Source: an uncultured Chloroflexia bacterium (GTDB taxonomy: Bacteria > Chloroflexota > Anaerolineae > Aggregatilineales > UBA3940). From it: DNA of 64,000 bases. Numbering within the stretch: the first letter of the stretch is position 1; the number at the start of each line of letters is the position of its first letter. Positions 1 through 64,000 of this stretch are shown here, piece after piece. Made by a program: the position numbers and the translations under genes. Below the pieces are notes generated by a model. That model made no database searches. It saw only the letters and a list, made by a program, of their open reading frames with translations, and was not told the origin of the DNA. The stretch covers positions 215,706 to 279,705 of the forward strand of contig CAWBCR010000031.1 in NCBI GenBank assembly GCA_963787375.1. Direction: 5' to 3'.

Positions 1-1
1 C

Positions 2-610
2 GGCACGCTGTTCGACGACGCGTGGCTGTGCGTCGACATCATGAACGGGCTGCTCACCCGGCGCGGCCTGCCGGGCATGACGCCTGAGCGCTACGAGACC
101 ATCTTCGATTTTCCGGTGGAGGATTACTATCGCCGGGCGGGCTTCGACTTTGACGTCGACCCGTTCCTGAAGCTGAGCGACGAGTTCATGGGGCCGTACC
201 GCGTGCGCACAGCGGAGTGCGGCCTGCGCGGCGACACACGTGAGGCGCTGGAGCGGGCCCGCGCGCTGGGCGTCACCCAGTCGATCCTGTCGGCAATGGA
301 GCAGGTGCAGATCGAGGGGCTGCTGGCGCGCTTCGGGCTGCGCAGTTACTTCACCGACGTGGTCGGGCTGGGCGACCAGCACGCGCGCGGCAAGCTCGAC
401 GTGGGGCGGCGCTGGCTGGCCGGGCAGCGCCTCGCGCCGGAGCGCATGATCTTCGTCGGCGACACCACCCACGATTACGATGTGGCGCAGGCGCTGGGCG
501 TGGCCTGCGTGCTCATCCACAGCGGGCACCATTCGCGCGCCCGGCTGGAGGCAGTTGGCGCGCCGGTCATCGGGACGCTGATGGAGCTGTTCGAGATACC
601 GGGGCAGTGA
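2..610 (+). CDS. HAD-superfamily hydrolase (phosphatase-like); 5' end lies outside the window
   Basis: ORF 41..610 stays open in the same frame back to base 2 (GTLFDDAWLCVDIMNG). C-terminal 'MIFVGDTTHDYDVA' fits HAD motif IV. A hairpin follows the stop. Confidence 0.7.
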   Translation, partial: GTLFDDAWLCVDIMNGLLTRRGLPGMTPERYETIFDFPVEDYYRRAGFDFDVDPFLKLSDEFMGPYRVRTAECGLRGDTREALERARALGVTQSILSAMEQVQIEGLLARFGLRSYFTDVVGLGDQHARGKLDVGRRWLAGQRLAPERMIFVGDTTHDYDVAQALGVACVLIHSGHHSRARLEAVGAPVIGTLMELFEIPGQ

Positions 611-635
611 TCCACCGGACGATCCGCAAACAAAA

Positions 636-655
636 GCCCGGACGGGTGTCCGGGC
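636..655. terminator. GC hairpin between convergent genes (gcccggac-gggt-gtccgggc)
   Basis: Perfect 8-bp stem read directly. An A-run lies upstream on the + strand, which is a T-run after the stem on the - strand, so it suits the minus-strand gene 689..952 best. Confidence 0.35.
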
Positions 656-688
656 GGAGTCGTGGTGTACTCGGCGCGTGCCTGCCGG

Positions 689-952
689 CTAAATCCACAT
701 GTGGATCTTTTCGCGCTCGGGCTTGGCTTCAGGCTTGGGTTTGGGCGGCATGAACTCGGTGACATCCCGGTAGGTGCCATCGGGCATCAGGTCGAGCGGC
801 ACTGGCTCGCCGGTTATCTTCACCTGCCAGCGCGCGCAGTTCTCGTTGAAGCCCAGGCAGTAGCGCCGCATGCAGTCCAGTTGCTCATTCATCCTGAGGT
901 AGGCGTAGATCTTACAAGCAGAAACAGACGGGCATACTTTGATTTCCGGCAT
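689..952 (-). CDS. small Cys-rich hypothetical protein
   Basis: ATG at 952 is preceded by GGAGGTGCAAG. The ORF has non-biased composition, unlike the overlapping + strand ORF. No family recognised. Confidence 0.5.
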   Translation of the reverse strand: MPEIKVCPSVSACKIYAYLRMNEQLDCMRRYCLGFNENCARWQVKITGEPVPLDLMPDGTYRDVTEFMPPKPKPEAKPEREKIHMWI

Positions 953-1142
953 CTTGCACCTCCGTTTGTGCCCTATCGCACAATACAATGATATTTGTAA
1001 TGTATATGTCGGGCAAGGTGACTTCCGTCACGTTCCCGGCGGCGCTCTGTCCTGTTTCTGGCCCCTTCCGCCAACCTGACAATCCCCGCACACTGCGGTA
1101 GACTCATCGCCACGATCCTTACCGCCCCACACCGGGAGGCCC

Positions 1143-3868
1143 ATGAACGACCGCCTGCGCCGTGCGGCGCCCGACATCCTGATCATTGCGCTGCTGTTCG
1201 TCGTGCCGCTGATCGTCTTCTTCCCGCAGACGGTCGGCGGGAAGACACTGCTGCCGCTCGACAACTTGTTCCAGTGGCAGCCCTACCGAGCGCTGGCCGC
1301 GCAGGCCGGGGTCGGCCCGGCGCACAACCCGCTGATCTCCGACCTCGTGCTTGAAAACCTGCCGTGGAAGCAGTTCGCCCGCAGTGAGATTCTGTCCGGG
1401 CGCGTGCCGCTGTGGCAGCCCGATATCCTGGCCGGGACGCCCTTCCTGGCCGCCGGGCAGTCGTCGATGCTGTACCCCTTCAGCCTGCTGTTCCTGTTCC
1501 TGCCCATCACGGCGGCCTATGGCTGGTTTACGGTAATCCAGTTGTGGCTGGCGGGCGTGTGGATGTTCGTGCTGATGCGGGTGCTGGGTGTGCGGCGCGG
1601 CGGTGGGCTGATCGCGGCGCTGACCTACCAGTTGAGCGCGTTCTTCGTCGTCAGCGTGGTCTTCCCGATGATCATCGCCACGGCGGCGTGGCTGCCGCTG
1701 GAGATCGCCATGATCGAGCTGGTGATCCGCCAGCAGCCGGCGCTGGGGGGCCGCCCGGCGACGATCCCGTGGGCGGCTGCCGGCGCGGCGGGGCTGGGCA
1801 TGGCGGCGCTGGCCGGGCATGTCGAGGCGCTGTATTTCACGCTGCTGGTGATGGGCTTCTACGCGGCGTGGCGGCTGATCTCAGAAACCCTCATTCCCCA
1901 CGACGTGTCGCGCTGGCGCTGGCTGGCGATCCGCGCGGCGTGGCTGCTGGCGATGGTCGTGGCGGGGCTGGCGCTGGGCGCGGTGCAGATCGTGCCGGCC
2001 TACGAATTGGCGTCGCACAGCTTCCGCCAGGGCGCAGCGACCTACCAGCAGGTGCTGGGCTGGGCTTACCCTGCGCGGCGCGTGCTGGCCTTCCTGATGC
2101 CGAACTTCTTCGGCAGCCCGGCCCATCACAGCTACTTTGACCTGTTCCGCTGGGCGCAGGTGGCGATCACCGCCAACGCGCATGGCGAGGCGATCAGCAG
2201 CACCGAGTGGGGGCTGAAGAACTACGTCGAGGGCGGGGCCTACGTGGGGATTCTGCCGCTGCTGCTGGCGCTGGCGGCGGTGGTCCACTGGATCGGATCG
2301 CGCATCCCCGCCGGGGGCGACCGGCGGGTCGCCCCCGGTCTCGGCGCGGAACAGGCGGGCCGCCCCTACCGCGCAATCTTTGCCGTGCTGGGTGCGCTGT
2401 CGGTGACGTTCATCTTCGGCACGCCGACCTACGCGCTGCTGTACTACGGCCTGCCGTTCATCAACCAGTCGCACGCGCCGTTCCGCTGGGTGTGGCCGCT
2501 GACACTGTGCGTGGCAGCGCTGGCCGGGTTCGGCGTGGAGGCGCTCGCCCCCGCCACCGATGAGACAGCAGGGGCACCGCATGTCGTGCCCCTGCTGCAC
2601 AGGCGGCTGGCGGGCTGGCTGGGCTGGGGCGCGATCATCGGCGGGGCGGCGGTGATTGTGGGCGTCGTCGTGAGCCGCCTCGCCTATGGCGCGCTGAGCG
2701 GGCTGGTGCAGCGCGCCTTCGACGGGCTGGCGCAGGCGTCGTACGCCTTCCCCGACGCGCGCGCGTTCTATTCCTACGAGGCGCTCAACGCGCTGATCTT
2801 CGGCGCGATCCTGCTGGCGGCGGGCGGCGTGATCCGCCTGAGCCGCTCGGCGCGGTCGGTGCGCGGCGTGCCGCTGTGGCAGGCGCTCGGCGCGCTGCTG
2901 GTCGCCGCCGACCTGATAATCGCGACGTGCGGCTTTTACCCCGCCGCCGACCCGGCGCTGCTGGACCTCGTGCCGCCGTCGCTGGCGTGGCTCCGGCAGC
3001 AGCAGGCCGCCGACCCACTCGACCCGTGGCGGCTGGCCGTCTATGAGCAGCCGGGGGCCGATACGCTCAACGCCAACATCGCGTGGCTGAACGGGCTGCA
3101 GGACATCAGCGGCTACGACAGCCTGATCCCGGCGCAGTACGCCGACTACATGCGCCTAATTCAGGAGCAGGGCGACCTGCCCTACAACCGCATCGCGCCG
3201 ATCTACGCCGCGCACGCCGGGGCGCTCGACTCGCCGCTGCTCGACCTGCTGGGCGTGCGCTATGTGATCAGTGAGACGCCGCTCGACAATCCGCGCTACA
3301 TGCCGGTGTACCACGACGGCGCGGTGACAATCTACGAGAACGCGGGCGCAGCGCCGCGCGCCTTCACGCTGCCCGCGTCGAGCACCGTGCGTGGCGCGTT
3401 CGCACAGGCCGCGCTGGCCTACGACGTGCGGCACTACGTGATCATCGACGCGGCGGCCAGCCTGCCGGAACTCGATCCCTGTTCAGCCCGCCGGGTCTGC
3501 CGATCTGCGCAAGGCGGCCATCACCGTCTACGACGCGCCAGCAGGTATGGGTCGACGTGCAGGCCGAGGAGCCGCGCTGGCTGGTGGTCACCGGCAGCGA
3601 TTACCCCGGCTGGCGGGCGTGGGCGCGCCCGCTGGGCGGCGCCGATTCCACCGAGCAGGAAGTGCCGCTGTACCGCGTCGACGGCAATTTCCGGGGCGCG
3701 CTGCTGGAGCCGGGCGCGTGGACGGTGCGCATGAAGTTCAGCCCCGACTCATTCCGCTTCGGCGCGTTCGCGTCGTTCCTGACGGGGCTGGGCATGCTCT
3801 TCGCGCTGGGGGTGTGGGCCTGGCGCTTCTTCTACCGCGAGACGGGCGAGGGGCGCGACATCAGGCGC
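1143..3868 (+). CDS. YfhO-like polytopic membrane glycosyltransferase; two apparent +1 frameshifts near 3480 and 3540, and no stop before the next coding unit
   Basis: GGGAGG RBS before the ATG at 1143. Long multi-TM N-terminal region. The characteristic C-terminal 'VDVQAEEPRWLVVTGSDYPGWRAW..VDGNFRGALLEPG' plus the final TM helix is found only after shifting frame 0 to 1 to 2. Confidence 0.7.
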
Positions 3869-5334
3869 GTGGCCAAGAACACCGTCACGCCGATTGTCCT
3901 CAACCTGTTCAACAAGGGCATCAACTTCGTCCTGACCTTCGCCATGCTGCGCATCCTGGGGCCAACCGGCGCGGGCGACTACCGCTACGCGTTCGTCATT
4001 TACGGCTGGTTCGAGATCCTGTCGAACTTTGGCCTGAACACCTTCCTGATGCGCGAGGTCGCCCGCCACAAAGACGACGCCAACCGCTACCTGGTCAACA
4101 CCACGCTGCTGCGGCTGGCGCTGGTGACGGTCGGCATCCCGGCGCTGGTCGGTTTCATGCTCATCCGCCAGACGTTCATCACGCCGCCGCAGTCGGCGGC
4201 CACGCTGATCACCATCGGCCTGCTGTACGCCGGGCTGTTCTTCTCGACCATCTCGACGGGCCTGACGGCGCTGTTCTACGCCTACGAGAAGGCCGAATAC
4301 CCGGCAGCCATCCAGACCGTCTCGGCCTTCCTGACGACCGCTTTGGGCATCGGCGCGCTGCTGGCCGGCTGGGGGATCGTCGGGCTGGCGGGGGTGAGCG
4401 TGCTGGTCAACGCGGTGACGCTGGCGATCATGGGCGTGCTGGCGCTGCGGCTGTTCTTCAGGCCGCGATTGACGTTCAACTGGCCGCTCCAGCGCGAGGC
4501 GCTGGGCGAGTCGTTCCCGCTGATGATCAACCACCTGCTGGCGACGCTCTTTTTCGCATCGACGTGGTGCTGCTGGAGGCGATCAAGGGCGCGGAGGTGG
4601 TCGGCTGGTACGGGGTGACGTACACCTGGGTCGACGCGATCATGGTCATCCCGTCGTATTTCACGCTGTCGCTGTTCCCGATCATGAGCCGCCAGGCCGT
4701 CGACGACCGCCCGGCGCTGAAGCGCGCCTACGTGCTGGCCGTCAAGCTGATGACGCTGGTCTCCACGCCGACGGCCATCATGACCACGCTGCTCGCGCCG
4801 TTCCTGGTGGGCGTGCTGGGCGGCAAAGCGTTCCTGCCGCACGGCGCAATTGCGATGCAGATCTTCATCTGGTCGATCCTGATTGGCTGGATCAACAGCG
4901 TGACGCAGTATGTCATCATCGCGCTGAACCGGCAGCGCACGCTGACCGTCGCCTTCGTGGTCGTGGCAGCCTTCAACATCGGTGCGAACCTGATCTACAT
5001 CCCGCGCTACTCGTACGTTGCGGCGGCGTTCATCACCATCCTGTCGGAGTTCGTGCTGTGGGGGATGTTCTACACCGTCATCCTGAGCGAGCTGGGCCGC
5101 ATCGACTGGCTGGCGACGCTGTGGCGGGTGGCGCTGGCCGGGGCGCTGTGCGCCGGCACGACGTGGTACCTGGCGCGGGTCAATATGTGGCTGGCGTTTG
5201 TGGCGGGTGGGCTGGTGTACGCCGTCGCGACGCTGGCGCTGCGGCCCTTCAGCGGCGACGAGCTGCGCCAGCTTGCGCCGATTGTGCCGGGCGTGGTGCG
5301 CCGCCGGCTGATGCCGCGCATCGCGGCGGAGTGA
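3869..5334 (+). CDS. MOP/Wzx-type polysaccharide flippase; apparent -1 frameshift near 4555; the GTG start at 3869 is tentative
   Basis: N-terminal half 'VAKNTVTPIVLNLFNKGINFVLTFAMLRILGPTGAGDYRYAF' is in the frame of ORF 3557..4618. The C-terminal half ('VVLLEAIKGAEVVGWYGVTY' to the end) is in the frame of ORF 3547..5334. About 12 or more TM segments. Confidence 0.7.
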
Positions 5335-5340
5335 ATCCGA

Positions 5341-5617
5341 CTACTTCCCGTAGACCTCACGGCGATGCCCGATGATCATCACAATGATAAGACGGCCAGC
5401 GTGATCAACGTCGTAGATTACCCTATAGTCACCTACTCGCAGACGATACAGGCCGCTCCATTCGCCAGTGAGCGGCCTGATGTTGAATAATCGGTGCGTT
5501 CTCCGCCAGCCAGCGGAGCCGCTTGACAATCCGCCGTGCGGTGGCCCTGTCGAGCCGTTTGAGATCGTCCTCTGCCCCTTGGGTCAACTTCAGACTGTAT
5601 TCCAACTCCTCAGTCAT
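5341..5617 (-). CDS. RelE/ParE-family toxin; apparent frameshift near 5480
   Basis: N-terminal 'MTEELEYSLKLTQGAEDDLKRLDRATARRIVKRLRWLAENAP' (ORF 5429..5617) joins C-terminal 'PLTGEWSGLYRLRVGDYRVIYDVDHAGRLIIVMIIGHRREVY' (ORF 5341..5529). Confidence 0.7.
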
Positions 5618-5831
5618 CGAGGCCCATCTCTCGTACGATGTCCTCCAGGGGACGACCTTCCGGCCTCTCGGCCAGATAGGCGCGCAGCCGCGCGGCGACC
5701 TCCGGCGTGAATTCCTTACCAGCGTCCGGGTCTTCCGCCTCGTCGACGATCTCCAGCAGCGCCTCGCGAATCGTCTCGCGGATGAGCGTCTTGAACTCCT
5801 CGATCGTCAAATCAGATACGTGATCAGCCAT
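5610..5831 (-). CDS. putative antitoxin partner of the RelE/ParE toxin
   Basis: ATG at 5831 (MADHVSDLTIEEF..). 73 aa, acidic. Its stop overlaps the toxin start by 8 nt. This is the tail of track ORF 5610..6137. Confidence 0.55.
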   Translation of the reverse strand: MADHVSDLTIEEFKTLIRETIREALLEIVDEAEDPDAGKEFTPEVAARLRAYLAERPEGRPLEDIVREMGLDD

Positions 5832-5898
5832 GTGCTGCAATCCTCGCCCGCTGTTGTGATCGTTGCAGGTATTATACTTCGAACGTAGACCGGCGCGG

Positions 5899-7398
5899 CT
5901 ATGGCTGCAAATCCGCCGGGCTGTAATCGCGGGCGCAGCGCACGCCGGTGGTGTCGTCCTGCGACTCAATCGGGAACCCGCCCCGGTCGGCGGCGCGGCT
6001 GAAGTACGGCGCGTCGTACCACGACCCGCCGCGCACCACGCGCGCCGACGCGTTGGCGTTGGGATCGTTGCGCCCGTCGTCGGGGTTATAGGGATAGTGA
6101 TAGTACACCTCGTCGTAGATGGTCGCCGTCCACTCACCGACGTTGCCCAGCATGTCGAGCGCGCCTACCCACGACGCGCCGCCGGGGTAGCTGCCCACCG
6201 GCGCGCTGAAGCGGTAGCCATCGTTCATCGTCGGGTCGCGCCAGTCGAAGGTGCATGACGCATCGCAGTAGTTGAGCAGCGACCCGACAAAAGTGACGCC
6301 CCACGGATAGTACAGGCTGTCCGGCCCGCGCGCCGCGTACTCCCATTCAGCCTCGGTAGGCAGCCGTGTCCCGCGCTGCTCGCAGGTATCCTTGGCCTCG
6401 GCCCACGTCAGCGAGTCGCGCGGGTGGGTCGAGCCGGGGAACTCGCCCGTCGAACCGGCCAGCGTGTTGGTCACCTCGGTCTGATCGAGCCAGAACGCCT
6501 GCTTGATGCACACCGTGTGCTGCGAGCCCTCATTCTGGAACCAGCTGACCTGGCAGTGGCCCTCCTCGCGGACGGCAACGCAGGCGTCGTAGGCGGCCTG
6601 CCGCTCGGCCAGCGTGCTGCCCATCAGGAAGCAGCCGACCGGCACCAGCACCATGTCGACACCGTCAAAGCTGCGGACGACCGGATCCGGCCAGCCGGCG
6701 TTGCTGTAGACCGGCTCGGAGGGGTCGAGGGGGATCGGCGTGGGCCCGGGCGTGTCGGTCGGGCCGGCGGGCACGATGACCGGCACGCGAGTCGATGTGG
6801 CGGCCCCGGCGGTCGGGCGGGTGGTGGCTGTCGCAGCGGGGGTGGCATCGCCGGGTTTCCTGCCGCCGTACAGGATGGCCAGCACCACTGTCAGCGCCAG
6901 CGCGCCGATGGTCAGCGGCAGCCACAGTGCGGCGATGCTCGGCAGGCGGCGCTTGCGGCGCGGCGCGGGCAGCGCTTGCGACCCATCGCCAGGCGGCGCG
7001 GGCAGCGCGTCGAGCAGCGCAGCCAGCGGCTGGTCGAAGTGCCGGCGAAAGTCAATGTACTGGATGGCGATCAGCTCCGGCGGCAGCTCGACCGTGCGCA
7101 GCATCACCGGGTAGACACGTCCCCGCTTGTGCTGAAGGGCGTACAGCAGCTCGTTGCGCACCCACGTCAATTCAATCAATTCGGGGGTGAGGACCACCAC
7201 GTAGGCGTAGCAGGCGTCGAGCGCCTGCTGGATCTCAAGATTCCACGGCGTGCCCGCGCCGATGCCCTGCACGTCGATCCACACCGTGTGGCCGGCGGCG
7301 GTCAGCGCATCGGCGAGGCGGTGGGCGAAGGCCTTGTCCGGCTCGGTCTGGCGATAGCTGATGAATACGTAGCGAAGGGCACTGGCGCTGTGTGACAT
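5899..7398 (-). CDS. TIR domain - single TM helix - Pro/Thr linker - FGE-sulfatase (SUMF1/C-type-lectin-fold) domain protein
   Basis: ATG at 7398 follows GGAGCGCGGAACC. TIR: 'YVFISYRQTE..TWVRNELLYAL'. TM: 'LPSIAALWLPLTIGALALTVVLAILYGG'. FGE domain: 'RLPTEAEWEYAARG', 'GNVGEWT', 'RVVRGGSW'. Confidence 0.85.
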   Translation of the reverse strand: MSHSASALRYVFISYRQTEPDKAFAHRLADALTAAGHTVWIDVQGIGAGTPWNLEIQQALDACYAYVVVLTPELIELTWVRNELLYALQHKRGRVYPVMLRTVELPPELIAIQYIDFRRHFDQPLAALLDALPAPPGDGSQALPAPRRKRRLPSIAALWLPLTIGALALTVVLAILYGGRKPGDATPAATATTRPTAGAATSTRVPVIVPAGPTDTPGPTPIPLDPSEPVYSNAGWPDPVVRSFDGVDMVLVPVGCFLMGSTLAERQAAYDACVAVREEGHCQVSWFQNEGSQHTVCIKQAFWLDQTEVTNTLAGSTGEFPGSTHPRDSLTWAEAKDTCEQRGTRLPTEAEWEYAARGPDSLYYPWGVTFVGSLLNYCDASCTFDWRDPTMNDGYRFSAPVGSYPGGASWVGALDMLGNVGEWTATIYDEVYYHYPYNPDDGRNDPNANASARVVRGGSWYDAPYFSRAADRGGFPIESQDDTTGVRCARDYSPADLQP

Positions 7399-7563
7399 GG
7401 TTCCGCGCTCCGGATATGAAATCCACGCTAACATCATATCATGAGATGCGGCGGCAGGCGCAACGAGTTCGTGCTGATCCCCTGCCAGAGTTAACCTTGA
7501 TCCCGGCGGCGGGCCTCACTCCCTGTTATCGCAGCCCAGAATCAAGCGCACCCGCATGGCTTA

Positions 7564-7572
7564 TGTTATACT
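7564..7572 (+). promoter_or_regulatory. candidate extended -10 (TGtTATACT) upstream of the STAND gene
   Basis: Read directly in the 248-bp divergent intergenic region. No convincing -35. Confidence 0.25.
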
Positions 7573-7646
7573 GGTGTGCAGCATAGAGACCAGGCTCATG
7601 CCGGCGCGTGATGCGCCCGGCATTATGGGTGAGGACCGGAGAAGAC

Positions 7647-9776
7647 ATGACCGACAACCCGGGCACAGCCAGCGCTGCTCATGATACAGATGAGGTGACC
7701 CCGCCCGAAGAGGACGTGACCTTCAAGCTGGTCAGCGGCCCGCCTGATCCGTCTGTGCCCTACCAGGCCCCTAACCTGCCGCCGTATTTCGTCCCGCGCG
7801 AAGAGCTGATCGCGATCAAGAAGCTGCTGCTGGGCCGCCCGACGGCCTCGCTGGCCCCGCTGACTTTGCACGGCCCGTCGGGCTCTGGCAAGACGGCCAT
7901 CGCCGCCGCCATCGCCCACGATGCCGACGTGCTCAAGAGTTTCCCCGACGGCGTCCTGTGGTACTCGCTGGGCGAAGGCGACGACCCGCAGCACGCCCAG
8001 GCGGTGTGGGCGCTGGCGCTCGGCATCGAGATCAGCCACCTGCCCGATACAACCAGCCGCGCGGCGGCGCTGCGCACCGTCCTGCGCGACCGGCACGCGC
8101 TGCTGGTCATCGACGCTGTGACGGACGTCGAGCAGTTGAAAGCGCTGAACGTCGGCGGGCCGAACTGCGCCCGGCTGATCACCACCGACGCCGTCGACGA
8201 CGTGAGCTACGCCTTCAAGACGCGCCGCTACGCCATCAGCCGCATGCGCGAGGAAGAGGCGCTGAAACTGCTGATCGAGTGGGCCGGCATCCTGCCCGAC
8301 ATCTACCTGCCGACCGTCAAAGAGATCGTGCAGCGGCTGGGATTCTCGCCGCTGGCGCTGGCGTTGGTCGGCGCGCAGGCGCGGCAGGGCATCACCTGGC
8401 TGCGGCTGCTCGAAATGCTGCGCGACGACCAGGGACAACTGTCGGAGGTGGACCCCGACGACGCGGAGATGCGGGGCAAGGCGCTGGGGTTGGTGCTGAA
8501 CGTGGTGCTCTCGCGCTTTGGCGGCGCGCAGCTTCAACGCTCGACGCTGCTGGGCGCGTTCGCCGCCGGGGCGGGCTCGCCGTTCTCGGTCGACGCAGCG
8601 GCGGCCTGCTGGGAATTATCCGCCGTCGAGGCCCGCCGCACGCTGGAGCTGCTGGTCGAGGCGTCGCTGGTGCAGCGCCTGCCGTTCGACCTGTACGCGC
8701 TGCATCCCGCGCTGCGCGACCACCTGCGCCAGGCCGCCGACACCGATGCGCTGCACGCGGCGATCAAGCGCATCCGGCTGCATTACGTGGGGCTCGTCGA
8801 GCGCGACAGCGACGAGACTATCGACCGGCAGCTTGGCCAGTTGATGTTCGTCTACGGCAGCACCTCCGACGGCGACGTCGCCGCCGACAACGTGTTCACC
8901 GACGCGTTGATGAGCTACTTCGAGCGGCGCGGGTTGTGGGCCAACCTGGCGCTGCTGGCTACCGGCGCGGTCGAGGCGGCAGCCGCCGCCAACGACGTGA
9001 TGCGCGAGCACATGTACCTGGGCGACCTGGGCTACGCGCACACCATGCTGGGCCAGCTTCAGGCGGCGCGCGAATGCTTTGAGCGCAGCCTGGCGATCAG
9101 CGAGAAGCTGGGGGACCCCGCCGGCGAAGCGTCGGCGCTGAACAACATCGGCGCGACCCACGAGCGCGAAGGGGCGTACCTGCAGGCGCATACCTATTAT
9201 GAGCGCAGCCTGCGCATCCGCGAGACGCTGGGTGTGCGTGAAGACATCGCCGAGGCGCTGAACAACGTCGCGGGCGTGCTGTACTGGGAAGAGCAGTGGG
9301 ACGAGGCCATCAGCGGCTTCCAACGCGCGCTCGACATGTACACTGTGCTCGGCGACCGGCGCGGGCAGGCGCAGACCTGGCTGAATATCGGCGCGGTGTG
9401 CGAGCGGCTGGGCCGCGACGGCGAGGCTGAGCAGTCATACCAGCGCAGCCTGGCGATCTACGCCAACCTCGGCCAGCCCGACGGCGAGGCGCAGGCCCAC
9501 AACAACCTGGGGATCATCTACTTTAACCAGGGCGACACCGAGCGGGCGCTGGCGTCCTTCAAGCGCAGCCTGGCGCTCAAGGAGAAGCTGGGCGACCGGC
9601 CCGGCGAGGCCTCGACGCTGAACAACATCGCGCTGCTGTACGAGAAGTCCGGCGCGCTGGCGCTGGCGCTGGAGAACTACGAGCGCAGCTTCGAGATCCT
9701 CAACTCGCTCGAAGACCCCCGCGCCGACCTCGTCCAGGAGAACATCGACACACTGCGCGAGGCGATGAAGAAGTAG
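7647..9776 (+). CDS. NB-ARC/STAND ATPase with C-terminal TPR array and no recognisable N-terminal effector domain
   Basis: ATG at 7647 follows GGAGAAGAC. Walker A 'GPSGSGKTA', Walker B 'ALLVIDAV', 'CARLITTD'. At least 8 TPR units of the 'A..Y.RSLAI.E.LGD..GEA..LNNIG' type. Confidence 0.85.
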   Translation: MTDNPGTASAAHDTDEVTPPEEDVTFKLVSGPPDPSVPYQAPNLPPYFVPREELIAIKKLLLGRPTASLAPLTLHGPSGSGKTAIAAAIAHDADVLKSFPDGVLWYSLGEGDDPQHAQAVWALALGIEISHLPDTTSRAAALRTVLRDRHALLVIDAVTDVEQLKALNVGGPNCARLITTDAVDDVSYAFKTRRYAISRMREEEALKLLIEWAGILPDIYLPTVKEIVQRLGFSPLALALVGAQARQGITWLRLLEMLRDDQGQLSEVDPDDAEMRGKALGLVLNVVLSRFGGAQLQRSTLLGAFAAGAGSPFSVDAAAACWELSAVEARRTLELLVEASLVQRLPFDLYALHPALRDHLRQAADTDALHAAIKRIRLHYVGLVERDSDETIDRQLGQLMFVYGSTSDGDVAADNVFTDALMSYFERRGLWANLALLATGAVEAAAAANDVMREHMYLGDLGYAHTMLGQLQAARECFERSLAISEKLGDPAGEASALNNIGATHEREGAYLQAHTYYERSLRIRETLGVREDIAEALNNVAGVLYWEEQWDEAISGFQRALDMYTVLGDRRGQAQTWLNIGAVCERLGRDGEAEQSYQRSLAIYANLGQPDGEAQAHNNLGIIYFNQGDTERALASFKRSLALKEKLGDRPGEASTLNNIALLYEKSGALALALENYERSFEILNSLEDPRADLVQENIDTLREAMKK

Positions 9777-9806
9777 TGCTCTATCCACGCAACCTGATGA
9801 CATGCA

Positions 9807-9828
9807 GCGCGGCCCACACGGGCCGCGC
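9807..9828 (+). terminator. intrinsic terminator-like hairpin after the STAND gene
   Basis: gcgcggccc-acac-gggccgcgc followed by cttcttgt. Confidence 0.45.
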
Positions 9829-9857
9829 CTTCTTGTATGCGTGATCCCGCGCTCATT

Positions 9858-10121
9858 TCACAGCGCCGCTACGTCGCCGACCTCCTGCACGTCGACCGGC
9901 ACGCCGTCCAGCGCATCGGGCAGCTGCTCCGCCTCGTCGAGGTCGTCGGGCGGGCGCTTGGCCCGCACGCTGACGATGATCGCGATCTCGCCGGTGATCT
10001 CGCCGCCACGCTGGCGCAGCCCCACGCCGACGGCCACCACGCCGGGCCGCTGCATGAGGTCGTCCTCGTAGCGGGCTTTCACCGCGCGGGCGCGGCTGAG
10101 TGGGTCGCCCGGCCCGCTCAC
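9858..10121 (-). CDS. small hypothetical protein, translationally coupled (GTGA overlap) to the upstream gene
   Basis: The GTG at 10121..10119 overlaps the TGA stop of gene 10118..10789. The C-terminal part 'RPGVVAVGVGLRQRGGEITGEIAIIVSVRAKRPPDDL..GVPVDVQEVGDV' looks protein-like. The start is uncertain. Confidence 0.45.
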   Translation of the reverse strand: MSGPGDPLSRARAVKARYEDDLMQRPGVVAVGVGLRQRGGEITGEIAIIVSVRAKRPPDDLDEAEQLPDALDGVPVDVQEVGDVAAL

Positions 10122-10789
10122 TGGAGCTTCTCCCGGCGCGGCGGGCGCTCCGGGTCTTCGCCGGTCAGCAGCTTGAGCGCGTGGCGCACGCCCTCGCGAT
10201 AGTCCGGGTCGGGGCCCTCGCCCCACCAGCGGCGCAGCCAGTCGACCAGCGGCGGGTAGGCGTCGTGCTCGTTGATGCCCATCATCACATAGCGCAGCGT
10301 CTCGGTAAAGTCGGTGGCGAACGGCCCCACCCACTTCCAGCCGCCCCACCAGGCCATCGTGTCCAGCGGGGCCAGGTCGGGGTTGCAGAACATGTGGCAC
10401 ACCCGCTCGGCGCGCGCCACGCGGGCGGGCAGGTCGTCGAGCGTGGCAGCGAACGGCCCCAGGTCGATAGGGCCCCCCGCAGTCGGGTCGACAATACTGC
10501 CGCCGCTGCGCAGCGCGGTCAGGTAGGCGGCCAGCCGGACGGTTTCCTCGTTCCCGCCGGTGATTTCGAACACGCGCGGCGCGCCCTCTTCGACGATCTC
10601 CAGCAGGTCGAACTCGTCACCGGTCTCGCGGTTGTGCACGTACAGAATCGACCAGTCACGGTCGGTAGGGCGCTGGCAGTTACCGTCCGAGTCGTAGTTG
10701 ACCTCGCCCCACACGAAGTAGGGGTACTCGGCGAAATAGGGCAGCTTGCCGCTGCCGGTCTGCACCAGCAGTATGGCCGATCCGTCCAT
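10118..10789 (-). CDS. hypothetical cytoplasmic protein (Trp-rich, no family recognised)
   Basis: ATG at 10789 follows GAGGGGGAATGAC. Balanced composition, unlike the Arg/Gly-rich + strand ORF 10100..12577 that overlaps it. Confidence 0.6.
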   Translation of the reverse strand: MDGSAILLVQTGSGKLPYFAEYPYFVWGEVNYDSDGNCQRPTDRDWSILYVHNRETGDEFDLLEIVEEGAPRVFEITGGNEETVRLAAYLTALRSGGSIVDPTAGGPIDLGPFAATLDDLPARVARAERVCHMFCNPDLAPLDTMAWWGGWKWVGPFATDFTETLRYVMMGINEHDAYPPLVDWLRRWWGEGPDPDYREGVRHALKLLTGEDPERPPRREKLQ

Positions 10790-10810
10790 GTCATTCCCCC
10801 TCATAGTGCG

Positions 10811-11674
10811 TCAGGCCGCCTCTTCCTGCGCCCGCCAGCCGATCAGCCGTTCGAGCCGGCTGAGGATCGCAGGCACCAGCCATTTGAGCAGCAGCAGCAC
10901 TCGCCAGAAGGCGAGGGCCGCCATACCGTGCGCCAGCACCGCGAACAGCGGCGGCTGCTGGAGCGTGTAGTACGTCCAGCACAGGCGCGTCGTGCCCCAC
11001 AGCTCCAGAAAGTAGCCCAGCCCCGACCCGGCGATAAACGTCAGCGAGGCGGCACGATAGTCTTTCGGCGTGGCGATCAGCAGCGCGACCAGGATGATCG
11101 ACACCACGGTCAGCGACTTGCCGCGCGTGGGCCACACGAACATCAGCAGCAGCGTCGAGAACGCGGCGAACATCGGCCAGTACACCCAGCGAAACACCTT
11201 CGCGTCGAAGCGCTCCGGCACGGCGCGCTGCAAAATCCGCACGATGCGGTCGATGGCCAGCGTGGCCACCGGCCAGGCCGGGATGATCCACAGCGGCGGG
11301 CGCTCGGCGGTGTAGTAGGTCCACAGCAGCGTCTGCGTCCCCCAGCTTTCGATGACCAGCCCGCCGAGCGTCGCCACGAACACGATGGGCAGGTCATACT
11401 TGAGGTTGGCTCCGGCCATCAGCAGCAGCGACATCACGGCGAAGACGCCGATCAGCAGCCAGTCGACCTTGATCCACCACTTGCCCGACCAGTCGGCCTG
11501 GCGCAGGTAGTCGAGCGCCAGCGGCCACCAGAAGTACAGGATCAGCCCGACGATCAGCGTGAAAGCGCCCATCAGGTAGGTGCTGTGACGCGTCCAGTGC
11601 AGCAGGCCACCGAGACGGCGCACGGCGGCGATCAGGGGGTTGGAGTGTTGGGCCTGTCGTTGCATGGGAGTCAT
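10811..11674 (-). CDS. polytopic membrane protein with an internal duplication
   Basis: Two homologous halves: 'ESWGTQTLLWTYYTAERPPLWIIPAWPVATLAIDRIVRIL' and 'ELWGTTRLCWTYYTLQQPPLFAVLAHGMAALAFWRVLLLL'. The start could be 11692 (TTG), 11674 or 11665. Confidence 0.6.
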   Translation of the reverse strand: MTPMQRQAQHSNPLIAAVRRLGGLLHWTRHSTYLMGAFTLIVGLILYFWWPLALDYLRQADWSGKWWIKVDWLLIGVFAVMSLLLMAGANLKYDLPIVFVATLGGLVIESWGTQTLLWTYYTAERPPLWIIPAWPVATLAIDRIVRILQRAVPERFDAKVFRWVYWPMFAAFSTLLLMFVWPTRGKSLTVVSIILVALLIATPKDYRAASLTFIAGSGLGYFLELWGTTRLCWTYYTLQQPPLFAVLAHGMAALAFWRVLLLLKWLVPAILSRLERLIGWRAQEEAA

Positions 11675-11719
11675 TCTACAACGGGCAGGCAATTAGGACC
11701 AAACCGGGCGGGAGAGGCT

Positions 11720-12613
11720 TCAGGCGGGCCCGCCAGCGGCGAGGTGCGCTTTGAAGAACCCGATCACGCGCTGCGTGTAGGCCTCCGGGTCGAGGTCATG
11801 CGCCTCACGGTGGCCGGCCCCCTCAACGCGCCACAGCTCTTTGGGCTCGCCGAGCGCGGCAAAGATGGCGTCCTGGTCGGCGAGCGGCACAAAGGGGTCG
11901 TCGCTGCCATGCACCAGCAGCACCGGGCGCGGCGCGATCTGGCCGGCGGTGGGCAGCGGGCTGGCCTGGCTCAGGTCGAGGCCGCCCAGCCGCAGCGCGA
12001 TCAGGCGCATGGCCAGCCAGGTCACCGGCTGAACGCGGATTTCCGTGTCGCCACGCAGGTAGCTGTTCAACGCGTGGTCGAGGCCGACGTAGCCGCCATC
12101 GCAGACAACGCAGGCCACCCGCTTATCCTGGGCGGCGGCGCGCAAGGCGACCGCCCCACCCATCGAGAAGCCCATCAGGCCGACATGGCCTACGCCGCGC
12201 GCCTGGAGGAAATCGAGCGCCCCCAGCAGGTCGTCGAGTTCGCGGACGCCCAGCGTCCCGCGCGAGCCGTCGCTGATGCCGTGCGCGCGCCAATCGAACT
12301 GGAGCACGTCAAAGCCGGCGGCGACGAAATCGGGGACCCGGTCCGTGTCGCCGTCCATGCTGCCGAACATCCCGGCGCAGAAGACGACAGTGGGGCGGCG
12401 GCCCGGCTCGCCGGTGAGCCAGCCCCCCAGCGCGATGCCATCGCGACTGGTGAAGGTGACATGCTCGAAGGGCAGGCCCAGCGCGTTGGGCGGGCAGGGT
12501 GGGTCGGGTTTGCGGCGGCGGACGATGTAGCCCGAGGCCAGCCAGGCGGCGATGAGCAGCAGGGCGGCAGCGGCTGACAGGACGCCGAGGACAAAGGAGA
12601 GTGCAGGTGGCAT
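11720..12613 (-). CDS. membrane-anchored alpha/beta hydrolase
   Basis: ATG at 12613 follows AGGAGGATCCCCCC. N-terminal TM helix. Nucleophile elbow 'GFSMGG'. Late Asp and His residues in 'HGSDDPFV' and 'GAGHRE'. Confidence 0.8.
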   Translation of the reverse strand: MPPALSFVLGVLSAAAALLLIAAWLASGYIVRRRKPDPPCPPNALGLPFEHVTFTSRDGIALGGWLTGEPGRRPTVVFCAGMFGSMDGDTDRVPDFVAAGFDVLQFDWRAHGISDGSRGTLGVRELDDLLGALDFLQARGVGHVGLMGFSMGGAVALRAAAQDKRVACVVCDGGYVGLDHALNSYLRGDTEIRVQPVTWLAMRLIALRLGGLDLSQASPLPTAGQIAPRPVLLVHGSDDPFVPLADQDAIFAALGEPKELWRVEGAGHREAHDLDPEAYTQRVIGFFKAHLAAGGPA

Positions 12614-12676
12614 GGGGGGATCCTCCTGGGGAGGATCATAACCGCACACAGTGGGCTGCGCCAGAAGAGGCGGAAC

Positions 12677-12780
12677 CCTCACCCCCGGCCCCTCTCCCGG
12701 GCGCGACCTGCGGTCGCTGGGAGAGGGGAATCAGACCGCGCGGCGACGGCAACGCGAAGGGGCGCACGTGCGTGCGCCCC
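12677..12780. repeat. intergenic G/C-rich palindromic repeat cluster
   Basis: cctcaccccc (12677). Inverted pair cccctctccc (12689) / gggagagggg (12719). Perfect 22-nt palindrome ggggcgcacgtgcgtgcgcccc (12759..12780). Confidence 0.6.
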
Positions 12781-12933
12781 TCGATCTATCCACGGGTATT
12801 CGATTGGGCTTACGGGTTCAGATAGGTATTGACGAAATCCAGGGCCTCCTGACGGTCCATGCGGAACACGCCGCCGGTGCCGCAGATCGCGGCGGAGCGT
12901 GGTGTAGCCGCTTGCCGCATCACGGCCCCAGCG

Positions 12934-12942
12934 TGCTATACT
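12934..12942 (+). promoter_or_regulatory. candidate extended -10 (TGcTATACT), 9 nt before the ATG at 12952
   Basis: Read directly. The spacing implies a leaderless or near-leaderless mRNA. Confidence 0.35.
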
Positions 12943-12951
12943 ACAGGCATT

Positions 12952-13951
12952 ATGAGCCACGGCATCCCCATCAGCCGCCTCCGGGCGGGAACCGCAGATC
13001 GGCGGGGAGCAGTCCGCCGCAACGCACCTCAGCGGCTACGAGCCGCTGCTGGGCGGGATCCGGCGCGCCGGGGCCGACCTCGAACGGGTGCAGGCGCTGC
13101 TCAACGCCGAGAGCGACGCCGAGCGCGAGCGCATCCTCGAATTCGTGACGAACCTGGGGCAGGCGCAGGTGTACGCCGCGGAGCTGGCGCAGGTGGTCCC
13201 GGCGCGGGCGCGGCACCGGGTCGGCAACTGGCGCGGGACGTTCACGCCCGGCCAGCGCATCCGCGCGATTGCGGCGCTGGGGCTGATCGGCAGCTACGAG
13301 TCGGTCGTGCCGCTGGTCGAGACGCTGGCCGACGACATCAGCGGGGTGCGGCTGGCCGCTGCCGAGGCGCTGCGGGCCATCTGCTGCCGCTTCGACCCGG
13401 ACGAGCGCCGCACGCAGATCGCGACCCGCGCGCTGATCGACTCGCTGCGCGTGCTGCCGCTGAGCGGTCGGAAGGTGGTGGCGGGTATCCTGGCCGAGTC
13501 GGAGCCGGAGCTGGTGCTGGGTCCGCTGCTGCAAAACGCGCTCAACGCCGACGAGTGGTGGGCGCGGCGCGAGGCGGCGTGGGTGCTGGGCACGCTCGGT
13601 GACCGGCGGGCGACGCGGCGGCTGGTCGACACGCTGCACGACCCATCGACGGCGGTGCGGGTGTCGGCGGCGTGGGCGCTGGGCCGGCTCGACGCGCCGG
13701 TGGCGGTCGGGCCGCTGCTGGAAACGTCAGAGGATGCGGACGAGGTGGTGCGGGCGGCGGCACTGGAGGCGCTGGGCGCGCAGGCGGCGCGCCTCTCGGC
13801 GCTGGACGCGGGGCTGCGCCCGGCGCTGGACCGCATCACGAACGCGCTCGACGACAGCGACCTCTCGGTGCGGCACGCGGCGGTCGAGGCGCTGGCGGGG
13901 ATCAACACGCTGGAGGCGCGCCGGCGGCTGCAGGATTTTTTGGCGCGGTAG
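12952..13951 (+). CDS. HEAT-repeat (PBS-lyase-type) protein; N-terminus uncertain (ATG 12952 plus one frameshift, or GTG 13088)
   Basis: Repeats 'VRLAAAEALRAI', 'WWARREAAWVLGTLGDRRATRRLVDTLHDPSTAVRVSAAWALGRL', 'VRAAALEALG', 'VRHAAVEALAGI'. The frame of 13088 is open and protein-like back to 12956 but holds no start codon. Confidence 0.7.
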
Positions 13952-13996
13952 GGAACCGGGCGCGAGCACCTGCCGCAGCGGACTGCCGTGTATATC

Positions 13997-14356
13997 TTAC
14001 CGGGCCGGGGCGTAGCCGATGCACAGCACAATGGCTGCTGCGATCTCATCCATCTGGTCATCTGTGAGCACGCCTAGCCTGCGCTGAAACCGGTTCAGTG
14101 ACAGCGATTTAACCTGGAACGCATCCGCTGCCGATTCCTTTGCCAGCCCATTCTCTGGCGTGGGGGCCAGATTGACCATCCAGAAATAGCGGGCAAACTG
14201 CGGCTGCCAGCTCGTGATGGGCACCACAATGTGCAGCCGTATCCGCCCCACGCTGTGCGCGGTCATCACGACAGCCGGGCGGATTTTCCGGATCTCATCG
14301 CCCTCGCTCGGATCAAAACGGATTTCCCATACCTCACCCCGGCTGGCGTCAGGCAT
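13997..14356 (-). CDS. MazF/PemK-family toxin (endoribonuclease)
   Basis: ATG at 14356 (MPDASRGEVWEIRFDPSEGDEIRKIRPAVVM..). 8-nt overlap with the upstream small gene. Confidence 0.75.
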   Translation of the reverse strand: MPDASRGEVWEIRFDPSEGDEIRKIRPAVVMTAHSVGRIRLHIVVPITSWQPQFARYFWMVNLAPTPENGLAKESAADAFQVKSLSLNRFQRRLGVLTDDQMDEIAAAIVLCIGYAPAR

Positions 14357-14600
14357 CCAGGTCTTCCTCGCTGTAAGCTTCAAAGACCTCGAAATCCTCA
14401 TCCGCTGCCGCCTCAAAGGCAGCGGTCACCAGGCGTGAACGCTCCTCCGGAGGCAGCCGGAGCAGATCGCGCGCCGTGCGGGCCGGTGTCTGCTGGAGCG
14501 CGGTCACAAAGTCCAGCACCCGGCGCTTCTGGGCCTCGTCCAGCCTATGAAGCTGCTCGACGATCTGTTGCTCAACCGGAACGCTTGCCATCACTGCCAT
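14349..14600 (-). CDS. putative antitoxin of the MazF/PemK toxin
   Basis: 83-aa acidic-tailed protein immediately upstream of, and overlapping, the toxin start. A TATAAT-containing motif lies about 50 nt upstream. Confidence 0.55.
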   Translation of the reverse strand: MAVMASVPVEQQIVEQLHRLDEAQKRRVLDFVTALQQTPARTARDLLRLPPEERSRLVTAAFEAAADEDFEVFEAYSEEDLDA

Positions 14601-14688
14601 CCTTTCACAAATCCATTTCCCTCACCCTGATTTTATCTCGGTTATCATCCCCATTATACGCATAAGTACCGGGTGAGACCGGGGATCG

Positions 14689-16012
14689 CTACCCCTCCGC
14701 GACCGGCTCCACAGGGGCCGGCTGCCGCACGTCGAGCGGGGTGGATGACTCGTCCACCGGCGGGGCGGGCCTCTCGGTGGGGTCGGTGATGAGCCGCACC
14801 TTGCGCTCGAACAGCAGGTAGTCGTAGGCCCAGCTAATCAGCACGACCAGCCGGTTGCGGAAGTCGATCAGCTCGAACAGGTGCAGGCCCAGCCAGGCCA
14901 GCCAGGCCGGGAAGCCGGTGAGGTGCACGCCGAAGACGGTCGCCACGGCTGCGCCGCGCCCGATGACCGACATCGTGCCCCTGTCGAAGTAGCGGAAGGG
15001 CGGCAGCGAGTCCTTACCCTTCTCGCGGGCGAGGATGTGCCGCGCGGCGTAGCGTCCCTGCTGCATGGCGACCGGGGCCATCTGCGGCAGCGGGCGACCA
15101 TCTTGCGCCACGTAGGCCATGTCACCGATGGCGTACACCTCCGGGTGGCCGCCCAGCGTGAGGTCGGGCTCCACGTCGACCTGCCCGCCGTGCTCGCGCG
15201 GCACGTCGAGCGCATCAGACAGCGCCGAGGCGCGCACGCCCGCCGCCCACATCACCATGTAGCTGGGGATCGTTGTGCCGTCGTCGAGCAGGACGCGGTC
15301 CGCTTCGGCGCTGCGGATGCCGTGGCCCAGGATCACGTCGACGCCCATCTTGCGCAGCCGGGCCAGCGCGTAACGCTGGAGCCGGACCGGGAACGCGCCG
15401 AGCAGCCGGTCGAGCTTCTCGACCAGCACGATGCGCGTCTCGTCGAGCGCGATCTCGCGGGTGGTCCTTGACCAGCACGCCGCGCACCAACTCAGCCAGC
15501 GCGCCGACGAACTCGACGCCGGTGGGGCCGCCGCCGGCGATGACGAAGGTCAGCAGCGCGCGGCGCACGTCGGGATCGGCCTCGGTCGAGGCGCGCTCGA
15601 AGGCGCTCAGGATGCGGTTGCGCAGCCGGGCGGCGTCGTCGAGGCCCTTGACGACGTAGCTGTGCCGCTCGACGCTGTCCATGCCGAAGAAGTTGGTGGT
15701 GGCCCCGGCGGCCAGGATCAGGTAATCGTAGCGCAGCGCGCCGGAGTCGGTCTGCACCTCGCGGCGGTCAAAGTCGACGCCGGTGACGCCCGCCATGCGG
15801 AAGGTGACGTTCGGCCAGTGGCGCACGGCGGCGCGCACCGGGTGGGCAATCGACTCCAGCTCGACGCTGGCGGTCGCGACCTGATACAGCAGCGGCTGGA
15901 ACAGGTGGTAGTTGTTGCGGTCGACGAGCCACACGTCGAGGCCCTTGTTGCGCAATTCCCTGGCAGCCCGCAGCCCGCCAAACCCCGCCCCCACGATCAC
16001 CACGCGCTTCAT
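14689..16012 (-). CDS. ndh: type II NADH dehydrogenase (NDH-2); apparent frameshift near 15458
   Basis: AGGAGG before the ATG at 16012. 'VVIVGAGFGGL' and 'VIAGGGPTGVEF' dinucleotide folds are in ORF 15215..16030. The C-terminal half ('GDMAYV..PQMAPVAMQQG') is in ORF 14689..15429. Confidence 0.85.
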
Positions 16013-16148
16013 CGAAGCCTCCTGCAACACTAGAGAAATATTTCACAATCTAGATACATTATATACTAATTAGATGAGATTTGTCAAGATGGAGCGGGGC
16101 AGACATCGCGGGTGTAGGTTGCTGAGTGAGGGATACCAAGAAGGGTAG

Positions 16149-17255
16149 CTAGGGCACCCATGCCATCATAGCCACACTATCGATCTCCATTAATCCTCGC
16201 GTCAAATTGACCAGCGAGTTATCCGCAAGCGACAGAATCCATACGTCCCTGCCGTCTGAAAACGCGATTTCATTGCCATCGGGAGACCAGACAGGACATT
16301 GAAGGATCTCGAGATCGACATTGAACTCCAGCGAAGTAAGCAGCATCAGTTCTGTTGGGGAATACTCCCTGACTACACGTCCTTGAAGGTCGATAATGCG
16401 CAAGGTTCGAACGTAGCTCACTGCATCCAGGTACTCGCCGACTATCTCTTCACTATCCGGTGACCAAGAGAACTTGCCGTCAATCCGGTCGGCAAGTGGA
16501 CGGAAGTTCTCTGCAGAGCAGATGTGAGACTCGGCGCTACAGGTTACGTCCAAGAGGAACAGGGAATCAGAATTCGCGTTCAGCGCAAGGTGCTTCCCAT
16601 CGGGAGACCAATCGACATTCTCAAAACCGGGTTCAACAATCTGCTGTGGATGCCTGAATTCAGGAGGGATGAGAGACTCCGAGACGACACCTGTCTCAAG
16701 ATTCACGACTTCTAGGAACTGCCCATCACGAATATACGCTATGAACTCTCCATCGGGCGACCAACTCGGCGACCGGACAAAATCACCGGCTTCGATAACC
16801 TGGATGACATTGCCAGCTAAATCCAGTATGGCGATGCCTTTTTCGGTCGCAAAGGCGACAAGCCTGTTGATCGGAGAGACCGATGGGTCGTAGTAGTAAG
16901 GTTTTCCTGTGGTGAGCGTTTCAACGCTTGAGCCATCAACACAAATCAGATAGTAACCAAAATCCGTCGTGCCGCCCGTAATCGGCTCACCCCCTACCAG
17001 GATGCGGGTTTGGGTACATGCGTGATATGGCGTAGGCGTCGGGCGAGGGATCTCGGTAGAGGTAGGAGAGGGTTCTGGGGCTGCTGTTACGGTATTGTGG
17101 GTCTCCGTCGGTGTGGGTGACGGGGGATTCGATGTTTCTTCAACACATGCGACCAGATATATCGCCAGCAACAAGGCACTTGCAGAAACCATAGACGCCT
17201 TCAAAATAGCGGATGGTGTGGCTGCGCTTTTGAGTGCTCGAACCCAGTTACCCAT
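16149..17255 (-). CDS. TolB-like beta-propeller (PD40 'WSPDG' repeats) lipoprotein or secreted protein, in a lower-G+C patch
   Basis: Signal or lipobox-like 'SALLLAIYLVAC'. Repeated 'SWSPDGEF', 'DWSPDGKH', 'SWSPDSEE', 'VWSPDGNE'. Confidence 0.65.
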   Translation of the reverse strand: MGNWVRALKSAATPSAILKASMVSASALLLAIYLVACVEETSNPPSPTPTETHNTVTAAPEPSPTSTEIPRPTPTPYHACTQTRILVGGEPITGGTTDFGYYLICVDGSSVETLTTGKPYYYDPSVSPINRLVAFATEKGIAILDLAGNVIQVIEAGDFVRSPSWSPDGEFIAYIRDGQFLEVVNLETGVVSESLIPPEFRHPQQIVEPGFENVDWSPDGKHLALNANSDSLFLLDVTCSAESHICSAENFRPLADRIDGKFSWSPDSEEIVGEYLDAVSYVRTLRIIDLQGRVVREYSPTELMLLTSLEFNVDLEILQCPVWSPDGNEIAFSDGRDVWILSLADNSLVNLTRGLMEIDSVAMMAWVP

Positions 17256-17478
17256 TGCCTGCCCTCTGGAGAATAAGTCGGATATTCTTTGGTTCCGGGA
17301 GGCATCCCCATTATACGCGCAGGTCATGAGTAGGGCCGGGCGCTAGCCCGACGGAACGAGGCGACCCTCAGCGACACGTCAGCATCGCGCGTGTGGGGGC
17401 GGGGGTGAAGGTTTCCTGCTGAAAACGATAACCCCACGACCGGTCGGCCCGCCCAATTCTGCCAGATCGCGCGGCGTC

Positions 17479-17487
17479 TGCTATAAT
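17479..17487 (+). promoter_or_regulatory. extended -10 (TGcTATAAT), 7 nt before the ATG at 17495; predicts a leaderless mRNA
   Basis: Read directly. No SD sequence fits between the box and the ATG. Confidence 0.4.
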
Positions 17488-17494
17488 CTGCCGC

Positions 17495-18163
17495 ATGCTC
17501 GCCAACCTCCTCGCCACCCTCTGGGCCCGCTTCCCGCTCGCGCTGCTGTTGGCGCGGCTGGTCGTCGCCCCGATCAGTTTCATGCTGCACGAGCTGGCGC
17601 ACGGGCTGGTCGCCACCCTGCTGGGCGACCCCACCCCGCGCGAGTCGGGCCGCCTGACGCTCAACCCGTTCCGGCACCTGGAGGGCATCGGCATCATCGG
17701 CGGGGTGCTGAGCGGCGTTGGCTGGAGCCGCCCCACGCCGATCCGCCCGCACCGGATGTGGCTCCCCGGCGCGATAGGCGGGCTGCTGGCCGTGGCGGCG
17801 GGCCTGCTGGCCAGCCTGGGGATCGTGCTGGGCGGGCAGGCGGCGCTCACCGCGCTGCACCTCAAGCCGACGATCCCGTGGGCAGGCTGGCCTACCGCCG
17901 TCGATTTCCTCACCGTGGCGGTGCGCTTCAACCTGACGCTGGCGCTGCTCAACCTGCTGCCGCTGTTCCCGCTCGACATGTACACCGCGATCCGCTTCCT
18001 GCTGCCGCTGCGCGCCGCCTTCTGGTGGGAGCGCGCCTCCGGCTTGATGACGACCGTGCTGGGCGTCGGGCTGGGGCTGCTGCTGATGCTGCCCGCGCCG
18101 GTGCTGGTGGCGGCGCTGGGGCCACCGGTGCAGGCGGGAATCCACACGCTGCTGGGCTGGTAG
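17495..18163 (+). CDS. M50-family (site-2-protease-like) membrane metalloprotease
   Basis: 'HELAHG' and 'NLLPLFPLD' motifs. Multiple TM helices. Confidence 0.75.
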   Translation: MLANLLATLWARFPLALLLARLVVAPISFMLHELAHGLVATLLGDPTPRESGRLTLNPFRHLEGIGIIGGVLSGVGWSRPTPIRPHRMWLPGAIGGLLAVAAGLLASLGIVLGGQAALTALHLKPTIPWAGWPTAVDFLTVAVRFNLTLALLNLLPLFPLDMYTAIRFLLPLRAAFWWERASGLMTTVLGVGLGLLLMLPAPVLVAALGPPVQAGIHTLLGW

Positions 18164-18246
18164 TCCACTTCGGCCATCTTTTACCGTTCGGGCCTGAAAA
18201 GCGTGTACACTCTGAGCCGAGGGAACACACCTTGAGGAGGGGGAAT

Positions 18247-18891
18247 ATGAACGCAAAACGCTGGATGATTCGATGCGCGGGGGCGCTGGCGGGCCTGATT
18301 CTGGCCGCGTGCGGCGCGTCGGGGCCCGCCGTGCAGGCCACACCGACCAACACGCCAGCCGCGCCGGTGTCGCAGGCGACGCTGCCGCTGGGCGAAGCGA
18401 CGATCCCATCGGTGGAAAGCGGCAGCGGGCCCACTGTCGCGCCGACGCCCGACTGGAACAGCGTGCTGCCCATGTACCAGCTTGTCGTGGGCGACCAGAC
18501 CATCGACGGCATACGCGGCGGCTTCTGCTGGCCGATTGCGCCGGAAGGCAGCGAGGCGGCGCGCGTGTACTGCACCGACATTATGCTGCCGCCGATCCAG
18601 ACCTACACGCCGCTGCCCGCCGGCGAGCCGATCAAGATCAGGCTGTCCGGTGAGCCGCTGCCGGAGACGGTGACGATCAGCCTGCAGGTGGGCGAGATAC
18701 AGGCCGTCGTCGACCAGATCTACATCGAGTCACCGCAAAACCCGGACATCGCCTGGACGTACAACGACAAGCCGGGCAGATACACGCTGGTGGTGTACGC
18801 CAAGTGGGCGTCGCAGGGCTCCGACCTGGCCTACTATTACGGCGTCGAGGTGCCCGCGGGCAGCAGCGGCACAGCCACCCCTACCCCGTAG
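18247..18891 (+). CDS. lipoprotein, function unknown
   Basis: GAGGAGGGGGAAT before the ATG at 18247. Lipobox 'LILAAC'. This is the tail of track ORF 17758..18891. Confidence 0.6.
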   Translation: MNAKRWMIRCAGALAGLILAACGASGPAVQATPTNTPAAPVSQATLPLGEATIPSVESGSGPTVAPTPDWNSVLPMYQLVVGDQTIDGIRGGFCWPIAPEGSEAARVYCTDIMLPPIQTYTPLPAGEPIKIRLSGEPLPETVTISLQVGEIQAVVDQIYIESPQNPDIAWTYNDKPGRYTLVVYAKWASQGSDLAYYYGVEVPAGSSGTATPTP

Positions 18892-18904
18892 CCCGCTCAC
18901 AGCG

Positions 18905-18936
18905 CAGGAGCCGCCCCATACCGCCGGCGGCTCCTG
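18905..18936. terminator. hairpin between convergent genes (caggagccgcc..ggcggctcctg)
   Basis: 11-bp perfect stem followed by ttgatt. Confidence 0.45.
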
Positions 18937-18947
18937 TTGATTCCTGC

Positions 18948-20171
18948 CTACACTGGGTAAACCTTCAGCGGCTTATCCTTGCCCTTGGCCGTGATAAATC
19001 GCGGCTCGCCGGAGGCGCTGACACCCGCCACCTGCTGCACGACGGTTTCCGAGGCCAGCACCTCGCCGGGCTGCGCGGCGCTGACCAGCCGGCTGGTCGT
19101 GTTGACTGTGTCGCCGATGATGTTGTACAGCCGCGTGTGGGTCGAGCCCATCAGCCCCTCGACCACCTCGCCGCTGTGCAGCCCGACGCCGACCGCCAGA
19201 CCGTAGACGCTCAGCGCGGCGTTGGCCTGCGTGACCAGATCGCGCGCGCCCTTGAGCGCCGTGGCCGGGTCGTCGAACCAGGTCATCACCTCGTCGCCGA
19301 TGAAGTGCGGCTTGTGTCCCCCGCATTCCCGCAGCACCTGCTCGGAGATCTCGTAGAACTGGTTGAGCATCCCGACCACCGTCTCCGGGTCCTTGTGCTG
19401 GCTCCAGTTGGTAAAGCCGCGAATGTCCATGAAAAGGATCGTGCGCTCGACGCGCCGCTGGCCCAGCGCCGACACGTCCTGCAGCGACTGCGCCAGCAGG
19501 TTGGGGTCAATCGACCACTCCGAGTACTGCCTGAGCTGCTGCGCGACCTCCTGCAAGAAGCGCATATAGCGGTTGACCTGCGCCTCGCTGAGCCCCAGCA
19601 GCAGCCCGAACATGACCGAGGCCAGCAGGATGAAGGTATGCCCGCCGCTCGACGCCCAGTAGGTGCGCAGCGTGTCCCAGTTCAGCGACCCGCCCAGCTC
19701 GCCCGTCGTCTCCGAGAGCACGTACAGCGCCGGGAAGAGCAGCACGCGCCACAGGCTGCTGGCCACGACGACCAGCGTCGCCAGGCGCGGCCCAAGCTCC
19801 TTGACCGCGTACAGCAGCGCCATCCCCAGCGAGAACACCCAGTACACCCAGTGATAGGGCGCGCCGGCGAAGTCGGCGGGGCCTTCGAGCAGGATGTCGA
19901 GCACGGTGTACAGCGACACACCGATCAGGTTACCGGCGGCGGCCTGCCACCACGTGTTCTCTTTGCGCGTGCCCAGGAACCAGGCCTGCACAGCGGCGGA
20001 GATCAACATCATGTAGTGGGGCAGTGCCAGAACGTAAGCAGCCACGCCCTGGGTTGCCATCGTGCGGATGGCGTCAAACACCGGGAAGATAGCCGCGTTC
20101 GTGGCAAACTCACGCAGGATGCGCCCCTGTGGGGTGCCTTCGATGCGCCGGGCGAGTGATACGGTGGTCAT
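18948..20171 (-). CDS. membrane-bound class III adenylate/guanylate cyclase
   Basis: N-terminal multi-TM region. Catalytic domain 'ILFMDIRGFT..FIGDEVM..GLHSGEVVEG..YNIIGDTVNTTSRL'. Confidence 0.8.
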   Translation of the reverse strand: MTTVSLARRIEGTPQGRILREFATNAAIFPVFDAIRTMATQGVAAYVLALPHYMMLISAAVQAWFLGTRKENTWWQAAAGNLIGVSLYTVLDILLEGPADFAGAPYHWVYWVFSLGMALLYAVKELGPRLATLVVVASSLWRVLLFPALYVLSETTGELGGSLNWDTLRTYWASSGGHTFILLASVMFGLLLGLSEAQVNRYMRFLQEVAQQLRQYSEWSIDPNLLAQSLQDVSALGQRRVERTILFMDIRGFTNWSQHKDPETVVGMLNQFYEISEQVLRECGGHKPHFIGDEVMTWFDDPATALKGARDLVTQANAALSVYGLAVGVGLHSGEVVEGLMGSTHTRLYNIIGDTVNTTSRLVSAAQPGEVLASETVVQQVAGVSASGEPRFITAKGKDKPLKVYPV

Positions 20172-20325
20172 GATGCTCCCTTAGAATTGGATGACGTGCG
20201 CGGTAACATCATAGCATGGCTGTCGATAGGAGAGAAGAGGCCGCCGGTCCCCCCACCTCACAGGGGTGGCAGCCGCTGCACATGGGTCATACAATAGCAG
20301 CCAACACACACAGGTAAGGATCAGC

Positions 20326-21069
20326 ATGAAGCTCGACATTCCCGGCAAGCCCAGGCCCTACGTGATGGCCCATCGCGGCAACTCTGCCGCCTGCCCTGAA
20401 AACACGTTGGCCGCCTTCCGCCGCGCGCTGGACGACGGCGCGGACCTGATCGAGACCGACCTGCATCTGACGCGCGACGGCGTGTTCGTGTGCATCCACG
20501 ACGGCACCGTCGACCGCACGACCGACGGCACGGGCGCGGTGGCCGACATGACGCTCGACGAGATCAGGCGGCTCAGCGCGAGCTATGGCCGTGCCGCGTT
20601 CGCCGCCGAGCGCATCCCGACGCTGGCCGAGGCGCTGGCGATCATCCCGCCGGATGGCATCCTGGCGCTGGAGCTGAAGACCGACCGCTTCCTTGAGCCG
20701 GAGGTAGGCCACCGGCTTGCCGATGAGCTGGCCGCCGCCGGGATGGCCGCGCGGGTGGTGCTGCTGTCGTTCAACACGGCGCGCGTGCAGGCGACCGCCG
20801 CCGCCGCGCAGGCCGCGGGCCACAACCTCCCGACCGGGTTTATCACCATGAGCCGCCTGATTCCCCGGCGCGGTGTCGACCTGCTGGGGCCGTTCTGGCC
20901 GATCCTGTTCGCCAACCCGTTTTACGTCGCGGCGGCGCACCGGCGCGGGCAGGCCGTGTGTCCGCTCGATCCCACGCCCAACTCGCGGCTGTGGTATTAC
21001 CGCGCGCTCGGCTGCGACGCCGTGCTGACCAACGATCCCGCGGCGACGGTCCACGCGTTGCACCCATGA
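20326..21069 (+). CDS. glycerophosphodiester phosphodiesterase (GDPD family)
   Basis: 'MAHRGNSAACPENTLAAFRRAL..GADLIETDLHLTRDG..IHD'. Confidence 0.8.
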   Translation: MKLDIPGKPRPYVMAHRGNSAACPENTLAAFRRALDDGADLIETDLHLTRDGVFVCIHDGTVDRTTDGTGAVADMTLDEIRRLSASYGRAAFAAERIPTLAEALAIIPPDGILALELKTDRFLEPEVGHRLADELAAAGMAARVVLLSFNTARVQATAAAAQAAGHNLPTGFITMSRLIPRRGVDLLGPFWPILFANPFYVAAAHRRGQAVCPLDPTPNSRLWYYRALGCDAVLTNDPAATVHALHP

Positions 21070-21157
21070 CGAAGGTACGATATCGCTTTGGCCAGAAATA
21101 GGTTAGGATAGGGGGTGCTTACGTTCGTATTGCACTCAAAACCGAGGAGGGAATGAA

Positions 21158-22117
21158 ATGGGGAGTTTTGCTAGAAGGGCACGCCCGGCGGCTGTGATCG
21201 TGATCGCCGCGCTTGCAATACTGCTGGTGGCCTGCGGGCCACAGGCCACGCCGACACCGGAAACCGTCATTATGGTGGTTTCGCCCACACCTGGCCCGGT
21301 GGAGCCGACGGCTGTGCCGCCGACCGCCGAGCCGCCGACTGTTGAGCCGCCCACGGCCGAGCCGCCAACCGCCGCGCCGGCTCCCGAAGCAACGGCTGCC
21401 CCGGCGGCAGGTGGTGGTCTGGGAATGGCCGGTAACCCGATCACCAACAACGCGCTGTGGACGCCGGTCGTCCAGCAGTTTAACGGGATCGACATGGTGC
21501 TCGTCCCGACCGGCTGCTACATGATGGGCTACCAGCAGGGCACCGGGGCCGAGATCCCCGCGCACGAGCAGTGCTTTGACCAGCCCTTCTGGATCGCCAA
21601 GACCGAGACGACCAACGCCCAGTACGGCTCGAATGGCGCTTACGCCGGGCTCGACTTCCCGCGTAACAACGTCACCTGGAAGGATGCCACGACCTTCTGC
21701 ACGGGCATTGGCATGCGGCTCCCGACCGAGAGGGAGTGGGAATATGCCGCTCGCGGCCCGAACAACAACGTCTATCCGTGGGGTAACGACTGGCTGGTCG
21801 GCTTCTCGGTGAACGCGAACAACGCACCGGGCGCTAACACGGTCGCCTCGATTGACGGCGGCAAGTCGTGGGTCGGCGCGTACGATATGGCTGGCAACCT
21901 GCGTGAGTGGACCAGCTCCATCGTGAAGGCGTATCCTTACGACGCCCGCGATGGCCGTGAAGACCCTGTCGGGCAGACCGGAACGCAGCGCGTCGTGCGC
22001 GGCGGATCGTACCTGACGGGCAGCCAGCTCATGCGCTCGTCATACCGTGAATGGTACGATCAGGGCTATACGGCAGCCGACATCGGCTTCCGCTGCGCCA
22101 TGGACTACCAGCCTTAA
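21158..22117 (+). CDS. secreted or lipoprotein FGE-sulfatase (SUMF1) domain protein
   Basis: GAGGAGGG RBS. 'LLVAC' lipobox. FGE motifs 'RLPTEREWEYAARG', 'GNLREWT', 'RVVRGGSY'. Confidence 0.8.
   Translation: MGSFARRARPAAVIVIAALAILLVACGPQATPTPETVIMVVSPTPGPVEPTAVPPTAEPPTVEPPTAEPPTAAPAPEATAAPAAGGGLGMAGNPITNNALWTPVVQQFNGIDMVLVPTGCYMMGYQQGTGAEIPAHEQCFDQPFWIAKTETTNAQYGSNGAYAGLDFPRNNVTWKDATTFCTGIGMRLPTEREWEYAARGPNNNVYPWGNDWLVGFSVNANNAPGANTVASIDGGKSWVGAYDMAGNLREWTSSIVKAYPYDARDGREDPVGQTGTQRVVRGGSYLTGSQLMRSSYREWYDQGYTAADIGFRCAMDYQP
21317..21376 (+). repeat. in-frame 15-nt tandem repeat (4 units) encoding PPTAE/PPTVE/PPTAE/PPTAA linker
   Basis: Read directly within gene 21158..22117. Confidence 0.6.
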
Positions 22118-22133
22118 TCATCACACAGATCGA

Positions 22134-22166
22134 AAAACCGGGGGTGGCTGAGCCACCCCCGGTTTT
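22134..22166. terminator. bidirectional intrinsic terminator
   Basis: aaaaccgggggtggc-tga-gccacccccggtttt: a 15-bp stem flanked by A- and T-runs, between convergent genes. Confidence 0.7.
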
Positions 22167-22192
22167 ATTTTCCCCGTACCTGAGCCTGAGTG

Positions 22193-23348
22193 TCAGCCGT
22201 TCGGCCAGCCCAGCACCAGCGCCGCGCACAGCGTCGCGCTGGTCGCCAGCGAGCTGACGGTGATGTACTCGTGCTCGGTGTGCGCGCCGTCGCCCAGTGG
22301 CCCCAGTCCGTCCAGCGTCGGGGTGCCGACCGCCGCCGTGTAATTGCCGTCAGACGCGCCGCCTGTGCCCGATTCGCGCAGATTGAGGCCGCAGCCGGCG
22401 GCGATAACCTTTGCCTGCTCGAAGGTCTGGCGCATCAGGTCGTCGCGCTCCATCGGCGGGCGGTCAAAGCCGCCCTCGACCTCGATGCGCGCACCGTGCA
22501 CCACCGGCTGGAGGCCCAGCACCGCTTCCGTCAGGCGATCCATCTCGGCCTGCGTCATCGCCCGCGCGTCGACCTGAAGCTCGCAGGAGTCGGGCACGAC
22601 GTTGCTCTTGGTCCCGCCGCTGATCACCCCCACGTTGACCGTCGTGCCGACTTCGTAATTGGTCATGCGCTGGAGGGTCAGCACGTGGTAGGCCATCTCC
22701 TCGATGGCGTTGATGCCCGAACTCGTGCGCGCCGCCGGCATGCGCCGACGTGCCGAAGGTCCGCACCACAAAGTGCGCGACACTCTTGCGCCACGTCTTG
22801 AGCGAGCCATCCGGCAGCGCGGCCTCCATGATCATCGCCAGCGCGGCGTTCTCGGCGCGCTCCTGGATCAGCCCGCGCGAGTAGAAGCTGCCGGTCTCCT
22901 CATCGCTGGTCATCAGCGCGATGACCGGCCTGTCAGGGAAATCTCCCATCGCCTGCAGCCCGCGCAGCGCCTCGACGACGGCGACGATGCTGGCCTTCAT
23001 GTCGTAGGTGCCGGGGCCAAACAGACGTCCATCGCCGTTCAGCCGGATCGGGTTTTCCCTGACGGCCCCATGTGGGTGAACGGTGTCCATGTGGCACACA
23101 AACAACAGCGGCTGGCCGGGCGCGTTGGCGTTCCAGCGGGCCTCGACGATGTCACCCACTTCGGCGCGCGGGTGGACGACGATCTCCGCGCCGAGCAACT
23201 CAAGCTCCCGCGTGACGCGCGCGCCCATCCGGTCCACGGCGATCTTATCATCTGTTGGCGATTCGATGGCGGCCAGCTCGCGGGTCAGCGCGACCATGTC
23301 GTCGATCTTGCCAGCGTAGAACGCTTGCAGGTCCGTCTCACTCATCAT
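22193..23348 (-). CDS. M20-family metallopeptidase (carboxypeptidase G2/ArgE/DapE-like); apparent frameshift near 22717
   Basis: 'LLFVCHMDTVHP', 'GPGTYDMKA', 'SDEETGS' are in ORF 22464..23357. 'GINAIEEMA..GGTKSNVVP..GDGAHTEHEY' are in ORF 22193..22810. Confidence 0.8.
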
Positions 23349-23379
23349 GCTCTCCACTCATTACCGGCGCTGCGGATGC

Positions 23380-24825
23380 CTAGTTGAACGGGCACAGGTC
23401 AGCGGGCGTATAGACCGGGTTGGCCGTGCCAAAGCTGTTCAGCACTTCGTAGGATCCCGGCGCGGCGCGTGCGTAGCCGATGACCACCTGGCAGGCCGTG
23501 CCGACGCTGCGGTTGATGGCAAAGTCGTTCCAGAACAGGCGCGCCATCTCAGCGAAGGCGCTGCCGGGCAGCAGGCCGGGCTGCGGCTGGCCCTCGACGG
23601 GGGGCGGCGCGTAGGTGCCGACCACCAGGTCGCGGGCGTTTTGCGCCGCGTCGACATTGCCCATCGCGGCGTAGGCCAGCATGATACGATAGGTGGCGTA
23701 CGCCTTGAGGTACTGCGCCTCGTCAGGATATCGCCAGCTCAACAGCGAGTCGTTGTTGACGGCCTGCTGGTAAAAGTTGACCGCGCCCTGATAATCAGCA
23801 GCCTTCAGCGCCGCGTCGCCGTCCTGAATGACGTGAATGCGGTACTGCGCGGGCGCTGCCACGACGCTGGCCACGACGTACTGTGTGCCATCCCAGTGCA
23901 GCGTAGTGGTGCGCACCCGCAGCGGGCCCGCCTCCGGCACGGCAGCCGTTCCACTGGTGACGACCACCTCGTCGAGCTTGTCGCCGTCCACGTCCTGCAC
24001 GTCGACCTGGGCCGATATCTCGTGCAGATCGCCGGCAAACAGGTTCTCGAAGTTACCCAGCGTCAGGTTCCACTCCAGCAGCTTGACGTTGGTGGTGCAG
24101 ATGGTGCCAGTGCAGGTCTGCACGGCGTACACCAGATCGTTCAGGTAGTCGCCGTTGATGTCTTGCGCGGCGCGCAGGATCGGGAAGCCGCGATCGGGCG
24201 CATAGCCGGCCTGGTACAGCAGCCGGTACGCGCCCTGATCGCAGCCGAAAATGTACAGGTCGCCGGGATAGGGGAACTCGGCGTGCTGCGGATCGAGCGC
24301 CACGACCAGCACTTCGGGCACGCTGTCGCCGGTGAAATCTCGGTCGACGAGCACCACGCCCCCGTAATCGACGATGGCTCCCCAGCCGCGCAGCCGGGCT
24401 TCCAGAATGGTCGTCGCACCGCCCCCCGAAAGGTACTGCGCGATGGTCTCCGGGTAGCGGCTGAAGGGCGGCGGCTGGACGGGCAGCGTCGGGTTGCCCG
24501 CCGCCGGGCACTGCGCCGGCGCGACGAAGACCCCCGGAATGGTGGGGGTCGGGACGTGCGCGGTAGCGGTGGCGGCGATTGCGGTCGCAGCGGCAGCGGT
24601 AGCCGTCGCCACCGACCCGATCAGCGTGCCGGACTGCACCGATGCGCTGTCGAGGATCAGGGTAGGCGTCAACAGCGAGACGGAGATGCGACCGCCGGGG
24701 GTGACTGTAGCCAGGTTGGCTTCAGGAGTCGACGCACCGGTGTCCGTTCCGACGATACACGCCAGCGCGGCGCAGGCCAGCGCCAGCAGCGCCCGGATCG
24801 GTTGGCGGCGAGGGGATGTGTTCAT
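23380..24825 (-). CDS. secreted protein with FG-GAP/VCBS-like Asp-rich repeats and a helical C-terminal region
   Basis: Signal peptide 'ALLALACAALAC'. 'DFTGDSVPEVLV', 'DINGDYLNDLVY', 'DVDGDKLDEVVV'. Confidence 0.55.
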   Translation of the reverse strand: MNTSPRRQPIRALLALACAALACIVGTDTGASTPEANLATVTPGGRISVSLLTPTLILDSASVQSGTLIGSVATATAAAATAIAATATAHVPTPTIPGVFVAPAQCPAAGNPTLPVQPPPFSRYPETIAQYLSGGGATTILEARLRGWGAIVDYGGVVLVDRDFTGDSVPEVLVVALDPQHAEFPYPGDLYIFGCDQGAYRLLYQAGYAPDRGFPILRAAQDINGDYLNDLVYAVQTCTGTICTTNVKLLEWNLTLGNFENLFAGDLHEISAQVDVQDVDGDKLDEVVVTSGTAAVPEAGPLRVRTTTLHWDGTQYVVASVVAAPAQYRIHVIQDGDAALKAADYQGAVNFYQQAVNNDSLLSWRYPDEAQYLKAYATYRIMLAYAAMGNVDAAQNARDLVVGTYAPPPVEGQPQPGLLPGSAFAEMARLFWNDFAINRSVGTACQVVIGYARAAPGSYEVLNSFGTANPVYTPADLCPFN

Positions 24826-24887
24826 GGCCGCCAGTATAGCAAATCAGAGAAGGGATTGCATATCGTGGCCGGAACCTCGCCCCCCTT

Positions 24888-24936
24888 CCCCCTCTCCATA
24901 GCATAAGCGCCGCAGGCGCGTTGCCTGAGAGGGGGG
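24888..24936. repeat. palindromic intergenic repeat sharing a 34-nt core with 55909..55962
   Basis: ccccctctcc ... gcataagcgccgcaggcgcgttgcctgagagggg. Confidence 0.6.
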
Positions 24937-25011
24937 CGCGGAGACGCTCGACAGAGCATCGACGCCGGGGTTGAGGCCCACAGGATACACTCACCACAGC
25001 CAGGGCGTTAG

Positions 25012-25926
25012 CTAACCTGAATGGTGTTGCTGTGTCATAACTTCCAGGTGCGATTGAAGGAACTGTGCGATGTCGTCCAATGAGTGAACAGCCTGTGGCA
25101 GTGTCAAAAAAAGCTGCCACACATGCCACATGCGCGGATAAATCTCCAACCGCACATCAACGCCTGCCTCTTTTGCCAGTTCCTCGATACGAACCGCATC
25201 ATCGCGTAAAATCTCGTCTTCTCCGGCGTGAACGAGCAGCGGTGGCAGGTTGTGCCAATCGCCAAATACTGGCGAAATCAAGGGATCGTGTGCATCGTTG
25301 TGCGCCACATAGGATTGATTGTAGATTCTGGCTGCTCTGGGATGCAGCATCGGGTCATCGACCGTCTTAAAGAGATCGTCTCTATTGGTCAGGTCTGCCA
25401 CAGGCGAGAGACACGCCGCCGCCACAGGCAGCGGCTCACCGCTGTCGCGCAGCTTCATCAATGTTGTGATCGTCAAATTGCCGCCAGCCAAATCGCCCGC
25501 CACCACAATATTCTGCGCGGAAAAGCTCTGCTTCAACAGCCAGCGATAAGCGGTCACACAGTCGTCCACCGCCGCGGGAAATGGATATTCCGGCGCGAGA
25601 CGATAATCCACCATCAGCACACGGATGGACATCTTTCGCGCCAGATAGGCTACCATCTGACGGTGTAGGGATGTCAATCCATAGACGAATCCACCACCGT
25701 GCAGATAGAGCAGCACTTGATCTTCTGGGTTGTTTTTGGGGATGAGCCATTCGCACCGCACGCCGTCGGCAGACACAGCTTCGCGCGCGATGTCAGCGGG
25801 CAGGCGCACGCGTGTTGCACTTCGTTTCTCTGCCCAGCGTGCCACCGAGAGCGGCAGGTACGCTTGCAGGAAACGGATGATGGGCAACCTCGCGCGAATA
25901 TTACGTTCAATAGAGGACTGTGTCAT
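25012..25926 (-). CDS. alpha/beta-hydrolase fold-3 (hormone-sensitive-lipase family) esterase with a Leu at the nucleophile position
   Basis: 'LYLHGGGFVYG' oxyanion motif. 'VVAGDLAGGN' sits where the family has GDSAGG. Later Asp and His are present ('GEDEILRDD', 'MWHVW'). Confidence 0.8.
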   Translation of the reverse strand: MTQSSIERNIRARLPIIRFLQAYLPLSVARWAEKRSATRVRLPADIAREAVSADGVRCEWLIPKNNPEDQVLLYLHGGGFVYGLTSLHRQMVAYLARKMSIRVLMVDYRLAPEYPFPAAVDDCVTAYRWLLKQSFSAQNIVVAGDLAGGNLTITTLMKLRDSGEPLPVAAACLSPVADLTNRDDLFKTVDDPMLHPRAARIYNQSYVAHNDAHDPLISPVFGDWHNLPPLLVHAGEDEILRDDAVRIEELAKEAGVDVRLEIYPRMWHVWQLFLTLPQAVHSLDDIAQFLQSHLEVMTQQHHSG

Positions 25927-26522
25927 TGGGCAGCCTTTCCTTTGCAGTAAATTCCTGAATGATGGCTTTGAAGCGAGAGTCGTAAGGAACTATCGTAAGG
26001 TAGCTCATCTTAGCCTGTTTGGGAAGCAGTGCTTTCATCCGGTTGTATATAGACCGGAAGTGCACGCGGATATGGGGGCTAGATCGAATACCGGTGGGAG
26101 AGGGCTGAGTGAGGCAGAATCGCGGCTTCCTGAGCCTGTCGTGGACGAAAACACACATCCGTTCTCAAAGAGACGAATGAGGTATTCTACACATCGGCGG
26201 ATCCCGCGCTGATAAGTTGCTTAAGACTACAGCGATCTACCTCATCGAGAAGTGCCGGGAAGTCTCATCTCCGACTATTGCCAAGAGGCCGGTTGAGGCT
26301 GTTTCCCTGAGCTGATTAGGCTACAGGCCAACAGCTATAATCAGCAGTGTCCTTTCCTACGACACTACCGGGAAGATGATAACGCCCTGCGCCACAGCGC
26401 GCCCTGTGGGATCGAGCGGCGCGATGAGATATATTCAATAAAGCGCGGCGACTAGGCCCTTAATGCCGCGCTGTAGCCGTGGGGGGCCGCTGTTGGCCCA
26501 CCGATTCGCCACACCGTGAGGA

Positions 26523-27836
26523 GTGTACCAACCCATGTACCATTCGCAGAGACGCACGATCGGCTTTGCGCTTGCCGCCCTGTTCCTTGCCGCCGCCAGC
26601 CTGGCCTGCGCGTCGCCCATCGGCCTGCCGTCGGTGCTGTCGCCGCAGCAGTCTGTCCAGGTGTCGCCGCAGGATGCGACTGTCGTGGCGGCCACCCCAC
26701 CGCCCGGCGGCCAGACGGTCGGCACGCTGGCCCCCACCCCCAGCACGATCATCACCACCGACCTTGAGACGCAGTTGGCCGACCTGTACGACGCGGCCAA
26801 CCCCGGCGTGGTGAACATCCAGGTGCGCAAGCCAATCGACCTGACCGGCGGCACGCTGCCACAGGGGATGCCCACGCTGCCGCCCGACCAGCAGATCCCC
26901 GACATCCCACAGCACCAGTACCAGTACGCCGAAGGGTCGGGCTTCGTGTTTGACACGTCGGGGCACATCGTCACCAATTACCACGTCATCAGCCAGTCCG
27001 ACCGCATCACGGTCATCTTCAACGACGGCACGAACCTGCCGGCGCAGCTGATCGGCGCGGACCCGGACAGCGACCTGGCCGTGGTGCAGGTCGACCGGCC
27101 CGCGTCCGACCTGCACCCGCTGCCGGTCGGCACGTCGAGCGTGCTGCGCGTCGGGCAGACGGTGGCCGCCATCGGCAACCCGTTCGGCCTGACCGGCACG
27201 ATGACCACCGGCATCGTCAGCGCGCTGGGCCGCTCGCTGCCCTCGCAGTCACAGACGATTGACGGGGGGCGGTTCAGCATCCCCGACATCATCCAGACCG
27301 ACGCGGCGATCAACCCCGGCAACTCCGGCGGGCCGCTGCTCAACCTGTCGGGCGAGGTCATCGGCGTGAACACCGCCATCGACACCAACACCGGGGCCTT
27401 CAGCGGCGTCGGGTTCGCCATCCCGTCGGACATGGTGAAGGAAGTCGTGCCGGTGCTGATCAGCGACGGCACCTACGCGCACCCGTGGCTGGGCATCTCC
27501 GGGCGGGGGCTGTTCCCCGACCTGCGCACGGCGATGAACCTACCCGCCGACCTGCAGGGCGTGCAGGTGGTGACGGTGGTCAGCGATGGGCCGGCGGGAA
27601 AGGCCGGGCTGCGCGCCAGCACCGGCCAAACGGTCATCGACGGCGCGCAGATTGAGACCGGCGGCGACATCATCACCGCCATCAACGGCATGCCGGTGAA
27701 GACCATCGACGACCTGATCGCCTACCTGGCCGACAACACCCACGTGGGCGATGTCGTCACGCTGGACGTGACGCGCGGCGGCCAGTCGATGCAGATCGAC
27801 GTGACGCTCGAAGCGCGGCCCGCTCCGGCCCCGTAG
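26523..27836 (+). CDS. htrA: HtrA/DegP-family serine protease with PDZ domain
   Basis: GAGGAG RBS. 'GSGFVFD..HIVTNYHV', 'DSDLAVV', 'GNSGGPLLN'. C-terminal PDZ-like 'GVQVVTVVSDGPAGKAGL'. Confidence 0.85.
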   Translation: MYQPMYHSQRRTIGFALAALFLAAASLACASPIGLPSVLSPQQSVQVSPQDATVVAATPPPGGQTVGTLAPTPSTIITTDLETQLADLYDAANPGVVNIQVRKPIDLTGGTLPQGMPTLPPDQQIPDIPQHQYQYAEGSGFVFDTSGHIVTNYHVISQSDRITVIFNDGTNLPAQLIGADPDSDLAVVQVDRPASDLHPLPVGTSSVLRVGQTVAAIGNPFGLTGTMTTGIVSALGRSLPSQSQTIDGGRFSIPDIIQTDAAINPGNSGGPLLNLSGEVIGVNTAIDTNTGAFSGVGFAIPSDMVKEVVPVLISDGTYAHPWLGISGRGLFPDLRTAMNLPADLQGVQVVTVVSDGPAGKAGLRASTGQTVIDGAQIETGGDIITAINGMPVKTIDDLIAYLADNTHVGDVVTLDVTRGGQSMQIDVTLEARPAPAP

Positions 27837-27853
27837 GAACTCGCTACAGAATC

Positions 27854-27895
27854 AAAAGGGGCGGCGGCCACCAGTTGATGACCGCCGCCCCCTTT
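27854..27895. terminator. bidirectional intrinsic terminator
   Basis: aaaaggggcggcgg ... ccgccgcccctttt between convergent genes. Confidence 0.65.
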
Positions 27896-27902
27896 TGCAG
27901 GG

Positions 27903-28553
27903 CTAATCCTCGCCTATCTTATATCCCGATGCCACCCAGGCGTCGCGCATCACGGGGTTGCGGCGCAGGTAAGCATCCCTCACCTCTCTGGGCGTGTTGT
28001 TCAAGGCGCATGAGAAGTTCACACACTCCCGGCAGGTCTTGACCCGCAGGTTGTAGAAGAAGCTCACCGCGCAAACCGCCGCGATGCCGGCCAGCAGCCA
28101 CTGCGCGCCGAGCAGCATAAAGGGGAAGGGAAACAGCACCAGCAGGCCCGCCCCGATCAGAAACTGGGCCTGTTCTCCGCGTGTCGCCGGCCCCGGTTCG
28201 AAGTCCCAGATTTTGAGGCAGCCCTGATTTGCCAGACAGACCAGCGTCGATCCGCTGCGGGCATAGTACGGGCAGTGGCGGCACAGGACATAGGTTTCCC
28301 ACACGTTGAAGAACAGCGCCATGTAGGCCACCCACCCGACGATCCACCAGCCAAAGCCCGCGCGCACCATCCCGGCGACGCTGGCGACCACGAAAGGTAT
28401 GAAAAGGGCAGCAAATGCTGCCAGGTCGGCCCAGCTATGGCGGCACACCAGCCGCCCCTTGATGTCACAGCCGGCGCAGGCCGACTCGTCGGCCCAGGTA
28501 CACAGTCCGTAAGGGTTTACATCTGTCTTGTCGAGGGTTGGTAATGTGGTCAT
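27903..28553 (-). CDS. Cys-rich polytopic membrane protein, unknown function
   Basis: ATG at 28553 (MTTLPTLDK..). Cys clusters 'CTWADESACAGCDIKGRLVCRH', 'CRHCPYY', 'CRECVNFSC'. 4-5 TM helices. Confidence 0.55.
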   Translation of the reverse strand: MTTLPTLDKTDVNPYGLCTWADESACAGCDIKGRLVCRHSWADLAAFAALFIPFVVASVAGMVRAGFGWWIVGWVAYMALFFNVWETYVLCRHCPYYARSGSTLVCLANQGCLKIWDFEPGPATRGEQAQFLIGAGLLVLFPFPFMLLGAQWLLAGIAAVCAVSFFYNLRVKTCRECVNFSCALNNTPREVRDAYLRRNPVMRDAWVASGYKIGED

Positions 28554-28662
28554 CTCCCGGCCTTCTTTCAGCAGGTTCATACAGGCACAGGATAAGACTC
28601 TGACGCGGGGGCTGTCAAGGGTTGGCTCTCGAAAGGCAGGGGGCCTCCGTCCCTGTAACAGC

Positions 28663-30028
28663 CTAGACAGCCTCGCCCCGCACGGCATCCACGATTGCCC
28701 AGATCAACGTGGCGACTGACCCGAAAACGGTTAGCAGCGCCCAACTGTTTGCCAATAGACCGAAAAGACTGGAAACCGCGCCCAGCGCAGTGATACCCAG
28801 CAACGCAGCGCGCGCCCATCGCCGTTTTGCGGCGTGCGTGATGCCGACCACGATCAGCATGATCGCGCCCAGCAAAGCCACCATGGTGGCACCAGAACCG
28901 GTGAAGTACATGGCAAAAGCAGCAATCACCAGCACAGCAGCCCGCCACCAGCGCCGCACAAATGGCACCCCGGCAGGCGGCGGTGCCGCCGGGGCGCGGA
29001 TCACTTGAGGCGGTGGCGCCACCGGGGCGGGCTCGGCGCGGGGTGTCTGAGTTTGCGCGGGCGCAGCGGCCTGATCTGCATTGGGCACTCCCAGCGCCCG
29101 CCGCACCATCTCCCGGACACTGAGGCTGTCGTCGGTCTCAGCGAGGTGGGCCAGCGTCTCGCGGGCAAGCTGCGACATGCCGCTGTCGGTGGCTTTCAAC
29201 AGACGCGCCAGCTCGTGCACTGCGCCCTCCCGCGCGCCGACCAGCGGGCTGTCGAGCAGCGCCTGAAGCTCGGCAGGCAGCGACACGACCGTCTCCTCCG
29301 CCCAGAACACGAAGTCACCGCCCTGGCTGCCCAGCAGATGTCCGAAGTGGGGCGTCTGGCGGCTGCGGGTGTGCAGCCCCACCTGCCGCTGGAGGTGCAG
29401 CCCCAGCTCGTTGCCGGTCAGCAGGCCGCCGCGCTGCGCGAGGCGCTCCAGCAGCAGGCCGGTGAAAACAGAGTGCCCGCCGGGCCCATAGCGGTCGGCA
29501 ACCTGTTGATCGGCCTGCCCGGCAGCAATGGCCTGGACCGCGCGGCGGGTCATCAGGTCTTCAAGCAGCCGGTCTGCCTGCGCCGCCCGCGCGCGTGATG
29601 GCCAGCCCGCTGAAGCAGGCGTCGAGCACAAACAGGATGTGCTTGGCCGGGATGTACTTGCTCTGATCGACCAGGTGATCCATCTCGATGGCGGACGAAT
29701 AGTGCTCCGGGTCGAACCCCACCGGCAGCAAAAGGCCGATCTCGCTGCCGTCCGCCGCCCGGCGCGTCACGCCGTGCCCGGCGAAGTAAACCAGCACCCG
29801 GTCATCCGGCCCGGTCTTCGCCAGATCATCGATCAGATAGCCCAGGATGGCATCACGGGTGGCGTCCGAATCACACAGCAGCCTGACCTCAAAGCCGAGG
29901 CTGTCGGTCAGGTACTGCGCGGTCGCTTTGGCGTCATGCGAGGCGGTTTGCAGCGGTGGCAGCGCCGCATAGGCATCAATGCCCACAACCAGCGCGTGCG
30001 ATCTCGCATAGTACGGCTGGTAAGCCAT
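28663..30028 (-). CDS. caspase-like (peptidase C14) protease with helical middle region, Pro/Ala linker and C-terminal TM helices; apparent frameshift near 29597
   Basis: Catalytic dyad contexts 'VYFAGHGV' and 'FVLDACFSG' are in ORF 29561..30028. The continuation 'AAQADRLLEDLMTRRAVQAIAAGQ..GHSVFTG' is in ORF 28663..29631, which ends in 2-3 hydrophobic helices. Confidence 0.8.
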
Positions 30029-30132
30029 GATGGTCTCCGTCGGCTATGCAGACGAACAAGATCATTATAGGCGATAAAACATAAAGCCAAAAGCCCGATC
30101 ACGGCTGCGCGCCAGCAAAACGATCTTCCCCA

Positions 30133-30188
30133 TTGACAACTGGTCATACCAGTGCTAGACTATACTCAAGGCAACTGGTAAGACCAGT
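30133..30188 (+). promoter_or_regulatory. sigma-70-like promoter (TTGACA-17-TAGACT) overlapped and followed by two ACTGGT-N3-ACCAGT operators
   Basis: TTGACA 30133..30138. Operator 1 ACTGGTCATACCAGT 30139..30153. TAGACT 30156..30161. Operator 2 ACTGGTAAGACCAGT 30174..30188. GntR-gene ATG at 30200. Confidence 0.55.
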
Positions 30189-30199
30189 GAAGGAGCATC

Positions 30200-30946
30200 A
30201 TGCCCACCAGAGCCGTCGAGAAAGCATCCAACCGCGCCGAGCGCCAGCTCGTCGAAGGCATGATCGCCGGCACGTATCCCTCAGGCAGCGCGCTGCCCGG
30301 CGAGCGCGACCTGTGCAAGCAGTTGGGCGTCGCGCGGCCCGCCCTGCGTGAGGCGCTCCAGCGGCTGGCCCGCGACGGCTGGCTCGACATCCAGCAGGGC
30401 AAGCCCACGCAGGTCAACGGCTTCATGCGCGACGGCAACCTGAACGTGCTGATCAACCTGTTACAGGTGGATATCACCCTGCTGCCCGACTTCGTGCCCA
30501 ACCTGCTCGAAATCTGGAGCCTGCTCGCGCCGGGATACGCCGCCGAAGCCATCGCGCGGCAGCCGCAGGAAGTCGCCCGGCTGCTGTACGGCTTTCGCGG
30601 GCTGGCCGACCGGCCCAGCCCGTTCGCCCGCGCGCAGTGGCGGCTGCACCGCGCGCTGATCGACCTGTGCGGCAACCCGGTGTACGGGCTGATCCTGAAC
30701 AGCTTCCACGATTTCTACACCCGGCTCGCCCGCCATTACCTCGACGAGCCGGAGATGCGCGACGAGGTGCGCGCCTTCTGGGACGCGCTGTACCACGCGG
30801 CGCTGGCCAGTCAGCCTGACCGGGGCGCGGACCTGATGCGCCGGCACATGCTGGCCATCCGGCAGCGCTGGCCGCAGCTCGACGTCGCGGCGTGGATTCA
30901 CGACGAGGAACCTGAGGAGGAGGAGATTGAGATGGACGATGGGTAA
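30200..30946 (+). CDS. GntR-family regulator, FadR subfamily, with acidic C-terminal tail
   Basis: wHTH 'GSALPGERDLCKQLGVARPALREALQRLARDGWLDIQQGKPTQV'. All-helical C-terminal domain. Confidence 0.85.
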   Translation: MPTRAVEKASNRAERQLVEGMIAGTYPSGSALPGERDLCKQLGVARPALREALQRLARDGWLDIQQGKPTQVNGFMRDGNLNVLINLLQVDITLLPDFVPNLLEIWSLLAPGYAAEAIARQPQEVARLLYGFRGLADRPSPFARAQWRLHRALIDLCGNPVYGLILNSFHDFYTRLARHYLDEPEMRDEVRAFWDALYHAALASQPDRGADLMRRHMLAIRQRWPQLDVAAWIHDEEPEEEEIEMDDG

Positions 30947-31068
30947 CGCTTCAGAGGGAACGGGCGATGCTCCGGCTGCCGCTGATAGTGCAAGTATCGG
31001 CGGCGACAGGCGGCACACACCGGAGCATCAGGACGCGCCGCCAGGGGTAGTGCACCCCCCAGTATAAC

Positions 31069-31710
31069 ATGAAAGGACCCCACTTGGAACGGATGAGCAA
31101 AGCCCGCCGGGTCGCCGGCGAGGTGCTGTCACAGCTATTGAGCGTGCCGGTTCTGTCCGGCGTGCTGGTCACCTTCATCTTCTTCAAACTCCCCGCGAAC
31201 ATCCCCGACCGGCTGGGCGGGTTCGGCTGGACGCTGCTGTTCCTGAGCCTGATCCCGCTGTGCAGCCTGTTCTTCTACATCCCCGGCAAAATCCGCGAGA
31301 AGGCGCGCATCATCAAGCGCCAGCGCATTGCCAGCTTTGTGTTCATGATCGTCAGCTACCCGATCGGCTTCGTGGTGCTGCGCCTGACGCACGCGCCGAA
31401 GGTCTACGAGGCCATCGCCGTGACGTACACGCTGGTCACGCTGGGGCTGATCCTGCTGAATTACGTGATCCGCTACAAGGCCAGCGGGCACGCGGCAGGG
31501 GTCGCCGGGCCGGTGGCGGCGATGATCTACCTGTACGGGCTGATCGCCGTGCCGCTGCTGGCGCTCATCCCGCTGACAAGCTGGGCGCGCGTCAGCGCGA
31601 AGGGTCACAACGTGTGGCAGACGGTCGCCGGGGCGCTGCTCTCGCTGAGCATTACCGCGCTGGTGCTGTGGGCCTACGGCTTCCTGCCGATGCACGGACT
31701 GGTGCGGTAG
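31069..31710 (+). CDS. polytopic membrane protein, weakly PAP2-like (tentative)
   Basis: 5-6 TM helices. 'YKASGHAAG' and 'RVSAKGHNVWQTVAG' resemble PAP2 motifs 2 and 3, but the first motif and the final Asp are not evident. Confidence 0.45.
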   Translation: MKGPHLERMSKARRVAGEVLSQLLSVPVLSGVLVTFIFFKLPANIPDRLGGFGWTLLFLSLIPLCSLFFYIPGKIREKARIIKRQRIASFVFMIVSYPIGFVVLRLTHAPKVYEAIAVTYTLVTLGLILLNYVIRYKASGHAAGVAGPVAAMIYLYGLIAVPLLALIPLTSWARVSAKGHNVWQTVAGALLSLSITALVLWAYGFLPMHGLVR

Positions 31711-31761
31711 GGCGCTGCACAGGACACGAATATCCTCCCACGCAGTAAAGGGTAAAAGAGT

Positions 31762-33354
31762 ATGCGTATCAGACTGATAGAGCCAAAATCAACGAGCAAC
31801 AACGTGTACGATCACAGCCTGCTGCCGCGACTGGGCCTCCCGCTGCTGGCGGCGGTGCTGGGCCAGCGCGGGCACGACGTGGTGATCTACGTCGAGTCGC
31901 TGGCCCCGGTCAACTGGGACGACCTGCTGTCCGCCGACCTGGTCGGCTTCTCGTCGACGACCGCCACCACGCCCCCCGCCTACGCCATGGCCGACCGGCT
32001 GCGCGCAGCGGGCAAGCCGGTGGTTTTCGGCGGGGCGCACGCCACCTTCCTGCCCGACGAGGCGCTGCTGCACGCCGACTACGTGGTGCGCGGCGAGGGC
32101 CACGTCACGCTGGTCAGGCTGGCCGAGGCGCTCGAATCCGACGGCGACGTGTCGGGCATCGACGGGCTGTCGTATCACGGGCCCGATGGGCCGGTCCATA
32201 ACCCCGACCGCCCCAACTGCGACAACGCGACCTTCGCCGCGCTGCCTGCGCCCGACCTGACGAAGATCGTCGGGCACGAGCGGATGATCACCTACCCAAT
32301 GATGACGCAGTGGGGCTGCCCCTATAACTGCAACTTCTGCTCGGTGATCAAGATGTTCGGGCGGAAGGTGCGCGCCCGGAACATCGCAGACGTGCTGGAC
32401 GAGCTGGCCGCGCTGCCGGCGGGGCATGACGTGTTCTTCTACGACGACAACCTGGTGGTCGACAAGCGGCGCACCAAGGCGCTGCTGCGCGGGATGCTGG
32501 AGCGCGGCATCACCGTGACGTGGTCGGCGCAGATGCGCGCCGAGGCGATCTACAAGGACAAGAAGACCGGCGAGTGGGACACCGAGCTGCTGGAGCTGAT
32601 GCGCGAGACGCGCTGCGCCTGGGTGTACATCGGCTTCGAGTTGGTCAACCCGGAGGCGCTCAAGGAGTTCAACAAGCAGCAGACCGTCGAGCAGATCGAC
32701 GACAGTATCCGCGCCTTCCACGACTACGGCATCCGCGTGCACGGCATGTTCGTGTGCGGCTGCGACGCCGACACGCCGCAGACGGTGCAGGCGACGGTCG
32801 ACTTTGCCATCCGGCGCGACATCGACACAGTGCAGTTCCTGACGATCACGCCGCTGCCCGGCACCGAGTTTTCGGCGCAGATGCAGGCCGAGGGCCGCAT
32901 CCTGACTGAGGACTGGTCGCTATACGACGGGCACCACGCGCTGATCCAGCCCAAGCACATGACGCCCTACGCGCTGCAGATGGCGACCTTCCGGGGGATG
33001 CTGCGCTTCTACGCGCCGCGCCGGGCATGGGGGCTGCTGCTGCGCAACGTCATGCGCGAGATGCCGTTCCTGCTGCGGCTGTTCGTGCGCGAGCGCAAGC
33101 TGCGCATCGCGCTGCCGCGCGTGGTGGCGATGGCCCTCAATTCGAAGAAGCGGCTGGCGATCCTCGACACGCTCCAGCAGGCGCTCGACCTGCCCGCGTG
33201 GCTGCGGCTGCGGGCGGTGTTCCTGGTGCCGATCTTCCGCAGCTACGCCTATCGCCACACGCGGCAGGGGCTGCGCCAGCCGCAAAACCGCGACTACGTC
33301 GCGTGGCTGCGCGCGCTGACCGGCGGGCGGCAGTCGGCGCACAAGGCAGTATAA
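31762..33354 (+). CDS. B12-binding-domain radical SAM enzyme
   Basis: N-terminal Rossmann-like B12-binding region. 'QWGCPYNCNFCSV' CxxxCxxC cluster motif. Long basic helical C-terminal extension. Confidence 0.85.
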   Translation: MRIRLIEPKSTSNNVYDHSLLPRLGLPLLAAVLGQRGHDVVIYVESLAPVNWDDLLSADLVGFSSTTATTPPAYAMADRLRAAGKPVVFGGAHATFLPDEALLHADYVVRGEGHVTLVRLAEALESDGDVSGIDGLSYHGPDGPVHNPDRPNCDNATFAALPAPDLTKIVGHERMITYPMMTQWGCPYNCNFCSVIKMFGRKVRARNIADVLDELAALPAGHDVFFYDDNLVVDKRRTKALLRGMLERGITVTWSAQMRAEAIYKDKKTGEWDTELLELMRETRCAWVYIGFELVNPEALKEFNKQQTVEQIDDSIRAFHDYGIRVHGMFVCGCDADTPQTVQATVDFAIRRDIDTVQFLTITPLPGTEFSAQMQAEGRILTEDWSLYDGHHALIQPKHMTPYALQMATFRGMLRFYAPRRAWGLLLRNVMREMPFLLRLFVRERKLRIALPRVVAMALNSKKRLAILDTLQQALDLPAWLRLRAVFLVPIFRSYAYRHTRQGLRQPQNRDYVAWLRALTGGRQSAHKAV

Positions 33355-33382
33355 GCCACTATCCTCGGCTGGAAATCACAGT

Positions 33383-33404
33383 GGCGACGCATTGCTGCGT
33401 CGCC
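33383..33404. terminator. hairpin between convergent genes (ggcgacgca-ttgc-tgcgtcgcc)
   Basis: 9-bp perfect stem; a weak T-rich tract follows. Confidence 0.4.
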
Positions 33405-33433
33405 CCTGTTCATTTCTGCGATCCGCCGCGTGG

Positions 33434-33788
33434 CTACGGCACGTCGGTCAGGTCGTCGTCCTGCTGGTTCTGGTTGAAGAACTGGTCGATCTTGGTGGCG
33501 ATGGCGTCGCCGGTCGCGTCGGGCTGAGCGGCCTGCACGGTCGCGCTGGGCGGCACGGCGCTCGGCTGGACCTGCGGTGCAGGTGAGGCGGTCGGCGGCT
33601 GGGCCGGTGCGGGCGCGGCGGTGGCCTGCGGCGCGGGCGTGGGCGCTGCCGTCGCGGGCCGGATCAGCGTGGCGGGGGCCGCCACCGGCGGCTGCGTGGG
33701 CTGGGCGTTACGCCCGCCCCGCGCGCTGGCGACGGTCGCCAGGGCCAGCGCCGCCAGCCCCCGCGACCATCGCCAGCCGCGCGCTCAT
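33434..33788 (-). CDS. Pro/Ala-rich secreted protein (tentative); apparent frameshift in the C5 run near 33760
   Basis: The ATG at 33788 gives 'MSARLAMVAG'. One shift joins it to 'LAALALATVASA..' in the frame of ORF 33434..33685. Low-complexity sequence, so weak. Confidence 0.35.
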
Positions 33789-33805
33789 GCGGCGATGCGC
33801 TGTCA

Positions 33806-34342
33806 CTACGCGCCTCCGCCGGGCTGCGGCTGCGGGCGGTTGGCCTGACGCCACTCGAAGACGGCCTGGCGCAGATCGAGCGACGCGCCGGCCAGCGAGA
33901 AGTGCGCGCTGCGCAGCGAGGTCGCCGCCTGGTGCAGCGTGTCGCGGGCCTGTGCCCGGTCGGTCACGTTGCCCTGGTCGTCGAACCCGGCGTGGGTCGC
34001 CATGATCGACGCGGCCTGGTCGTGCGCGGTCTGCGCGTCGGCGATCTGGCTCTGAAACGAGGCCAGCGCCGTCTCCAGGCTCGACGTGTCCTTGCCCTGC
34101 GCCTTCAGGTTGTCGATCCAGCCCTGCACGTCGGTCGTGATCTGGCCGGCGAAGGTCAGGCGGTTGGCCTGGTTGGCCAGCGCAAGCTGCGCGCGCTGGT
34201 AGCACAGGTGCATCAGCGGCGCGTCGGGGGTGGGGTCGGCCTGCACGAGAGCCGTCCCGCCGCCTGCGGCCAACGCCGTCGTCGCGCCGCCCAGCAGCAC
34301 GGTGACCGCCAGCCCAACGGCGGCCAGCCCGCCGATAGCCAT
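33806..34342 (-). CDS. secreted or membrane-anchored helical protein, unknown function
   Basis: N-terminal hydrophobic helix 'AIGGLAAVGLAVTVLLGG'. A strong GGGAGG plus ATG at 34380 lies out of frame upstream, so the true start may be there with another indel. Confidence 0.5.
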   Translation of the reverse strand: MAIGGLAAVGLAVTVLLGGATTALAAGGGTALVQADPTPDAPLMHLCYQRAQLALANQANRLTFAGQITTDVQGWIDNLKAQGKDTSSLETALASFQSQIADAQTAHDQAASIMATHAGFDDQGNVTDRAQARDTLHQAATSLRSAHFSLAGASLDLRQAVFEWRQANRPQPQPGGGA

Positions 34343-34550
34343 GCGCTTAACGCTCAGGTTCCATTTCAGCTCGCTTCATGTTGATACCTCCCATCTGTTG
34401 ATGACCTGTTCGATACGCTACAATGACAAAGATAAGGCTGGCTCATTGCACGCGTATTGTCGATGGGTAAAAAGTGTGTAAACTGCAACCGTCAGGCGAA
34501 ACGCGCATCTAAATACGAGCGCGCAATCGAACAGGAGAACGCCACCCGCC

Positions 34551-34793
34551 ATGCCATCAGCCGCCGGAAACCAGCCCTACAAGCTCGTCATCGACGACGC
34601 GGTGTGCCGCCACTGCCGCCGCTGCCTGGGCAGCGAGGTGTGCCGGGGTAGCGCCTTCGTCAGCTTCGACCCCACCGACAGCCCCTTCATCGACATGAGC
34701 CGCTGCTGGGGATGCCTCAAATGCCTGGTCACCTGTCCGTTTGGGGCCATCGTCAAGATGGACTACGGGCAGGAGGCGCTCGCCTCGGACTGA
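34551..34793 (+). CDS. small 2x[4Fe-4S]-type ferredoxin-like protein
   Basis: 'CRHCRRCLGSEVC' and 'CWGCLKCLVTCP' cluster motifs. Confidence 0.6.
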   Translation: MPSAAGNQPYKLVIDDAVCRHCRRCLGSEVCRGSAFVSFDPTDSPFIDMSRCWGCLKCLVTCPFGAIVKMDYGQEALASD

Positions 34794-34925
34794 GCGCACG
34801 TCCCGCCGGAATGTCACGGGCGCAGGCTGCTGCGCCCGTTTGCGTTAGCTGCCCCGATTTCGAGTTTTGCCCGCGCTATGCTACACTCACGCCATCATCC
34901 GACGGCAGCAAGGATCAGACACGGC

Positions 34926-35312
34926 ATGGGCAAGAAAGTGCTGATCGCCGAAGATCAGAGCGACAGCCGGCAGCTTCTCGAAGACATCCTGCAGCGATTC
35001 CACCCTTACGGCGTGCGCGTCTTCACCGCGCAGGACGGCGTCGAGGCGTACGAGATCGCCGCGCGCGAGATGCCCGACCTGATCCTGCTGGACGTGATGA
35101 TGCCGGGCATGACCGGCTACGAAATCTGCCAGAAGGTCAAGAACGACCCCGAAACGGCCCACACCTACGTGATCATGGTATCGGCCAAGACGCAGCCGGA
35201 GGACCGCATGCAGGCCGCGCTGGCCGGGGCCGACGAGTATGTCACCAAGCCGTTCGACATCCACCACATCGTGGAGCGCGTGGGCGTGGCGCTGAACGTC
35301 AAGCCGTTGTAG
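34926..35312 (+). CDS. single-domain CheY-like response regulator
   Basis: 'KVLIAEDQ', 'DLILLDVMMPGMTG', 'VSAKT', 'KPF'. Confidence 0.85.
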   Translation: MGKKVLIAEDQSDSRQLLEDILQRFHPYGVRVFTAQDGVEAYEIAAREMPDLILLDVMMPGMTGYEICQKVKNDPETAHTYVIMVSAKTQPEDRMQAALAGADEYVTKPFDIHHIVERVGVALNVKPL

Positions 35313-35317
35313 GGCTA

Positions 35318-35423
35318 CCTCACCCCCGCTTCGACGCTCTGGCGACCGTCTCCGCCGCCCCCTCTCCACCAGGTGAAGAGGGGGAAGAAGAACTGCCTTA
35401 CAGGCAGTTCGCAGGGGGTGAGG
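35318..35423. repeat. 106-nt nested palindromic element
   Basis: Outer inverted repeat cctcaccccc / gggggtgagg. It encloses ccccctctcc..gaagaggggg and gaactgcct-tac-aggcagttc. Confidence 0.6.
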
Positions 35424-35440
35424 TCACAGCCGCAGCAAAC

Positions 35441-35471
35441 AAAAAGGCCCCTGAGAGATACTCAGGGGCCT
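35441..35471 (-). terminator. intrinsic terminator of the histidine kinase operon
   Basis: On the minus strand: AGGCCCCTGAG-TATCT-CTCAGGGGCCT followed by TTTTTGTTTG. Confidence 0.7.
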
Positions 35472-35491
35472 CGCCATTCCACGTATTGCGA

Positions 35492-36673
35492 TCAGCCCTG
35501 CTCCAGCGACAGCGTGAAGCACAGCCGCGCGCCGGGCAGCGTCGGCGCGGGCTCGGCCCAGATGCGCCCGCCGTGCGCCTCGACGATGTGCTTGGCGATG
35601 GCCAGTCCCAGCCCGGTTCCGCCGCCGCGCCGCGCGCGGTCGCCGCGATAGAAGCGCTCGAACACCCGCTCGCGCTCCTCGGCCATGATACCTAGCCCGT
35701 TGTCGGTCACGCAGATCTGCGCCCGGTCGCCCTGCACCTCCGCGCTGACGTCGATCAGGCCGTCCTTGTGCGTGAACTTGATGGCGTTGTGCAGCAGGTT
35801 GCCCAGCACGCGCTGAAGCTGCTGCGCGTCGGCCAGCACGGTCAGGTCGTCGGGGATGTGCGTGGTGACGGTCAGGTTCTTGCGCTCGGCCTGCTCCGAG
35901 AAGCGCTCCAGCACCTCCGCACACAGCCCGTTGAGCGCCACCGGCGTGAAGATGAACTCGGCCCGCCCCAACTCGATCATCGACAGGTCGAGCAGCTCCT
36001 GCGCCATCTGCTGCAGGATGTCGGTTTCGGCGGAAATCTTGTTGAGCTGCTTGGTGTGCGCCTTGCTCAGCTTTTTCGCGTCGCGCAGCAGCGTGTCGAC
36101 CAGCAGCCGGATCGAGGTGATGGGCGTGCGCAGCTCGTGGCTGATGTTGGCGACCATGTCGCGCCGGGCGCGGCCCAGCCGCTGCAGCTCGCTGACGTCT
36201 TCCAGCGCCAGCGCGACGAACGTCTCAGGCTCTACCTGGAGGCGCTGCGTGCGCACCCGGTAGGTGCAGCCCTGGATCGTCAACTGCAAGCCCACGTCCT
36301 CGCCCTCGCGCAGCGCCGTCGAGACGGCGTCGTCAAGCTCGTGGTCGCGTGTCACGGCGATCAGCGTCGCCGGCGAGCCGGGCTCAACCTGCGGCTCAGG
36401 CCCGAACAGCCGGCGGGCGGCGTCGTTCATGTGGATCACCTTGCGCTTGCCGTCGACCAGGATCAGCGCGTTGTAGGCAACCTCGCTCAGCGCTTCGAGC
36501 GCCTGCTCGCGCCCCGCCAGCGCCTGCCGATTGGCCAGCTCGTCGCTCTGCTCCGACATGCGCGCGTGCGCCGCATCCAGCTCGACGCGCAGCCGCCGCG
36601 CGACCACCGCCAGCACGATCAGCCCCACGCCCAGCCCTACCACAAACGCCAGTACCATCGTCCCGAAAGTCAT
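35492..36673 (-). CDS. PhoR-like sensor histidine kinase (TM, PAS-like, HisKA, HATPase)
   Basis: 'SHELRTPITSI' H-box, 'LLHNAIKFT' N-box, 'DNGLGI', 'GTGLGLAI'. Confidence 0.85.
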   Translation of the reverse strand: MTFGTMVLAFVVGLGVGLIVLAVVARRLRVELDAAHARMSEQSDELANRQALAGREQALEALSEVAYNALILVDGKRKVIHMNDAARRLFGPEPQVEPGSPATLIAVTRDHELDDAVSTALREGEDVGLQLTIQGCTYRVRTQRLQVEPETFVALALEDVSELQRLGRARRDMVANISHELRTPITSIRLLVDTLLRDAKKLSKAHTKQLNKISAETDILQQMAQELLDLSMIELGRAEFIFTPVALNGLCAEVLERFSEQAERKNLTVTTHIPDDLTVLADAQQLQRVLGNLLHNAIKFTHKDGLIDVSAEVQGDRAQICVTDNGLGIMAEERERVFERFYRGDRARRGGGTGLGLAIAKHIVEAHGGRIWAEPAPTLPGARLCFTLSLEQG

Positions 36674-36678
36674 AGGCT

Positions 36679-37377
36679 TTATTCCTCAAACCGGTAGCCG
36701 ACGCCGCGCACGGTGACGATGTGCTGCGGGTTGGACGGGTCGTCTTCGATCTTCTGGCGCAGCCAGCGGATGTGCACGTCGACGGTGCGGCTGTCGCCGT
36801 AATAGTCGTAGCCCCACACGCGCGACAGGATCAGATCGCGCGAGAGCACAGCCCCGCGATTGCGCAGCAGCTCGACCAGCAGGTCGAACTCCTTGTGGCT
36901 GAGCTGAAGCTCCTCGCTGCCCCGGTAGGCCCGCCGTCCGATCACGTCCAGGCGCAGGTCGCCTGCCGCGTACTCCTCGCCGGGGGCCTCGCGGCCCGGC
37001 GCGCGGCGCAGCACGGCCCGCACCCGCGCCATCAACTCGCCAAAGCCAAACGGCTTGGTGACGTAATCGTCGGCCCCGCTGTCCAGCCCGACCATTTTGT
37101 CGCCCTGCGTGCCGCGCGCGGTCAGCATGATGATCGGGATGTGCGCCACGTCGGGGTCCTTGCGGACCAGCCGGCACACCGCCAGCCCGTCGAGCTTGGG
37201 CAGCATGATGTCCAGAATGACGAGGTCCGGCTTCTTCTTGCGGATCGTTGCCAGTGCCTCTTCGCCGTCGCCCGCCTTCAGGACTTTGTAGCCCTCTTCC
37301 TGAAAGTTGTAGGTCAGCGTGTCGAGGACTGTCTCTTCGTCTTCAACAACCAGGATCGTCGTCGCCATAGTCTCCAC
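36679..37377 (-). CDS. OmpR/PhoB-family response regulator
   Basis: 'ILVVEDEE', 'DLVILDIMLPKLDG', wHTH 'RTVDVHIRWLRQKIE..IVTVRGVGYRF'. Confidence 0.9.
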   Translation of the reverse strand: METMATTILVVEDEETVLDTLTYNFQEEGYKVLKAGDGEEALATIRKKKPDLVILDIMLPKLDGLAVCRLVRKDPDVAHIPIIMLTARGTQGDKMVGLDSGADDYVTKPFGFGELMARVRAVLRRAPGREAPGEEYAAGDLRLDVIGRRAYRGSEELQLSHKEFDLLVELLRNRGAVLSRDLILSRVWGYDYYGDSRTVDVHIRWLRQKIEDDPSNPQHIVTVRGVGYRFEE

Positions 37378-37453
37378 TGCTCAGGATGGTGCCGGGTCCG
37401 TAGCTGCAAGTATAACCGCGCCCGCGAGGGGGGACAATCGGGCCTCACCGGGC

Positions 37454-37604
37454 TCAGCGCCACACCAGATCGGCCAGCAGCGGCAGGTGATCCGACCCGG
37501 CGTCGGGCCCGACCCACGCCCGCGTCGCTGCGATCCCGGCGGTGGTCCACACGCAGATCGGATGCGTCAGCGGCGCGGAGCCGACAGGCGAAGCGTCCGC
37601 TGCG
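37454..37604 (-). pseudogene. 3' remnant of a second EEP-family gene copy
   Basis: Encodes '..PICVWTTAGIAATRAWVGPDAGSDHLPLLADLVWR*'. 37458..37523 matches 38641..38706 at 65 of 66 positions by manual alignment. Confidence 0.6.
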
Positions 37605-37627
37605 CGCAATGTTAGCCCGCGATCTTT

Positions 37628-38341
37628 CTATCGCTCAGAAACAGGTTTAACAATTACAAACCGAAGGTAGGTCACCGTTAGAAGCAACCATAACAAACTC
37701 GAAAAGGTAAGAAGTTTGAGGCTGAGCCCCCAAAATCCTGTGTAAATGCGTAAGAACATCGCCTGGCATAAGAAAATGGACGCTGCGATCATCACCAATG
37801 CTAAAATCGATGAGAAATGACGGATGGAACGCCACTTTTCCTCATGCTTGAAACGCCATGATAGCAAGATTGCGGCAAGAGACAGGCCAAAGAACGCCCC
37901 CAGTATTGCAAGTATATGGATGAAGCTAAATATTGTTTCAGGATAAGCTTCCACTACGACGGGGAAGATTCCTGCAATTAAAACAGTTGTCATATGAGGA
38001 ACCGTGCTACCTCCTTCGTTGGCGGGAAAAATCCCTGCAATTAAGATTCCCATGCTCCAAATCCCCAAGAGCAGAAGACCAATCGAGGACCCCACCGATC
38101 GGGACATTTCTTGATAAAGCCCGATAATTAGAGCGAGAGACCCCAAGCTCAGACCAACAAAGGTTGAGGCAACCAGCAATTCGTAAGGCGCAAGGTGATA
38201 GTTGCCTTCGAATGAGCTGATGAGATCATAGGCAGGATTCAGAAAATACAATGCGACAACAGCGATTGCGAAGTATGCAAACCCAATGACGGCAGCAGTC
38301 GCAGTTGGCACTTTGGATGAAGAATCAGCAGAGGATTTCAT
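37628..38341 (-). CDS. polytopic membrane protein in a low-G+C insert (possibly DUF998-like; family call tentative)
   Basis: GAAGGGAG RBS before the ATG at 38341. 6-7 hydrophobic helices. A/T-rich codon usage unlike its neighbours. Confidence 0.6.
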   Translation of the reverse strand: MKSSADSSSKVPTATAAVIGFAYFAIAVVALYFLNPAYDLISSFEGNYHLAPYELLVASTFVGLSLGSLALIIGLYQEMSRSVGSSIGLLLLGIWSMGILIAGIFPANEGGSTVPHMTTVLIAGIFPVVVEAYPETIFSFIHILAILGAFFGLSLAAILLSWRFKHEEKWRSIRHFSSILALVMIAASIFLCQAMFLRIYTGFWGLSLKLLTFSSLLWLLLTVTYLRFVIVKPVSER

Positions 38342-38463
38342 GCTCGCTCCCTTCGAATATTGCTTGAGGGATGATGCAAGACGACACTTTATTGTGTTCG
38401 AAACGAGCGGGCTGACGTGGTATTAAACAATGACCGCGTCGAGCCGTTGGCGACCTCGCCATT

Positions 38464-38550
38464 TCAGCCGCCGTCAGGCAGCCGGTACGCCGCCTGCCGC
38501 AGGTCTGAGGGATAAGTTGGCTCGCCGGTTATCTTGTTGATCGGCTCCAC
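38464..38550 (-). pseudogene. 5' remnant (28 codons) of the second EEP-family gene copy
   Basis: 'VEPINKITGEPTYPSDLRQAAYRLPDGG*' parallels 'MEPINMTTSEQTHPSDLRQAATRLLLAA' of the intact copy. The upstream leader is also duplicated (38551..38570 versus 39673..39692). Confidence 0.5.
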
Positions 38551-38636
38551 ATCGCCTTATGGTAGTCGTGGAGCGCAGCGGGCACAACACGCCGGAGGCC
38601 CCCACTGGCGCGGCAATGCTGCGCGTCGCGCGCCGA

Positions 38637-39672
38637 TCAACGCCACACCAGATCGGCCAGCAGCGGCAGGTGATCCGACCCGGCGTCAGGCCCGACCCAC
38701 GCCCGCATGGCGGATATCTCGCCGGTGGTCCATACGTAGTCGATGCGCACCAGCGGCGGCACGGGCCGCGCGTTTGCCGGGAACGTCGCGCCGAAGCCCC
38801 AGCCCACCGCGCGGAAGGCGTCGGTCAGGCCGGCAGCCTCCAGCGTGGCGTGGGTGCTGTTCTGGTCCGTCGCGTTGAAGTCGCCCAGCAGGATGGCAGG
38901 CGCGCCCTGCACGGCCATCTGCGCCAGCGTCGCGATGTCGGTCGGGGTGCCGGGCGAAATCACGTAGCGCCCCTGCATGAAGGCCGGGCGCGGCGGGTGC
39001 GCGACGATCACTGTCAGCGGCCTGCCGTCGACATCCAGCACCAGCCGCAGGTGGGTCATCGACGTGGCAATGGTGAACAGGCCGCTGTCCTCGCGGATCG
39101 GGTAGCGGCTGAGGACCCCCTTGCCGATGATGACCGACGGATTGAACACGCGGTAGGGGTACACGTCGGCCAGATCGCGGTCGAGGACCGCGCGCCTGCC
39201 CGTCGACAAGCTCCTCCAGCGCGATGATGTCCGCGCCCGATGCGCGCAGCACATCGGCCAGCGCCTGCGGGTCGGCGTAGCCGCTGCCCACGTTGTAGGT
39301 CATGACGCGCAGGGGCGTGCCGCAGCTTTCGCCGTTGGCGCAGGCCGTGGCGGGATGCAGGCCGGGCAGGAACAGCCCGCCAAACAGCACGGCGAACGCC
39401 ACCACCCCCACCGACACCAGCGCCGCGCGCCGCCAGCGCCGCAGCGCCAGCAGTGCAGGCAGCAGCACGAATGACGGCAGCAGCAGCCAGTGGGCAAACG
39501 TGTTGGCCACCGTCACCGGCCACAGCCGCTCGCCGACCAGCAGGCGCAGCGCCAGGTAGGCCACGACCGCCCCGCCGTACAGGTCGGCGGCGGCCAGCAG
39601 CAGCCGGGTCGCCGCCTGCCGCAGGTCTGAGGGATGAGTCTGCTCGCTGGTTGTCATGTTGATCGGCTCCAT
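38637..39672 (-). CDS. endonuclease/exonuclease/phosphatase (EEP) family protein with N-terminal TM helices; apparent frameshift near 39192
   Basis: 'LRVMTYNVG..GADIIALEE' is in ORF 38686..39672. 'ILLGDFNAT..RIDYVW..GSDHLPLLADL' is in ORF 38637..39254. Confidence 0.75.
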
Positions 39673-39753
39673 ATCGCCCTATGGTAGCCGGGGGATGCGC
39701 CGGAGGCAAAGCGCCACCTTGAGCAAATCCGCACGCTGCGGCATACTTGCCGC

Positions 39754-40263
39754 ATGGATACCTGGACGCTGCGCCGCACGCAGCCCGCCGATCATGACTG
39801 GATCGAGGCATTCGTCACCGAGCAGTGGGGCGCGCCGATCTCCGTCTCGCGCGGGCGCGTCTGCCGCCCCGCCGACCTGCCCGGCTTCGCCGCCGAAGCG
39901 CCGGGCGGCGAGGTGCTGGGCCTGGTCACCTACCGGATCGACGCCACGGCGGACGCCGCCGCCTGCGAGATCGTCACGCTCGACAGCCTGCGCCCAGGTG
40001 TGGGGATCGGCTCGGCGCTGATCGACGCCGTGCACGGCGAGGCGCAGGCGCACGGCTGCCGTCGCCTGTGGCTGATCACGACCAACGACAACCTGCACGC
40101 GCTGCGTTTCTACCAGAGGCGCGGCTTCGTGCTGGCCGCGCTGCGCCCCAATGCGCTGGCCGAGTTGCGGCGGATCAAGCCGTCGATCCCGCTGGTTGGC
40201 ATGGACGGCATCCCGCTGCGCGACGAGATCGAGCTTGAGACGTGGCTCAACAATGGGCCCTGA
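39754..40263 (+). CDS. GNAT-family N-acetyltransferase
   Basis: 'LRPGVGIGSALIDAV..AHGCRRLWLITTNDNLHALRFYQRRGF'. Confidence 0.8.
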   Translation: MDTWTLRRTQPADHDWIEAFVTEQWGAPISVSRGRVCRPADLPGFAAEAPGGEVLGLVTYRIDATADAAACEIVTLDSLRPGVGIGSALIDAVHGEAQAHGCRRLWLITTNDNLHALRFYQRRGFVLAALRPNALAELRRIKPSIPLVGMDGIPLRDEIELETWLNNGP

Positions 40264-42017
40264 CGCGCTTCGCACTGCGCTGCGCGACGAGATTCTCCCC
40301 GCGCTGCGGGCCGCCCGCCCGGACGCGCCGCGCGAGGAGTCCGTGCGCCGCCTGCTGATCGCCGCCGCCGCCGAACTGGCCGAGGCACGCGGGCTACATC
40401 TCGACGCGCTGCCCGAAGATCGCGCGCTGCTGGCCGGGCTGGATTTCACTGCGGCGGACTCCCTCTTTCCCGGCGACCTGTACGCCGGTCTCCTCGCCGA
40501 CGCGCACAGCCGGGGCCGCTACTACACGCCGCCCGCGCTGGCGCGGCGGGTCGCCGGTTGGGCGCTCGACGCGCTAGACGAGTTCAGACAACCTGCCGCG
40601 CGTCCTCGACCCGGCGATGGGGGCCGGGCACTTCCTGATCGCCGCCGGGGAGCATCTCGCCGCGCGGCTGGGCGACCCCGCCGACCCGTCCGTGCGCTGG
40701 CAGGCCGCCGCGCAGCTACACGGCGTCGACAGCGACCCGCTGGCGGCAGAGCTGGCCGCGATCAGCGTGTGGCTGTGGGCCGCGCAGCCCGGCACGACGC
40801 CCGCCGACCTGCGCCCCCGCCTGCTGTGCGCCGACGCGCTGCTCGACGACCTCTCGGCGCGGCTGCCGGAGGCGTTCGAGGCGGTGGTCGGCAACCCGCC
40901 ATATGCCAGCGTCTTCACCCGCGCCCGCGCCGACGATAACCAGCGCGATGCGCTCCGCGCCCGCTATGAGACGGCGACCGGCAGCTTCGACCTGGCCGTG
41001 CCGTTCGTCGAGCGGGCGGTGCGCTGGGCCGCGCCGGGCGGCGCGGTGGGGCTGGTGCTGCCCAACAAGCTGCTCGCCGCCGACTACGCGGGCGCGCTGC
41101 GCCGCTGGCTGTCCGCGCGGACAACCGTCATTTCGATAGCCGACTACGCGGGCGCGGAGCCGTTCGCGGCGGGCGTCTACCCGGTGGCGCTCGTGCTGCG
41201 CGTCGCAGCGCCACAGCCGGACGCGCCGCTGCACGTCTATCGCGCCGCCGATCATCGCGACACGCCGGTGTTGATCCGGCACGGCAGCCAGTCGGACCTG
41301 CACGCCGCGCCCGGCGACGTGTGGAGCGGCCCGCTCGACCCGGACTGGGACGCGCTGCGCGGCTGCTTCGATGGGGCAGTGCCGTTAGGGGATGTGGCGA
41401 CGCTGGCCGCCGGGCTGACCGTCGGCGAGGCCTACGACCTGCGTCCGCAGGTGTTCGACGCGCCGCCCGCCGCCCCGCTCGTCGACGCGGCCCAACTGCT
41501 GACCAGCGGCAGCATTGGCCGTCACCGCGCGCTGTGGGGCCACAAAGACACAACCTTCCTCAAGCGCCGCTACCACCGCCCGGCGATCATGCTGCGCGCG
41601 CTGCCGCCGCGCCGCCGCGCGCAGGCGCTGAGCGAGAAGCTGATCGTATCGGGGCTGAGCCAGCGCCCGCAGGCCGTCCACGACCACGGGCTGGCGCAGG
41701 CCAGCGTCGGCACGACGATCATCATGGGGTCGGCGTGGCCGCTCGGCGCGCTGTGCGCGCTGCTGAATTCGGGGCCTGCCGCCCGGCTGGCGCGGGCGCT
41801 GTTCGGCGGGCTGGCGCTCAGCGGCGGCTACCTGCGGCTGGGCAAGCGCGAGCTGAGCCTGTTCCCGCTGCCCGCCGTGCCCCCCACCGACCCGCGCCTG
41901 GCGCGATTGGCCGCGCTGGCCGGGCAGATGCCCCGCGCCGACGCCCTCGCGCGCGGCGACCTCGACGCGCAGATCGACGCGCTGGTGTGGGCGCTGTATG
42001 GAGTCGAAGCGGTGTAG
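40253..42017 (+). CDS. gamma-class N6-adenine DNA methyltransferase (Eco57I/TaqI-like); apparent frameshift near 40588
   Basis: The ATG at 40253 overlaps the GNAT stop. 'YYTPPALARRV', motif I 'VLDPAMGAGHFL', motif IV 'VVGNPPYA'. C-terminal TaqI-type target-recognition-like region. Confidence 0.8.
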
Positions 42018-42190
42018 GGGAATTCGCCGCTGCCGGGCGTGAAGCGCCGCGCCGGATTCGATACACTCTTCTGGTGGATTTTGCCTGCGCGACAGACGCA
42101 TCTTAACAGGTTCTAAATAGGTTCTTTACCGGATGCTTAAAGGCAGGTTCTATACTTGGCCGGAATCACTGCAAAACACGAGGGGGATAT

Positions 42191-42879
42191 ATGCTATTGA
42201 AACGGTTCATCATCGGTGCCGCCGGGCTGGTGGCGGCGCTCGTGCTGGCGGCGTGCAGCGCCCCGGCGACGTCCACGCCTGCTGCGGCTGGGCGGCAGCC
42301 CAGCCCACCGACGCGCCCGCCCCGGCAGACGCGACGATCTTCACGCTCGTCCCGGATCAGACGACGGTCAGCTTCACCATCGGCGAGGTGCTCAACGGGC
42401 AGCACAACATCGTCGTCGGCAAAACGACCGGCGCGACCGGCCAGATCGCCATCGACTACGCCAACCCGTCGACCGCCGAGGTGCGCGACTTCAGCGTGAA
42501 CATCACCGGGCTGGCCACCGATAACAACATGCGCAACCGCACGCTGCACGGCCTCATCCTGCAGACCGGCAACGCGACCAACGCCGTCGTGACCTTCGAG
42601 CAGACGGGGATCAGCGGGATGCCGTCGCAGATCGTCGTCGGCCAGCCGGTTACGTTCCAACTGACCGGCAACCTGACCATCCACGGCATGACGCAGCCGG
42701 AGACCTTCGACGTGACGGCCACGCCCGTCTCCGACACGCAGATCACCGGCACGGCCACCGTCGAGATCGCACAGTACAGCGACTTCGGGATCAGCATCCT
42801 GCGGCTGCCGCAGCAGGTCGCTTCGGTGGAGGATAACGTCAAGCTGGAGATCGACTTCGTCGCACAGGCAGGGTCGTAG
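42191..42879 (+). CDS. YceI-like lipoprotein; apparent -1 frameshift near 42283
   Basis: The lipoprotein signal 'MLLKRFIIGAAGLVAALVLAAC' (ORF 42191) joins the YceI body 'TVSFTIGEVLNGQHNIVVGKT..LTGNLTIHGMTQP' (ORF 42133..42879). Confidence 0.75.
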
Positions 42880-42889
42880 CTTCTGAGCG

Positions 42890-42915
42890 CAGGGGATCGG
42901 CTCTCCGATCCCCTG
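42890..42915. terminator. hairpin between convergent genes (caggggatcgg-ctct-ccgatcccctg)
   Basis: 11-bp perfect stem. Confidence 0.5.
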
Positions 42916-42922
42916 TGCGGTG

Positions 42923-43951
42923 TCACATCGTTGTCTGTGCCGCGCCGACCAGCTTCCGCGCCGCATCGGCCACGCGCGCGGCATTGGGCAGCGCGGCGTC
43001 TTCCATCTCGCGGGCGTAGGGGATGGTCGTCTCGGTGCACACACGCCCATAAGTGAACGCTATCCCCGCCTCCAGCACGACCGCAGCCAGCTCGCCCGAC
43101 AGCCCGAAGCCCCGGTAGTCTTCGTCGACCACCAGCAGCCGGCCTGTCTGGCGCACCGCGTCGCACACCGTCTGGGTATCCAGCGGGGCGACGCTGCGCA
43201 GGTCGATCACGCCCGCGTCGATCCCCTCCTGCACCAGCGTCTCCGCCGCCTCCAGCGCGCGGTGGACGCCCACCCCCACGCTGACCATTGTCAGGTCGCG
43301 GCCCGGGCGGCGCACGGCAGCCTGCCCCAGCGGCAGCGCCGACCAGCGTCGCGGCACGGGGCCGCGCGCCCCGGCCTGCGGCACGTCATAGCTGATGGTC
43401 CGCCGCCCGCCGCTGCCCAGGCTCTCCAGCAGATAATCGGACAGCAGCTTGTGCTCCAGATAGATCACCGGGCCGGGGTGGGCCAGCGCCGCCAGCATCA
43501 GCCCGCCCGCATCGGCGGGGGTCGACGGGACCACCACCGCCAGCCCCGGAATGTGCGCCAGCCAGCCCCACAGCGCTTGTTCGTGCTGGCCGCCATCGCC
43601 GTAGCCGCCGCCACAGGCGGCCCGCAGCACCAGCGGCACCTGCCACCTGCCGCCCGAAAACGCCTCGACCTTGGCTGCGTGGTTCAGGATGGCGTCCATC
43701 GTGACCGCGATAAAGTCCACCATGATCAGCTCAACGACCGGGCGCAGCCCGCCCATCGCCGCGGCGACCGCCGCCCCGACGAACGCGCTCTCGCTGATCG
43801 GCGTCGCGCGCACCCGCGCCGCGCCAAAGCGCACGAACAGGCTGCGCCGGATCATCGGCACGTCCTCGCCAAAGACGATAATCCGGGGGTCTTCGGCCAT
43901 TGCGCCGGCCAGCGCATCGTCGATTGCGTTCGCAAAGCTCATCGTCGGCAT
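42923..43951 (-). CDS. 2-oxoacid (pyruvate/acetoin-type) dehydrogenase E1 beta subunit, copy 1
   Basis: GGAGGG RBS. Transketolase-like Pyr and C-terminal domains ('VFGEDV', 'SESAFVG', 'VPSTPADA'). Confidence 0.85.
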   Translation of the reverse strand: MPTMSFANAIDDALAGAMAEDPRIIVFGEDVPMIRRSLFVRFGAARVRATPISESAFVGAAVAAAMGGLRPVVELIMVDFIAVTMDAILNHAAKVEAFSGGRWQVPLVLRAACGGGYGDGGQHEQALWGWLAHIPGLAVVVPSTPADAGGLMLAALAHPGPVIYLEHKLLSDYLLESLGSGGRRTISYDVPQAGARGPVPRRWSALPLGQAAVRRPGRDLTMVSVGVGVHRALEAAETLVQEGIDAGVIDLRSVAPLDTQTVCDAVRQTGRLLVVDEDYRGFGLSGELAAVVLEAGIAFTYGRVCTETTIPYAREMEDAALPNAARVADAARKLVGAAQTTM

Positions 43952-43955
43952 CGCC

Positions 43956-44987
43956 CTACCCTCCGGCTGGCTGAGGGGCAGTCGCTATCTCGACTGCCTC
44001 CAGGATTTCGCGCTGGACTTCCTGCTCAAGGTCTTCCAGCCGCTCGGCGTCTGCCTCCAGCTTGGCGCGCAGCCTGTCGAGCGGGTCGTTGTGGCGCGCA
44101 GTCTGGCTGCGGGCCAGCCGGGCGCTGCGCGTCGAGACCTCGCGCAGGATACGGAGGCGCTCGCCGGGCGGTGCGCCCTTTGGCCTCAGGAACGCGCGGG
44201 TCAGCGGCCCGATGATGGGCACCATCTCCCTGATTGGATGCCGCGCCACGCGGAACATCTGGTCGCCCAGGAAGTGACCTTCGAGGTGGACGCACGTGGC
44301 CTGGATGAAGGTCGGGCCGTCGCCCCGGCGGGCGCGCTCCAGCGCGGCGCGCGCGGCCTGCCACACCGCTTCGACATCCAGCCCGTCGACCGGCGCAACG
44401 TCCAGCCCGAAGCCGCGCGCCCGCTGGCCCAGGCTGCCCGCCGTCACGCTGGGCGAGGGCGTGGTGATGGCCCAGCCGTTGTCTTTGCAGATGAACAGGA
44501 CCGGCAGCTTCCACGCGGCGGCCAGGTTGAACGATTCGAGGAGCATGCCCTGGTTGGCGGCCCCCTCGCCGAAGAAGGCCACGGCCACCGCGCCGGGCCG
44601 CAGTTGCTGCGCCGCCAGCGCGAAGCCCGCCGCTGCCGGGCCCGCCGCGCCGACAATGCCCGACGACGCAGCTAGGTGCTGCGGCGAGAACAGGTGCATG
44701 TGCCCGCCCTGCCCGCCGCACAGCCCATCCGGGCGGCCCAGCATCTCGCGCAGCAGCGGCACGAGGTCGACGCCGCGCATCACCAGCGGTGGCGTGCCGC
44801 GATGGTCGAGGGCCAGCGCGTCGCCGTCGATAAGCTGCGTGACCACCCCGGCGGCGATGCCCTCCTCGCCCATCCCGGTGTGCATCTCGCCGGAGATCAG
44901 CCCATCCTCCCACAGCCTGCACACCGCCTCCTCGAACAAGCGGCTGCGCAGCATCTCCCGGTACAGCATCCATTGGTCAGGCTGCAT
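43956..44987 (-). CDS. 2-oxoacid dehydrogenase E1 alpha (TPP-binding) subunit, copy 1
   Basis: 'GEGAANQG..ESFNLAAAWKLPVLFICKDNGWAI' TPP motif region. 4-nt gap to the beta gene. Confidence 0.85.
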   Translation of the reverse strand: MQPDQWMLYREMLRSRLFEEAVCRLWEDGLISGEMHTGMGEEGIAAGVVTQLIDGDALALDHRGTPPLVMRGVDLVPLLREMLGRPDGLCGGQGGHMHLFSPQHLAASSGIVGAAGPAAAGFALAAQQLRPGAVAVAFFGEGAANQGMLLESFNLAAAWKLPVLFICKDNGWAITTPSPSVTAGSLGQRARGFGLDVAPVDGLDVEAVWQAARAALERARRGDGPTFIQATCVHLEGHFLGDQMFRVARHPIREMVPIIGPLTRAFLRPKGAPPGERLRILREVSTRSARLARSQTARHNDPLDRLRAKLEADAERLEDLEQEVQREILEAVEIATAPQPAGG

Positions 44988-45110
44988 GGCGTCTACCCCC
45001 TCAACGGCCCCGGCTCATAAACCCAGTATACAATGAGTTGCGCCGCAGCCGGGGAATCAAAAAGGCGGCCCTGTCGCGGGTCGCCCGTTCAGTCCCCTGT
45101 CCCTCAGCCG

Positions 45111-46085
45111 CTAGCAGCGGTAGAAGACCTCCTCGGCCTCCTCACGCAGGCGCAGGTAGCTCTCGTAGCGCTCATACCAGATGTCGCCCTCCTCGACCGC
45201 CTTGCGCACCGCGCAGCCGGGCTCGTCCTCGTGGCGGCAGTCGCCGAAGCGGCACTTCGCGATGTACGGCGCGATGTCAGGGAAGTAGCCGTCCACCTCC
45301 GACGGCTCGACGTTGAACAGGCTGATGGCGCGAATGCCGGGCGTATCGGCCACGTAGCCGCCGCCCGACAGCGGGAACATCTGCGACGAGACGGTCGTGT
45401 GCCGCCCCTTGGTCGTGGCGCCGCTGACCGTCTTGACCGCCAGCCCCAGCCCCGGCTGGAGGGCGTTGAGCAGGCTGCTCTTGCCCACGCCCGATGGCCC
45501 GGTGAGCGCCGAAATCTTGCCGACCAGCGCCTTACGCAGCGCGTCGATGCCTTTGCCGGTCACTGCGCTGGTGTAGACCACGGGATAACCCAGCGCGTCG
45601 TACAGCGCGAAGCTCTCGCGCGCCTCGCGCATCTTCACCAGGTCGAGCTTGTTGGCGCAGATGATCGGCGGGATGTGGGCTTTCTCGGCGATGACCAGGA
45701 AGCGGTCGAGCATCTTGAGGCGCGGCTCCGGGTTGGCGCAGGCAAAGACGAACACCACCTGGTCGGGGTTGGCGATGATCACCTGCTCGCGGTCGGGCAT
45801 CTTCTCGGCGCGGCGGCCTTCCTTGGACGGGGCCTGCCGCGTGAAAGACCGCACGCGCGGCTCAATCGCCTCGATGACGCCGCTCCGGGTGATCGTGTCG
45901 TTCTCCAGCACGTCGACCAGCGAGATGCTGACCCGGTCGCCGAGCGCCACCGGGTCGGTGTCCAGCCGCTCCTGGAGCAGCCGCCCGCGCACCTGCGACA
46001 CGAACGGTCCCTGCGCCGTCTCCACGGTGAAGAAGCCGCTCTGCGCCTTGGTAACCAGCCCTGCTAACAGCCCGTCGTCGCTCAA
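45111..46085 (-). CDS. rsgA: ribosome small-subunit-dependent GTPase A
   Basis: Circularly permuted GTPase: 'CANKLDL', 'GPSGVGKSSLLNAL', zinc knuckle 'CRFGDCRHEDEPGC'. TTG start at 46085. Confidence 0.85.
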   Translation of the reverse strand: MSDDGLLAGLVTKAQSGFFTVETAQGPFVSQVRGRLLQERLDTDPVALGDRVSISLVDVLENDTITRSGVIEAIEPRVRSFTRQAPSKEGRRAEKMPDREQVIIANPDQVVFVFACANPEPRLKMLDRFLVIAEKAHIPPIICANKLDLVKMREARESFALYDALGYPVVYTSAVTGKGIDALRKALVGKISALTGPSGVGKSSLLNALQPGLGLAVKTVSGATTKGRHTTVSSQMFPLSGGGYVADTPGIRAISLFNVEPSEVDGYFPDIAPYIAKCRFGDCRHEDEPGCAVRKAVEEGDIWYERYESYLRLREEAEEVFYRC

Positions 46086-46396
46086 TCGACCCTCATCCGT
46101 GAATCAAAACGCCACAGGCAGCGACCCGTGGCGCAGCGGCAGCCGTCAGCGATGCAGGCCATCATGCGATGCGCTCCGGGTGAAACCCCATCCAGACGTC
46201 TCCTGTAGCTCGAACGTTGGTGTGAAAGTAGCATGAAAGCGGGAGGGTGTCAAGGCGAGGAAGTGGTGAAAGGGATGGGCACGGAGTAAAGTAGAAGATG
46301 AGAAGATGCCCACATTGCCACGCCACCGACCGTCGGGCAGTCAACGCTGGCAGTGCCGCAAATATACACCAGAACCCAAAGAACAAGGCTATCCTG

Positions 46397-47111
46397 ATGC
46401 CTGCATTGACCAATCATCAGTCAGTATTCGAAGTCTCATCCGCCTGGAAAACAGCCTACCCGGATGCCCACGCAGGGATTCTCGTGATGCGCGGAGTCGT
46501 GAATCCCAGGCGGCATTCAGATCTGGAGGCTCGCAAGCAGTTGCTGCAAGAGCAGCTTCGAAGCAGTTTCGCAGGTAAGGACCGGAGTGCCATCCGTACA
46601 TTACCGATCATTCAAGCCTATAGGGCTTACTACCGCCGCTTCAAGCAATCGTATCACGTCGAGATGCAGCTTGAAATCGATTGTTTTCAAAGGCAAGAGC
46701 CTGCCCGGTGTCGCGGCTCTGGTCGAGGCCATGTTCATGGCGGAGATCAAGAACCTGCTGCTGACGGCAGGCCATGATCTGGATGTGCTGCGGTTGCCTG
46801 TCACGCTCGACGTTGCCAGCGGCGATGAGCACTATACGCTCTTGCAAGGTGATGAGCAGGTTCTGAAAGCCGGCGATATGATGATGTCTGACCGGGAAGG
46901 GATCATCTCCAGCATCCTGTATGGCCCCGATAGGCGTACGCCAATCACTCCAGAGACACACAATGTATTATTCGCGGTCTATGCGCCCGCCGGCATTGAG
47001 GCAGAAGCAGTGCTCCGGCATCTGGACGATATCCGGCAAAACGTCCTGATCGTGGCACCGGAGGCCAATACCGAGATCATGCGGGTTTTCGGCGTAGATG
47101 AAAGCGGCTAG
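46397..47111 (+). CDS. B3/B4 tRNA-binding-domain protein; apparent frameshift near 46672
   Basis: 'LPIIQAYRAYYRRFKQSYHVEMQL' (ORF 46298) continues as 'SIVFKGKSLPGVAALVEAMFMAEIKNLLLTAGHDLD' (ORF 46587..47111). Confidence 0.6.
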
Positions 47112-47172
47112 GGACGTGCACGACGACAATCTTGCTTCCGCGCCGCACCGGAACGCACAGCCCGGCGAAATC

Positions 47173-47784
47173 ATGACTTTCGGCACTTATCCGCAGACGG
47201 CGGACGGCGCGGACCAAACGCCGATAAAGTGGCGGGTGCTGCAAAATTCCGGTAGTGAGCTGTTCATTTTGAGCGAGTACATTTTGGACTGCAAGCGGTA
47301 TCACGGTGAGTATACGGATGTTACCTGGCGCGACTGCGATTTGCGGAAGTGGCTGAACGACGAGTTTTATGACGCCGCGTTCAACGCCGCCGAGAAGGCA
47401 TTCGTCAAGACGACACATTGCACGGACAACGGAGCGGGTAGCCCGGACACAGAGGACAGGGTTTTCTTGCTCGGCGTTGCCGAGGTGAAGAGACTGACCG
47501 ATATACTCGGCAAGGATTTACGTCGTGCAATAGGAACGGAATTTGCCAGAGTAAAAAAGGCCGATGGCTGTCATTTGTACGTGTATGACAAAAGCGTCGA
47601 AGACAATTATGTGACCGACGAAAACGGCGAGAGACATGGCTGTTCATGGTGGTGGCTGAGAACCCAGCTCGGCGACCCGTCGCGGGCGACTTTTGTCGGC
47701 ACGCGCGCCAGCATCCGCAGCTACGGTCGCGTCAACCGCGTCCCCTATGGCGTGCGCCCCGCATTGAACCTTAATCTTCAATGA
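47173..47784 (+). CDS. DUF6273-like protein
   Basis: 'FGTYPQ..PIKWRVL', 'LRKWLNDEFYDAAF', 'DRVFLLGVAE', 'WWWLR', 'GVRPALNL' match my recollection of that family. The start is uncertain. Confidence 0.55.
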   Translation: MTFGTYPQTADGADQTPIKWRVLQNSGSELFILSEYILDCKRYHGEYTDVTWRDCDLRKWLNDEFYDAAFNAAEKAFVKTTHCTDNGAGSPDTEDRVFLLGVAEVKRLTDILGKDLRRAIGTEFARVKKADGCHLYVYDKSVEDNYVTDENGERHGCSWWWLRTQLGDPSRATFVGTRASIRSYGRVNRVPYGVRPALNLNLQ

Positions 47785-47881
47785 GAGGATTCGGTAATTC
47801 ATGCGGGCGGGTTGATGCCTGGCACTTTCATCCGAGAGCCAGCCAGCGCATCGATGGGTGCATGAGGCTTTTAGCGGTGCC

Positions 47882-49453
47882 CTACCTCCCCCCATTCCCG
47901 TTGTTCGCCTCTTGCAGCACCGACCGGATCAAATCCTGCTTGTAATTCCACAGCCGCTCAGTCAGCGAGACGTGGTAAATGTGCGGGTTCATCACGCGGC
48001 GCACGCCGGGGTCCAGCCGGTCGAGGTCCGCCCGGCGGCGGGCGCGCATGTCCTCGATGGTCGGCTCCTCGCCGACCCGCTTGCCGTCGTGCAGCACGTC
48101 GACCAGCAGCGGCTCGACCTCGGAGATGTCGCCGTGGCGCAGCGAGCGGTACAGGTTGGCGTCGGACGGGTGGTGCAGCTTCAGCGACTTCATCTCGGCG
48201 GGCTCTTCGTCGTCCAGGCTCAGCAGGTCGACCGCCGCCTTGCCGCGCTGGTCGTAGAGGCGCCAGGCGCACTTGTGGCCGGGGTTGGGCGTCTTTTCGG
48301 GCGTCTCCGAGATTTTGATCGCCGGCGTCCACGCGCCGTTGCGCTCGATGGCGACCAGCTTGTACACCCCGTCCAGCGACGAGTCGCCCTCGGAGGTGAT
48401 CAGCTGCGTGCCGACGCCGTACACCAGCCGCCCGATCAGGCTGTCGGGGTCGACGCCATACGAGGCCGCCTCCGCCTCGATCTGCGTCAGGATCTGCCAG
48501 ATGGTCAGCTCGTCGAGCTGGTTCGACAGCACAATCGAGCACTCGGTGAAGCCCGCCGCGTTGAGCATCTTGGCGGCCTGGATGCTGAGGTGCGCCAGGT
48601 CGCCCGAATCGAGCCGGATGCCGTTTGGCTTATGGCCTTTGCGGCGCAGCTCCTCGAAGACGGTGATCGCGTTGGGGATGCCGCTCTCCAGCGTGTCGAT
48701 GGTGTCGACCAGCAGCAGGCAGTCGTCGGGATAGATCTCCGCGTAGGCGCGGAAGGCGGCCAGCTCGCCCTCGCCCATCGCCATGAAAGCCTGCACCATG
48801 CTGTGCGCGTGCGTGCCCTTGGGCGGATAGCCCAGCGTGTACGACAGCCCGGTGTTCGACGTGAAATCGGCCCCGCCGATCAGCGCGGCGCGCGTCCCGG
48901 CGTTCGCGCCTTTGCCGTGCCCGCGCCGCAGCCCGAATTCGAGCATCAGCCGCCCGCGCCCGGCCTCGTACACCCGCGAGGCCTTGGTCGCGATCAGCGT
49001 CTGGTAGTTGATATGGTTCAGCAGCGAGGACTCTAGCACCTGCGCCATCGCCAGCGGCCCCTGCACGACGGTCAGCGGCACGTTGGGATGCACCACCCGC
49101 CCCTCGGGGATGGCGCACAGCGTGATCCCTTCGAACGTGCCATCGCGGCGCAGCCAGTCGAGGAAGTCGTCGGCGAACAGCCGCTCGCCGGTGCGGCTGG
49201 TGGCGCTGCGCAGGTAGGCGATGTCCTCGTCGCGGAAGTGCGCGCCGTCCATCCAGTCGAGCAGCCATTCCAGCCCGGCGGCGATGCAGTACCCGGCCTT
49301 GTGCCGCCCATAGTCGGGATAGCTGCGGAAGAAGTGGTCGAACTGGGCGGGGATCTCGTGCATGCCCATCCGGTAGTAAAGCTGCGCCATCGTCAACTGG
49401 TACATGTCGGTGAAGAGGATGCCCTCCGCCGTCTGCCGCTGCGATTCTTTCAT
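47882..49453 (-). CDS. pncB: nicotinate phosphoribosyltransferase
   Basis: '[15 protein letters not shown]', 'FGLRRGHG', '[11 protein letters not shown]'. Long form with C-terminal extension. Confidence 0.85.
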
Positions 49454-49592
49454 GCCGCCTGCCTCTCAGCGATCCGTGTGTGCATCGGTATGTCCCCAAT
49501 CATATCCTGCTGACGCCGTCTGCGCCTACCGCCTCGTTGCTCGATGGTACCAGAATCCCATCTATTTGCACGAACCCCCTGCCCTGTCCATC

Positions 49593-49601
49593 TGCTATAA
49601 T
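49593..49601 (+). promoter_or_regulatory. candidate extended -10 (TGcTATAAT) upstream of the response-regulator gene
   Basis: Same 12-nt string tctgctataatc as at 17477..17488. Confidence 0.3.
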
Positions 49602-49652
49602 CCGGTCAGGAGCCATGATTGATCCTGTGCTGCTTAACTATCGAACGCGATC

Positions 49653-50021
49653 ATGCAGACGATCCTGATCGTAGAGGACGAACCCAGCATCCGGCGCTTC
49701 GCAGCGCTGAACCTGCGCGCCAGGGGCTATGACGTGCTCGAAGCCGCCAGCGGCGAAGAGGGCCTGGTCGAGATGCGCGCGCACGCCCCGAACATGCTGC
49801 TGCTCGACATCTGGATGCCGGGCATATCCGGCCTGGACGTGCTGTCCGAGATGTCCGGCGACCCCGCGCTGGCCCGCATCCCGGTGGTGATCTTCACCGC
49901 CGCCATCAACGTCGAGACTATCTCCCGCGAGGAGTACCCCAACATCGCCGATGTGCTGGCCAAGCCCATCAGCGTCATGCAGCTCGTCGAGACGGTGGCC
50001 CACACGCTCAACCCATCCTGA
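49653..50021 (+). CDS. single-domain CheY-like response regulator
   Basis: 'ILIVEDEP', 'LLLDIWMPGISG', 'FTAA', 'KPI'. Confidence 0.8.
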   Translation: MQTILIVEDEPSIRRFAALNLRARGYDVLEAASGEEGLVEMRAHAPNMLLLDIWMPGISGLDVLSEMSGDPALARIPVVIFTAAINVETISREEYPNIADVLAKPISVMQLVETVAHTLNPS

Positions 50022-50234
50022 CCCGCTGAGCGACCGACCCCCACACGCTGTCTCCATCCACAGACAAGATATATTTAGGATTTATTTAGATCCTTTTGGG
50101 ACTTTTTTAGGCCCGCCATGATAGCCTGACTACTGTATGGGCGTGTGCCTTGCAGCGCGCGCCTGGCCCGGAAATAAAAGGGGAGATGCCGGGCGGTTAC
50201 CGGTGAACGACACAGCAAAGGGTGAAGGGACCGA

Positions 50235-51236
50235 ATGAAAAACAAGCAGATTGCCGCGCTGCTGAAAGCGCATGAGGAGCAGGAAGACCTGTTCAAGGGC
50301 CAGGAAGTCATCCCTGAGAACATCGACCGGATTCCCGCAGATGACACGGTGAGCGTCTATTTCAGGCAGATGGCCTCCGAGCCGCTGCTGACCTCCGAGC
50401 AGGAGATCGCGCTGGCCCAGCGCATCGAGCGCGGCCACCAGGCGCAGTGCGTGCTTGACGACGGCAGCGATCTCACCGAGGATCAGCACGCCCGGCTGGG
50501 GGAGATCGCCACGGACGGGCAGGAAGCCCGCCAGCACCTCAGCCGGGCCAACACGCGGCTGGTGGTCAGCATCGCCAAGCGCTACCGCAACCAGGGCCTG
50601 CCCATGTCCGACCTGATCCAGGAGGGCAACGTCGGGCTGATGCGCGCCGTCGACAAGTTCGACTACTCGATGGGCAACCGCTTCAGCACCTACGCAAGCT
50701 GGTGGATCCGCCAGTCGATCACGCGTGCGCTGTCGCAGAAGTCGCGCACGATCCGGCTGCCGCTGCACGTCTCCGACCAGCTTCGCCGGATCAACGTCAC
50801 GCGCGAGGTGCTCAGCCAGCAGATGGGCCACGAGCCGACCGCCGTCGAGCTGTCCAACTACCTCGACATGGAGCCGAGCGAGATCGTCGACACGCTGGAG
50901 AACCACCCGGAGACGGTGGCGCTGGAATTGAGCGTGGGCGAAGACAGCGAGCTGGGCGACTTCCTCGAAGACGACGAGGCGCCCACCCCCGACGAGGCGC
51001 TGCACGAGGTGGCGCTGGTCGAGACGCTGAACCAGATGCTCGACCGGCTGCTCCCGCGTGAGGCGCAGATCCTGCGGCTGCGCTACGGGCTGCGCGGCGG
51101 CGAGCCGCAGACGCTGGAGCAGGTGGGTGACGAAATGGGGCTGTCTCGCGAGCGCATCCGCCAGATTCAGCGGCAGGCGCTGCGCCGGCTGCGCCAGCCG
51201 CAGTACGCCTCGGCGCTGCGCGATTTCTGGGGCTGA
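50235..51236 (+). CDS. RpoD/SigA-family sigma-70 factor
   Basis: Region 2 'RLVVSIAKRYRNQGLPMSDLIQEGNVGLMRAVDKFDYSMGNRFSTYASWWIRQSI'. Region 4.2 'LSRERIRQIQRQALRRL'. Confidence 0.9.
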   Translation: MKNKQIAALLKAHEEQEDLFKGQEVIPENIDRIPADDTVSVYFRQMASEPLLTSEQEIALAQRIERGHQAQCVLDDGSDLTEDQHARLGEIATDGQEARQHLSRANTRLVVSIAKRYRNQGLPMSDLIQEGNVGLMRAVDKFDYSMGNRFSTYASWWIRQSITRALSQKSRTIRLPLHVSDQLRRINVTREVLSQQMGHEPTAVELSNYLDMEPSEIVDTLENHPETVALELSVGEDSELGDFLEDDEAPTPDEALHEVALVETLNQMLDRLLPREAQILRLRYGLRGGEPQTLEQVGDEMGLSRERIRQIQRQALRRLRQPQYASALRDFWG

Positions 51237-51269
51237 CCGAGGGGGGTCAGACTCGATTCATTATTGTCA

Positions 51270-51333
51270 GGGCTTACGCAGTTGAAGCCAATTCAAGATT
51301 GCACAGATATTTCACGGGCAACTGCGTAAGCCC
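51270..51333. promoter_or_regulatory. 15-bp perfect inverted repeat with 34-nt spacer in the sigma/M50 intergenic region
   Basis: gggcttacgcagttg (51270..51284) and caactgcgtaagccc (51319..51333). Confidence 0.35.
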
Positions 51334-51362
51334 CATCACGACGGTTTAGAGAGGGGACTTGA

Positions 51363-52559
51363 GTGCACGGCGGATTTCGCGTTGGCAAGTTATTTGGGAT
51401 CACAGTCACCATCGACTGGAGCTGGCTGCTGATCTTTGTCCTGATCGCCTGGGACCTCAGCTCGACGTTCGGGCAGGTGGACCCCCAGTGGAGCGTCGGC
51501 TTCCAGTGGACGATGGCCATCCTGGCGGCGCTGCTGTTCTTCGCGTCGGTGCTGGCCCACGAGTTTGCGCACTCGCTGGTCGCCCGCGCGCGGGGCATCG
51601 ACGTACGCAGCATCACGCTGTTCCTGTTCGGCGGTGTGTCGAACATCCAGCGCGACCCCGACACGCCCGGCGCGGAGTTCATCATCACCATCGTCGGGCC
51701 GCTGACCAGCCTGCTGCTGGGCTTCCTGATGCTGTTGGTTGCCGGTGTCGGCGTGCTGGAAGCCCGGCAGGCGATAACGAACCCGCTGAACCTCATGAGC
51801 CAGCTCAGCCCGTTCGCGACGATGATGCTGGTGCTCGGCTCGGTGAATGTCGCGCTGGGCATCTTCAACCTGATCCCCGGCTTTCCGCTCGACGGCGGGC
51901 GCATCCTGCGCTCGATCCTGTGGAAAATCACCGGGAATGTGCAGAAAGCCACGCGCTGGGCGTCGTGGGTCGGGCAGGTCATCGCCTGGTTGCTGATCGT
52001 CGGCGGCGTGGCGATGATCTTCGGCATTACGATCCCGTTCTTTGGCACGGGCTTCCTGAGCGGGCTGTGGCTGGTCTTCATCGGCTGGTTCCTCAACAGT
52101 GCGTCGGCGCAGAGCTACCGCCAGGTGCTGCTCGAACACCTGCTGGAAGGCGTGCCCGTCAGCCGGCTGATGCGCCCGAATCCGCAGACCGTCCCGCCGG
52201 TGATCAGCGTCGGCAGCCTGGTGCACGACCATATCATGGGGTCAGACGAGCGCTCGTTCCCGGTGGTGCAGGGCGATCAACTGGTGGGGCTGGTGACGCT
52301 CGACGACGTGCGGCGCGTCACGCGCGATAAGTGGGACGTGACCCACGTCAGCGACATCATGACGCCTGCCGATAAACTGGCAACGGCTGAGGCCAACGAG
52401 GAAAGCAGCGAGGCGCTGCAAAAGCTCATGCAGCGCGACGTCAACCAGATCCCGGTGCTGGAAAACGGGAATCTGGTCGGGCTGCTGCGCCGTCAGGACA
52501 TCATCCGCTGGCTTCAGGTGCAGTCGGGCGGCAGCAAGCTGGGCCAGCAGCCATTGTGA
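51363..52559 (+). CDS. M50-family metalloprotease with tandem CBS domains
   Basis: GTG start after AGAGAGGGG. 'HEFAHS', 'NLIPGFPLDGG'. C-terminal CBS pair ('VVQGDQLVGLVTLDDV', 'VLENGNLVGLLRRQDI'). Confidence 0.8.
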   Translation: MHGGFRVGKLFGITVTIDWSWLLIFVLIAWDLSSTFGQVDPQWSVGFQWTMAILAALLFFASVLAHEFAHSLVARARGIDVRSITLFLFGGVSNIQRDPDTPGAEFIITIVGPLTSLLLGFLMLLVAGVGVLEARQAITNPLNLMSQLSPFATMMLVLGSVNVALGIFNLIPGFPLDGGRILRSILWKITGNVQKATRWASWVGQVIAWLLIVGGVAMIFGITIPFFGTGFLSGLWLVFIGWFLNSASAQSYRQVLLEHLLEGVPVSRLMRPNPQTVPPVISVGSLVHDHIMGSDERSFPVVQGDQLVGLVTLDDVRRVTRDKWDVTHVSDIMTPADKLATAEANEESSEALQKLMQRDVNQIPVLENGNLVGLLRRQDIIRWLQVQSGGSKLGQQPL

Positions 52560-52639
52560 GGGGTGCTTCCTCCAGGGAGGCGGCAGGGGCAGCCTGGCGA
52601 TGTCTTGAAAGTTACATCGCCACCGCCCCTGCTTCGATT

Positions 52640-53854
52640 TTAGCGCACCAGCTTGTGCGCGTTGTGGTCCAGCGTGAACGTCTCCAGCAGCGCCGCCGGT
52701 CCGCGCCATGATTCGTACGGGCGCGCGACGGTGAAGTAATCACCGGTCATCTTCTGCGGCGAGACGGTCAGCCGCATGAAGCCGTGCCGGTCCTCGCAGA
52801 AATTCTCCAGCGTTACGTCACTGTTGGGCATCGCCAGCGGCGGCTGCACCTTGCTGCCGTCGGGCTGCTTGGCCATGTAGTGCAGGTGCCAGTAGCCGCT
52901 CGCCCCGGCGACGATGTACGGCACCTCCCAGCCCTCGACAGCGCGCGTGAAGCGCTGGTAATTGTGGATGTGCCCCGCGAAAACCATGTCGGGCATGCGG
53001 CCCGACTGGTTCACCGCGTAGCTGATCACCTGGCCCATATAGGCGCTGCCGCCGTGATGCGCGTCGGCGGAGTACACCGGGTGATGCGCCGCCAGGATCA
53101 CCGCCTTCTCACGCGGGGCATTGCGCAGCTCGCTCACCAGCCAGTTGACCTGCGTATCGTCGAGGCTACCACCCTCCGGGACGTTGGTGTACAGCCCGAT
53201 GATCGTCACGAACGGCGCGTCGAGCGTCCAGTACACGTTGGGCTGGATCATCGACGTGCGCGGCACGTCGCCCGCTTCGGCCAGGTAGTCGGGAGTTGCC
53301 GCGCAGAAGGTCCGCACGAAGGCCGTCAGCGAGGGCGTCGACTTGTCGAGCACATCGCCGTCGTGGTTGCCGGGGATGGCGAAGATCGGCGCGGCGTAGT
53401 GCGCGTAGGCCTCGTAGAACTGCGAGTAGTATTCGCTCTGCTCGCCGTAATAGTAGACCACGTCGCCGAGGTGGTAGAAGAAGGCGGGCGCGGTAGCTGC
53501 GTCTGCCATGTCGATCTGCTCCTCCATGTGCATCGCCACGATCTCCTGCGGCTGGGGCGTCTTCACGCCGCCGGTGTCGCCGCCGATGTGGAACACGATC
53601 TGCCCGGAGTTGCGGATGGCCTGCACCTGCTCCGGGGCGAGCACGTCGTCCAGCGAGAGGTGATAGGGCGGCTGGCCGGTCGGCTGGGGCAGCGGTCTGA
53701 AGGGCTGGTGCTTGTAGGTCGGGTGGGGGACGCTGACCTGAATCCCGCCCTGCGAGGGGCGCGCCGCGCCGGACGAATAGCCGGTGGGCTGAACGGGTTG
53801 GTTGCTTGTCTGATCGCTCACGCTTGCACACTCCTCAAAAGGGTCTTTCCACAA
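52640..53854 (-). CDS. calcineurin-like metallophosphoesterase
   Basis: 'FHIGGDTG', 'LGDVVYY', 'PGNHD', 'AAHHP', 'FAGHIHNYQR'. Confidence 0.75.
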   Translation of the reverse strand: MWKDPFEECASVSDQTSNQPVQPTGYSSGAARPSQGGIQVSVPHPTYKHQPFRPLPQPTGQPPYHLSLDDVLAPEQVQAIRNSGQIVFHIGGDTGGVKTPQPQEIVAMHMEEQIDMADAATAPAFFYHLGDVVYYYGEQSEYYSQFYEAYAHYAAPIFAIPGNHDGDVLDKSTPSLTAFVRTFCAATPDYLAEAGDVPRTSMIQPNVYWTLDAPFVTIIGLYTNVPEGGSLDDTQVNWLVSELRNAPREKAVILAAHHPVYSADAHHGGSAYMGQVISYAVNQSGRMPDMVFAGHIHNYQRFTRAVEGWEVPYIVAGASGYWHLHYMAKQPDGSKVQPPLAMPNSDVTLENFCEDRHGFMRLTVSPQKMTGDYFTVARPYESWRGPAALLETFTLDHNAHKLVR

Positions 53855-53857
53855 AAC

Positions 53858-53934
53858 AACCAGGACAGGCGAACGCCTGCCCTGTTGTGAGTATAGCGTT
53901 TGGAGAAGCGCCGCCGGTAAGCGAGCTCACCCCC
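53858..53934. repeat. 77-nt direct repeat, copy 1
   Basis: 71 of 77 positions identical to 55990..56066 (manual alignment). Contains the hairpin caggacaggcgaacgcctgccctg. Confidence 0.7.
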
Positions 53935-54271
53935 GCCGCTCACTGCGTACGTGTGATATTTTTTCTCTCTCATGTTCCTTGCTCCTGATTTCTCCAGCCC
54001 GAGACATTTTTCCTGTCCGGGGAATCAGGGCAAGGTCAATCATTACTGGCTAGGTCCCTTTCCATTGAGAATTTGCTGCATACATTTTTCAATCCTTGAC
54101 TCCCGGGTTTTGGATTGTGTCAAGTACCCATTTTCTGAAGGCAAGTGTCTGAGAATGATTGGCTCGCCGGGCGGAATTCCTCCCGAACCCCCTTTCCACC
54201 CGCCTCGCCTTGAAGCGGGAAGCGAAAAGGACGATTTCAAGTTTTTCTTTGGCGGCAATAGTGTTTTAATG

Positions 54272-54865
54272 TTACTGGTTAGACTGCCACTGGCTCAGGG
54301 GTGTGAGCTGTATCTGCTTCGCCAGGGTGTATGCGGTCGCCAGATCGCTGTCGCTCTCGACAAGCGTGCGACCGGCAACAAGCACCGAATTGTTGGGTGA
54401 GGATATCTGCGTCATTCCCTGCGGCACGGCTCCTTTCCAGCCGGGGCCGCTGATCAGGGTGTCGCCGGCCTTGGTTCCCGTGGTGCGTTTGCCGACGTAG
54501 GCAAAATTGGTGTTTTTCGACGGATCGGTGAACTGCACGCTGTAGTAACGACCGGCCATATCCGGCACGTGCAAGATTTGCGGTCCTTTACTGAGGTCTA
54601 ACCAGCCGACCGTAAGGAGCGTGTCGTGGTTCACGCCGGTAGTCATCAATTTTGAGGCCGAGGCGGGCGGGTGGAGGGGGTCTGCAAAAATCGCTTGGGG
54701 CTCCGTGTAGAGCGTATTGACCGGGATGGGGCCGTCGCCGCCTCCTTTAACGAGGATCGCTCTCTTGTACACATACAGCAGCAAACTTGGCCAGAAGTAG
54801 GTGAAAAGGGCCCATGCCACGACCATGACTGCACCGAATATGAGTAAATGTTCGTACGCCATCAT
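54272..54865 (-). CDS. DUF1254-domain protein with N-terminal TM helix
   Basis: 'GRYYSVQFTDPSKNTNFAY', 'GPGWKG'. Its ATG overlaps the upstream gene's stop (ATGA). Confidence 0.65.
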   Translation of the reverse strand: MMAYEHLLIFGAVMVVAWALFTYFWPSLLLYVYKRAILVKGGGDGPIPVNTLYTEPQAIFADPLHPPASASKLMTTGVNHDTLLTVGWLDLSKGPQILHVPDMAGRYYSVQFTDPSKNTNFAYVGKRTTGTKAGDTLISGPGWKGAVPQGMTQISSPNNSVLVAGRTLVESDSDLATAYTLAKQIQLTPLSQWQSNQ

Positions 54866-55533
54866 TTCATCTCCACAACAGGCGGCACCGTATACTCGCC
54901 GTCGAGAATGGCTGTGCCGGGCATATACGCGCGCAGCCAGAGGATGAAGTTGCCTGCAGGCGCGGGCAGCCAGTTGGATTCGTGCCCCACCGGAGCGGTG
55001 TTCTGCATGTAAACGTCGACGGAGCCATCGGCGTTTTGCGCAAGGCCGGAGCGGTCGCTGACGCTGTATCGGTTGATCGGATTCGACACAAAGTGATTAT
55101 TCGCATCACCCATCGTCAGCGACCAGAATGCATCGTTGGGCGGGAGCCCGCCTGCCGGAAAGTGCATGAGGTAGTCGTGCCGTCCGCTCAGTGTGTGGCC
55201 CGCGCCATCTGCGTTCGTCCACCAATACATCGCCTCTTGCGGCACGTTCACCGGGCCGGGGAACAGTTGGGCGTGCGCGGCTCGCAGCAGCATGCCGTTG
55301 CTAGGCTCGCCTAATCCAAACATGGTGATCCAGCCGTTGACCTTGGTGGCCTTGATCCTCGCGTAAATCTGGGCCATGACAAACGCCAGCCCAAAGCCGA
55401 TGAGGACGCCTTGTATCACGTCGCTCTGCACGGTTCTCGTACTCAAATCGATAAAGAAGAGCAAACGGATGATGAAGTAGGCGCATATCGCGCCGATGAG
55501 TATCGTAAAATAAGTGAATGTTGTTCTGCTCAT
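54862..55533 (-). CDS. DUF1214-domain protein with N-terminal TM helices
   Basis: 'NDAFWSLTMGD..NRYSVSD', 'NWLPAPAGNFILWLRAYMP'. Confidence 0.65.
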   Translation of the reverse strand: MSRTTFTYFTILIGAICAYFIIRLLFFIDLSTRTVQSDVIQGVLIGFGLAFVMAQIYARIKATKVNGWITMFGLGEPSNGMLLRAAHAQLFPGPVNVPQEAMYWWTNADGAGHTLSGRHDYLMHFPAGGLPPNDAFWSLTMGDANNHFVSNPINRYSVSDRSGLAQNADGSVDVYMQNTAPVGHESNWLPAPAGNFILWLRAYMPGTAILDGEYTVPPVVEMK

Positions 55534-55534
55534 G

Positions 55535-55738
55535 TTATTGATTCCTTTGACTTAACGGTATGAGCCGTATCTGTTTTGCAAGGCCATAGGCAGTTGGGAG
55601 GTCGCTGTCGCTGTACACGAGTATCCGTCCTATGACGAGCACCGAGTGATTCGGCGAGGATATTTGCATCATACCGCTTGGCACCTGTCCCTTCCAGTCC
55701 GGCCCCGTGATGAGGTAGTCACCTGACCTTACCCCGAT
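55535..55738 (-). pseudogene. 5'-truncated DUF1254 paralogue (C-terminal ~65 codons only)
   Basis: 'GDYLITGPDWKGQVPSGMMQISSPNHSVLVIGRILVYSDSDLPTAYGLAKQIRLIPLSQRNQ*' parallels the C-terminus of gene 54272..54865. In-frame stop at 55739..55741 and no start codon. Confidence 0.6.
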
Positions 55739-55908
55739 TTAACGGACACCTTCAGAACAAACATTCGAACTGCGACATCATAATCGATAGGCCCCTGATT
55801 GTTGAACTACGACAATATTAATGAGAATATCGCTAGGTCAAACATTTGTTCTAGATTTGAATAGTGGGAAGGGCGGGTGACCTCACCCTGACCTCGCTGC
55901 GTCAGTCT

Positions 55909-55962
55909 GCCCCTCGCCACCAGGCATAAGCGCCGTGGGCGCGTTGCCCGAGAGGGGCGAGG
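55909..55962. repeat. palindromic intergenic repeat sharing a 34-nt core with 24888..24936
   Basis: gcccctcgcc ... gcataagcgccgtgggcgcgttgcccgagagggg. 31 of 34 core positions identical. Confidence 0.6.
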
Positions 55963-55989
55963 TTTGTATCCTGCGCACATCGATACACA

Positions 55990-56066
55990 AACCAGGACAG
56001 GCGAACGCCTGCCCTGTCGTGAGTATAGCGTCTGGAAAACCGCCACCGGTAAGCGACCTCACCCCC
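55990..56066. repeat. 77-nt direct repeat, copy 2
   Basis: See 53858..53934. Confidence 0.7.
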
Positions 56067-56148
56067 TGCCTCGCTTCGCGCAGCCTTTCCCCCTCTCCAG
56101 ATATAGGTAACACCCATATCCTACGGCACTACCCTCCCGCATAACACC

Positions 56149-56826
56149 CTACCTGACTCCGACGGTCAGGTCTTTGTCTTCCATTTCCCAGGCGTGATCC
56201 AGCGTGTGATAGGCGGTGTGCCGAATCAGATACCGGAGCGGCCAGGTTCGGGCCATTTTGCCCTCAGAATGGAACGTCCGAATGGCATTGCAATAGGCGT
56301 CGCGGTGCGCTCTCAGGCCCTCGTCGGTCAGATTCGCACCGTCAGGAGTGCGTAGACCGAGCTTCTTAGCCCAGTCCTGCTCCGTGACCAGCACGTGCCG
56401 GACGATGCGGTCCCGATCCCGCCCGCCCCCTCGCGGACCCTTCTGCATCTCAGCCGACACGCGCAACCGCACATCATCGAAAAACGCCCAGCAGGCCTGC
56501 ATCAAGGTCAGTTCGCGTTCCAGTTCTCCGCTCGATAAGTCTTGCCTGTCGAAGCTTGAGAACGCGAAAGAGATGCCCCAGAAGTCGGTTGATCCCGTGC
56601 CCGGATATTGTTCAACCATGTCAACCGTGGTGATAGCTGCAAACTCTCCATCCATCCCGGCCAGCTTCGCCACCTGGGCATAGCGTGGAAGATAGGATTG
56701 CAACCTTTCAATCGCGGCCTCCCCGGTCTTCGCACCACGCTCCAGACCGGGCCAATCCGGCGCCACTGCCACCACCTTCTTGCCTTTCGGTCCGATTTCG
56801 AGCGTCACCCGAAGTTGGTTAGCCAT
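56149..56826 (-). CDS. hypothetical protein (C-terminal DinB-like His-rich helix signature is tentative)
   Basis: ATG at 56826 (MANQLRVTLEIG..). 'LIRHTAYHTLDHAWEM'. Lower G+C than the flanks. Confidence 0.5.
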   Translation of the reverse strand: MANQLRVTLEIGPKGKKVVAVAPDWPGLERGAKTGEAAIERLQSYLPRYAQVAKLAGMDGEFAAITTVDMVEQYPGTGSTDFWGISFAFSSFDRQDLSSGELERELTLMQACWAFFDDVRLRVSAEMQKGPRGGGRDRDRIVRHVLVTEQDWAKKLGLRTPDGANLTDEGLRAHRDAYCNAIRTFHSEGKMARTWPLRYLIRHTAYHTLDHAWEMEDKDLTVGVR

Positions 56827-56952
56827 CTCTGCTTCCCTGACGGTCAAGAGGTCAATTTTCGCCCCTTTACCTTTCCGCTTTTTCTCAACATGTTACCATC
56901 AAAAACAGTCAGAGCCTGCCCTCGCGAAGCGTGGCAAGGGATGAGGTAATTG

Positions 56953-58360
56953 CTACCCTGCCCACCCCTCCAGCGCCTCTTTGACCGTGACCATGAACCA
57001 GTCCGCCGACGCGCCGTCGAGCACGCGGTGGTCGAAGGTCAGCGTCAGGTAGACCATCGGGCGGATGGCGATGGCGTCGTCGTCGGTGACGATCACCCGC
57101 TTCTGGATGGCCCCCACGCCCATGATCGCCGTCTGCGGCTGGTTGATGATCGGCGTGGCGAACAGGCTCTGCGACACGCCGTGATTGGTGATGGTGAACG
57201 TGCCGCCGGCCACGTCATCCGGCGCAAGCTGCCCGTCGCGGGCGCGGATCGCCAGGTCGTTGACCTGCCGCGCCAGCCCGGCTAGCGAAAGCTCGTCGGC
57301 GTGCTTGATCACTGGCACGATCAGCCCCTCGTCGATGGCGACCGCCATCCCGACGTTCACATCGCGCTGGAGCAGGATGCCGTCGTCGGTCCACTGCCCG
57401 TTGACCATCGGGTGCTGGCGCAGCGCGCGCGCCGCCGCCGCCATGAAGTAGGCGGTGAACGTCAGGTTGACGCCGCGCGCCGCGAATTCGCCCTTGTTGG
57501 CGTCACGGTGCGCCATCACCGCGCTCAGGTCCGCCTCGAAGACGGTCGTCACGTGCGGGGCGGTGTGCAGCTTGCTCAGCACCATGTGCTCGGCGATGCG
57601 CCGCCGCATCTTGCTGAGCGGCACCACCTCGCCGGGCCTGCCGGGCGCGGGCGGCGCGGCGTGGACGTGGTCGGCGGGGGCCGGCGCGGGCGCAGCCGCA
57701 GCCGTCTTGTACAGATCGTCGGTCGGCTTGAACAGGTCGCCGCTGCCGGGCTGCTCCCAGGCGGGCAGCTCCGCAGCCTTTGCCGGCGCGCCGCCGGCCT
57801 TCACCTGCTCGACGTAGGCCAGGATGTCTTTCTTGGTCACCCGGCCACCGCGCCCTGAGCCGTCGATGCGGTTGATCTGGTCGATGCTGATGCCGTTCTC
57901 GGCGGCGATGTTGGCTACCACCGGCGAGATGCGCGCACCGCTGCCGCCGCCGTTCCCACCGCCGTTGTGGCTGGGCGTCGACGGCTCCGTCGGTGGGCCG
58001 CTGGGCACCGCGTCCATGCGCGGCTGCGGCTCCGACATGGGCACCGGCGTCACGTCGGCGTGGCCGGATGATGCGCCCGCGTGGGCGGGCTCAGGCTGCG
58101 GCGCGGCGGGCACGTCTTCGCCCGGCTCGCCGATCATCGCCAGCACCGTCCCGGCGTGGACCGTCTGGCCTTCCGGCACGTAGATCGCCAGCACCGTCCC
58201 ACCGGCAGGCGAGGGAATCTCCGAGTTCGACCTTGTCGCTCTCCACGTCGAGCAGCCCCTCGTACTCCTCGACCTTCTCCCCGACCTGCTTCAGCCAGCG
58301 CCCGACGGTTCCCTCGACGACGCTCTCCCCAAGCTGGGGCATCACGACTTTCGTTGCCAT
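56953..58360 (-). CDS. dihydrolipoamide acyltransferase (E2) of a 2-oxoacid dehydrogenase complex; apparent 1-nt insertion near 58228
   Basis: Lipoyl domain 'LLDVESDKV' (ORF 58091..58360) continues as '[20 protein letters not shown]' only after a shift into ORF 56953..58194. E1/E3-binding domain '[14 protein letters not shown]'. Catalytic 'DHRVLDG'. Confidence 0.85.
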
Positions 58361-58375
58361 GCTCGCTCCTGTTAG

Positions 58376-59362
58376 CTAATACCCCGCCAGCTCGCGGATC
58401 GCCTCGGCGATCTTCTCCGGGCTGGGCATGAAATAGTCCTGCATCGTGTGGCTGAACGGCACGCCCGGCACGTTCGGGCCGGTCAGGCGGCGGATTGGCC
58501 CATCCATGTACTCGAACGCCTCATCGCTGAGGATCGCCGCGATCTCCGCGCCGTAGCCCAGGAAGCGGTTGTCCTCGTACACGATCAGCGCCTTGCCCGT
58601 CTTCTTGAACGAGTCGAGCACCGTCCGCTTGTCGAGCGGGACCAGTGTGCGGATGTCCACCACCTCGGTCTGGATGCCGTCCTGCGCGGCGACCATTTCG
58701 GCGGCCTGCAGCGCGTAGAAGTGCATCATGCCGTAGGCGTACAGCGTCAGGTCGCTGCCGCTGCGCGTCACCTTCGCCTCGCCGAGCGGCACCGTGTACT
58801 CGTAGTCGGGCACGTCGCCCTTGATCAGCCGGTAGCCCTTCTTCGGCTCGAAGAACAGCACCGGGTTCGGGTCGCGCACCGCCGACTTGAGCAGCCCCTT
58901 GGCGTCGAACGGGTTGGACGGGATCACGACCTTGAGCCCCGGCGAGTGCGAGAAGAACGCCTCGACGCTCTGCGAGTGGTACAGCCCGCCGCCGATGCCG
59001 CCGCCGTATGGCGCGCGGATCGTCATCGGCACCGTCCAGCCGCCGTTGGAGCGGTAGCAGAAGCGCGAGGCCTCGTTGACGATCTGGTTGAAGGCCGGGA
59101 AGATGAAATCGGCGAACTGGATCTCGCAGATGGGGTGCATCCCGGCCAGCGCCGCGCCGATGCCCACCGCCACGATGCTCAGCTCGGCCAGCGGCGAGTC
59201 GATGATGCGGTCCGGGCCATACTTGTCGTACAGGCCCATCGTCGCGCGGAACACACCGCCGCGCGGGCCCACGTCCTCGCCGGTAATAAACACGCTCTCG
59301 TCGCGGGCGAGCTCTTCGTCCATCGCCTCGTGAACGGCGTCAATGAGCGTCATTTCGGGCAT
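58376..59362 (-). CDS. 2-oxoacid dehydrogenase E1 beta subunit, copy 2
   Basis: AGGAGA RBS. 'ITGEDVGPRGGVFR', 'IDSPLAE', 'VIPSNPFDAKGLL'. Confidence 0.9.
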   Translation of the reverse strand: MPEMTLIDAVHEAMDEELARDESVFITGEDVGPRGGVFRATMGLYDKYGPDRIIDSPLAELSIVAVGIGAALAGMHPICEIQFADFIFPAFNQIVNEASRFCYRSNGGWTVPMTIRAPYGGGIGGGLYHSQSVEAFFSHSPGLKVVIPSNPFDAKGLLKSAVRDPNPVLFFEPKKGYRLIKGDVPDYEYTVPLGEAKVTRSGSDLTLYAYGMMHFYALQAAEMVAAQDGIQTEVVDIRTLVPLDKRTVLDSFKKTGKALIVYEDNRFLGYGAEIAAILSDEAFEYMDGPIRRLTGPNVPGVPFSHTMQDYFMPSPEKIAEAIRELAGY

Positions 59363-59376
59363 GGTATCGCTGTCTC

Positions 59377-60423
59377 CTATTCCTTGACATCTTCGGCGTA
59401 CACCGGGCCGAGCGCGTCCTCGGCGGGCGGGTACGGCGCAGCCTCGGCGAACGCCTGCGCCGCGTCGACCTCCTGCCTGGCCTGCGCCTCGTATTCGGTG
59501 ACCATCTCGTCGGTCAGCACGCCCTTGTCCCTCAGGTACTTCTCATAGCGCTTGATCGGGTCGCGCTGCTTCCACTCCTCGACCTCTTCGCGGCTGCGAT
59601 AGGTGCGGTCGTCGTCGTCCGACGAGTGCGGCGTGGGCCGGTAGGTCTTGGCGTCGATCAGCGTCGCGCCGCCGCCGCTGCGCGCCCGGTCGACGGCCTC
59701 CTTGACCGTGCGGAACGAGGCCAGCACGTCGTTGCCGTCGCACACCGCCCCCGCGATGCCGAACATCGGCGCGCGGTCCGACACATTCGGCACGGCCATC
59801 TGCATCGTGACCGGCACCGAGATGGCATACACGTTATTCTGCACCACGCAGATCAGCGGCAGCTTGTGGACGCCCGCCCAGTTCAGCCCCTCGTACCACT
59901 CGCCCTGGCTGGTCGAGCCTTCGCCCAGGCAGGTCAGCGCCACGCGATCCTCGCCGCGCAGCTTGCAGGCCAGCGCCAGCCCGGCGGCCTGCGGCACCTG
60001 TGTCGCCACCGGGCTCGACCCCGACACGATGTTCAGCCGCCTGACGCCAAAGTGCGACGGCATCTGCCGCGCGCCGGAGGTCACCTCGCCTTCCTTGCCA
60101 TACACCGCCAGCATGAATTCCTGCGGCGTGTAGCCCAGCGCCAGGTTCAGCGCGATGTCGCGGTAGTAGGGATGGACGTAGTCGTAGCCCTTGCGCAGCG
60201 CGTAGGCCGCCCCCACCTGGATCGCCTCGTGGCCCAGCCCGGAGATGTGGAACGCGATCTTGCCCTGGCGGTGCAGCACCCAGCAGCGCTCGTCGAGACG
60301 CCGCGAGCGCAGCATCGACCAGTACAGGTCTTTGAGCGTCTGCTCGTCGAGGTCGATGTCGGTGTCGTCGATTTCACTGGGCGGGAGGTGGGTGTCCACC
60401 TGTGCGCGCAAATCAGTTGACAT
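59377..60423 (-). CDS. 2-oxoacid dehydrogenase E1 alpha (TPP) subunit, copy 2
   Basis: AAGGAG RBS. 'GEGSTSQGEWYEGLNWAGVHKLPLICVVQNNVYAIS'. Confidence 0.9.
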   Translation of the reverse strand: MSTDLRAQVDTHLPPSEIDDTDIDLDEQTLKDLYWSMLRSRRLDERCWVLHRQGKIAFHISGLGHEAIQVGAAYALRKGYDYVHPYYRDIALNLALGYTPQEFMLAVYGKEGEVTSGARQMPSHFGVRRLNIVSGSSPVATQVPQAAGLALACKLRGEDRVALTCLGEGSTSQGEWYEGLNWAGVHKLPLICVVQNNVYAISVPVTMQMAVPNVSDRAPMFGIAGAVCDGNDVLASFRTVKEAVDRARSGGGATLIDAKTYRPTPHSSDDDDRTYRSREEVEEWKQRDPIKRYEKYLRDKGVLTDEMVTEYEAQARQEVDAAQAFAEAAPYPPAEDALGPVYAEDVKE

Positions 60424-60486
60424 GCTGTGGCTCCTTGTGTGTGACGGTTACCGTCGGCAGGGTGCGTGCCTGCCGAATAATGTCCA

Positions 60487-61332
60487 TCATTTCGTGGGCG
60501 ATCCACCATCGCCGGGCGGGTCCGCCTCGTCCCACATCTGTTCCATCTTCATGTAGCTGTCGGGATACTGGCCGGTGTAGCGCAGGAAGCTGGGGATCGG
60601 GTAGCGCACCTGACCCTTGTGCGTCCCCTCCAGCCCCTTGATGATCATCCCGATCTTGCTCGCCGGGATGCTGAAGCCCATCTCGCCGTCCTCGGTCTGC
60701 GCGAAGATGCGGTCGCCGTAGCACGGCAGGATCACCTGGCACTCGTCGGTCTGCATGGCGGTGATCACCGCGTCGGCGCAGTCGATGCGCCCGCAGAACG
60801 AAGACGAAACGCGCCCGCCGGTGGACCACAGGCGGGCGGTGACGAGGCGCATCACCTGCGCGGAATTGCCGTAAATAAGGATGACGTGCGGCTCGAAGTT
60901 GGCGCGGTGCAGCGGCGCGCTGGCGACCCCCTGCCACTGCCCATAGTCCCACTTGTCGACCCCCGCCTCGGTCACCACGCCCGCCGCCGGCGTTTCGGTG
61001 TACATCCCGGCGCAGGTCATGCCGTTCAGGAAGTAGTCGAGCATCGGCTCGAAGCCCCACACCACCTTCGCCAGCGGGCACGACAGGTCGTCGCGGTCCA
61101 TGCCCATCGACCAGCCGTAGCGGCGGCTCATGGCGAAGCCCTGGCAGATCGCGATCTGCTCGCCGAGGTCGGCCTGCGGGCGTTTGGCGCGCTCCGGGAA
61201 CGGCTCGCCGGGCGCGATCATGCGGATGGCAATCGGAAACTGGGTCAGGCGGAGGTAGGTGGATAGGGCGTCGTTCAGCGCGGCAACGTCAGCCAGCGCT
61301 GCGCTGCGAAATGTGGTCCCCTCGACACTCAT
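60487..61332 (-). CDS. DUF169-like protein
   Basis: 'QFPIAIRMI', 'ICQGFAMSRRYGWSMGM', 'LSCPLAKVVWGF' fit my recollection of COG2043/DUF169. Sits directly upstream of the E1/E2 genes. Confidence 0.55.
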   Translation of the reverse strand: MSVEGTTFRSAALADVAALNDALSTYLRLTQFPIAIRMIAPGEPFPERAKRPQADLGEQIAICQGFAMSRRYGWSMGMDRDDLSCPLAKVVWGFEPMLDYFLNGMTCAGMYTETPAAGVVTEAGVDKWDYGQWQGVASAPLHRANFEPHVILIYGNSAQVMRLVTARLWSTGGRVSSSFCGRIDCADAVITAMQTDECQVILPCYGDRIFAQTEDGEMGFSIPASKIGMIIKGLEGTHKGQVRYPIPSFLRYTGQYPDSYMKMEQMWDEADPPGDGGSPTK

Positions 61333-61452
61333 CGCTGCGGTTTTCCTTTGGTCCCTCTGGCGAGGGTTCTATTATGTACCCTCTTTACCGATTATATCAC
61401 ATTCGCCGGGCGCGAAACCAGAGCGGGGCGATTGTCCCGCCGCGATCCGTTC

Positions 61453-61488
61453 CGCTCTCCGCCGGGCGGAGAGGGGTTAGGGGTGAGG
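61453..61488. repeat. member of the G/C-rich palindromic repeat family
   Basis: cgctctccgcc-gg-gcggagag followed by ggggtgagg. Confidence 0.5.
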
Positions 61489-61728
61489 TCTCCGGGTTGG
61501 CTTCAGCCGACATATCATTCATAGCCCGATGATTGATCATCGGGCGGCTGGAGGAGCCGGTCCCGGCGAGCCGTGACGGTCAGCATCGACCAGCCGGTGG
61601 CGGAGCTCGTCGCGGCGGTTGGCCGCCAATTCCGAGAAATGCACCTATGATTTAGACTCGGTAATTGCTGAAGTCATCAGAATTGGTATAGACTTATAAA
61701 ATGATTTCTGCTCTGCATTGGAGTGATC

Positions 61729-63304
61729 ATGTTTGCGCTTTCAGCCGATTTGGTTACTTGGGCGATTGAGTCTCTTGTTCGTCACCACGACACTGATATA
61801 TTCCCTCAAATCTTTGAATTCCAGGCCATAGATCACTGCAAAGACGACGTATTAAGGAGTTTCTCCAAGCAAGATAATAGTCAACGCCAGACTCGACCGT
61901 TTCGCCGTTGTTTGGTGCCAAAGCAACGCTATGGATTTCGGATCGCGATAAGCTTGACCCTTTGGACACGCTTTTCTACACTGCACTTATCTACGAAGTT
62001 GGTGAACAGATCGAGTCTGCCAGATTACCGGCGGATTCCGAGATTGTATTCTCGCACAGATTTGTTCCGGACAATGAGAACTTCCTTATGTTTGATCCGA
62101 ACATTGGATATAAGGAATTCCAAGAGCATTCGGAGGAACTCGCAGAACAGTATCCCTTCGTTGCAGTGACTGACATAGCAGATTTCTTCCCACGAATTTA
62201 TTTCCATCATCTTGAGAACGCTCTGGATTCGGCAATATCGAAATCCAAAGAACATGTGAAAGCTATCTGTCACTTGGTGAAGGGTTGGAATCAGAACGTT
62301 TCTTACGGGATACCAGTTGGAAACAATCCTTCGCGACTGCTCTCAGAACTCGTACTTGATGGAATCGACAGAGCTCTAAGAGTTGAGAAGCTTCGATTTC
62401 TCAGATTTGCTGATGATTTTCGGATCTTCTGTCACTCAAAGGACGAAGCTTACAGATCTCTCGCTGTTCTAGCCAATACACTTTATGGATATTCGCTAAC
62501 GCTCCAATCCCAGAAGACGTATGTTGTTGATTCAGCGCACTTCATAAGTGACTATGTCGATACGGAAATAAGGCGCGAGATCGGGAAGTTTTGCAGATGG
62601 ATTCGAGGAAATCGTAGCTCTTCTTGGACTAGAGGACCCCTATGAGTTTATTAACTATCAAGCCTTGCAAACATCCATCAAGTCACAAATCGATGAGCTA
62701 AACCTACTGCAATTGCTCCAACAGCAAGTGGACAAGGAGGAAATTGACATTTCGTTAACGAAATTCCTGATCAATCGAATTGGTCAATTGCAAAGTACGA
62801 GTGCCATCAAGTTGCTACTTCACAACATCGATATGTTTTACCCAGTCTTTCCGGAGATAATCCGCTATCTTGCTAGAAGTCATCGATGTGACTCCCTTCA
62901 GATTCGCGAATTAGAATAGGACAGTTCTTGCTCAAATTGCTGCAAGATTCTGGTCGTTAGCCATCTTGAGTTTCACAGGATGCTCATCCTCTCGCTTTTC
63001 GCTGGAAGCAGAGGTTGGGGCAACGAGGACTCGCTGCCAAGTATTTATAGTAGCGCAAGCGATCTGCTGGACCAGACGCACTGTCTTGCTTGCAATCGGA
63101 AAGAGCGAGCAAGGTTTCTGGCTGAAGCCCAAGAAATACCAAATGGAGCAAATGCCAATCTGGGAGCGAAGGGCATTTCTATATGCTGCTAGCTGTCTTC
63201 CCGGCGATGAGCGGAAGCACTATTACAACGCCGTCAAAAACAAAGTTGATGAGTTGGAACGGTATATAATCGAATGGGCACCTGGGCAACCTATTCACGG
63301 CTAG
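61729..63304 (+). pseudogene. stand-alone reverse transcriptase with helical C-terminal extension (UG/Abi-like), broken by at least 5 frameshifts or stops, in a low-G+C island
   Basis: 'PKQRYGFRIAI' then 'LDPLDTLFYTALIYE'. Motif A 'VAVTDIADFFPRIYFHHL', motif B 'GIPVGNNPSRLLSELVL', motif C 'FLRFADDFRIFCHS'. The reading frame changes near 61950, 62590, 62880-62950 (including the TAG at 62917) and 63085. Confidence 0.65.
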
Positions 63305-63477
63305 TGTCAATGGCCTGCTATTCTCGCACCCAAGCAAGGTTGAAGCAGTGTGACCCTGATTGGTGCAATATCATCAATACTCGAATGCGAGCAATTACCT
63401 AAGCAAGGACTCTGCGGCCCGTCGCACGATGCGGTCGACGCCACCCCCTGCCAGATCGCGCGAACAACCCAACCACC

Positions 63478-63862
63478 CTATCCTTTGACATACGACAGCT
63501 TTTCGCAGATGAGACCATCCTTCACTTTGAAGACGTCGACTCCCCGGACATGCCCTTCTGTTCCGGCCCCATCCACCCAGCTATAGTTCCAGCGCAGGAT
63601 ACACCGGTTACCCACGCTGAAAACCTCCTCGATGTCGATGTGGGCCTGGGGCGAACTCGCGGAAGAAGTCCTGCCAGAACTGCGTCACGGCTTCCTTCCC
63701 CGAATACAGCGTGCCATCGGGAGCCGGGGCCGTGTTTTCGAAGACGCAGTCCTCGCTCATCAGCGCCATCATCCCGGCGACATCGTGACGGTTGAAGGCC
63801 TCGTTGAACGCAAGGACAGCGCGGATCGCTTCTTCGACGCGTGACATGCGGATTGGACTCAT
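63478..63862 (-). CDS. SnoaL/NTF2-like small protein; apparent frameshift near 63648
   Basis: GGAGGCATATCGAC before the ATG at 63862. 'AIRAVLAFNEAFNRHDVAGMMALMSEDCVFE' continues after a shift as 'HIDIEEVFSVGNRCILRWNYSW..VDVFKVKDGLICEKLSYVKG*'. Confidence 0.65.
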
Positions 63863-63890
63863 GTCGATATGCCTCCGCTGATAGCCATCT

Positions 63891-63949
63891 GCGCCCGCGG
63901 GCGCGTTGCCGACGGCTCTTGTTCCCCCTCTCCAACTCTGGAGAGGGGG
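63891..63949. repeat. member of the G/C-rich palindromic repeat family
   Basis: gcgcccgcgggcgcgttgcc (compare the core at 24911 and 55931), then ccccctctcc-aactct-ggagaggggg. Confidence 0.55.
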
Positions 63950-64000
63950 TAGGCATTGCCCGATGGGCCGCAAGCAAATGAGCAGAGCTCATTTGCGAGG

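What the first reader, a model, noticed from the sequence alone, without database searches (positions are those of the whole stretch)
5899..9776. Toll-like-receptor-style TIR-TM-FGE-sulfatase protein divergently paired with an effector-less NB-ARC/TPR STAND ATPase
Seen in the sequence. Gene 5899..7398 encodes, in order: an N-terminal TIR domain that keeps the Glu of the 'TWVRNEL' motif; a basic patch plus one hydrophobic helix; a Pro/Thr-rich linker; and a complete FGE-sulfatase (C-type-lectin-fold) domain. The predicted topology is therefore TIR inside and ligand-binding fold outside. 248 bp away on the other strand is a STAND ATPase (Walker A GPSGSGKT, Walker B LLVIDAV, at least 8 TPRs). Its ~70-aa N-terminus has no recognisable effector. 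Established knowledge. Bacterial TIR domains act as NAD+-consuming or signal-generating effectors in Thoeris and other immune systems. STAND NTPases (Avs-type) are pattern-recognition switches. FGE-sulfatase folds recur as sensor or variable domains in conflict systems. Inference. One gene has an effector but no switch and the other has a switch but no effector, so they may form a two-gene module. It could couple an extracytoplasmic signal and/or a cytoplasmic TPR-sensed signal to TIR activity. I know of no experimentally characterised system with this architecture.
Basis: partly seen in the sequence, partly recalled or inferred. Interest (0 to 1): 0.7.

Follow-up and report, generated by a model that had tools for sequence, protein, structure and literature searches.

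The report
Membrane TIR receptor beside unrelated STAND ATPase
Both genes are real and built as described, but comparison with related genomes shows they are neighbours by accident: a lone membrane 'sensor outside, TIR inside' gene has been inserted in front of a conserved ATPase switch gene that has its own promoter.

Summary
Gene A (5899-7398, minus strand, 499 aa) reads N-terminal TIR (Glu83 kept), one transmembrane helix, a Pro/Thr linker, and an FGE-sulfatase (C-type-lectin-fold) domain. Gene B (7647-9776, plus strand, 709 aa) is an NB-ARC plus TPR STAND with no effector domain. They diverge across 248 bp.

The two-gene-module interpretation is not supported.
- Gene B belongs to a tight orthologue group in Anaerolineae (50-73% identity, all about 700-720 aa). 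Its TPR region is as conserved as its ATPase.
- Every orthologue with enough upstream sequence has the promoter-like motif TTRTGYTATACT upstream (window 7561-7572).
- Of 21 distinct orthologue loci, none has a TIR-FGE gene. One (L095) has a different TIR-TM-Nbr1 gene in the same slot.
- The closest syntenic relatives (L093, L094) run straight from the YfhO/flippase gene to the STAND.
- Five TIR-TM-FGE homologue neighbourhoods, including the closest homologue, have no STAND.

Gene A is therefore an accessory, stand-alone member of a widespread but uncharacterised TIR-TM-FGE family. Its FGE domain lacks the catalytic cysteine pair, so it is probably an extracytoplasmic ligand-binding module driving a cytoplasmic TIR NADase. 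That mechanism is inferred, not shown.

The parts
5899..7398 (-). Gene A: TIR-TM-Pro/Thr linker-FGE-sulfatase protein, 499 aa (identical to database protein P0001)
   Evidence: Aligns full-length and colinear with 24 homologues.
7003..7371 (-). TIR domain (residues 10-132). The catalytic-type Glu83 codon is at 7150-7152.
   Evidence: Pfam TIR_2, E 4.5e-26. AlphaFold2 pLDDT is about 80-94. Foldseek matches the SARM1, SPARTA and AbTir TIR domains with target TM-scores of 0.7-0.78. E83 is invariant in the family and aligns with the Glu of 3h16 and 7uxr.
6865..6936 (-). Single transmembrane helix (residues about 155-178), preceded by the basic patch RRKRR
   Evidence: Kyte-Doolittle maximum 2.37 at 158-176. 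AlphaFold2 helix at 159-177.
6694..6864 (-). Pro/Thr/Ala-rich disordered stalk (residues 179-235)
   Evidence: Composition. pLDDT below 50 for 178-218. Least conserved region of the family, column identity 0.49.
5923..6693 (-). FGE-sulfatase / C-type-lectin-fold domain (residues 236-492). It is predicted to be extracytoplasmic and non-catalytic.
   Evidence: Pfam and NCBIfam hits. The best solved relatives are SUMF2/pFGE, CalU17 and PorK. There is no Cys between RGGSW (457-461) and RC (487-488), where FGE has its Cys pair. It contains 8 Cys, 6 of them conserved. The same linker plus domain occurs in a lipoprotein at 21158-22117.
7399..7646 (.). 248-bp divergent spacer
7561..7572 (+). Conserved promoter-like element TTATGTTATACT (extended -10: TG-n-TATACT), 75 nt upstream of the STAND ATG, with a conserved CAAGCG about 18 nt upstream (7543-7548)
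   Evidence: Invariant block in the 7-locus alignment A3. The strict motif lies just upstream of the STAND gene in 17 of the 20 loci scanned, window included (in L085 and L091 further out, 257 and about 560 nt from the start coordinate I assumed). It has only 20 hits in 4.44 Mb, both strands, of all fetched loci.
7647..9776 (+). Gene B: NB-ARC-TPR STAND ATPase without effector domain, 709 aa (identical to P0121). It belongs to a conserved Anaerolineae orthologue group.
   Evidence: AlphaFold2 mean pLDDT 88.9. Foldseek top hits are the STAND-TPR protein 6mfv, Apaf-1 and the LGN TPR domain.
7872..7895 (+). Walker A, GPSGSGKT (residues 76-83)
   Evidence: G76, G79, G81, K82 and T83 are invariant in the orthologues.
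8100..8120 (+). Walker B, LLVIDAV (residues 152-158). D156 is invariant; the second acidic position is Ala here.
8967..9773 (+). TPR region (residues 441-709): 7 forty-residue repeats plus a capping helix
   Evidence: Pfam TPR_12. 120-nt DNA periodicity (family D1). Model helices 411-708. Column identity 0.73, equal to the NOD.
9807..9828 (+). Terminator-like GC-rich hairpin just after the STAND stop codon
   Evidence: This is a consensus match only.
1143..5334 (+). Flank, not part of the pair: YfhO-like plus polysaccharide-flippase gene. It is syntenic with the STAND in L092-L095. In the window it is spread over three reading frames.

Best explanation
These are two independent genes that are adjacent by insertion, not a module. 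Gene B is a vertically inherited, core NB-ARC-TPR STAND of Anaerolineae. It is monocistronic and driven by its own conserved extended -10 promoter. It sits in a partly conserved chromosomal context: YfhO/flippase fusion gene, then a variable slot, then the STAND, then an alpha/beta hydrolase further downstream. It has no effector domain in any orthologue, and its TPR region is as constrained as its ATPase. It is therefore most likely a housekeeping regulatory switch or scaffold that binds a conserved cellular partner, not a diversifying immune sensor. Gene A is an accessory gene inserted into the variable slot between the flippase gene and the STAND promoter. It belongs to a widespread family of type-II single-pass membrane proteins: N-terminal cytoplasmic TIR, TM helix, Pro/Thr stalk, extracytoplasmic non-catalytic FGE/C-type-lectin-fold domain. 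These proteins occur as solitary genes among unrelated housekeeping genes. The inferred mechanism is as follows. The ectodomain binds a conserved envelope or extracellular ligand, possibly a glycan. Ligand-driven clustering in the membrane brings the TIR domains together. The clustered TIRs assemble a composite NAD+-cleaving active site that uses Glu83. The result is NAD+ depletion or a nucleotide signal, leading to growth arrest or death of the affected cell in the filament. Shown here: the domains, the predicted topology, the conserved Glu, the lack of FGE catalytic cysteines, the solitary genomic context, and the independence of the STAND. Inferred: the ligand, clustering as the activation step, NADase activity, and the physiological output.
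For: (1) STAND orthology. About 60 cluster representatives share 50-73% identity and all are about 700-720 aa with no extra domains. Column identity is 0.73 for the NOD and 0.73 for the TPR region.
(2) Neighbourhoods of 21 distinct STAND-orthologue loci, 16 of them with at least 1.6 kb upstream. None has a TIR-FGE gene. The immediate upstream genes vary: SDR, M42 peptidase, glyoxalase, DUF4013, kinase-PD40 and unknowns.
(3) Synteny. The YfhO/flippase gene and the alpha/beta hydrolase flank the STAND in L092-L095. In L093 and L094 only 360-420 bp separate the flippase gene from the STAND, with no TIR gene.
(4) Conserved promoter-like motif. TTRTGYTATACT lies upstream of the STAND gene in 17 of the 20 loci scanned, whatever the upstream gene is (in L085 and L091 further out, 257 and about 560 nt from the start coordinate I assumed). 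It has 20 hits in 4.44 Mb in total.
(5) Five TIR-TM-FGE homologue neighbourhoods have no NB-ARC, NACHT or STAND gene within 8-10 kb. This includes the closest homologue, P0013 (55% identity over the TIR, 51% over the FGE domain).
(6) Gene A has no database relative above about 55% identity, while the flanking genes have 57-77% relatives. That fits an accessory gene.
(7) TIR and FGE genes are not enriched near the STAND: 3 hits in 121 kb within 4 kb, against 1 hit in 95 kb further away.
(8) Topology and enzymology clues come. A lipoprotein paralogue carries the same linker plus FGE module.
(9) No defence genes flank the pair.
Against: L095 (STAND 58% identical) carries a different TIR-TM-ectodomain gene (N_BRCA1_IG ectodomain) in the same flippase-STAND slot, also transcribed away from the STAND. 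TIR genes are otherwise rare in the fetched DNA: 2 in 1.7 Mb of unrelated loci. A second TIR-TM gene in this slot is therefore mildly surprising; my rough estimate is p of about 0.04-0.2. Receptor-type genes also lie upstream of the STAND in three other loci. These are caspase-FGE in L083 and kinase-LysM-FGE in L173, each 1.4-1.5 kb upstream, and kinase-PD40 in L091, whose gene ends about 0.7 kb upstream. Distant paralogues fuse TIR directly to NB-ARC-TPR (L104), so TIR-STAND cooperation is possible in principle. No experiment or expression data is available, and functional links do not require conserved adjacency.
Confidence: 0.75

Rival explanations
1. TIR-TM-FGE and the effector-less STAND form a two-gene module in which the STAND gates or amplifies TIR activity, or the TIR protein supplies the effector that the STAND lacks.
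For: The genes diverge across 248 bp. The domain sets are complementary. L095 also has a TIR-TM-ectodomain gene transcribed away from its STAND orthologue. TIR-NB-ARC-TPR fusions exist among distant paralogues. Lectin-TIR genes next to AP-ATPase-TPR genes have been predicted as conflict systems in actinobacteria (PMC8195603).
Against: None of 21 STAND-orthologue loci has a TIR-FGE gene and none of 5 TIR-FGE loci has a STAND. The closest syntenic relatives lack the TIR gene. The STAND promoter-like motif is conserved whatever the neighbour. The STAND N-terminus has no adaptor or effector-associated domain. The TPR region shows no diversification. The window TIR and the L095 TIR are only 33% identical and belong to different subclades, and a DUF4013 gene lies between the L095 TIR gene and its STAND.
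Confidence: 0.08
2. The slot upstream of the STAND is an insertion hotspot, or is functionally tied to the envelope-polysaccharide YfhO/flippase gene. It recurrently collects membrane receptor genes such as TIR-TM-FGE and TIR-TM-Nbr1. Any association is with the envelope locus or the hotspot, not with the STAND.
For: The five syntenic loci hold different slot contents: nothing or a small ORF (L093, L094), DUF4013 (L092), TIR-TM-N_BRCA1_IG plus DUF4013 (L095), and TIR-TM-FGE (window). Both TIR genes converge on the flippase gene.
Against: Only two cases exist, and the window is ascertainment-biased. No mobile-element signature or flanking repeat was found around 5899-7398, and GC content matches the flanks. 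Other TIR-FGE homologues are not next to YfhO or flippase genes.
Confidence: 0.1
3. Gene A is not an NADase sensor. Either the FGE domain is an enzyme (formylglycine generation or EgtB/PvdO-type chemistry) anchored by a TIR used only as a protein-interaction scaffold, or the TIR is catalytically dead.
For: Databases name family members 'SUMF1/EgtB/PvdO family nonheme iron enzyme'. There are weak NCBIfam hits to PvdO, EgtB and SenA. Many TIR domains act as scaffolds.
Against: All NCBIfam scores are far below the curated cut-offs: 65 against 500 for PvdO and 47 against 360 for EgtB. The FGE cysteine pair is absent and the best solved relative is the inactive paralogue SUMF2. There is no DinB domain as in EgtB. 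The TIR keeps the catalytic-type Glu and most resembles enzymatic TIRs structurally (SARM1, SPARTA, AbTir).
Confidence: 0.07

Closest known systems
Predicted lectin-fold (FGS/NPCBM) conflict systems of multicellular bacteria (Kaur, Burroughs, Iyer, Aravind: eLife 2020, PMC7159879; eLife 2021, PMC8195603)
   Same: An FGE-sulfatase (FGS) C-type-lectin-fold domain serves as the proposed sensor and is fused C-terminally to effector or signalling domains including TIR. These systems are enriched in filamentous or multicellular phyla, including Chloroflexi. Some lectin-TIR genes are reported next to AP-ATPase-TPR genes.
   Different: Those systems are predicted to be intracellular, NTPase-coupled (STAND fusion or MoxR-vWA ternary), often linked by effector-associated domains, and often diversified by DGRs. 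Here the FGE domain lies beyond a TM helix, no effector-associated domain or DGR template repeat is present, and the STAND neighbour is not conserved.
Metacaspase-FGE-sulfatase and Ser/Thr-kinase-TM-FGE-sulfatase proteins (PMC3501461; examples in L083 and L173)
   Same: They follow the same syntax, with an intracellular signalling or effector domain N-terminal and the FGE domain C-terminal. Their FGE domains are close relatives: P0114 is kinase-FGE and P0117 is caspase-FGE among the top hits.
   Different: The output domain is TIR rather than a caspase or kinase. None of these families has been characterised experimentally.
Animal Toll-like receptors
   Same: An ectodomain, one TM helix and a cytoplasmic TIR, with activation by ligand-induced approximation of TIR domains.
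   Different: The orientation is reversed (type II, with the TIR at the N-terminus). The ectodomain is an FGE/C-type-lectin fold, not LRR. The TIR keeps the catalytic Glu typical of NADase TIRs and is structurally nearer SARM1, SPARTA and AbTir. The resemblance is convergent architecture, not family membership.
Avs and other defence-associated bacterial STAND NTPases (PMC13581612)
   Same: A STAND NTPase core with a C-terminal TPR sensor.
   Different: There is no N-terminal effector, no PADLOC Avs hit, no defence-island context and no sensor diversification. [quoted passage not shown]
Solved STAND-TPR protein 6mfv, and the NB-ARC-TPR module of AfsR/SARP regulators
   Same: 6mfv is the best full-length structural match (query TM-score 0.58). 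The NCBIfam AfsR model aligns over residues 37-368.
   Different: There is no DNA-binding or other output domain. Sequence identity to 6mfv is only 13%.
SUMF2 (pFGE), the non-catalytic paralogue of formylglycine-generating enzyme
   Same: It is the best solved sequence relative of the ectodomain (1y4j, E 7.8e-16). Both lack the catalytic Cys pair.
   Different: SUMF2 is a soluble ER-lumen protein with no TM helix and no TIR.

Membership tests
TIR-TM-FGE-sulfatase protein family (uncharacterised, mainly Chloroflexota) | Colinear N-terminal TIR_2, single TM helix, low-complexity stalk and C-terminal FGE-sulfatase domain, about 490-600 aa | tested here: met
   37 other cluster representatives with TIR_2 plus FGE-sulfatase are among the top 119 hits. 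The 25-sequence full-length alignment has 54% mean column identity. The architecture also occurs in Competibacteraceae (L015) and Methylococcaceae (L037).
Enzymatic (NADase-type) TIR domains | TIR fold | tested here: met
   Pfam TIR_2, 92 bits. pLDDT about 80-94. Foldseek matches SARM1, SPARTA and AbTir.
Enzymatic (NADase-type) TIR domains | Conserved catalytic Glu in the W/F-x-x-x-E motif | tested here: met
   E83 is invariant in 25 sequences and aligns with the Glu of 3h16 and 7uxr.
Enzymatic (NADase-type) TIR domains | NAD+ cleavage activity | not testable with these tools
   This needs a biochemical assay of the wild type against E83A.
Thoeris (ThsA + ThsB) | ThsB-type TIR protein scoring above the family cut-off | tested here: not met
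   NCBIfam ThcB4 scores 48 bits against a cut-off of 220. PADLOC ThsB hits cover only part of the TIR domain.
Thoeris (ThsA + ThsB) | Adjacent ThsA effector (SIR2 or Macro-SLOG) | tested here: not met
   The neighbours are the YfhO/flippase gene, the STAND, unknowns, a hydrolase and a HEAT protein. PADLOC returns no hits for them except sub-threshold HEAT-repeat matches for 13088-13951, and no ThsA-type model.
Avs / defence-associated STAND | STAND NTPase plus C-terminal repeat sensor | tested here: met
   NB-ARC and TPR. Model and Foldseek matches.
Avs / defence-associated STAND | N-terminal effector domain or effector-associated adaptor domain | tested here: not met
   No domain lies before residue 51. 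Residues 1-22 are disordered. All orthologues have the same length.
Avs / defence-associated STAND | Defence-island context, a defence-model hit, or a diversifying sensor | tested here: not met
   PADLOC gives only a generic TPR hit. The flanks are housekeeping genes. The TPR region is as conserved as the NOD.
Formylglycine-generating enzyme (FGE/SUMF1) | FGE-sulfatase fold | tested here: met
Formylglycine-generating enzyme (FGE/SUMF1) | Catalytic Cys pair in the C-terminal segment between the GGS motif and the final RC motif. The position of the pair is taken from my own knowledge of FGE. | tested here: not met
   There is no Cys in residues 457-487. The best solved relative is the inactive paralogue SUMF2.
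DGR variable protein (C-type-lectin-fold target) | A template repeat matching the C-terminal variable region, with a reverse transcriptase nearby | tested here: not met
   No template-like repeat of 5899-6200 occurs anywhere in the 64-kb window. A reverse transcriptase was not searched for specifically, and one elsewhere in the genome cannot be excluded.
Toll-like receptor | Ectodomain, single TM helix, cytoplasmic TIR | tested here: met
   This is a predicted topology only. It is supported by the lipoprotein paralogue and the conserved cysteines.
Toll-like receptor | LRR ectodomain and type-I orientation with a C-terminal TIR | tested here: not met
   The ectodomain is an FGE fold and the TIR is N-terminal.
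Conserved Anaerolineae NB-ARC-TPR orthologue group | Full-length 50-73% identity, about 700-720 aa, the conserved N-terminal peptide F-x-x-V-x-G-P...PYQAPDLPPYFVPR, and the upstream TTRTGYTATACT motif | tested here: met

The most novel reading that the evidence does not exclude
TIR-TM-ectodomain receptors such as TIR-TM-FGE (window) and TIR-TM-Nbr1 (L095) are recruited repeatedly next to this conserved effector-less STAND because they signal to it. That would be a bacterial outside-in cascade from a surface 'Toll-like' receptor to a cytoplasmic NLR-like switch. A more probable and less radical reading (about 0.35) is that TIR-TM-FGE proteins alone are genuine transmembrane receptors. In that reading an extracellular lectin-fold domain controls a cytoplasmic TIR NADase, which has not been shown experimentally for any bacterial TIR protein I could find.
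Probability: 0.07. Interest if true: 0.75.

Novelty: new member of a known kind. Interest (0 to 1): 0.3.

Why it matters
The proposed new two-gene immune module is not real, so it should not be carried forward as a defence-system candidate. Two leads remain.

First, TIR-TM-FGE is a sizeable, untested family. If its ectodomain really controls a cytoplasmic TIR NADase, these proteins would be the first bacterial TIR proteins that sense something outside the cell. That bears on how filamentous bacteria handle damage or infection.

Second, the STAND is an example of a core, non-diversifying, effector-less NB-ARC-TPR protein with a strikingly conserved promoter element. It is a reminder that many bacterial STANDs are probably not immune receptors.

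Tried and rejected
- **Genome-contig scan with the TIR-FGE alignment.** The patterns came from the FGE domain, so 78 of 80 loci were FGE-only proteins from many phyla. I used them only as background for TIR and FGE gene density.
- **Exact-contig look-up of P0001.** Not on record, so the source contig could not be read beyond the window.
- **Homologue search with the TIR plus TM region alone.** Only 4 hits, because of word-index sensitivity. It could not enumerate which ectodomains are attached to this TIR clade.
- **DGR hypothesis.** No template repeat for the FGE C-terminus in the window. Rejected for this locus.
- **Rfam scan of the window.** No RNA family. No riboswitch explains the conserved spacer element.
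- **Defence-island hypothesis.** PADLOC gave nothing above noise for the eight flanking genes tested: seven had no hit and the HEAT-repeat protein had only weak partial matches.
- **FGE as an enzyme.** Rejected because the Cys pair is missing and the NCBIfam scores are far below cut-off.
- **Enrichment of TIR and FGE genes near the STAND.** 3 hits near against 1 far. Not significant.
- **Window ORF 3547-5334 as an intact flippase.** Its first 335 residues turned out to be an off-frame translation. The true frame is 3557-4618.

Full report
**1. Observation**

Gene A (5899-7398, minus strand, 499 aa):
- It starts at MSHSASALRYVFISY.
- Pfam finds TIR_2 at residues 11-129 (E 4.5e-26) and FGE-sulfatase at 319-490 (E 1.2e-37).
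- The NCBIfam PvdO model aligns over 247-491, so the whole FGE fold is present.

Gene B (7647-9776, plus strand, 709 aa):
- It starts at MTDNPG.
- It has NB-ARC at 71-247 and TPR models over 440-700.
- Walker A GPSGSGKT is at 76-83 and Walker B LLVIDAV at 152-158.

The spacer is 248 bp. Both proteins exist with identical sequence in public collections, on a 290,678-bp contig.

**2. Anatomy of gene A**

- **Transmembrane segment.** One hydrophobic segment at about 155-178 has a Kyte-Doolittle mean of 2.37. The basic patch RRKRR precedes it and a Pro/Thr/Ala-rich stretch follows.
- **AlphaFold2 model, built on a 25-sequence alignment.** It gives a confident TIR domain (pLDDT about 80-94), a helix at 159-177, a disordered stalk at 178-218, and a moderately confident C-terminal domain.
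- **Structural matches for the TIR.** Foldseek places it nearest to enzymatic TIRs: SARM1, SPARTA TIR-APAZ and AbTir, with target TM-scores of 0.7-0.78.
- **Catalytic-type Glu.** Glu83 in W79-V-R-N-E83-L is invariant in the family. It aligns with the W..xEL Glu of the bacterial TIR proteins 3h16 and 7uxr.
- **The FGE domain is probably not an enzyme.**
  - Its best solved relatives are the inactive paralogue SUMF2/pFGE, CalU17 and the T9SS lipoprotein PorK.
  - There is no cysteine between RGGSW (457-461) and RC (487-488). That is where formylglycine-generating enzymes have their catalytic Cys pair; this position comes from my own knowledge of FGE.
  - NCBIfam scores for PvdO, EgtB and SenA are far below the curated cut-offs.
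- **Evidence for an extracytoplasmic location of the FGE domain.**
  - The positive-inside rule.
  - Eight cysteines in the ectodomain, six of them conserved.
  - A second gene in the window (21158-22117) that attaches the same Pro/Thr linker plus FGE module to a lipoprotein signal peptide.

So 'TIR inside, lectin fold outside' is the best-supported topology. It remains a prediction.

**3. Gene A belongs to a common family**

- Among the top 119 database hits, 37 other cluster representatives combine TIR_2 with FGE-sulfatase.
- About 25 of them align end to end at 37-45% identity.
- The same FGE module is also attached to Ser/Thr kinases, caspases, lectins and PD40 domains.
- TIR-FGE proteins also occur in Competibacteraceae (L015) and Methylococcaceae (L037).
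- Column identity in the family is 0.81 for the TIR, 0.49 for the TM helix and stalk, and 0.71 for the FGE domain. The ectodomain is therefore conserved, not hypervariable.
- No DGR-type template repeat exists in the window.
- The closest relative of the window protein is P0013, at 55% identity over the TIR and 51% over the FGE domain.

**4. Anatomy and family of gene B**

AlphaFold2 gives a high-confidence model (mean pLDDT 88.9, pTM 0.79):
- residues 1-22 are disordered;
- residues 23-50 form a conserved extended peptide;
- an NB-ARC NOD follows;
- seven 40-residue TPR pairs plus a capping helix cover 411-708.

There is no room for an effector or adaptor domain. Foldseek's best full-length match is the solved STAND-TPR protein 6mfv, followed by Apaf-1 and CED-4 for the NOD and LGN for the TPR region.

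The NOD query returned about 60 cluster representatives of 50-73% identity. All are about 700-720 aa with the same domain content, and those that carry a source name come from Anaerolineae or Chloroflexi bacteria. In a 25-sequence alignment the TPR region is exactly as conserved as the NOD (0.73 each). That is the signature of a vertically inherited protein with a conserved partner. It is not what an arms-race sensor looks like.

**5. Test of the module hypothesis from the STAND side**

I collected 21 distinct orthologue loci, 16 of them with at least 1.6 kb upstream (de-duplicated). I scanned them with tblastn and with HMMs built from the TIR, FGE and NOD alignments.
- None contains a TIR-FGE gene.
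- The genes immediately upstream differ from locus to locus: unknowns, a 4HBT thioesterase, an SDR, an M42 peptidase, a glyoxalase, DUF4013 and a kinase-PD40 protein.

There is real synteny, and it excludes gene A:
- In L092-L095 a single YfhO-like/flippase fusion gene precedes the STAND, and an alpha/beta hydrolase lies downstream, as in the window.
- In L093 and L094 the flanking genes are 61-77% identical to the window's and the STAND is 65-67% identical. There the STAND follows the flippase gene after only 360-420 bp.
- Gene A is therefore an insertion into this slot.

**6. The STAND has its own conserved promoter-like element**

- Aligning the upstream regions of seven loci revealed an invariant block, CTTATGYTATACT, with a conserved CCAAGCG about 20 nt further upstream.
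- The pattern TTRTGYTATACT is an extended -10 (TG-n-TATACT).
- I scanned 20 loci, window included. It lies just upstream of the STAND gene in 17 of them.
  - In most it is 50-135 nt from the start coordinate I used, which is approximate where the match did not begin at residue 1.
  - In L085 and L091 it is further out, 257 and about 560 nt from that coordinate.
- L088 and L090 have the looser TGTTATACT at -79 and -78.
- L098 has too little upstream sequence to judge.
- In the window it lies at 7561-7572, 75 nt before the ATG.
- A terminator-like hairpin follows the stop codon, and the downstream genes are not conserved.

The STAND is thus an autonomous, monocistronic unit whatever lies upstream.

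**7. Test from the TIR-FGE side**

Five independent homologue neighbourhoods were read: P0054, P0052, P0042, P0047 and the closest homologue P0013.
- None has an NB-ARC, NACHT or AAA_16 gene within 8-10 kb.
- The genes sit singly among housekeeping genes such as a PBP, LysM proteins, ABC permeases and the his operon.
- P0013 has a second TIR gene beside it.

**8. What remains in favour of a link**

- L095 (STAND 58% identical) carries a TIR-TM-N_BRCA1_IG gene plus a DUF4013 gene in the same slot, transcribed away from the STAND.
- Its TIR is only 33% identical to the window's and belongs to another subclade, closest to P0062. This looks like an independent acquisition.
- TIR genes are rare in the fetched DNA: 2 in 1.7 Mb of unrelated loci, and none elsewhere in the 216 kb of STAND-orthologue flanks. 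The coincidence is therefore mildly surprising. My rough estimate is p of about 0.04-0.2, after discounting the window itself as ascertained.
- Receptor-type genes lie upstream of the STAND in three more loci. Caspase-FGE in L083 and kinase-LysM-FGE in L173 are 1.4-1.5 kb upstream, and a kinase-PD40 gene in L091 ends about 0.7 kb upstream. Such genes are very frequent in these genomes. TIR and FGE hits are not significantly enriched near the STAND: 3 in 121 kb against 1 in 95 kb.
- A distant paralogue (L104, 28% identity) fuses TIR directly to NB-ARC-TPR. TIR-STAND cooperation exists in the wider superfamily, but by fusion.

I put the module reading at about 0.08 and a 'variable slot or hotspot' reading at about 0.1.

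**9. Most likely function**

Gene A is most likely a stand-alone, type-II membrane receptor-effector. The inferred steps are these:
1. The non-catalytic lectin-fold ectodomain binds a conserved extracytoplasmic ligand. An envelope glycan or damage product is plausible, given LysM-FGE fusions such as the one in L173.
2. Clustering brings the TIR domains together, as all characterised enzymatic TIRs require.
3. The TIR domains cleave NAD+ using Glu83.

All three steps are inferred. Only the parts list and the predicted topology are shown.

Gene B is most likely a housekeeping STAND switch or scaffold with an unknown, conserved partner.

**10. Relation to what is known**

- FGE/FGS lectin-fold domains fused behind TIR, caspase and kinase domains have been described computationally. 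So have lectin-TIR genes near AP-ATPase-TPR genes in multicellular bacteria (PMC7159879, PMC8195603, PMC10907252, PMC3501461).
- FGE-type sensors also occur on STANDs (PMC13581612). [quoted passage not shown]
- I found no experimental study of a bacterial TIR protein with an extracellular sensor.
- The locus fails the membership tests for Thoeris, Avs, FGE enzymes, DGR targets and true TLRs.
- It passes the tests for the TIR-TM-FGE family and for the conserved Anaerolineae STAND orthologue group.

**11. Verdict**

The module interpretation is not supported. Both genes are new members of known, though uncharacterised or only computationally described, kinds. Interest is modest at 0.3. The residual value lies in the untested TIR-TM-FGE family and in the unusually conserved STAND promoter element.

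**12. Caveat on sequence quality**

The YfhO/flippase gene is one continuous ORF in four relatives, but in the window it is spread over three frames. The NDH-2 gene at 14689-16030 is also split. The contig may therefore carry indel errors. Genes A and B are intact and align full-length with their homologues.

Noticed in passing
window 1143-5334 (+): The YfhO-like plus polysaccharide-flippase gene is one continuous ORF of about 1,420-1,470 aa in L092-L095. In the window it is spread over three frames: 1143 to about 3500, 3557 to about 4555, and about 4550 to 5334. That means two frameshifts, from either pseudogenisation or assembly indels. The first 335 residues of ORF 3547-5334 are an off-frame translation.
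   Followed up: partly
window 14689-16030 (-): A type-II NADH dehydrogenase (Pyr_redox_2 plus NDH2_C) is split into two overlapping ORFs, 15215-16030 and 14689-15429. This is a third apparent frameshift within 16 kb.
   Followed up: no
window 7540-7572 (+); the same position in the other STAND-orthologue loci (L081-L099 and L173-L175, where upstream sequence is available): The 12-nt element TTRTGYTATACT, with a conserved CCAAGCG about 20 nt upstream, lies in front of nearly every STAND orthologue despite only 50-73% protein identity. It is almost absent elsewhere (20 hits in 4.4 Mb). This is more conserved than an ordinary -10 box, so a dedicated regulator site is possible.
   Followed up: partly
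L095 7868-9720 (-): In a distant syntenic relative, the slot between the flippase gene and the STAND holds a TIR-TM-N_BRCA1_IG (Nbr1 FW-like) gene plus a DUF4013 membrane protein. L092 has only the DUF4013 gene there.
   Followed up: partly
window 21158-22117 (+): A lipoprotein (signal peptide with a Cys lipobox) carries the same Pro/Thr/Ala linker and a 40%-identical FGE-sulfatase domain. It follows a GDPD phosphodiesterase gene (20266-21069) and a membrane adenylate/guanylate cyclase gene (18948-20171, minus strand).
   Followed up: partly
window 8112-8117 (STAND residues 156-157); alignment A2: The second acidic residue of Walker B is not conserved among the orthologues (DD, DE, DG, DN; DA in the window), while the first Asp is invariant. 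ATP hydrolysis may be slow or dispensable in this STAND group.
   Followed up: no
L104 373-3147 (+); L015 9119-10729 (+); L037 566-10258: L104 encodes a TIR-NB-ARC-TPR fusion that is 28% identical to the STAND. L015 (Competibacteraceae) encodes a TIR-FGE protein. L037 (Methylococcaceae) has a tandem array of TIR and FGE genes.
   Followed up: no
window 5523-5888 (+): A small ORF (121 aa, no Pfam hit) has weak homologues directly upstream of the STAND in L093 and L099 (38% identity over 75 aa, E about 2e-6). Gene A is inserted between this ORF and the STAND promoter. Whether it is coding is uncertain.
   Followed up: no
window 13997-14416 (-) and 16000-17300: A PemK/MazF-type toxin gene lies about 4 kb downstream of the STAND. 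There is a low-GC stretch (0.51 against about 0.68) at 16.0-17.3 kb, and a 38-nt imperfect repeat occurs at 14646-14683 and 17303-17340. This may be a small inserted element.
   Followed up: no
L170 11876-12733 (-): The closest homologue of gene A (P0013) has a second, 285-aa TIR-domain gene converging on it. A portal-like gene (SPP1_portal, faint hit) lies about 8.5 kb downstream of P0013.
   Followed up: no

What the first reader, a model, noticed from the sequence alone, without database searches (positions are those of the whole stretch)
61640..63420. Low-G+C island carrying a stand-alone UG/Abi-like reverse transcriptase that is heavily disrupted
Seen in the sequence. Base composition drops abruptly between about 61640 and 63420, next to the high-G+C DUF169/E1 operon. 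The island holds one long coding unit with RT motifs A, B and C (DIADFF, GIPVGNNPSRLL, FADD). A ~230-codon helical C-terminal extension follows ('HNIDMFYPVFPEIIRYL', 'FHRMLILSLFAG', 'IWERRAFLYAASCLPGDERKHYY'). It has no maturase or endonuclease domain, no group II intron-like flanks and no adjacent Cas or retron partner. The frame changes at least five times and there is an in-frame TAG at 62917. Established knowledge. Single-gene RTs with helical-repeat C-termini (AbiA/AbiK/Abi-P2 and the UG/DRT classes) are anti-phage defence genes, usually horizontally acquired. Inference. This is a horizontally acquired defence-type RT. It is either decaying or badly affected by homopolymer indel errors. 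Its disruption density looks higher than in the rest of the window.
Basis: partly seen in the sequence, partly recalled or inferred. Interest (0 to 1): 0.65.

Follow-up and report, generated by a model that had tools for sequence, protein, structure and literature searches.

The report
Broken DRT8-type defence reverse transcriptase gene
A 1.8-kb patch of foreign-looking, low-G+C DNA carries a single anti-phage reverse transcriptase gene of the known DRT8/UG7 family, broken by six one-base frame shifts that cannot be told apart from assembly errors without reads; it is an ordinary member of a known family.

Summary
G+C falls from about 0.65-0.70 to 0.43 between about 61650 and 63400. That stretch holds one + strand coding unit (61729-63304) with RT motifs A, B and C and a helical C-terminal half.

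It is a UG7 / DRT type 8 reverse transcriptase, a Class 1 UG/Abi RT. PADLOC Drt8 gives E = 4.5e-149 over the whole profile. It is not a group II intron, retron or DGR RT. It has no PD-(D/E)XK nuclease partner and no conserved flanking RNA, so it fits the untested stand-alone UG7 variant.

Six frame shifts break the gene, five of them in the +1 direction. The TAG at 62917 is a consequence of those shifts, not a nonsense mutation. Spliced back together, the gene gives 524 codons, the family length, with no stop codon.

At least seven housekeeping or neighbouring genes in the window carry the same kind of one-base shift, so the assembly is noisy. The RT still has about 30 times the background density.

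I put locally poor consensus at about 0.55-0.6 and true decay at about 0.4. Only reads can decide. If the gene is intact, the likely mechanism is protein-primed, template-independent DNA synthesis, as in DRT4, AbiK and Abi-P2.

The parts
61640..63420 (.). Low-G+C island (about 0.43-0.51 against about 0.65-0.70 in the flanks). It contains only the RT gene, about 90 nt upstream and about 115 nt downstream.
   Evidence: Composition profile. Synteny with the closest relatives (L001, L012-L014) ends at the start of DUF169, and they carry neither the RT nor the SnoaL gene.
61729..63304 (+). UG7 / DRT type 8 reverse transcriptase coding sequence, broken into seven frame segments. Spliced, it gives 524 codons followed by TAG at 63302-63304.
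   Evidence: PADLOC Drt8 E=4.5e-149, profile 3-489/493. 883 homologues of about 524 aa, the best 59-60% identical. tblastn frame map.
61720..61723 (+). GGAG, a Shine-Dalgarno-like motif 5 nt before the ATG at 61729.
   Evidence: Read from the sequence. The ATG at 61729 aligns with the family start: MFALS against MTTLS.
62142..62546 (+). Core of the RT palm and fingers (Pfam RVT_1). It holds motif A DIADFF 62172-62189, motif B YGIPVGNNPSRLL 62304-62342 and motif C FADD 62406-62417.
   Evidence: Pfam RVT_1 E=1.3e-11. Motif coordinates. The catalytic Asp residues are kept.
62100..62120 (+). NIGYKEF, containing the nearly invariant family Tyr (Y128 of P0001). This is a candidate priming tyrosine. 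Inference only.
   Evidence: Y128 is conserved in at least 90% of 20 aligned homologues. DRT4 primes on Tyr125, about 115 residues before its catalytic DD. The position was not superposed here.
62674..63286 (+). C-terminal all-helical repeat (alphaRep-like) domain.
   Evidence: AlphaFold2 model of homologue P0001 (pLDDT 86, pTM 0.84) is all helices over residues 316-519. Full-length Foldseek matches to AbiK, Abi-P2, DRT4, DRT6 and AbiA. The window sequence aligns to the family here without gaps apart from the frame-shift sites.
61948..61951 (+). Frame shift 1: one base missing (gcgATAAGctt where the family has the invariant T-Q, ACN CAR).
62586..62586 (+). Frame shift 2: one extra base (atcgggAagtttt).
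   Evidence: The family length is fixed here (E-I-x-S/A-L).
62878..62878 (+). Frame shift 3: shift in the +1 direction (gctagaAgtc). It is either one extra base or two missing.
   Evidence: The family length varies slightly in this loop.
62897..62900 (+). Frame shift 4: four bases (TTCA) where the family has none, that is one extra codon plus one extra base.
62952..62952 (+). Frame shift 5: one extra G (tctGgtc).
63067..63067 (+). Frame shift 6: one extra C (ctgCtgg).
62917..62919 (+). TAG that ends the mis-framed ORF piece 62665-62919. It is not in the homology-guided reading path.
60487..61332 (-). Left flank: host DUF169 gene, intact, 84% identical to an Anaerolineae MAG.
63478..63876 (-). 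Right flank: host SnoaL_2-family gene, itself split by a +1 shift near 63630. The upper coordinate (start codon) is approximate.
   Evidence: SnoaL_2 profile positions 1-51 and 49-101 fall in two frames. Sequence context.

Best explanation
The island is a horizontally acquired single-gene anti-phage module. It encodes a UG7 / DRT type 8 reverse transcriptase (Class 1 UG/Abi: RT domain plus C-terminal helical-repeat domain) of the partner-less variant. It sits between host metabolic genes of a high-G+C Chloroflexota-like (Anaerolineae-related) genome.

As assembled, it cannot be translated, because six one-base-type frame shifts break it.

I consider it somewhat more likely (about 0.55-0.6) that most of these shifts are consensus errors in a locally poorly supported stretch of a noisy assembly. 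On that reading the gene is, or very recently was, intact.

If intact, its most likely mode of action is inferred from its closest characterised structural relatives, DRT4, DRT6, AbiK and Abi-P2. It would be an oligomeric polymerase that primes on one of its own tyrosines and makes single-stranded DNA without a template. During phage infection that product would accumulate and stop the cell (abortive infection).

Shown here: family identity, domain architecture, lack of a partner gene or ncRNA, foreign composition, the frame-shift map, and the window-wide frame-shift noise.

Inferred: the biochemical mechanism, the defence role in this host, and the artefact-versus-decay call.
For: Identity:
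- PADLOC Drt8 E=4.5e-149 over profile 3-489/493; the next best is UG21 at 1.5e-51.
- Pfam finds RVT_1 only.
- 883 homologues at E<=1e-10; the 120 best listed are mostly about 517-530 aa.
- A family profile against the PDB hits Abi-P2 (2e-18), UG15/DRT4 (1.6e-16) and AbiK (2e-10).
- The AF2 model of homologue P0001 (pLDDT 86) has a helical C-terminal half. Foldseek puts AbiK, Abi-P2, DRT4, DRT6 (TM 0.61/0.64), UG15 and AbiA on top over the full length.

Literature:
- UG7 is DRT type 8, Class 1. About half of its members have no associated gene (PMC9226505).
- DRT4 is protein-primed on Tyr125 and template-independent (PMC12783706).

Foreign origin:
- G+C is 0.44 against 0.67 in the flanks.
- RT homologues in five other loci are also 5-16 points below their flanks and have no shared neighbour.

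For 'mostly assembly noise':
- At least seven other genes in the window carry single frame shifts. They include E2 acyltransferase, NDH-2, an M20 peptidase and a flippase.
- 11 of the 13 shifts, in and outside the RT, go in the +1 direction (binomial P=0.011).
- The spliced RT is exactly the family length. It has no nonsense codon, no indel larger than one codon, and keeps 79 of 84 columns that are at least 95% conserved.
Against: The frame-shift density in the RT is about 30 times the rest of the window (P about 1e-7 if noise were uniform). Nothing in the sequence explains such a local burst.

Other lower-G+C patches of the window (0.51-0.57) carry intact, full-domain genes.

Conserved-site losses are on the high side: 9 of 118 columns at >=90% conservation, against a family mean of 4.1. 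Only 7 of 108 members are as bad. The losses include the invariant T-Q next to shift 1 and the H-G of the HGL motif, together with a one-codon deletion.

No reads, coverage or second assembly are available. The source genome is not in the look-up collections.

The mechanism of DRT8 itself has not been established (PMC13213688). The only tested DRT8 needed its nuclease partner.
Confidence: 0.55

Rival explanations
1. True pseudogene. The DRT8-type RT was acquired by horizontal transfer and has been inactivated in the organism, for example because an abortive-infection polymerase is costly or toxic. The six shifts are real mutations. The one-base shifts elsewhere in the window are a separate, technical layer.
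For: - Six of the 13 detected shifts fall in 2.5% of the window.
- A non-essential foreign gene is where real lesions would accumulate.
- Conserved-motif erosion sits at about the 93rd percentile of the family (T74/Q75, D212G, H255Y/G256S with a one-codon deletion).
- Other low-G+C patches are not disrupted, so composition alone does not produce errors.
Against: - There is no nonsense codon and no deletion larger than one codon, and the length equals the family length.
- Five of six shifts are in the +1 direction. From established knowledge, bacterial pseudogenes are deletion-biased and show a broad range of indel sizes.
- The signature is the same as in housekeeping genes, which can hardly all be dead.
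Confidence: 0.4
2. It is a remnant of the two-gene DRT8 system (RT plus PD-(D/E)XK nuclease) whose nuclease gene has been lost.
For: The experimentally validated DRT8 required the nuclease (PMC9226505). 150 of 385 UG7 members have it.
Against: - The island has only about 90 nt before and about 170 nt after the RT before host genes begin.
- The five related loci examined also lack any shared neighbour.
- Mestre et al. describe the partner-less form as a phylogeny-congruent variant.
Confidence: 0.05
3. It is another kind of RT element: a group II intron, retron, DGR or CRISPR-associated RT.
For: There are weak generic RT-domain matches: group_II_RT_mat 62 bits and retron St85 35 bits.
Against: - Those scores are far below the curated cut-offs of 300 and 235.
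- There is no intron, msr/msd or other Rfam match.
- There are no template/variable repeat pairs.
- There are no cas genes nearby.
- The full-length best match is Drt8.
Confidence: 0.02
4. It is a chimeric assembly join or contaminant: the low-G+C stretch does not belong to this genome.
For: There is an abrupt composition change and locally poor sequence quality. No relative shares the junctions.
Against: High-G+C host-like coding sequence continues on both sides (DUF169; SnoaL with G+C-rich third positions), so two clean mis-joins around exactly one gene would be needed. RT homologues elsewhere are likewise single low-G+C genes among host genes.
Confidence: 0.05

Closest known systems
UG7 / DRT type 8 reverse transcriptases (Mestre et al. 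2022, PMC9226505), stand-alone variant
   Same: End-to-end profile match (PADLOC Drt8, E=4.5e-149). Same length (524 aa). RT domain plus C-terminal helical-repeat domain. Single gene with no conserved neighbour. Lower G+C than the host.
   Different: It is broken by six frame shifts as assembled. The closest intact relative is only about 60% identical. The host appears to be a high-G+C Chloroflexota lineage. The variant without a nuclease has never been tested for defence.
DRT8 as validated in E. coli (UG7 RT plus PD-(D/E)XK nuclease, protects against T5)
   Same: Same RT family.
   Different: There is no nuclease gene here or in the closest relatives' loci. In the tested system the nuclease active site was required.
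DRT4 (UG15) and DRT6 (UG12)
   Same: Single-gene Class 1 UG/Abi RTs. They are the best or near-best structural matches over the full length (DRT6 TM 0.61/0.64; DRT4 E=2.5e-11). The family has a conserved Tyr about 100 residues before the catalytic DD, comparable to the priming Tyr125 of DRT4.
   Different: Only about 15% sequence identity. PADLOC Drt4 and Drt6 scores are far lower (94 and 87 bits against 496). The trigger and the product of UG7 are unknown.
AbiK and Abi-P2 (PDB 7R06-7R08; PMC9508834)
   Same: Top Foldseek and PDB-profile matches. RT plus helical C-terminal domain. These are the paradigm for protein-primed, template-independent DNA synthesis in abortive infection.
   Different: 13-16% identity. 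They have a different oligomer-forming C-terminus and a different position of the priming residue (Tyr44 in AbiK; PDB 7z0z is listed as its Y44F variant). They are plasmid- or prophage-borne in Firmicutes and E. coli.

Membership tests
UG7 / DRT type 8 RT (Class 1 UG/Abi) | Best, full-length match to the UG7/Drt8 sequence profile | tested here: met
   PADLOC PDLC03783 Drt8 E=4.5e-149, residues 5-519 on profile 3-489/493. The runner-up is UG21 at 1.5e-51.
UG7 / DRT type 8 RT (Class 1 UG/Abi) | RT palm with catalytic motifs A, B and C (xxDD) | tested here: met
   Pfam RVT_1 E=1.3e-11. DIADFF, YGIPVGNNPSRLL and FADD are present, and the catalytic Asp columns are kept.
UG7 / DRT type 8 RT (Class 1 UG/Abi) | C-terminal alpha-helical repeat (alphaRep) domain fused to the RT | tested here: met
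   Tested on the 60%-identical homologue P0001. The AF2 model is all-helical over residues 316-519, and full-length Foldseek hits go to AbiK, Abi-P2, DRT4, DRT6 and AbiA. The window's C-terminal half aligns to the family without gaps other than the frame-shift sites.
UG7 / DRT type 8 RT (Class 1 UG/Abi) | An open reading frame able to give the full protein | tested here: not met
   Six frame shifts in the assembled sequence. Whether they exist in the organism is unknown.
DRT8 system as experimentally validated (RT plus nuclease) | Adjacent PD-(D/E)XK nuclease gene (cluster 17 of Mestre et al.) | tested here: not met
   The RT fills the island. The neighbours are DUF169 and SnoaL_2 on the opposite strand. 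The relatives' loci have no shared partner. This is consistent with the stand-alone UG7 variant.
DRT8 system as experimentally validated (RT plus nuclease) | Protection against phage that depends on the RT active site | not testable with these tools
   Needs expression and phage challenge.
Protein-primed template-independent Abi/DRT polymerases (AbiK, Abi-P2, DRT4) | Priming tyrosine and covalent protein-DNA product made without a template | not testable with these tools
   Only a candidate is seen: a nearly invariant Tyr (Y128; NIGYKEF at 62100-62120).
ncRNA-dependent DRTs (DRT2, DRT3, DRT9) | Conserved structured non-coding RNA next to the RT | tested here: not met
   No conservation in the 260 nt upstream across six loci. 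No Rfam match at E<=1. The downstream 136 nt fold no better than shuffles (z=0.03). The upstream 129 nt give z=-2.7, and that fold includes a host-side G+C-rich hairpin.
Group II intron RT/maturase | Maturase (X) or endonuclease domain, and intron RNA domains flanking the ORF | tested here: not met
   TIGR04416 scores 62 bits against a cut-off of 300. Pfam finds RVT_1 only. No Intron_gpII Rfam hit.
Retron | Retron-type RT profile and msr/msd RNA | tested here: not met
   retron_St85_RT scores 34.6 bits against a cut-off of 235. No Rfam retron RNA.
Diversity-generating retroelement | Template/variable repeat pair and an accessory gene | tested here: not met
   No direct repeat longer than 19 nt in 61250-63750. 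No accessory ORF.
Integron-type gene cassette | attC-like imperfect hairpin with a GTTRRRY core at the cassette end | tested here: inconclusive
   No significant hairpin downstream, and no canonical core was seen by eye. A 10-nt perfect inverted repeat brackets the island but is not found in homologue loci. The closest homologue's RT is flanked by a recurring 86-183-nt repeat within a cassette-like array, and that repeat is absent here.

The most novel reading that the evidence does not exclude
The six frame shifts are real. They would record the rapid, multi-hit silencing of a newly acquired, partner-less DRT8 polymerase in a Chloroflexota host, which would imply that this untested UG7 variant is active and costly on its own. 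A related reading is that partner-less UG7 genes travel as single-gene cassettes: the closest homologue sits between copies of a recurring repeat in a toxin-antitoxin cassette array.
Probability: 0.25. Interest if true: 0.4.

Novelty: new member of a known kind. Interest (0 to 1): 0.2.

Why it matters
As it stands, this adds one divergent member (about 60% identity to the nearest relative) to a catalogued defence RT family, in a phylum where such genes are little studied.

Its practical value is twofold. First, it flags that this assembly carries one-base frame shifts in many genes, so any gene-level inference from it needs read support. Second, the partner-less UG7 clade is large: 883 homologues at E<=1e-10, and the ones inspected are solitary genes. 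It is structurally close to DRT4, DRT6 and AbiK, yet has no established mechanism. An intact orthologue such as P0001 would be a reasonable candidate for testing whether DRT8 RTs are also protein-primed, template-independent polymerases.

Tried and rejected
- Searched for a near-identical intact or equally broken copy. There were no DNA matches in plasmids or phages, and no close protein-level locus in metagenome or viral contigs. Exact look-ups of two flanking proteins found nothing, so the frame shifts could not be cross-checked.\n- Searched for an empty site. DUF169 relatives in genomes and metagenomes (L001, L012-L015) have neither the RT nor the SnoaL gene, and synteny stops at the start of DUF169. 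The insertion borders could not be defined.\n- ncRNA idea: rejected.\n- Terminal inverted repeats as a sign of a mobile cassette: a 10-nt perfect pair brackets the island. Six such pairs occur by chance in the 2.5-kb region, and homologue loci show none at their borders. Treated as probable chance.\n- The repeat flanking the closest homologue's RT is absent from the window and from the other RT loci.\n- CTCTCC..GGAGAGGGG hairpins at 61455 and 63926 bracket the RT plus SnoaL. They look like lineage-typical intergenic hairpins, since L001 has similar ones. They are not part of the RT element.\n- Low G+C as the cause of errors: rejected, because other low-G+C genes are intact.\n- GATC proximity of three shifts: post hoc and weak, not pursued.\n- tRNA-linked integration: no tRNA in the window or in six homologue loci.
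Full report
**Observation**

The composition drop is real and sharp. G+C in 300-nt windows is 0.63-0.71 up to about 61650, 0.42-0.46 from 61650 to 63000, about 0.50 to 63450, and about 0.6 afterwards. This is the lowest value in the 64-kb window; other dips reach only 0.51-0.57.

Upstream, on the minus strand, lie DUF169 and then E1 alpha, E1 beta and E2 of a 2-oxoacid dehydrogenase. Downstream lies a SnoaL_2-family gene. The quoted RT motifs and C-terminal peptides are at the stated places.

**Anatomy of the coding unit**

I aligned intact homologues to the DNA with tblastn and then located the junctions. The reading path is:
- 61729-61950
- 61950-62585
- 62587-62877
- 62879-62896
- 62901-62951
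- 62953-63066
- 63068-63304

That makes six frame shifts. One is a missing base at about 61950. Five are shifts in the +1 direction, at 62586, 62878, 62897-62900, 62952 and 63067.

At 62586, 62952 and 63067 the family length is fixed, so these three are single-base insertions. At 62878 the shift could be +1 or -2. At 62897-62900 there are four extra bases.

The TAG at 62917 lies outside this path. It merely ends the mis-framed ORF piece.

Spliced, the product has 524 codons, equal to the family length. It has no internal stop, a GGAG 5 nt before the ATG, and only one in-frame one-codon deletion relative to 108 homologues.

**What it is**

The spliced protein matches PADLOC's Drt8 model end to end (E=4.5e-149, profile 3-489 of 493). 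The next best model is UG21 at 1.5e-51. Pfam sees only RVT_1.

NCBIfam models all score far below their cut-offs:

| NCBIfam model | Score (bits) | Curated cut-off (bits) |
|---|---|---|
| Drt4 | 85 | 450 |
| group II intron RT/maturase | 62 | 300 |
| retron St85 | 35 | 235 |
| AbiA | 27.5 | 250 |

The protein search found 883 homologues at E<=1e-10. The 120 best listed are mostly about 517-530 aa, and the best is 59-60% identical, from an Anaerolineae MAG.

Mestre et al. (PMC9226505) define UG7 as DRT type 8, a Class 1 UG/Abi RT with a C-terminal helical-repeat domain. It has two phylogeny-congruent variants. One (150 of 385 members) is linked to a PD-(D/E)XK nuclease. That is the variant tested, and both the RT and the nuclease active sites were needed against T5. 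The other variant has no associated gene.

Here the island has no room for a partner. The loci of five relatives (L002, L008-L011) also show solitary RTs with unrelated neighbours. This RT therefore fits the partner-less, untested variant.

**Structure**

A family profile against PDB sequences hits Abi-P2 (2e-18), UG15/DRT4 (1.6e-16) and AbiK (2e-10).

An AlphaFold2 model of homologue P0001, built with a 20-sequence alignment, has pLDDT 86 and pTM 0.84. It shows an RT fold followed by an all-helical domain over residues 316-519.

Foldseek against the PDB ranks AbiK, Abi-P2, DRT4, DRT6 (TM 0.61/0.64), UG15 and AbiA first, each over the full length.

**No RNA partner**

- There are no Rfam matches.
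- There is no conserved upstream sequence among six loci.
- The downstream spacer folds no better than shuffles.
- There is no tRNA.

**Foreign origin**

The gene's G+C is 0.44 against about 0.67 in the flanks. In five other loci the RT is also 5-16 points below its surroundings.

Relatives of the flanking DUF169 gene (84% identity; L001, L012, L013) are syntenic from E2 to DUF169 and then diverge. They have neither the RT nor the SnoaL gene. An empty site could not be recovered.

**Are the frame shifts real?**

I tracked the coding frame across the window with a codon-position HMM. I then checked each same-strand frame switch by translation, split Pfam domains or an orthologue. This gave seven frame shifts outside the RT:

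| Gene | Position | Direction | Evidence |
|---|---|---|---|
| Flippase | ~4557 | -1 | Polysacc_synt_3 2-194 / 198-289 |
| NDH-2 | ~15458 | +1 | Pyr_redox_2 2-171 / 167-291 |
| M20 peptidase | ~22719 | +1 | split Pfam domains |
| EEP nuclease | ~39193 | +1 | Exo_endo_phos 1-53 / 66-225 |
| Eco57I-like methyltransferase | ~40587 | +1 | probable |
| E2 acyltransferase | 58227 | +1 | GA[A]C against the L001 orthologue |
| SnoaL_2 | ~63630 | +1 | profile 1-51 / 49-101 |

So the assembly as a whole carries about one frame shift per 8-9 kb, in genes that a free-living bacterium can hardly all have lost. That points to technical noise. The RT's shifts share that signature: single bases, 11 of 13 in the +1 direction overall (binomial P=0.011), and short runs only. 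The one A5 run in the RT is read correctly.

Further points favour noise in the RT:
- The length is exactly that of the family.
- There is no nonsense codon.
- There is no larger deletion.
- 79 of 84 columns that are at least 95% conserved are kept.

Other points favour real decay:
- Six shifts in 1.58 kb is about 30 times the background (P about 1e-7).
- Other lower-G+C genes are intact.
- Conserved-site losses are at about the 93rd percentile of the family. They include T74/Q75 beside shift 1 and the HG of the HGL motif.

My weighing is about 0.55-0.6 for a locally poorly supported consensus (for example a strain-variable island with low read depth) and about 0.4 for a true pseudogene. No data here can settle it, because the source genome is not in the look-up collections.

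**How it most likely works, if intact**

DRT8 has no established mechanism (PMC13213688). Its closest characterised relatives, by fold and by profile, are:
- DRT4, which makes random ssDNA without a template, primed on its own Tyr125. A phage DNA-binding protein protects that product and makes it toxic (PMC12783706).
- AbiK and Abi-P2 (PMC9508834).

The UG7 family has a nearly invariant Tyr (Y128; NIGYKEF in the window) about 100 residues before the catalytic DD.

I therefore infer protein-primed, template-independent DNA synthesis leading to abortive infection. This was not tested.

**Verdict**

This is a new, divergent and as-assembled broken member of a known family. It is of low interest in itself, and it mainly serves as a warning about assembly quality.

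Noticed in passing
window ~4557, ~15458, ~22719, ~39193, ~40587, 58227, ~63630: Single-base frame shifts split seven non-RT genes: a flippase, NDH-2, an M20 peptidase, an EEP nuclease, an Eco57I-like N6 methyltransferase, the E2 acyltransferase and a SnoaL_2 gene. Six of the seven are in the +1 direction. The assembly looks indel-noisy throughout.
   Followed up: yes
window 40076-42017 (+): An Eco57I / N6_Mtase-type DNA methyltransferase gene sits next to a GNAT gene. It is split near 40587 and may belong to a restriction-modification or BREX-like system.
   Followed up: partly
window 5899-7515 (-) and 7587-9776 (+): A TIR_2 plus FGE-sulfatase fusion protein is divergently adjacent to an NB-ARC/TPR STAND NTPase (Pfam). 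This is possibly an immune-type gene pair, about 52 kb from the RT.
   Followed up: partly
window 16149-17342, 25012-25989, 37628-38422, 46503-47784, 53957-56892: Several other lower-G+C patches (0.51-0.59) carry intact genes: a PD40 beta-propeller, Abhydrolase_3, DUF998, B3_4/DUF6273 and DUF1254/DUF1214. The genome seems to be a mosaic with many acquired segments.
   Followed up: partly
L003 6430-6612, 7858-8044, 9772-9958, 11630-11715 (locus of the closest RT homologue P0001): The homologue's RT is the last unit of a same-strand array of toxin-antitoxin cassettes (PIN/MazE, NT/HEPN). The cassettes are separated by a recurring 86-183-nt repeat, with one copy on each side of the RT. All six contigs carrying it end 340-400 nt after the RT. 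This resembles a cassette array. The repeat is absent from the window.
   Followed up: partly
window 61660-61669 and 63390-63399: A perfect 10-nt inverted repeat (GGTAATTGCT / AGCAATTACC) sits at the two edges of the low-G+C island. It is not seen at the borders of homologue loci and is probably chance.
   Followed up: partly
window 61455-61481 and 63926-63953: These are the only two full copies in the window of a hairpin motif, CTCTCC-N-GGAGAGGGG-TAGG (a looser 1-mismatch match to its 3' half lies at 24884-24897). Each lies upstream of a minus-strand gene (DUF169, SnoaL), and together they bracket the RT plus SnoaL. The relative L001 has similar hairpins, so this is likely a lineage-specific intergenic element.
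   Followed up: partly
L011 7572-9622: In a metagenome contig (ERZ27268959) carrying a protein that NCBI names from Desulfitobacterium hafniense, the UG7 homologue sits directly after Cas7/Cas5d-like genes. It is followed by about 1.7 kb with no ORF of 80 aa or more, and 2 kb with no called gene. No tandem or CRISPR repeats were detected there.
   Followed up: partly
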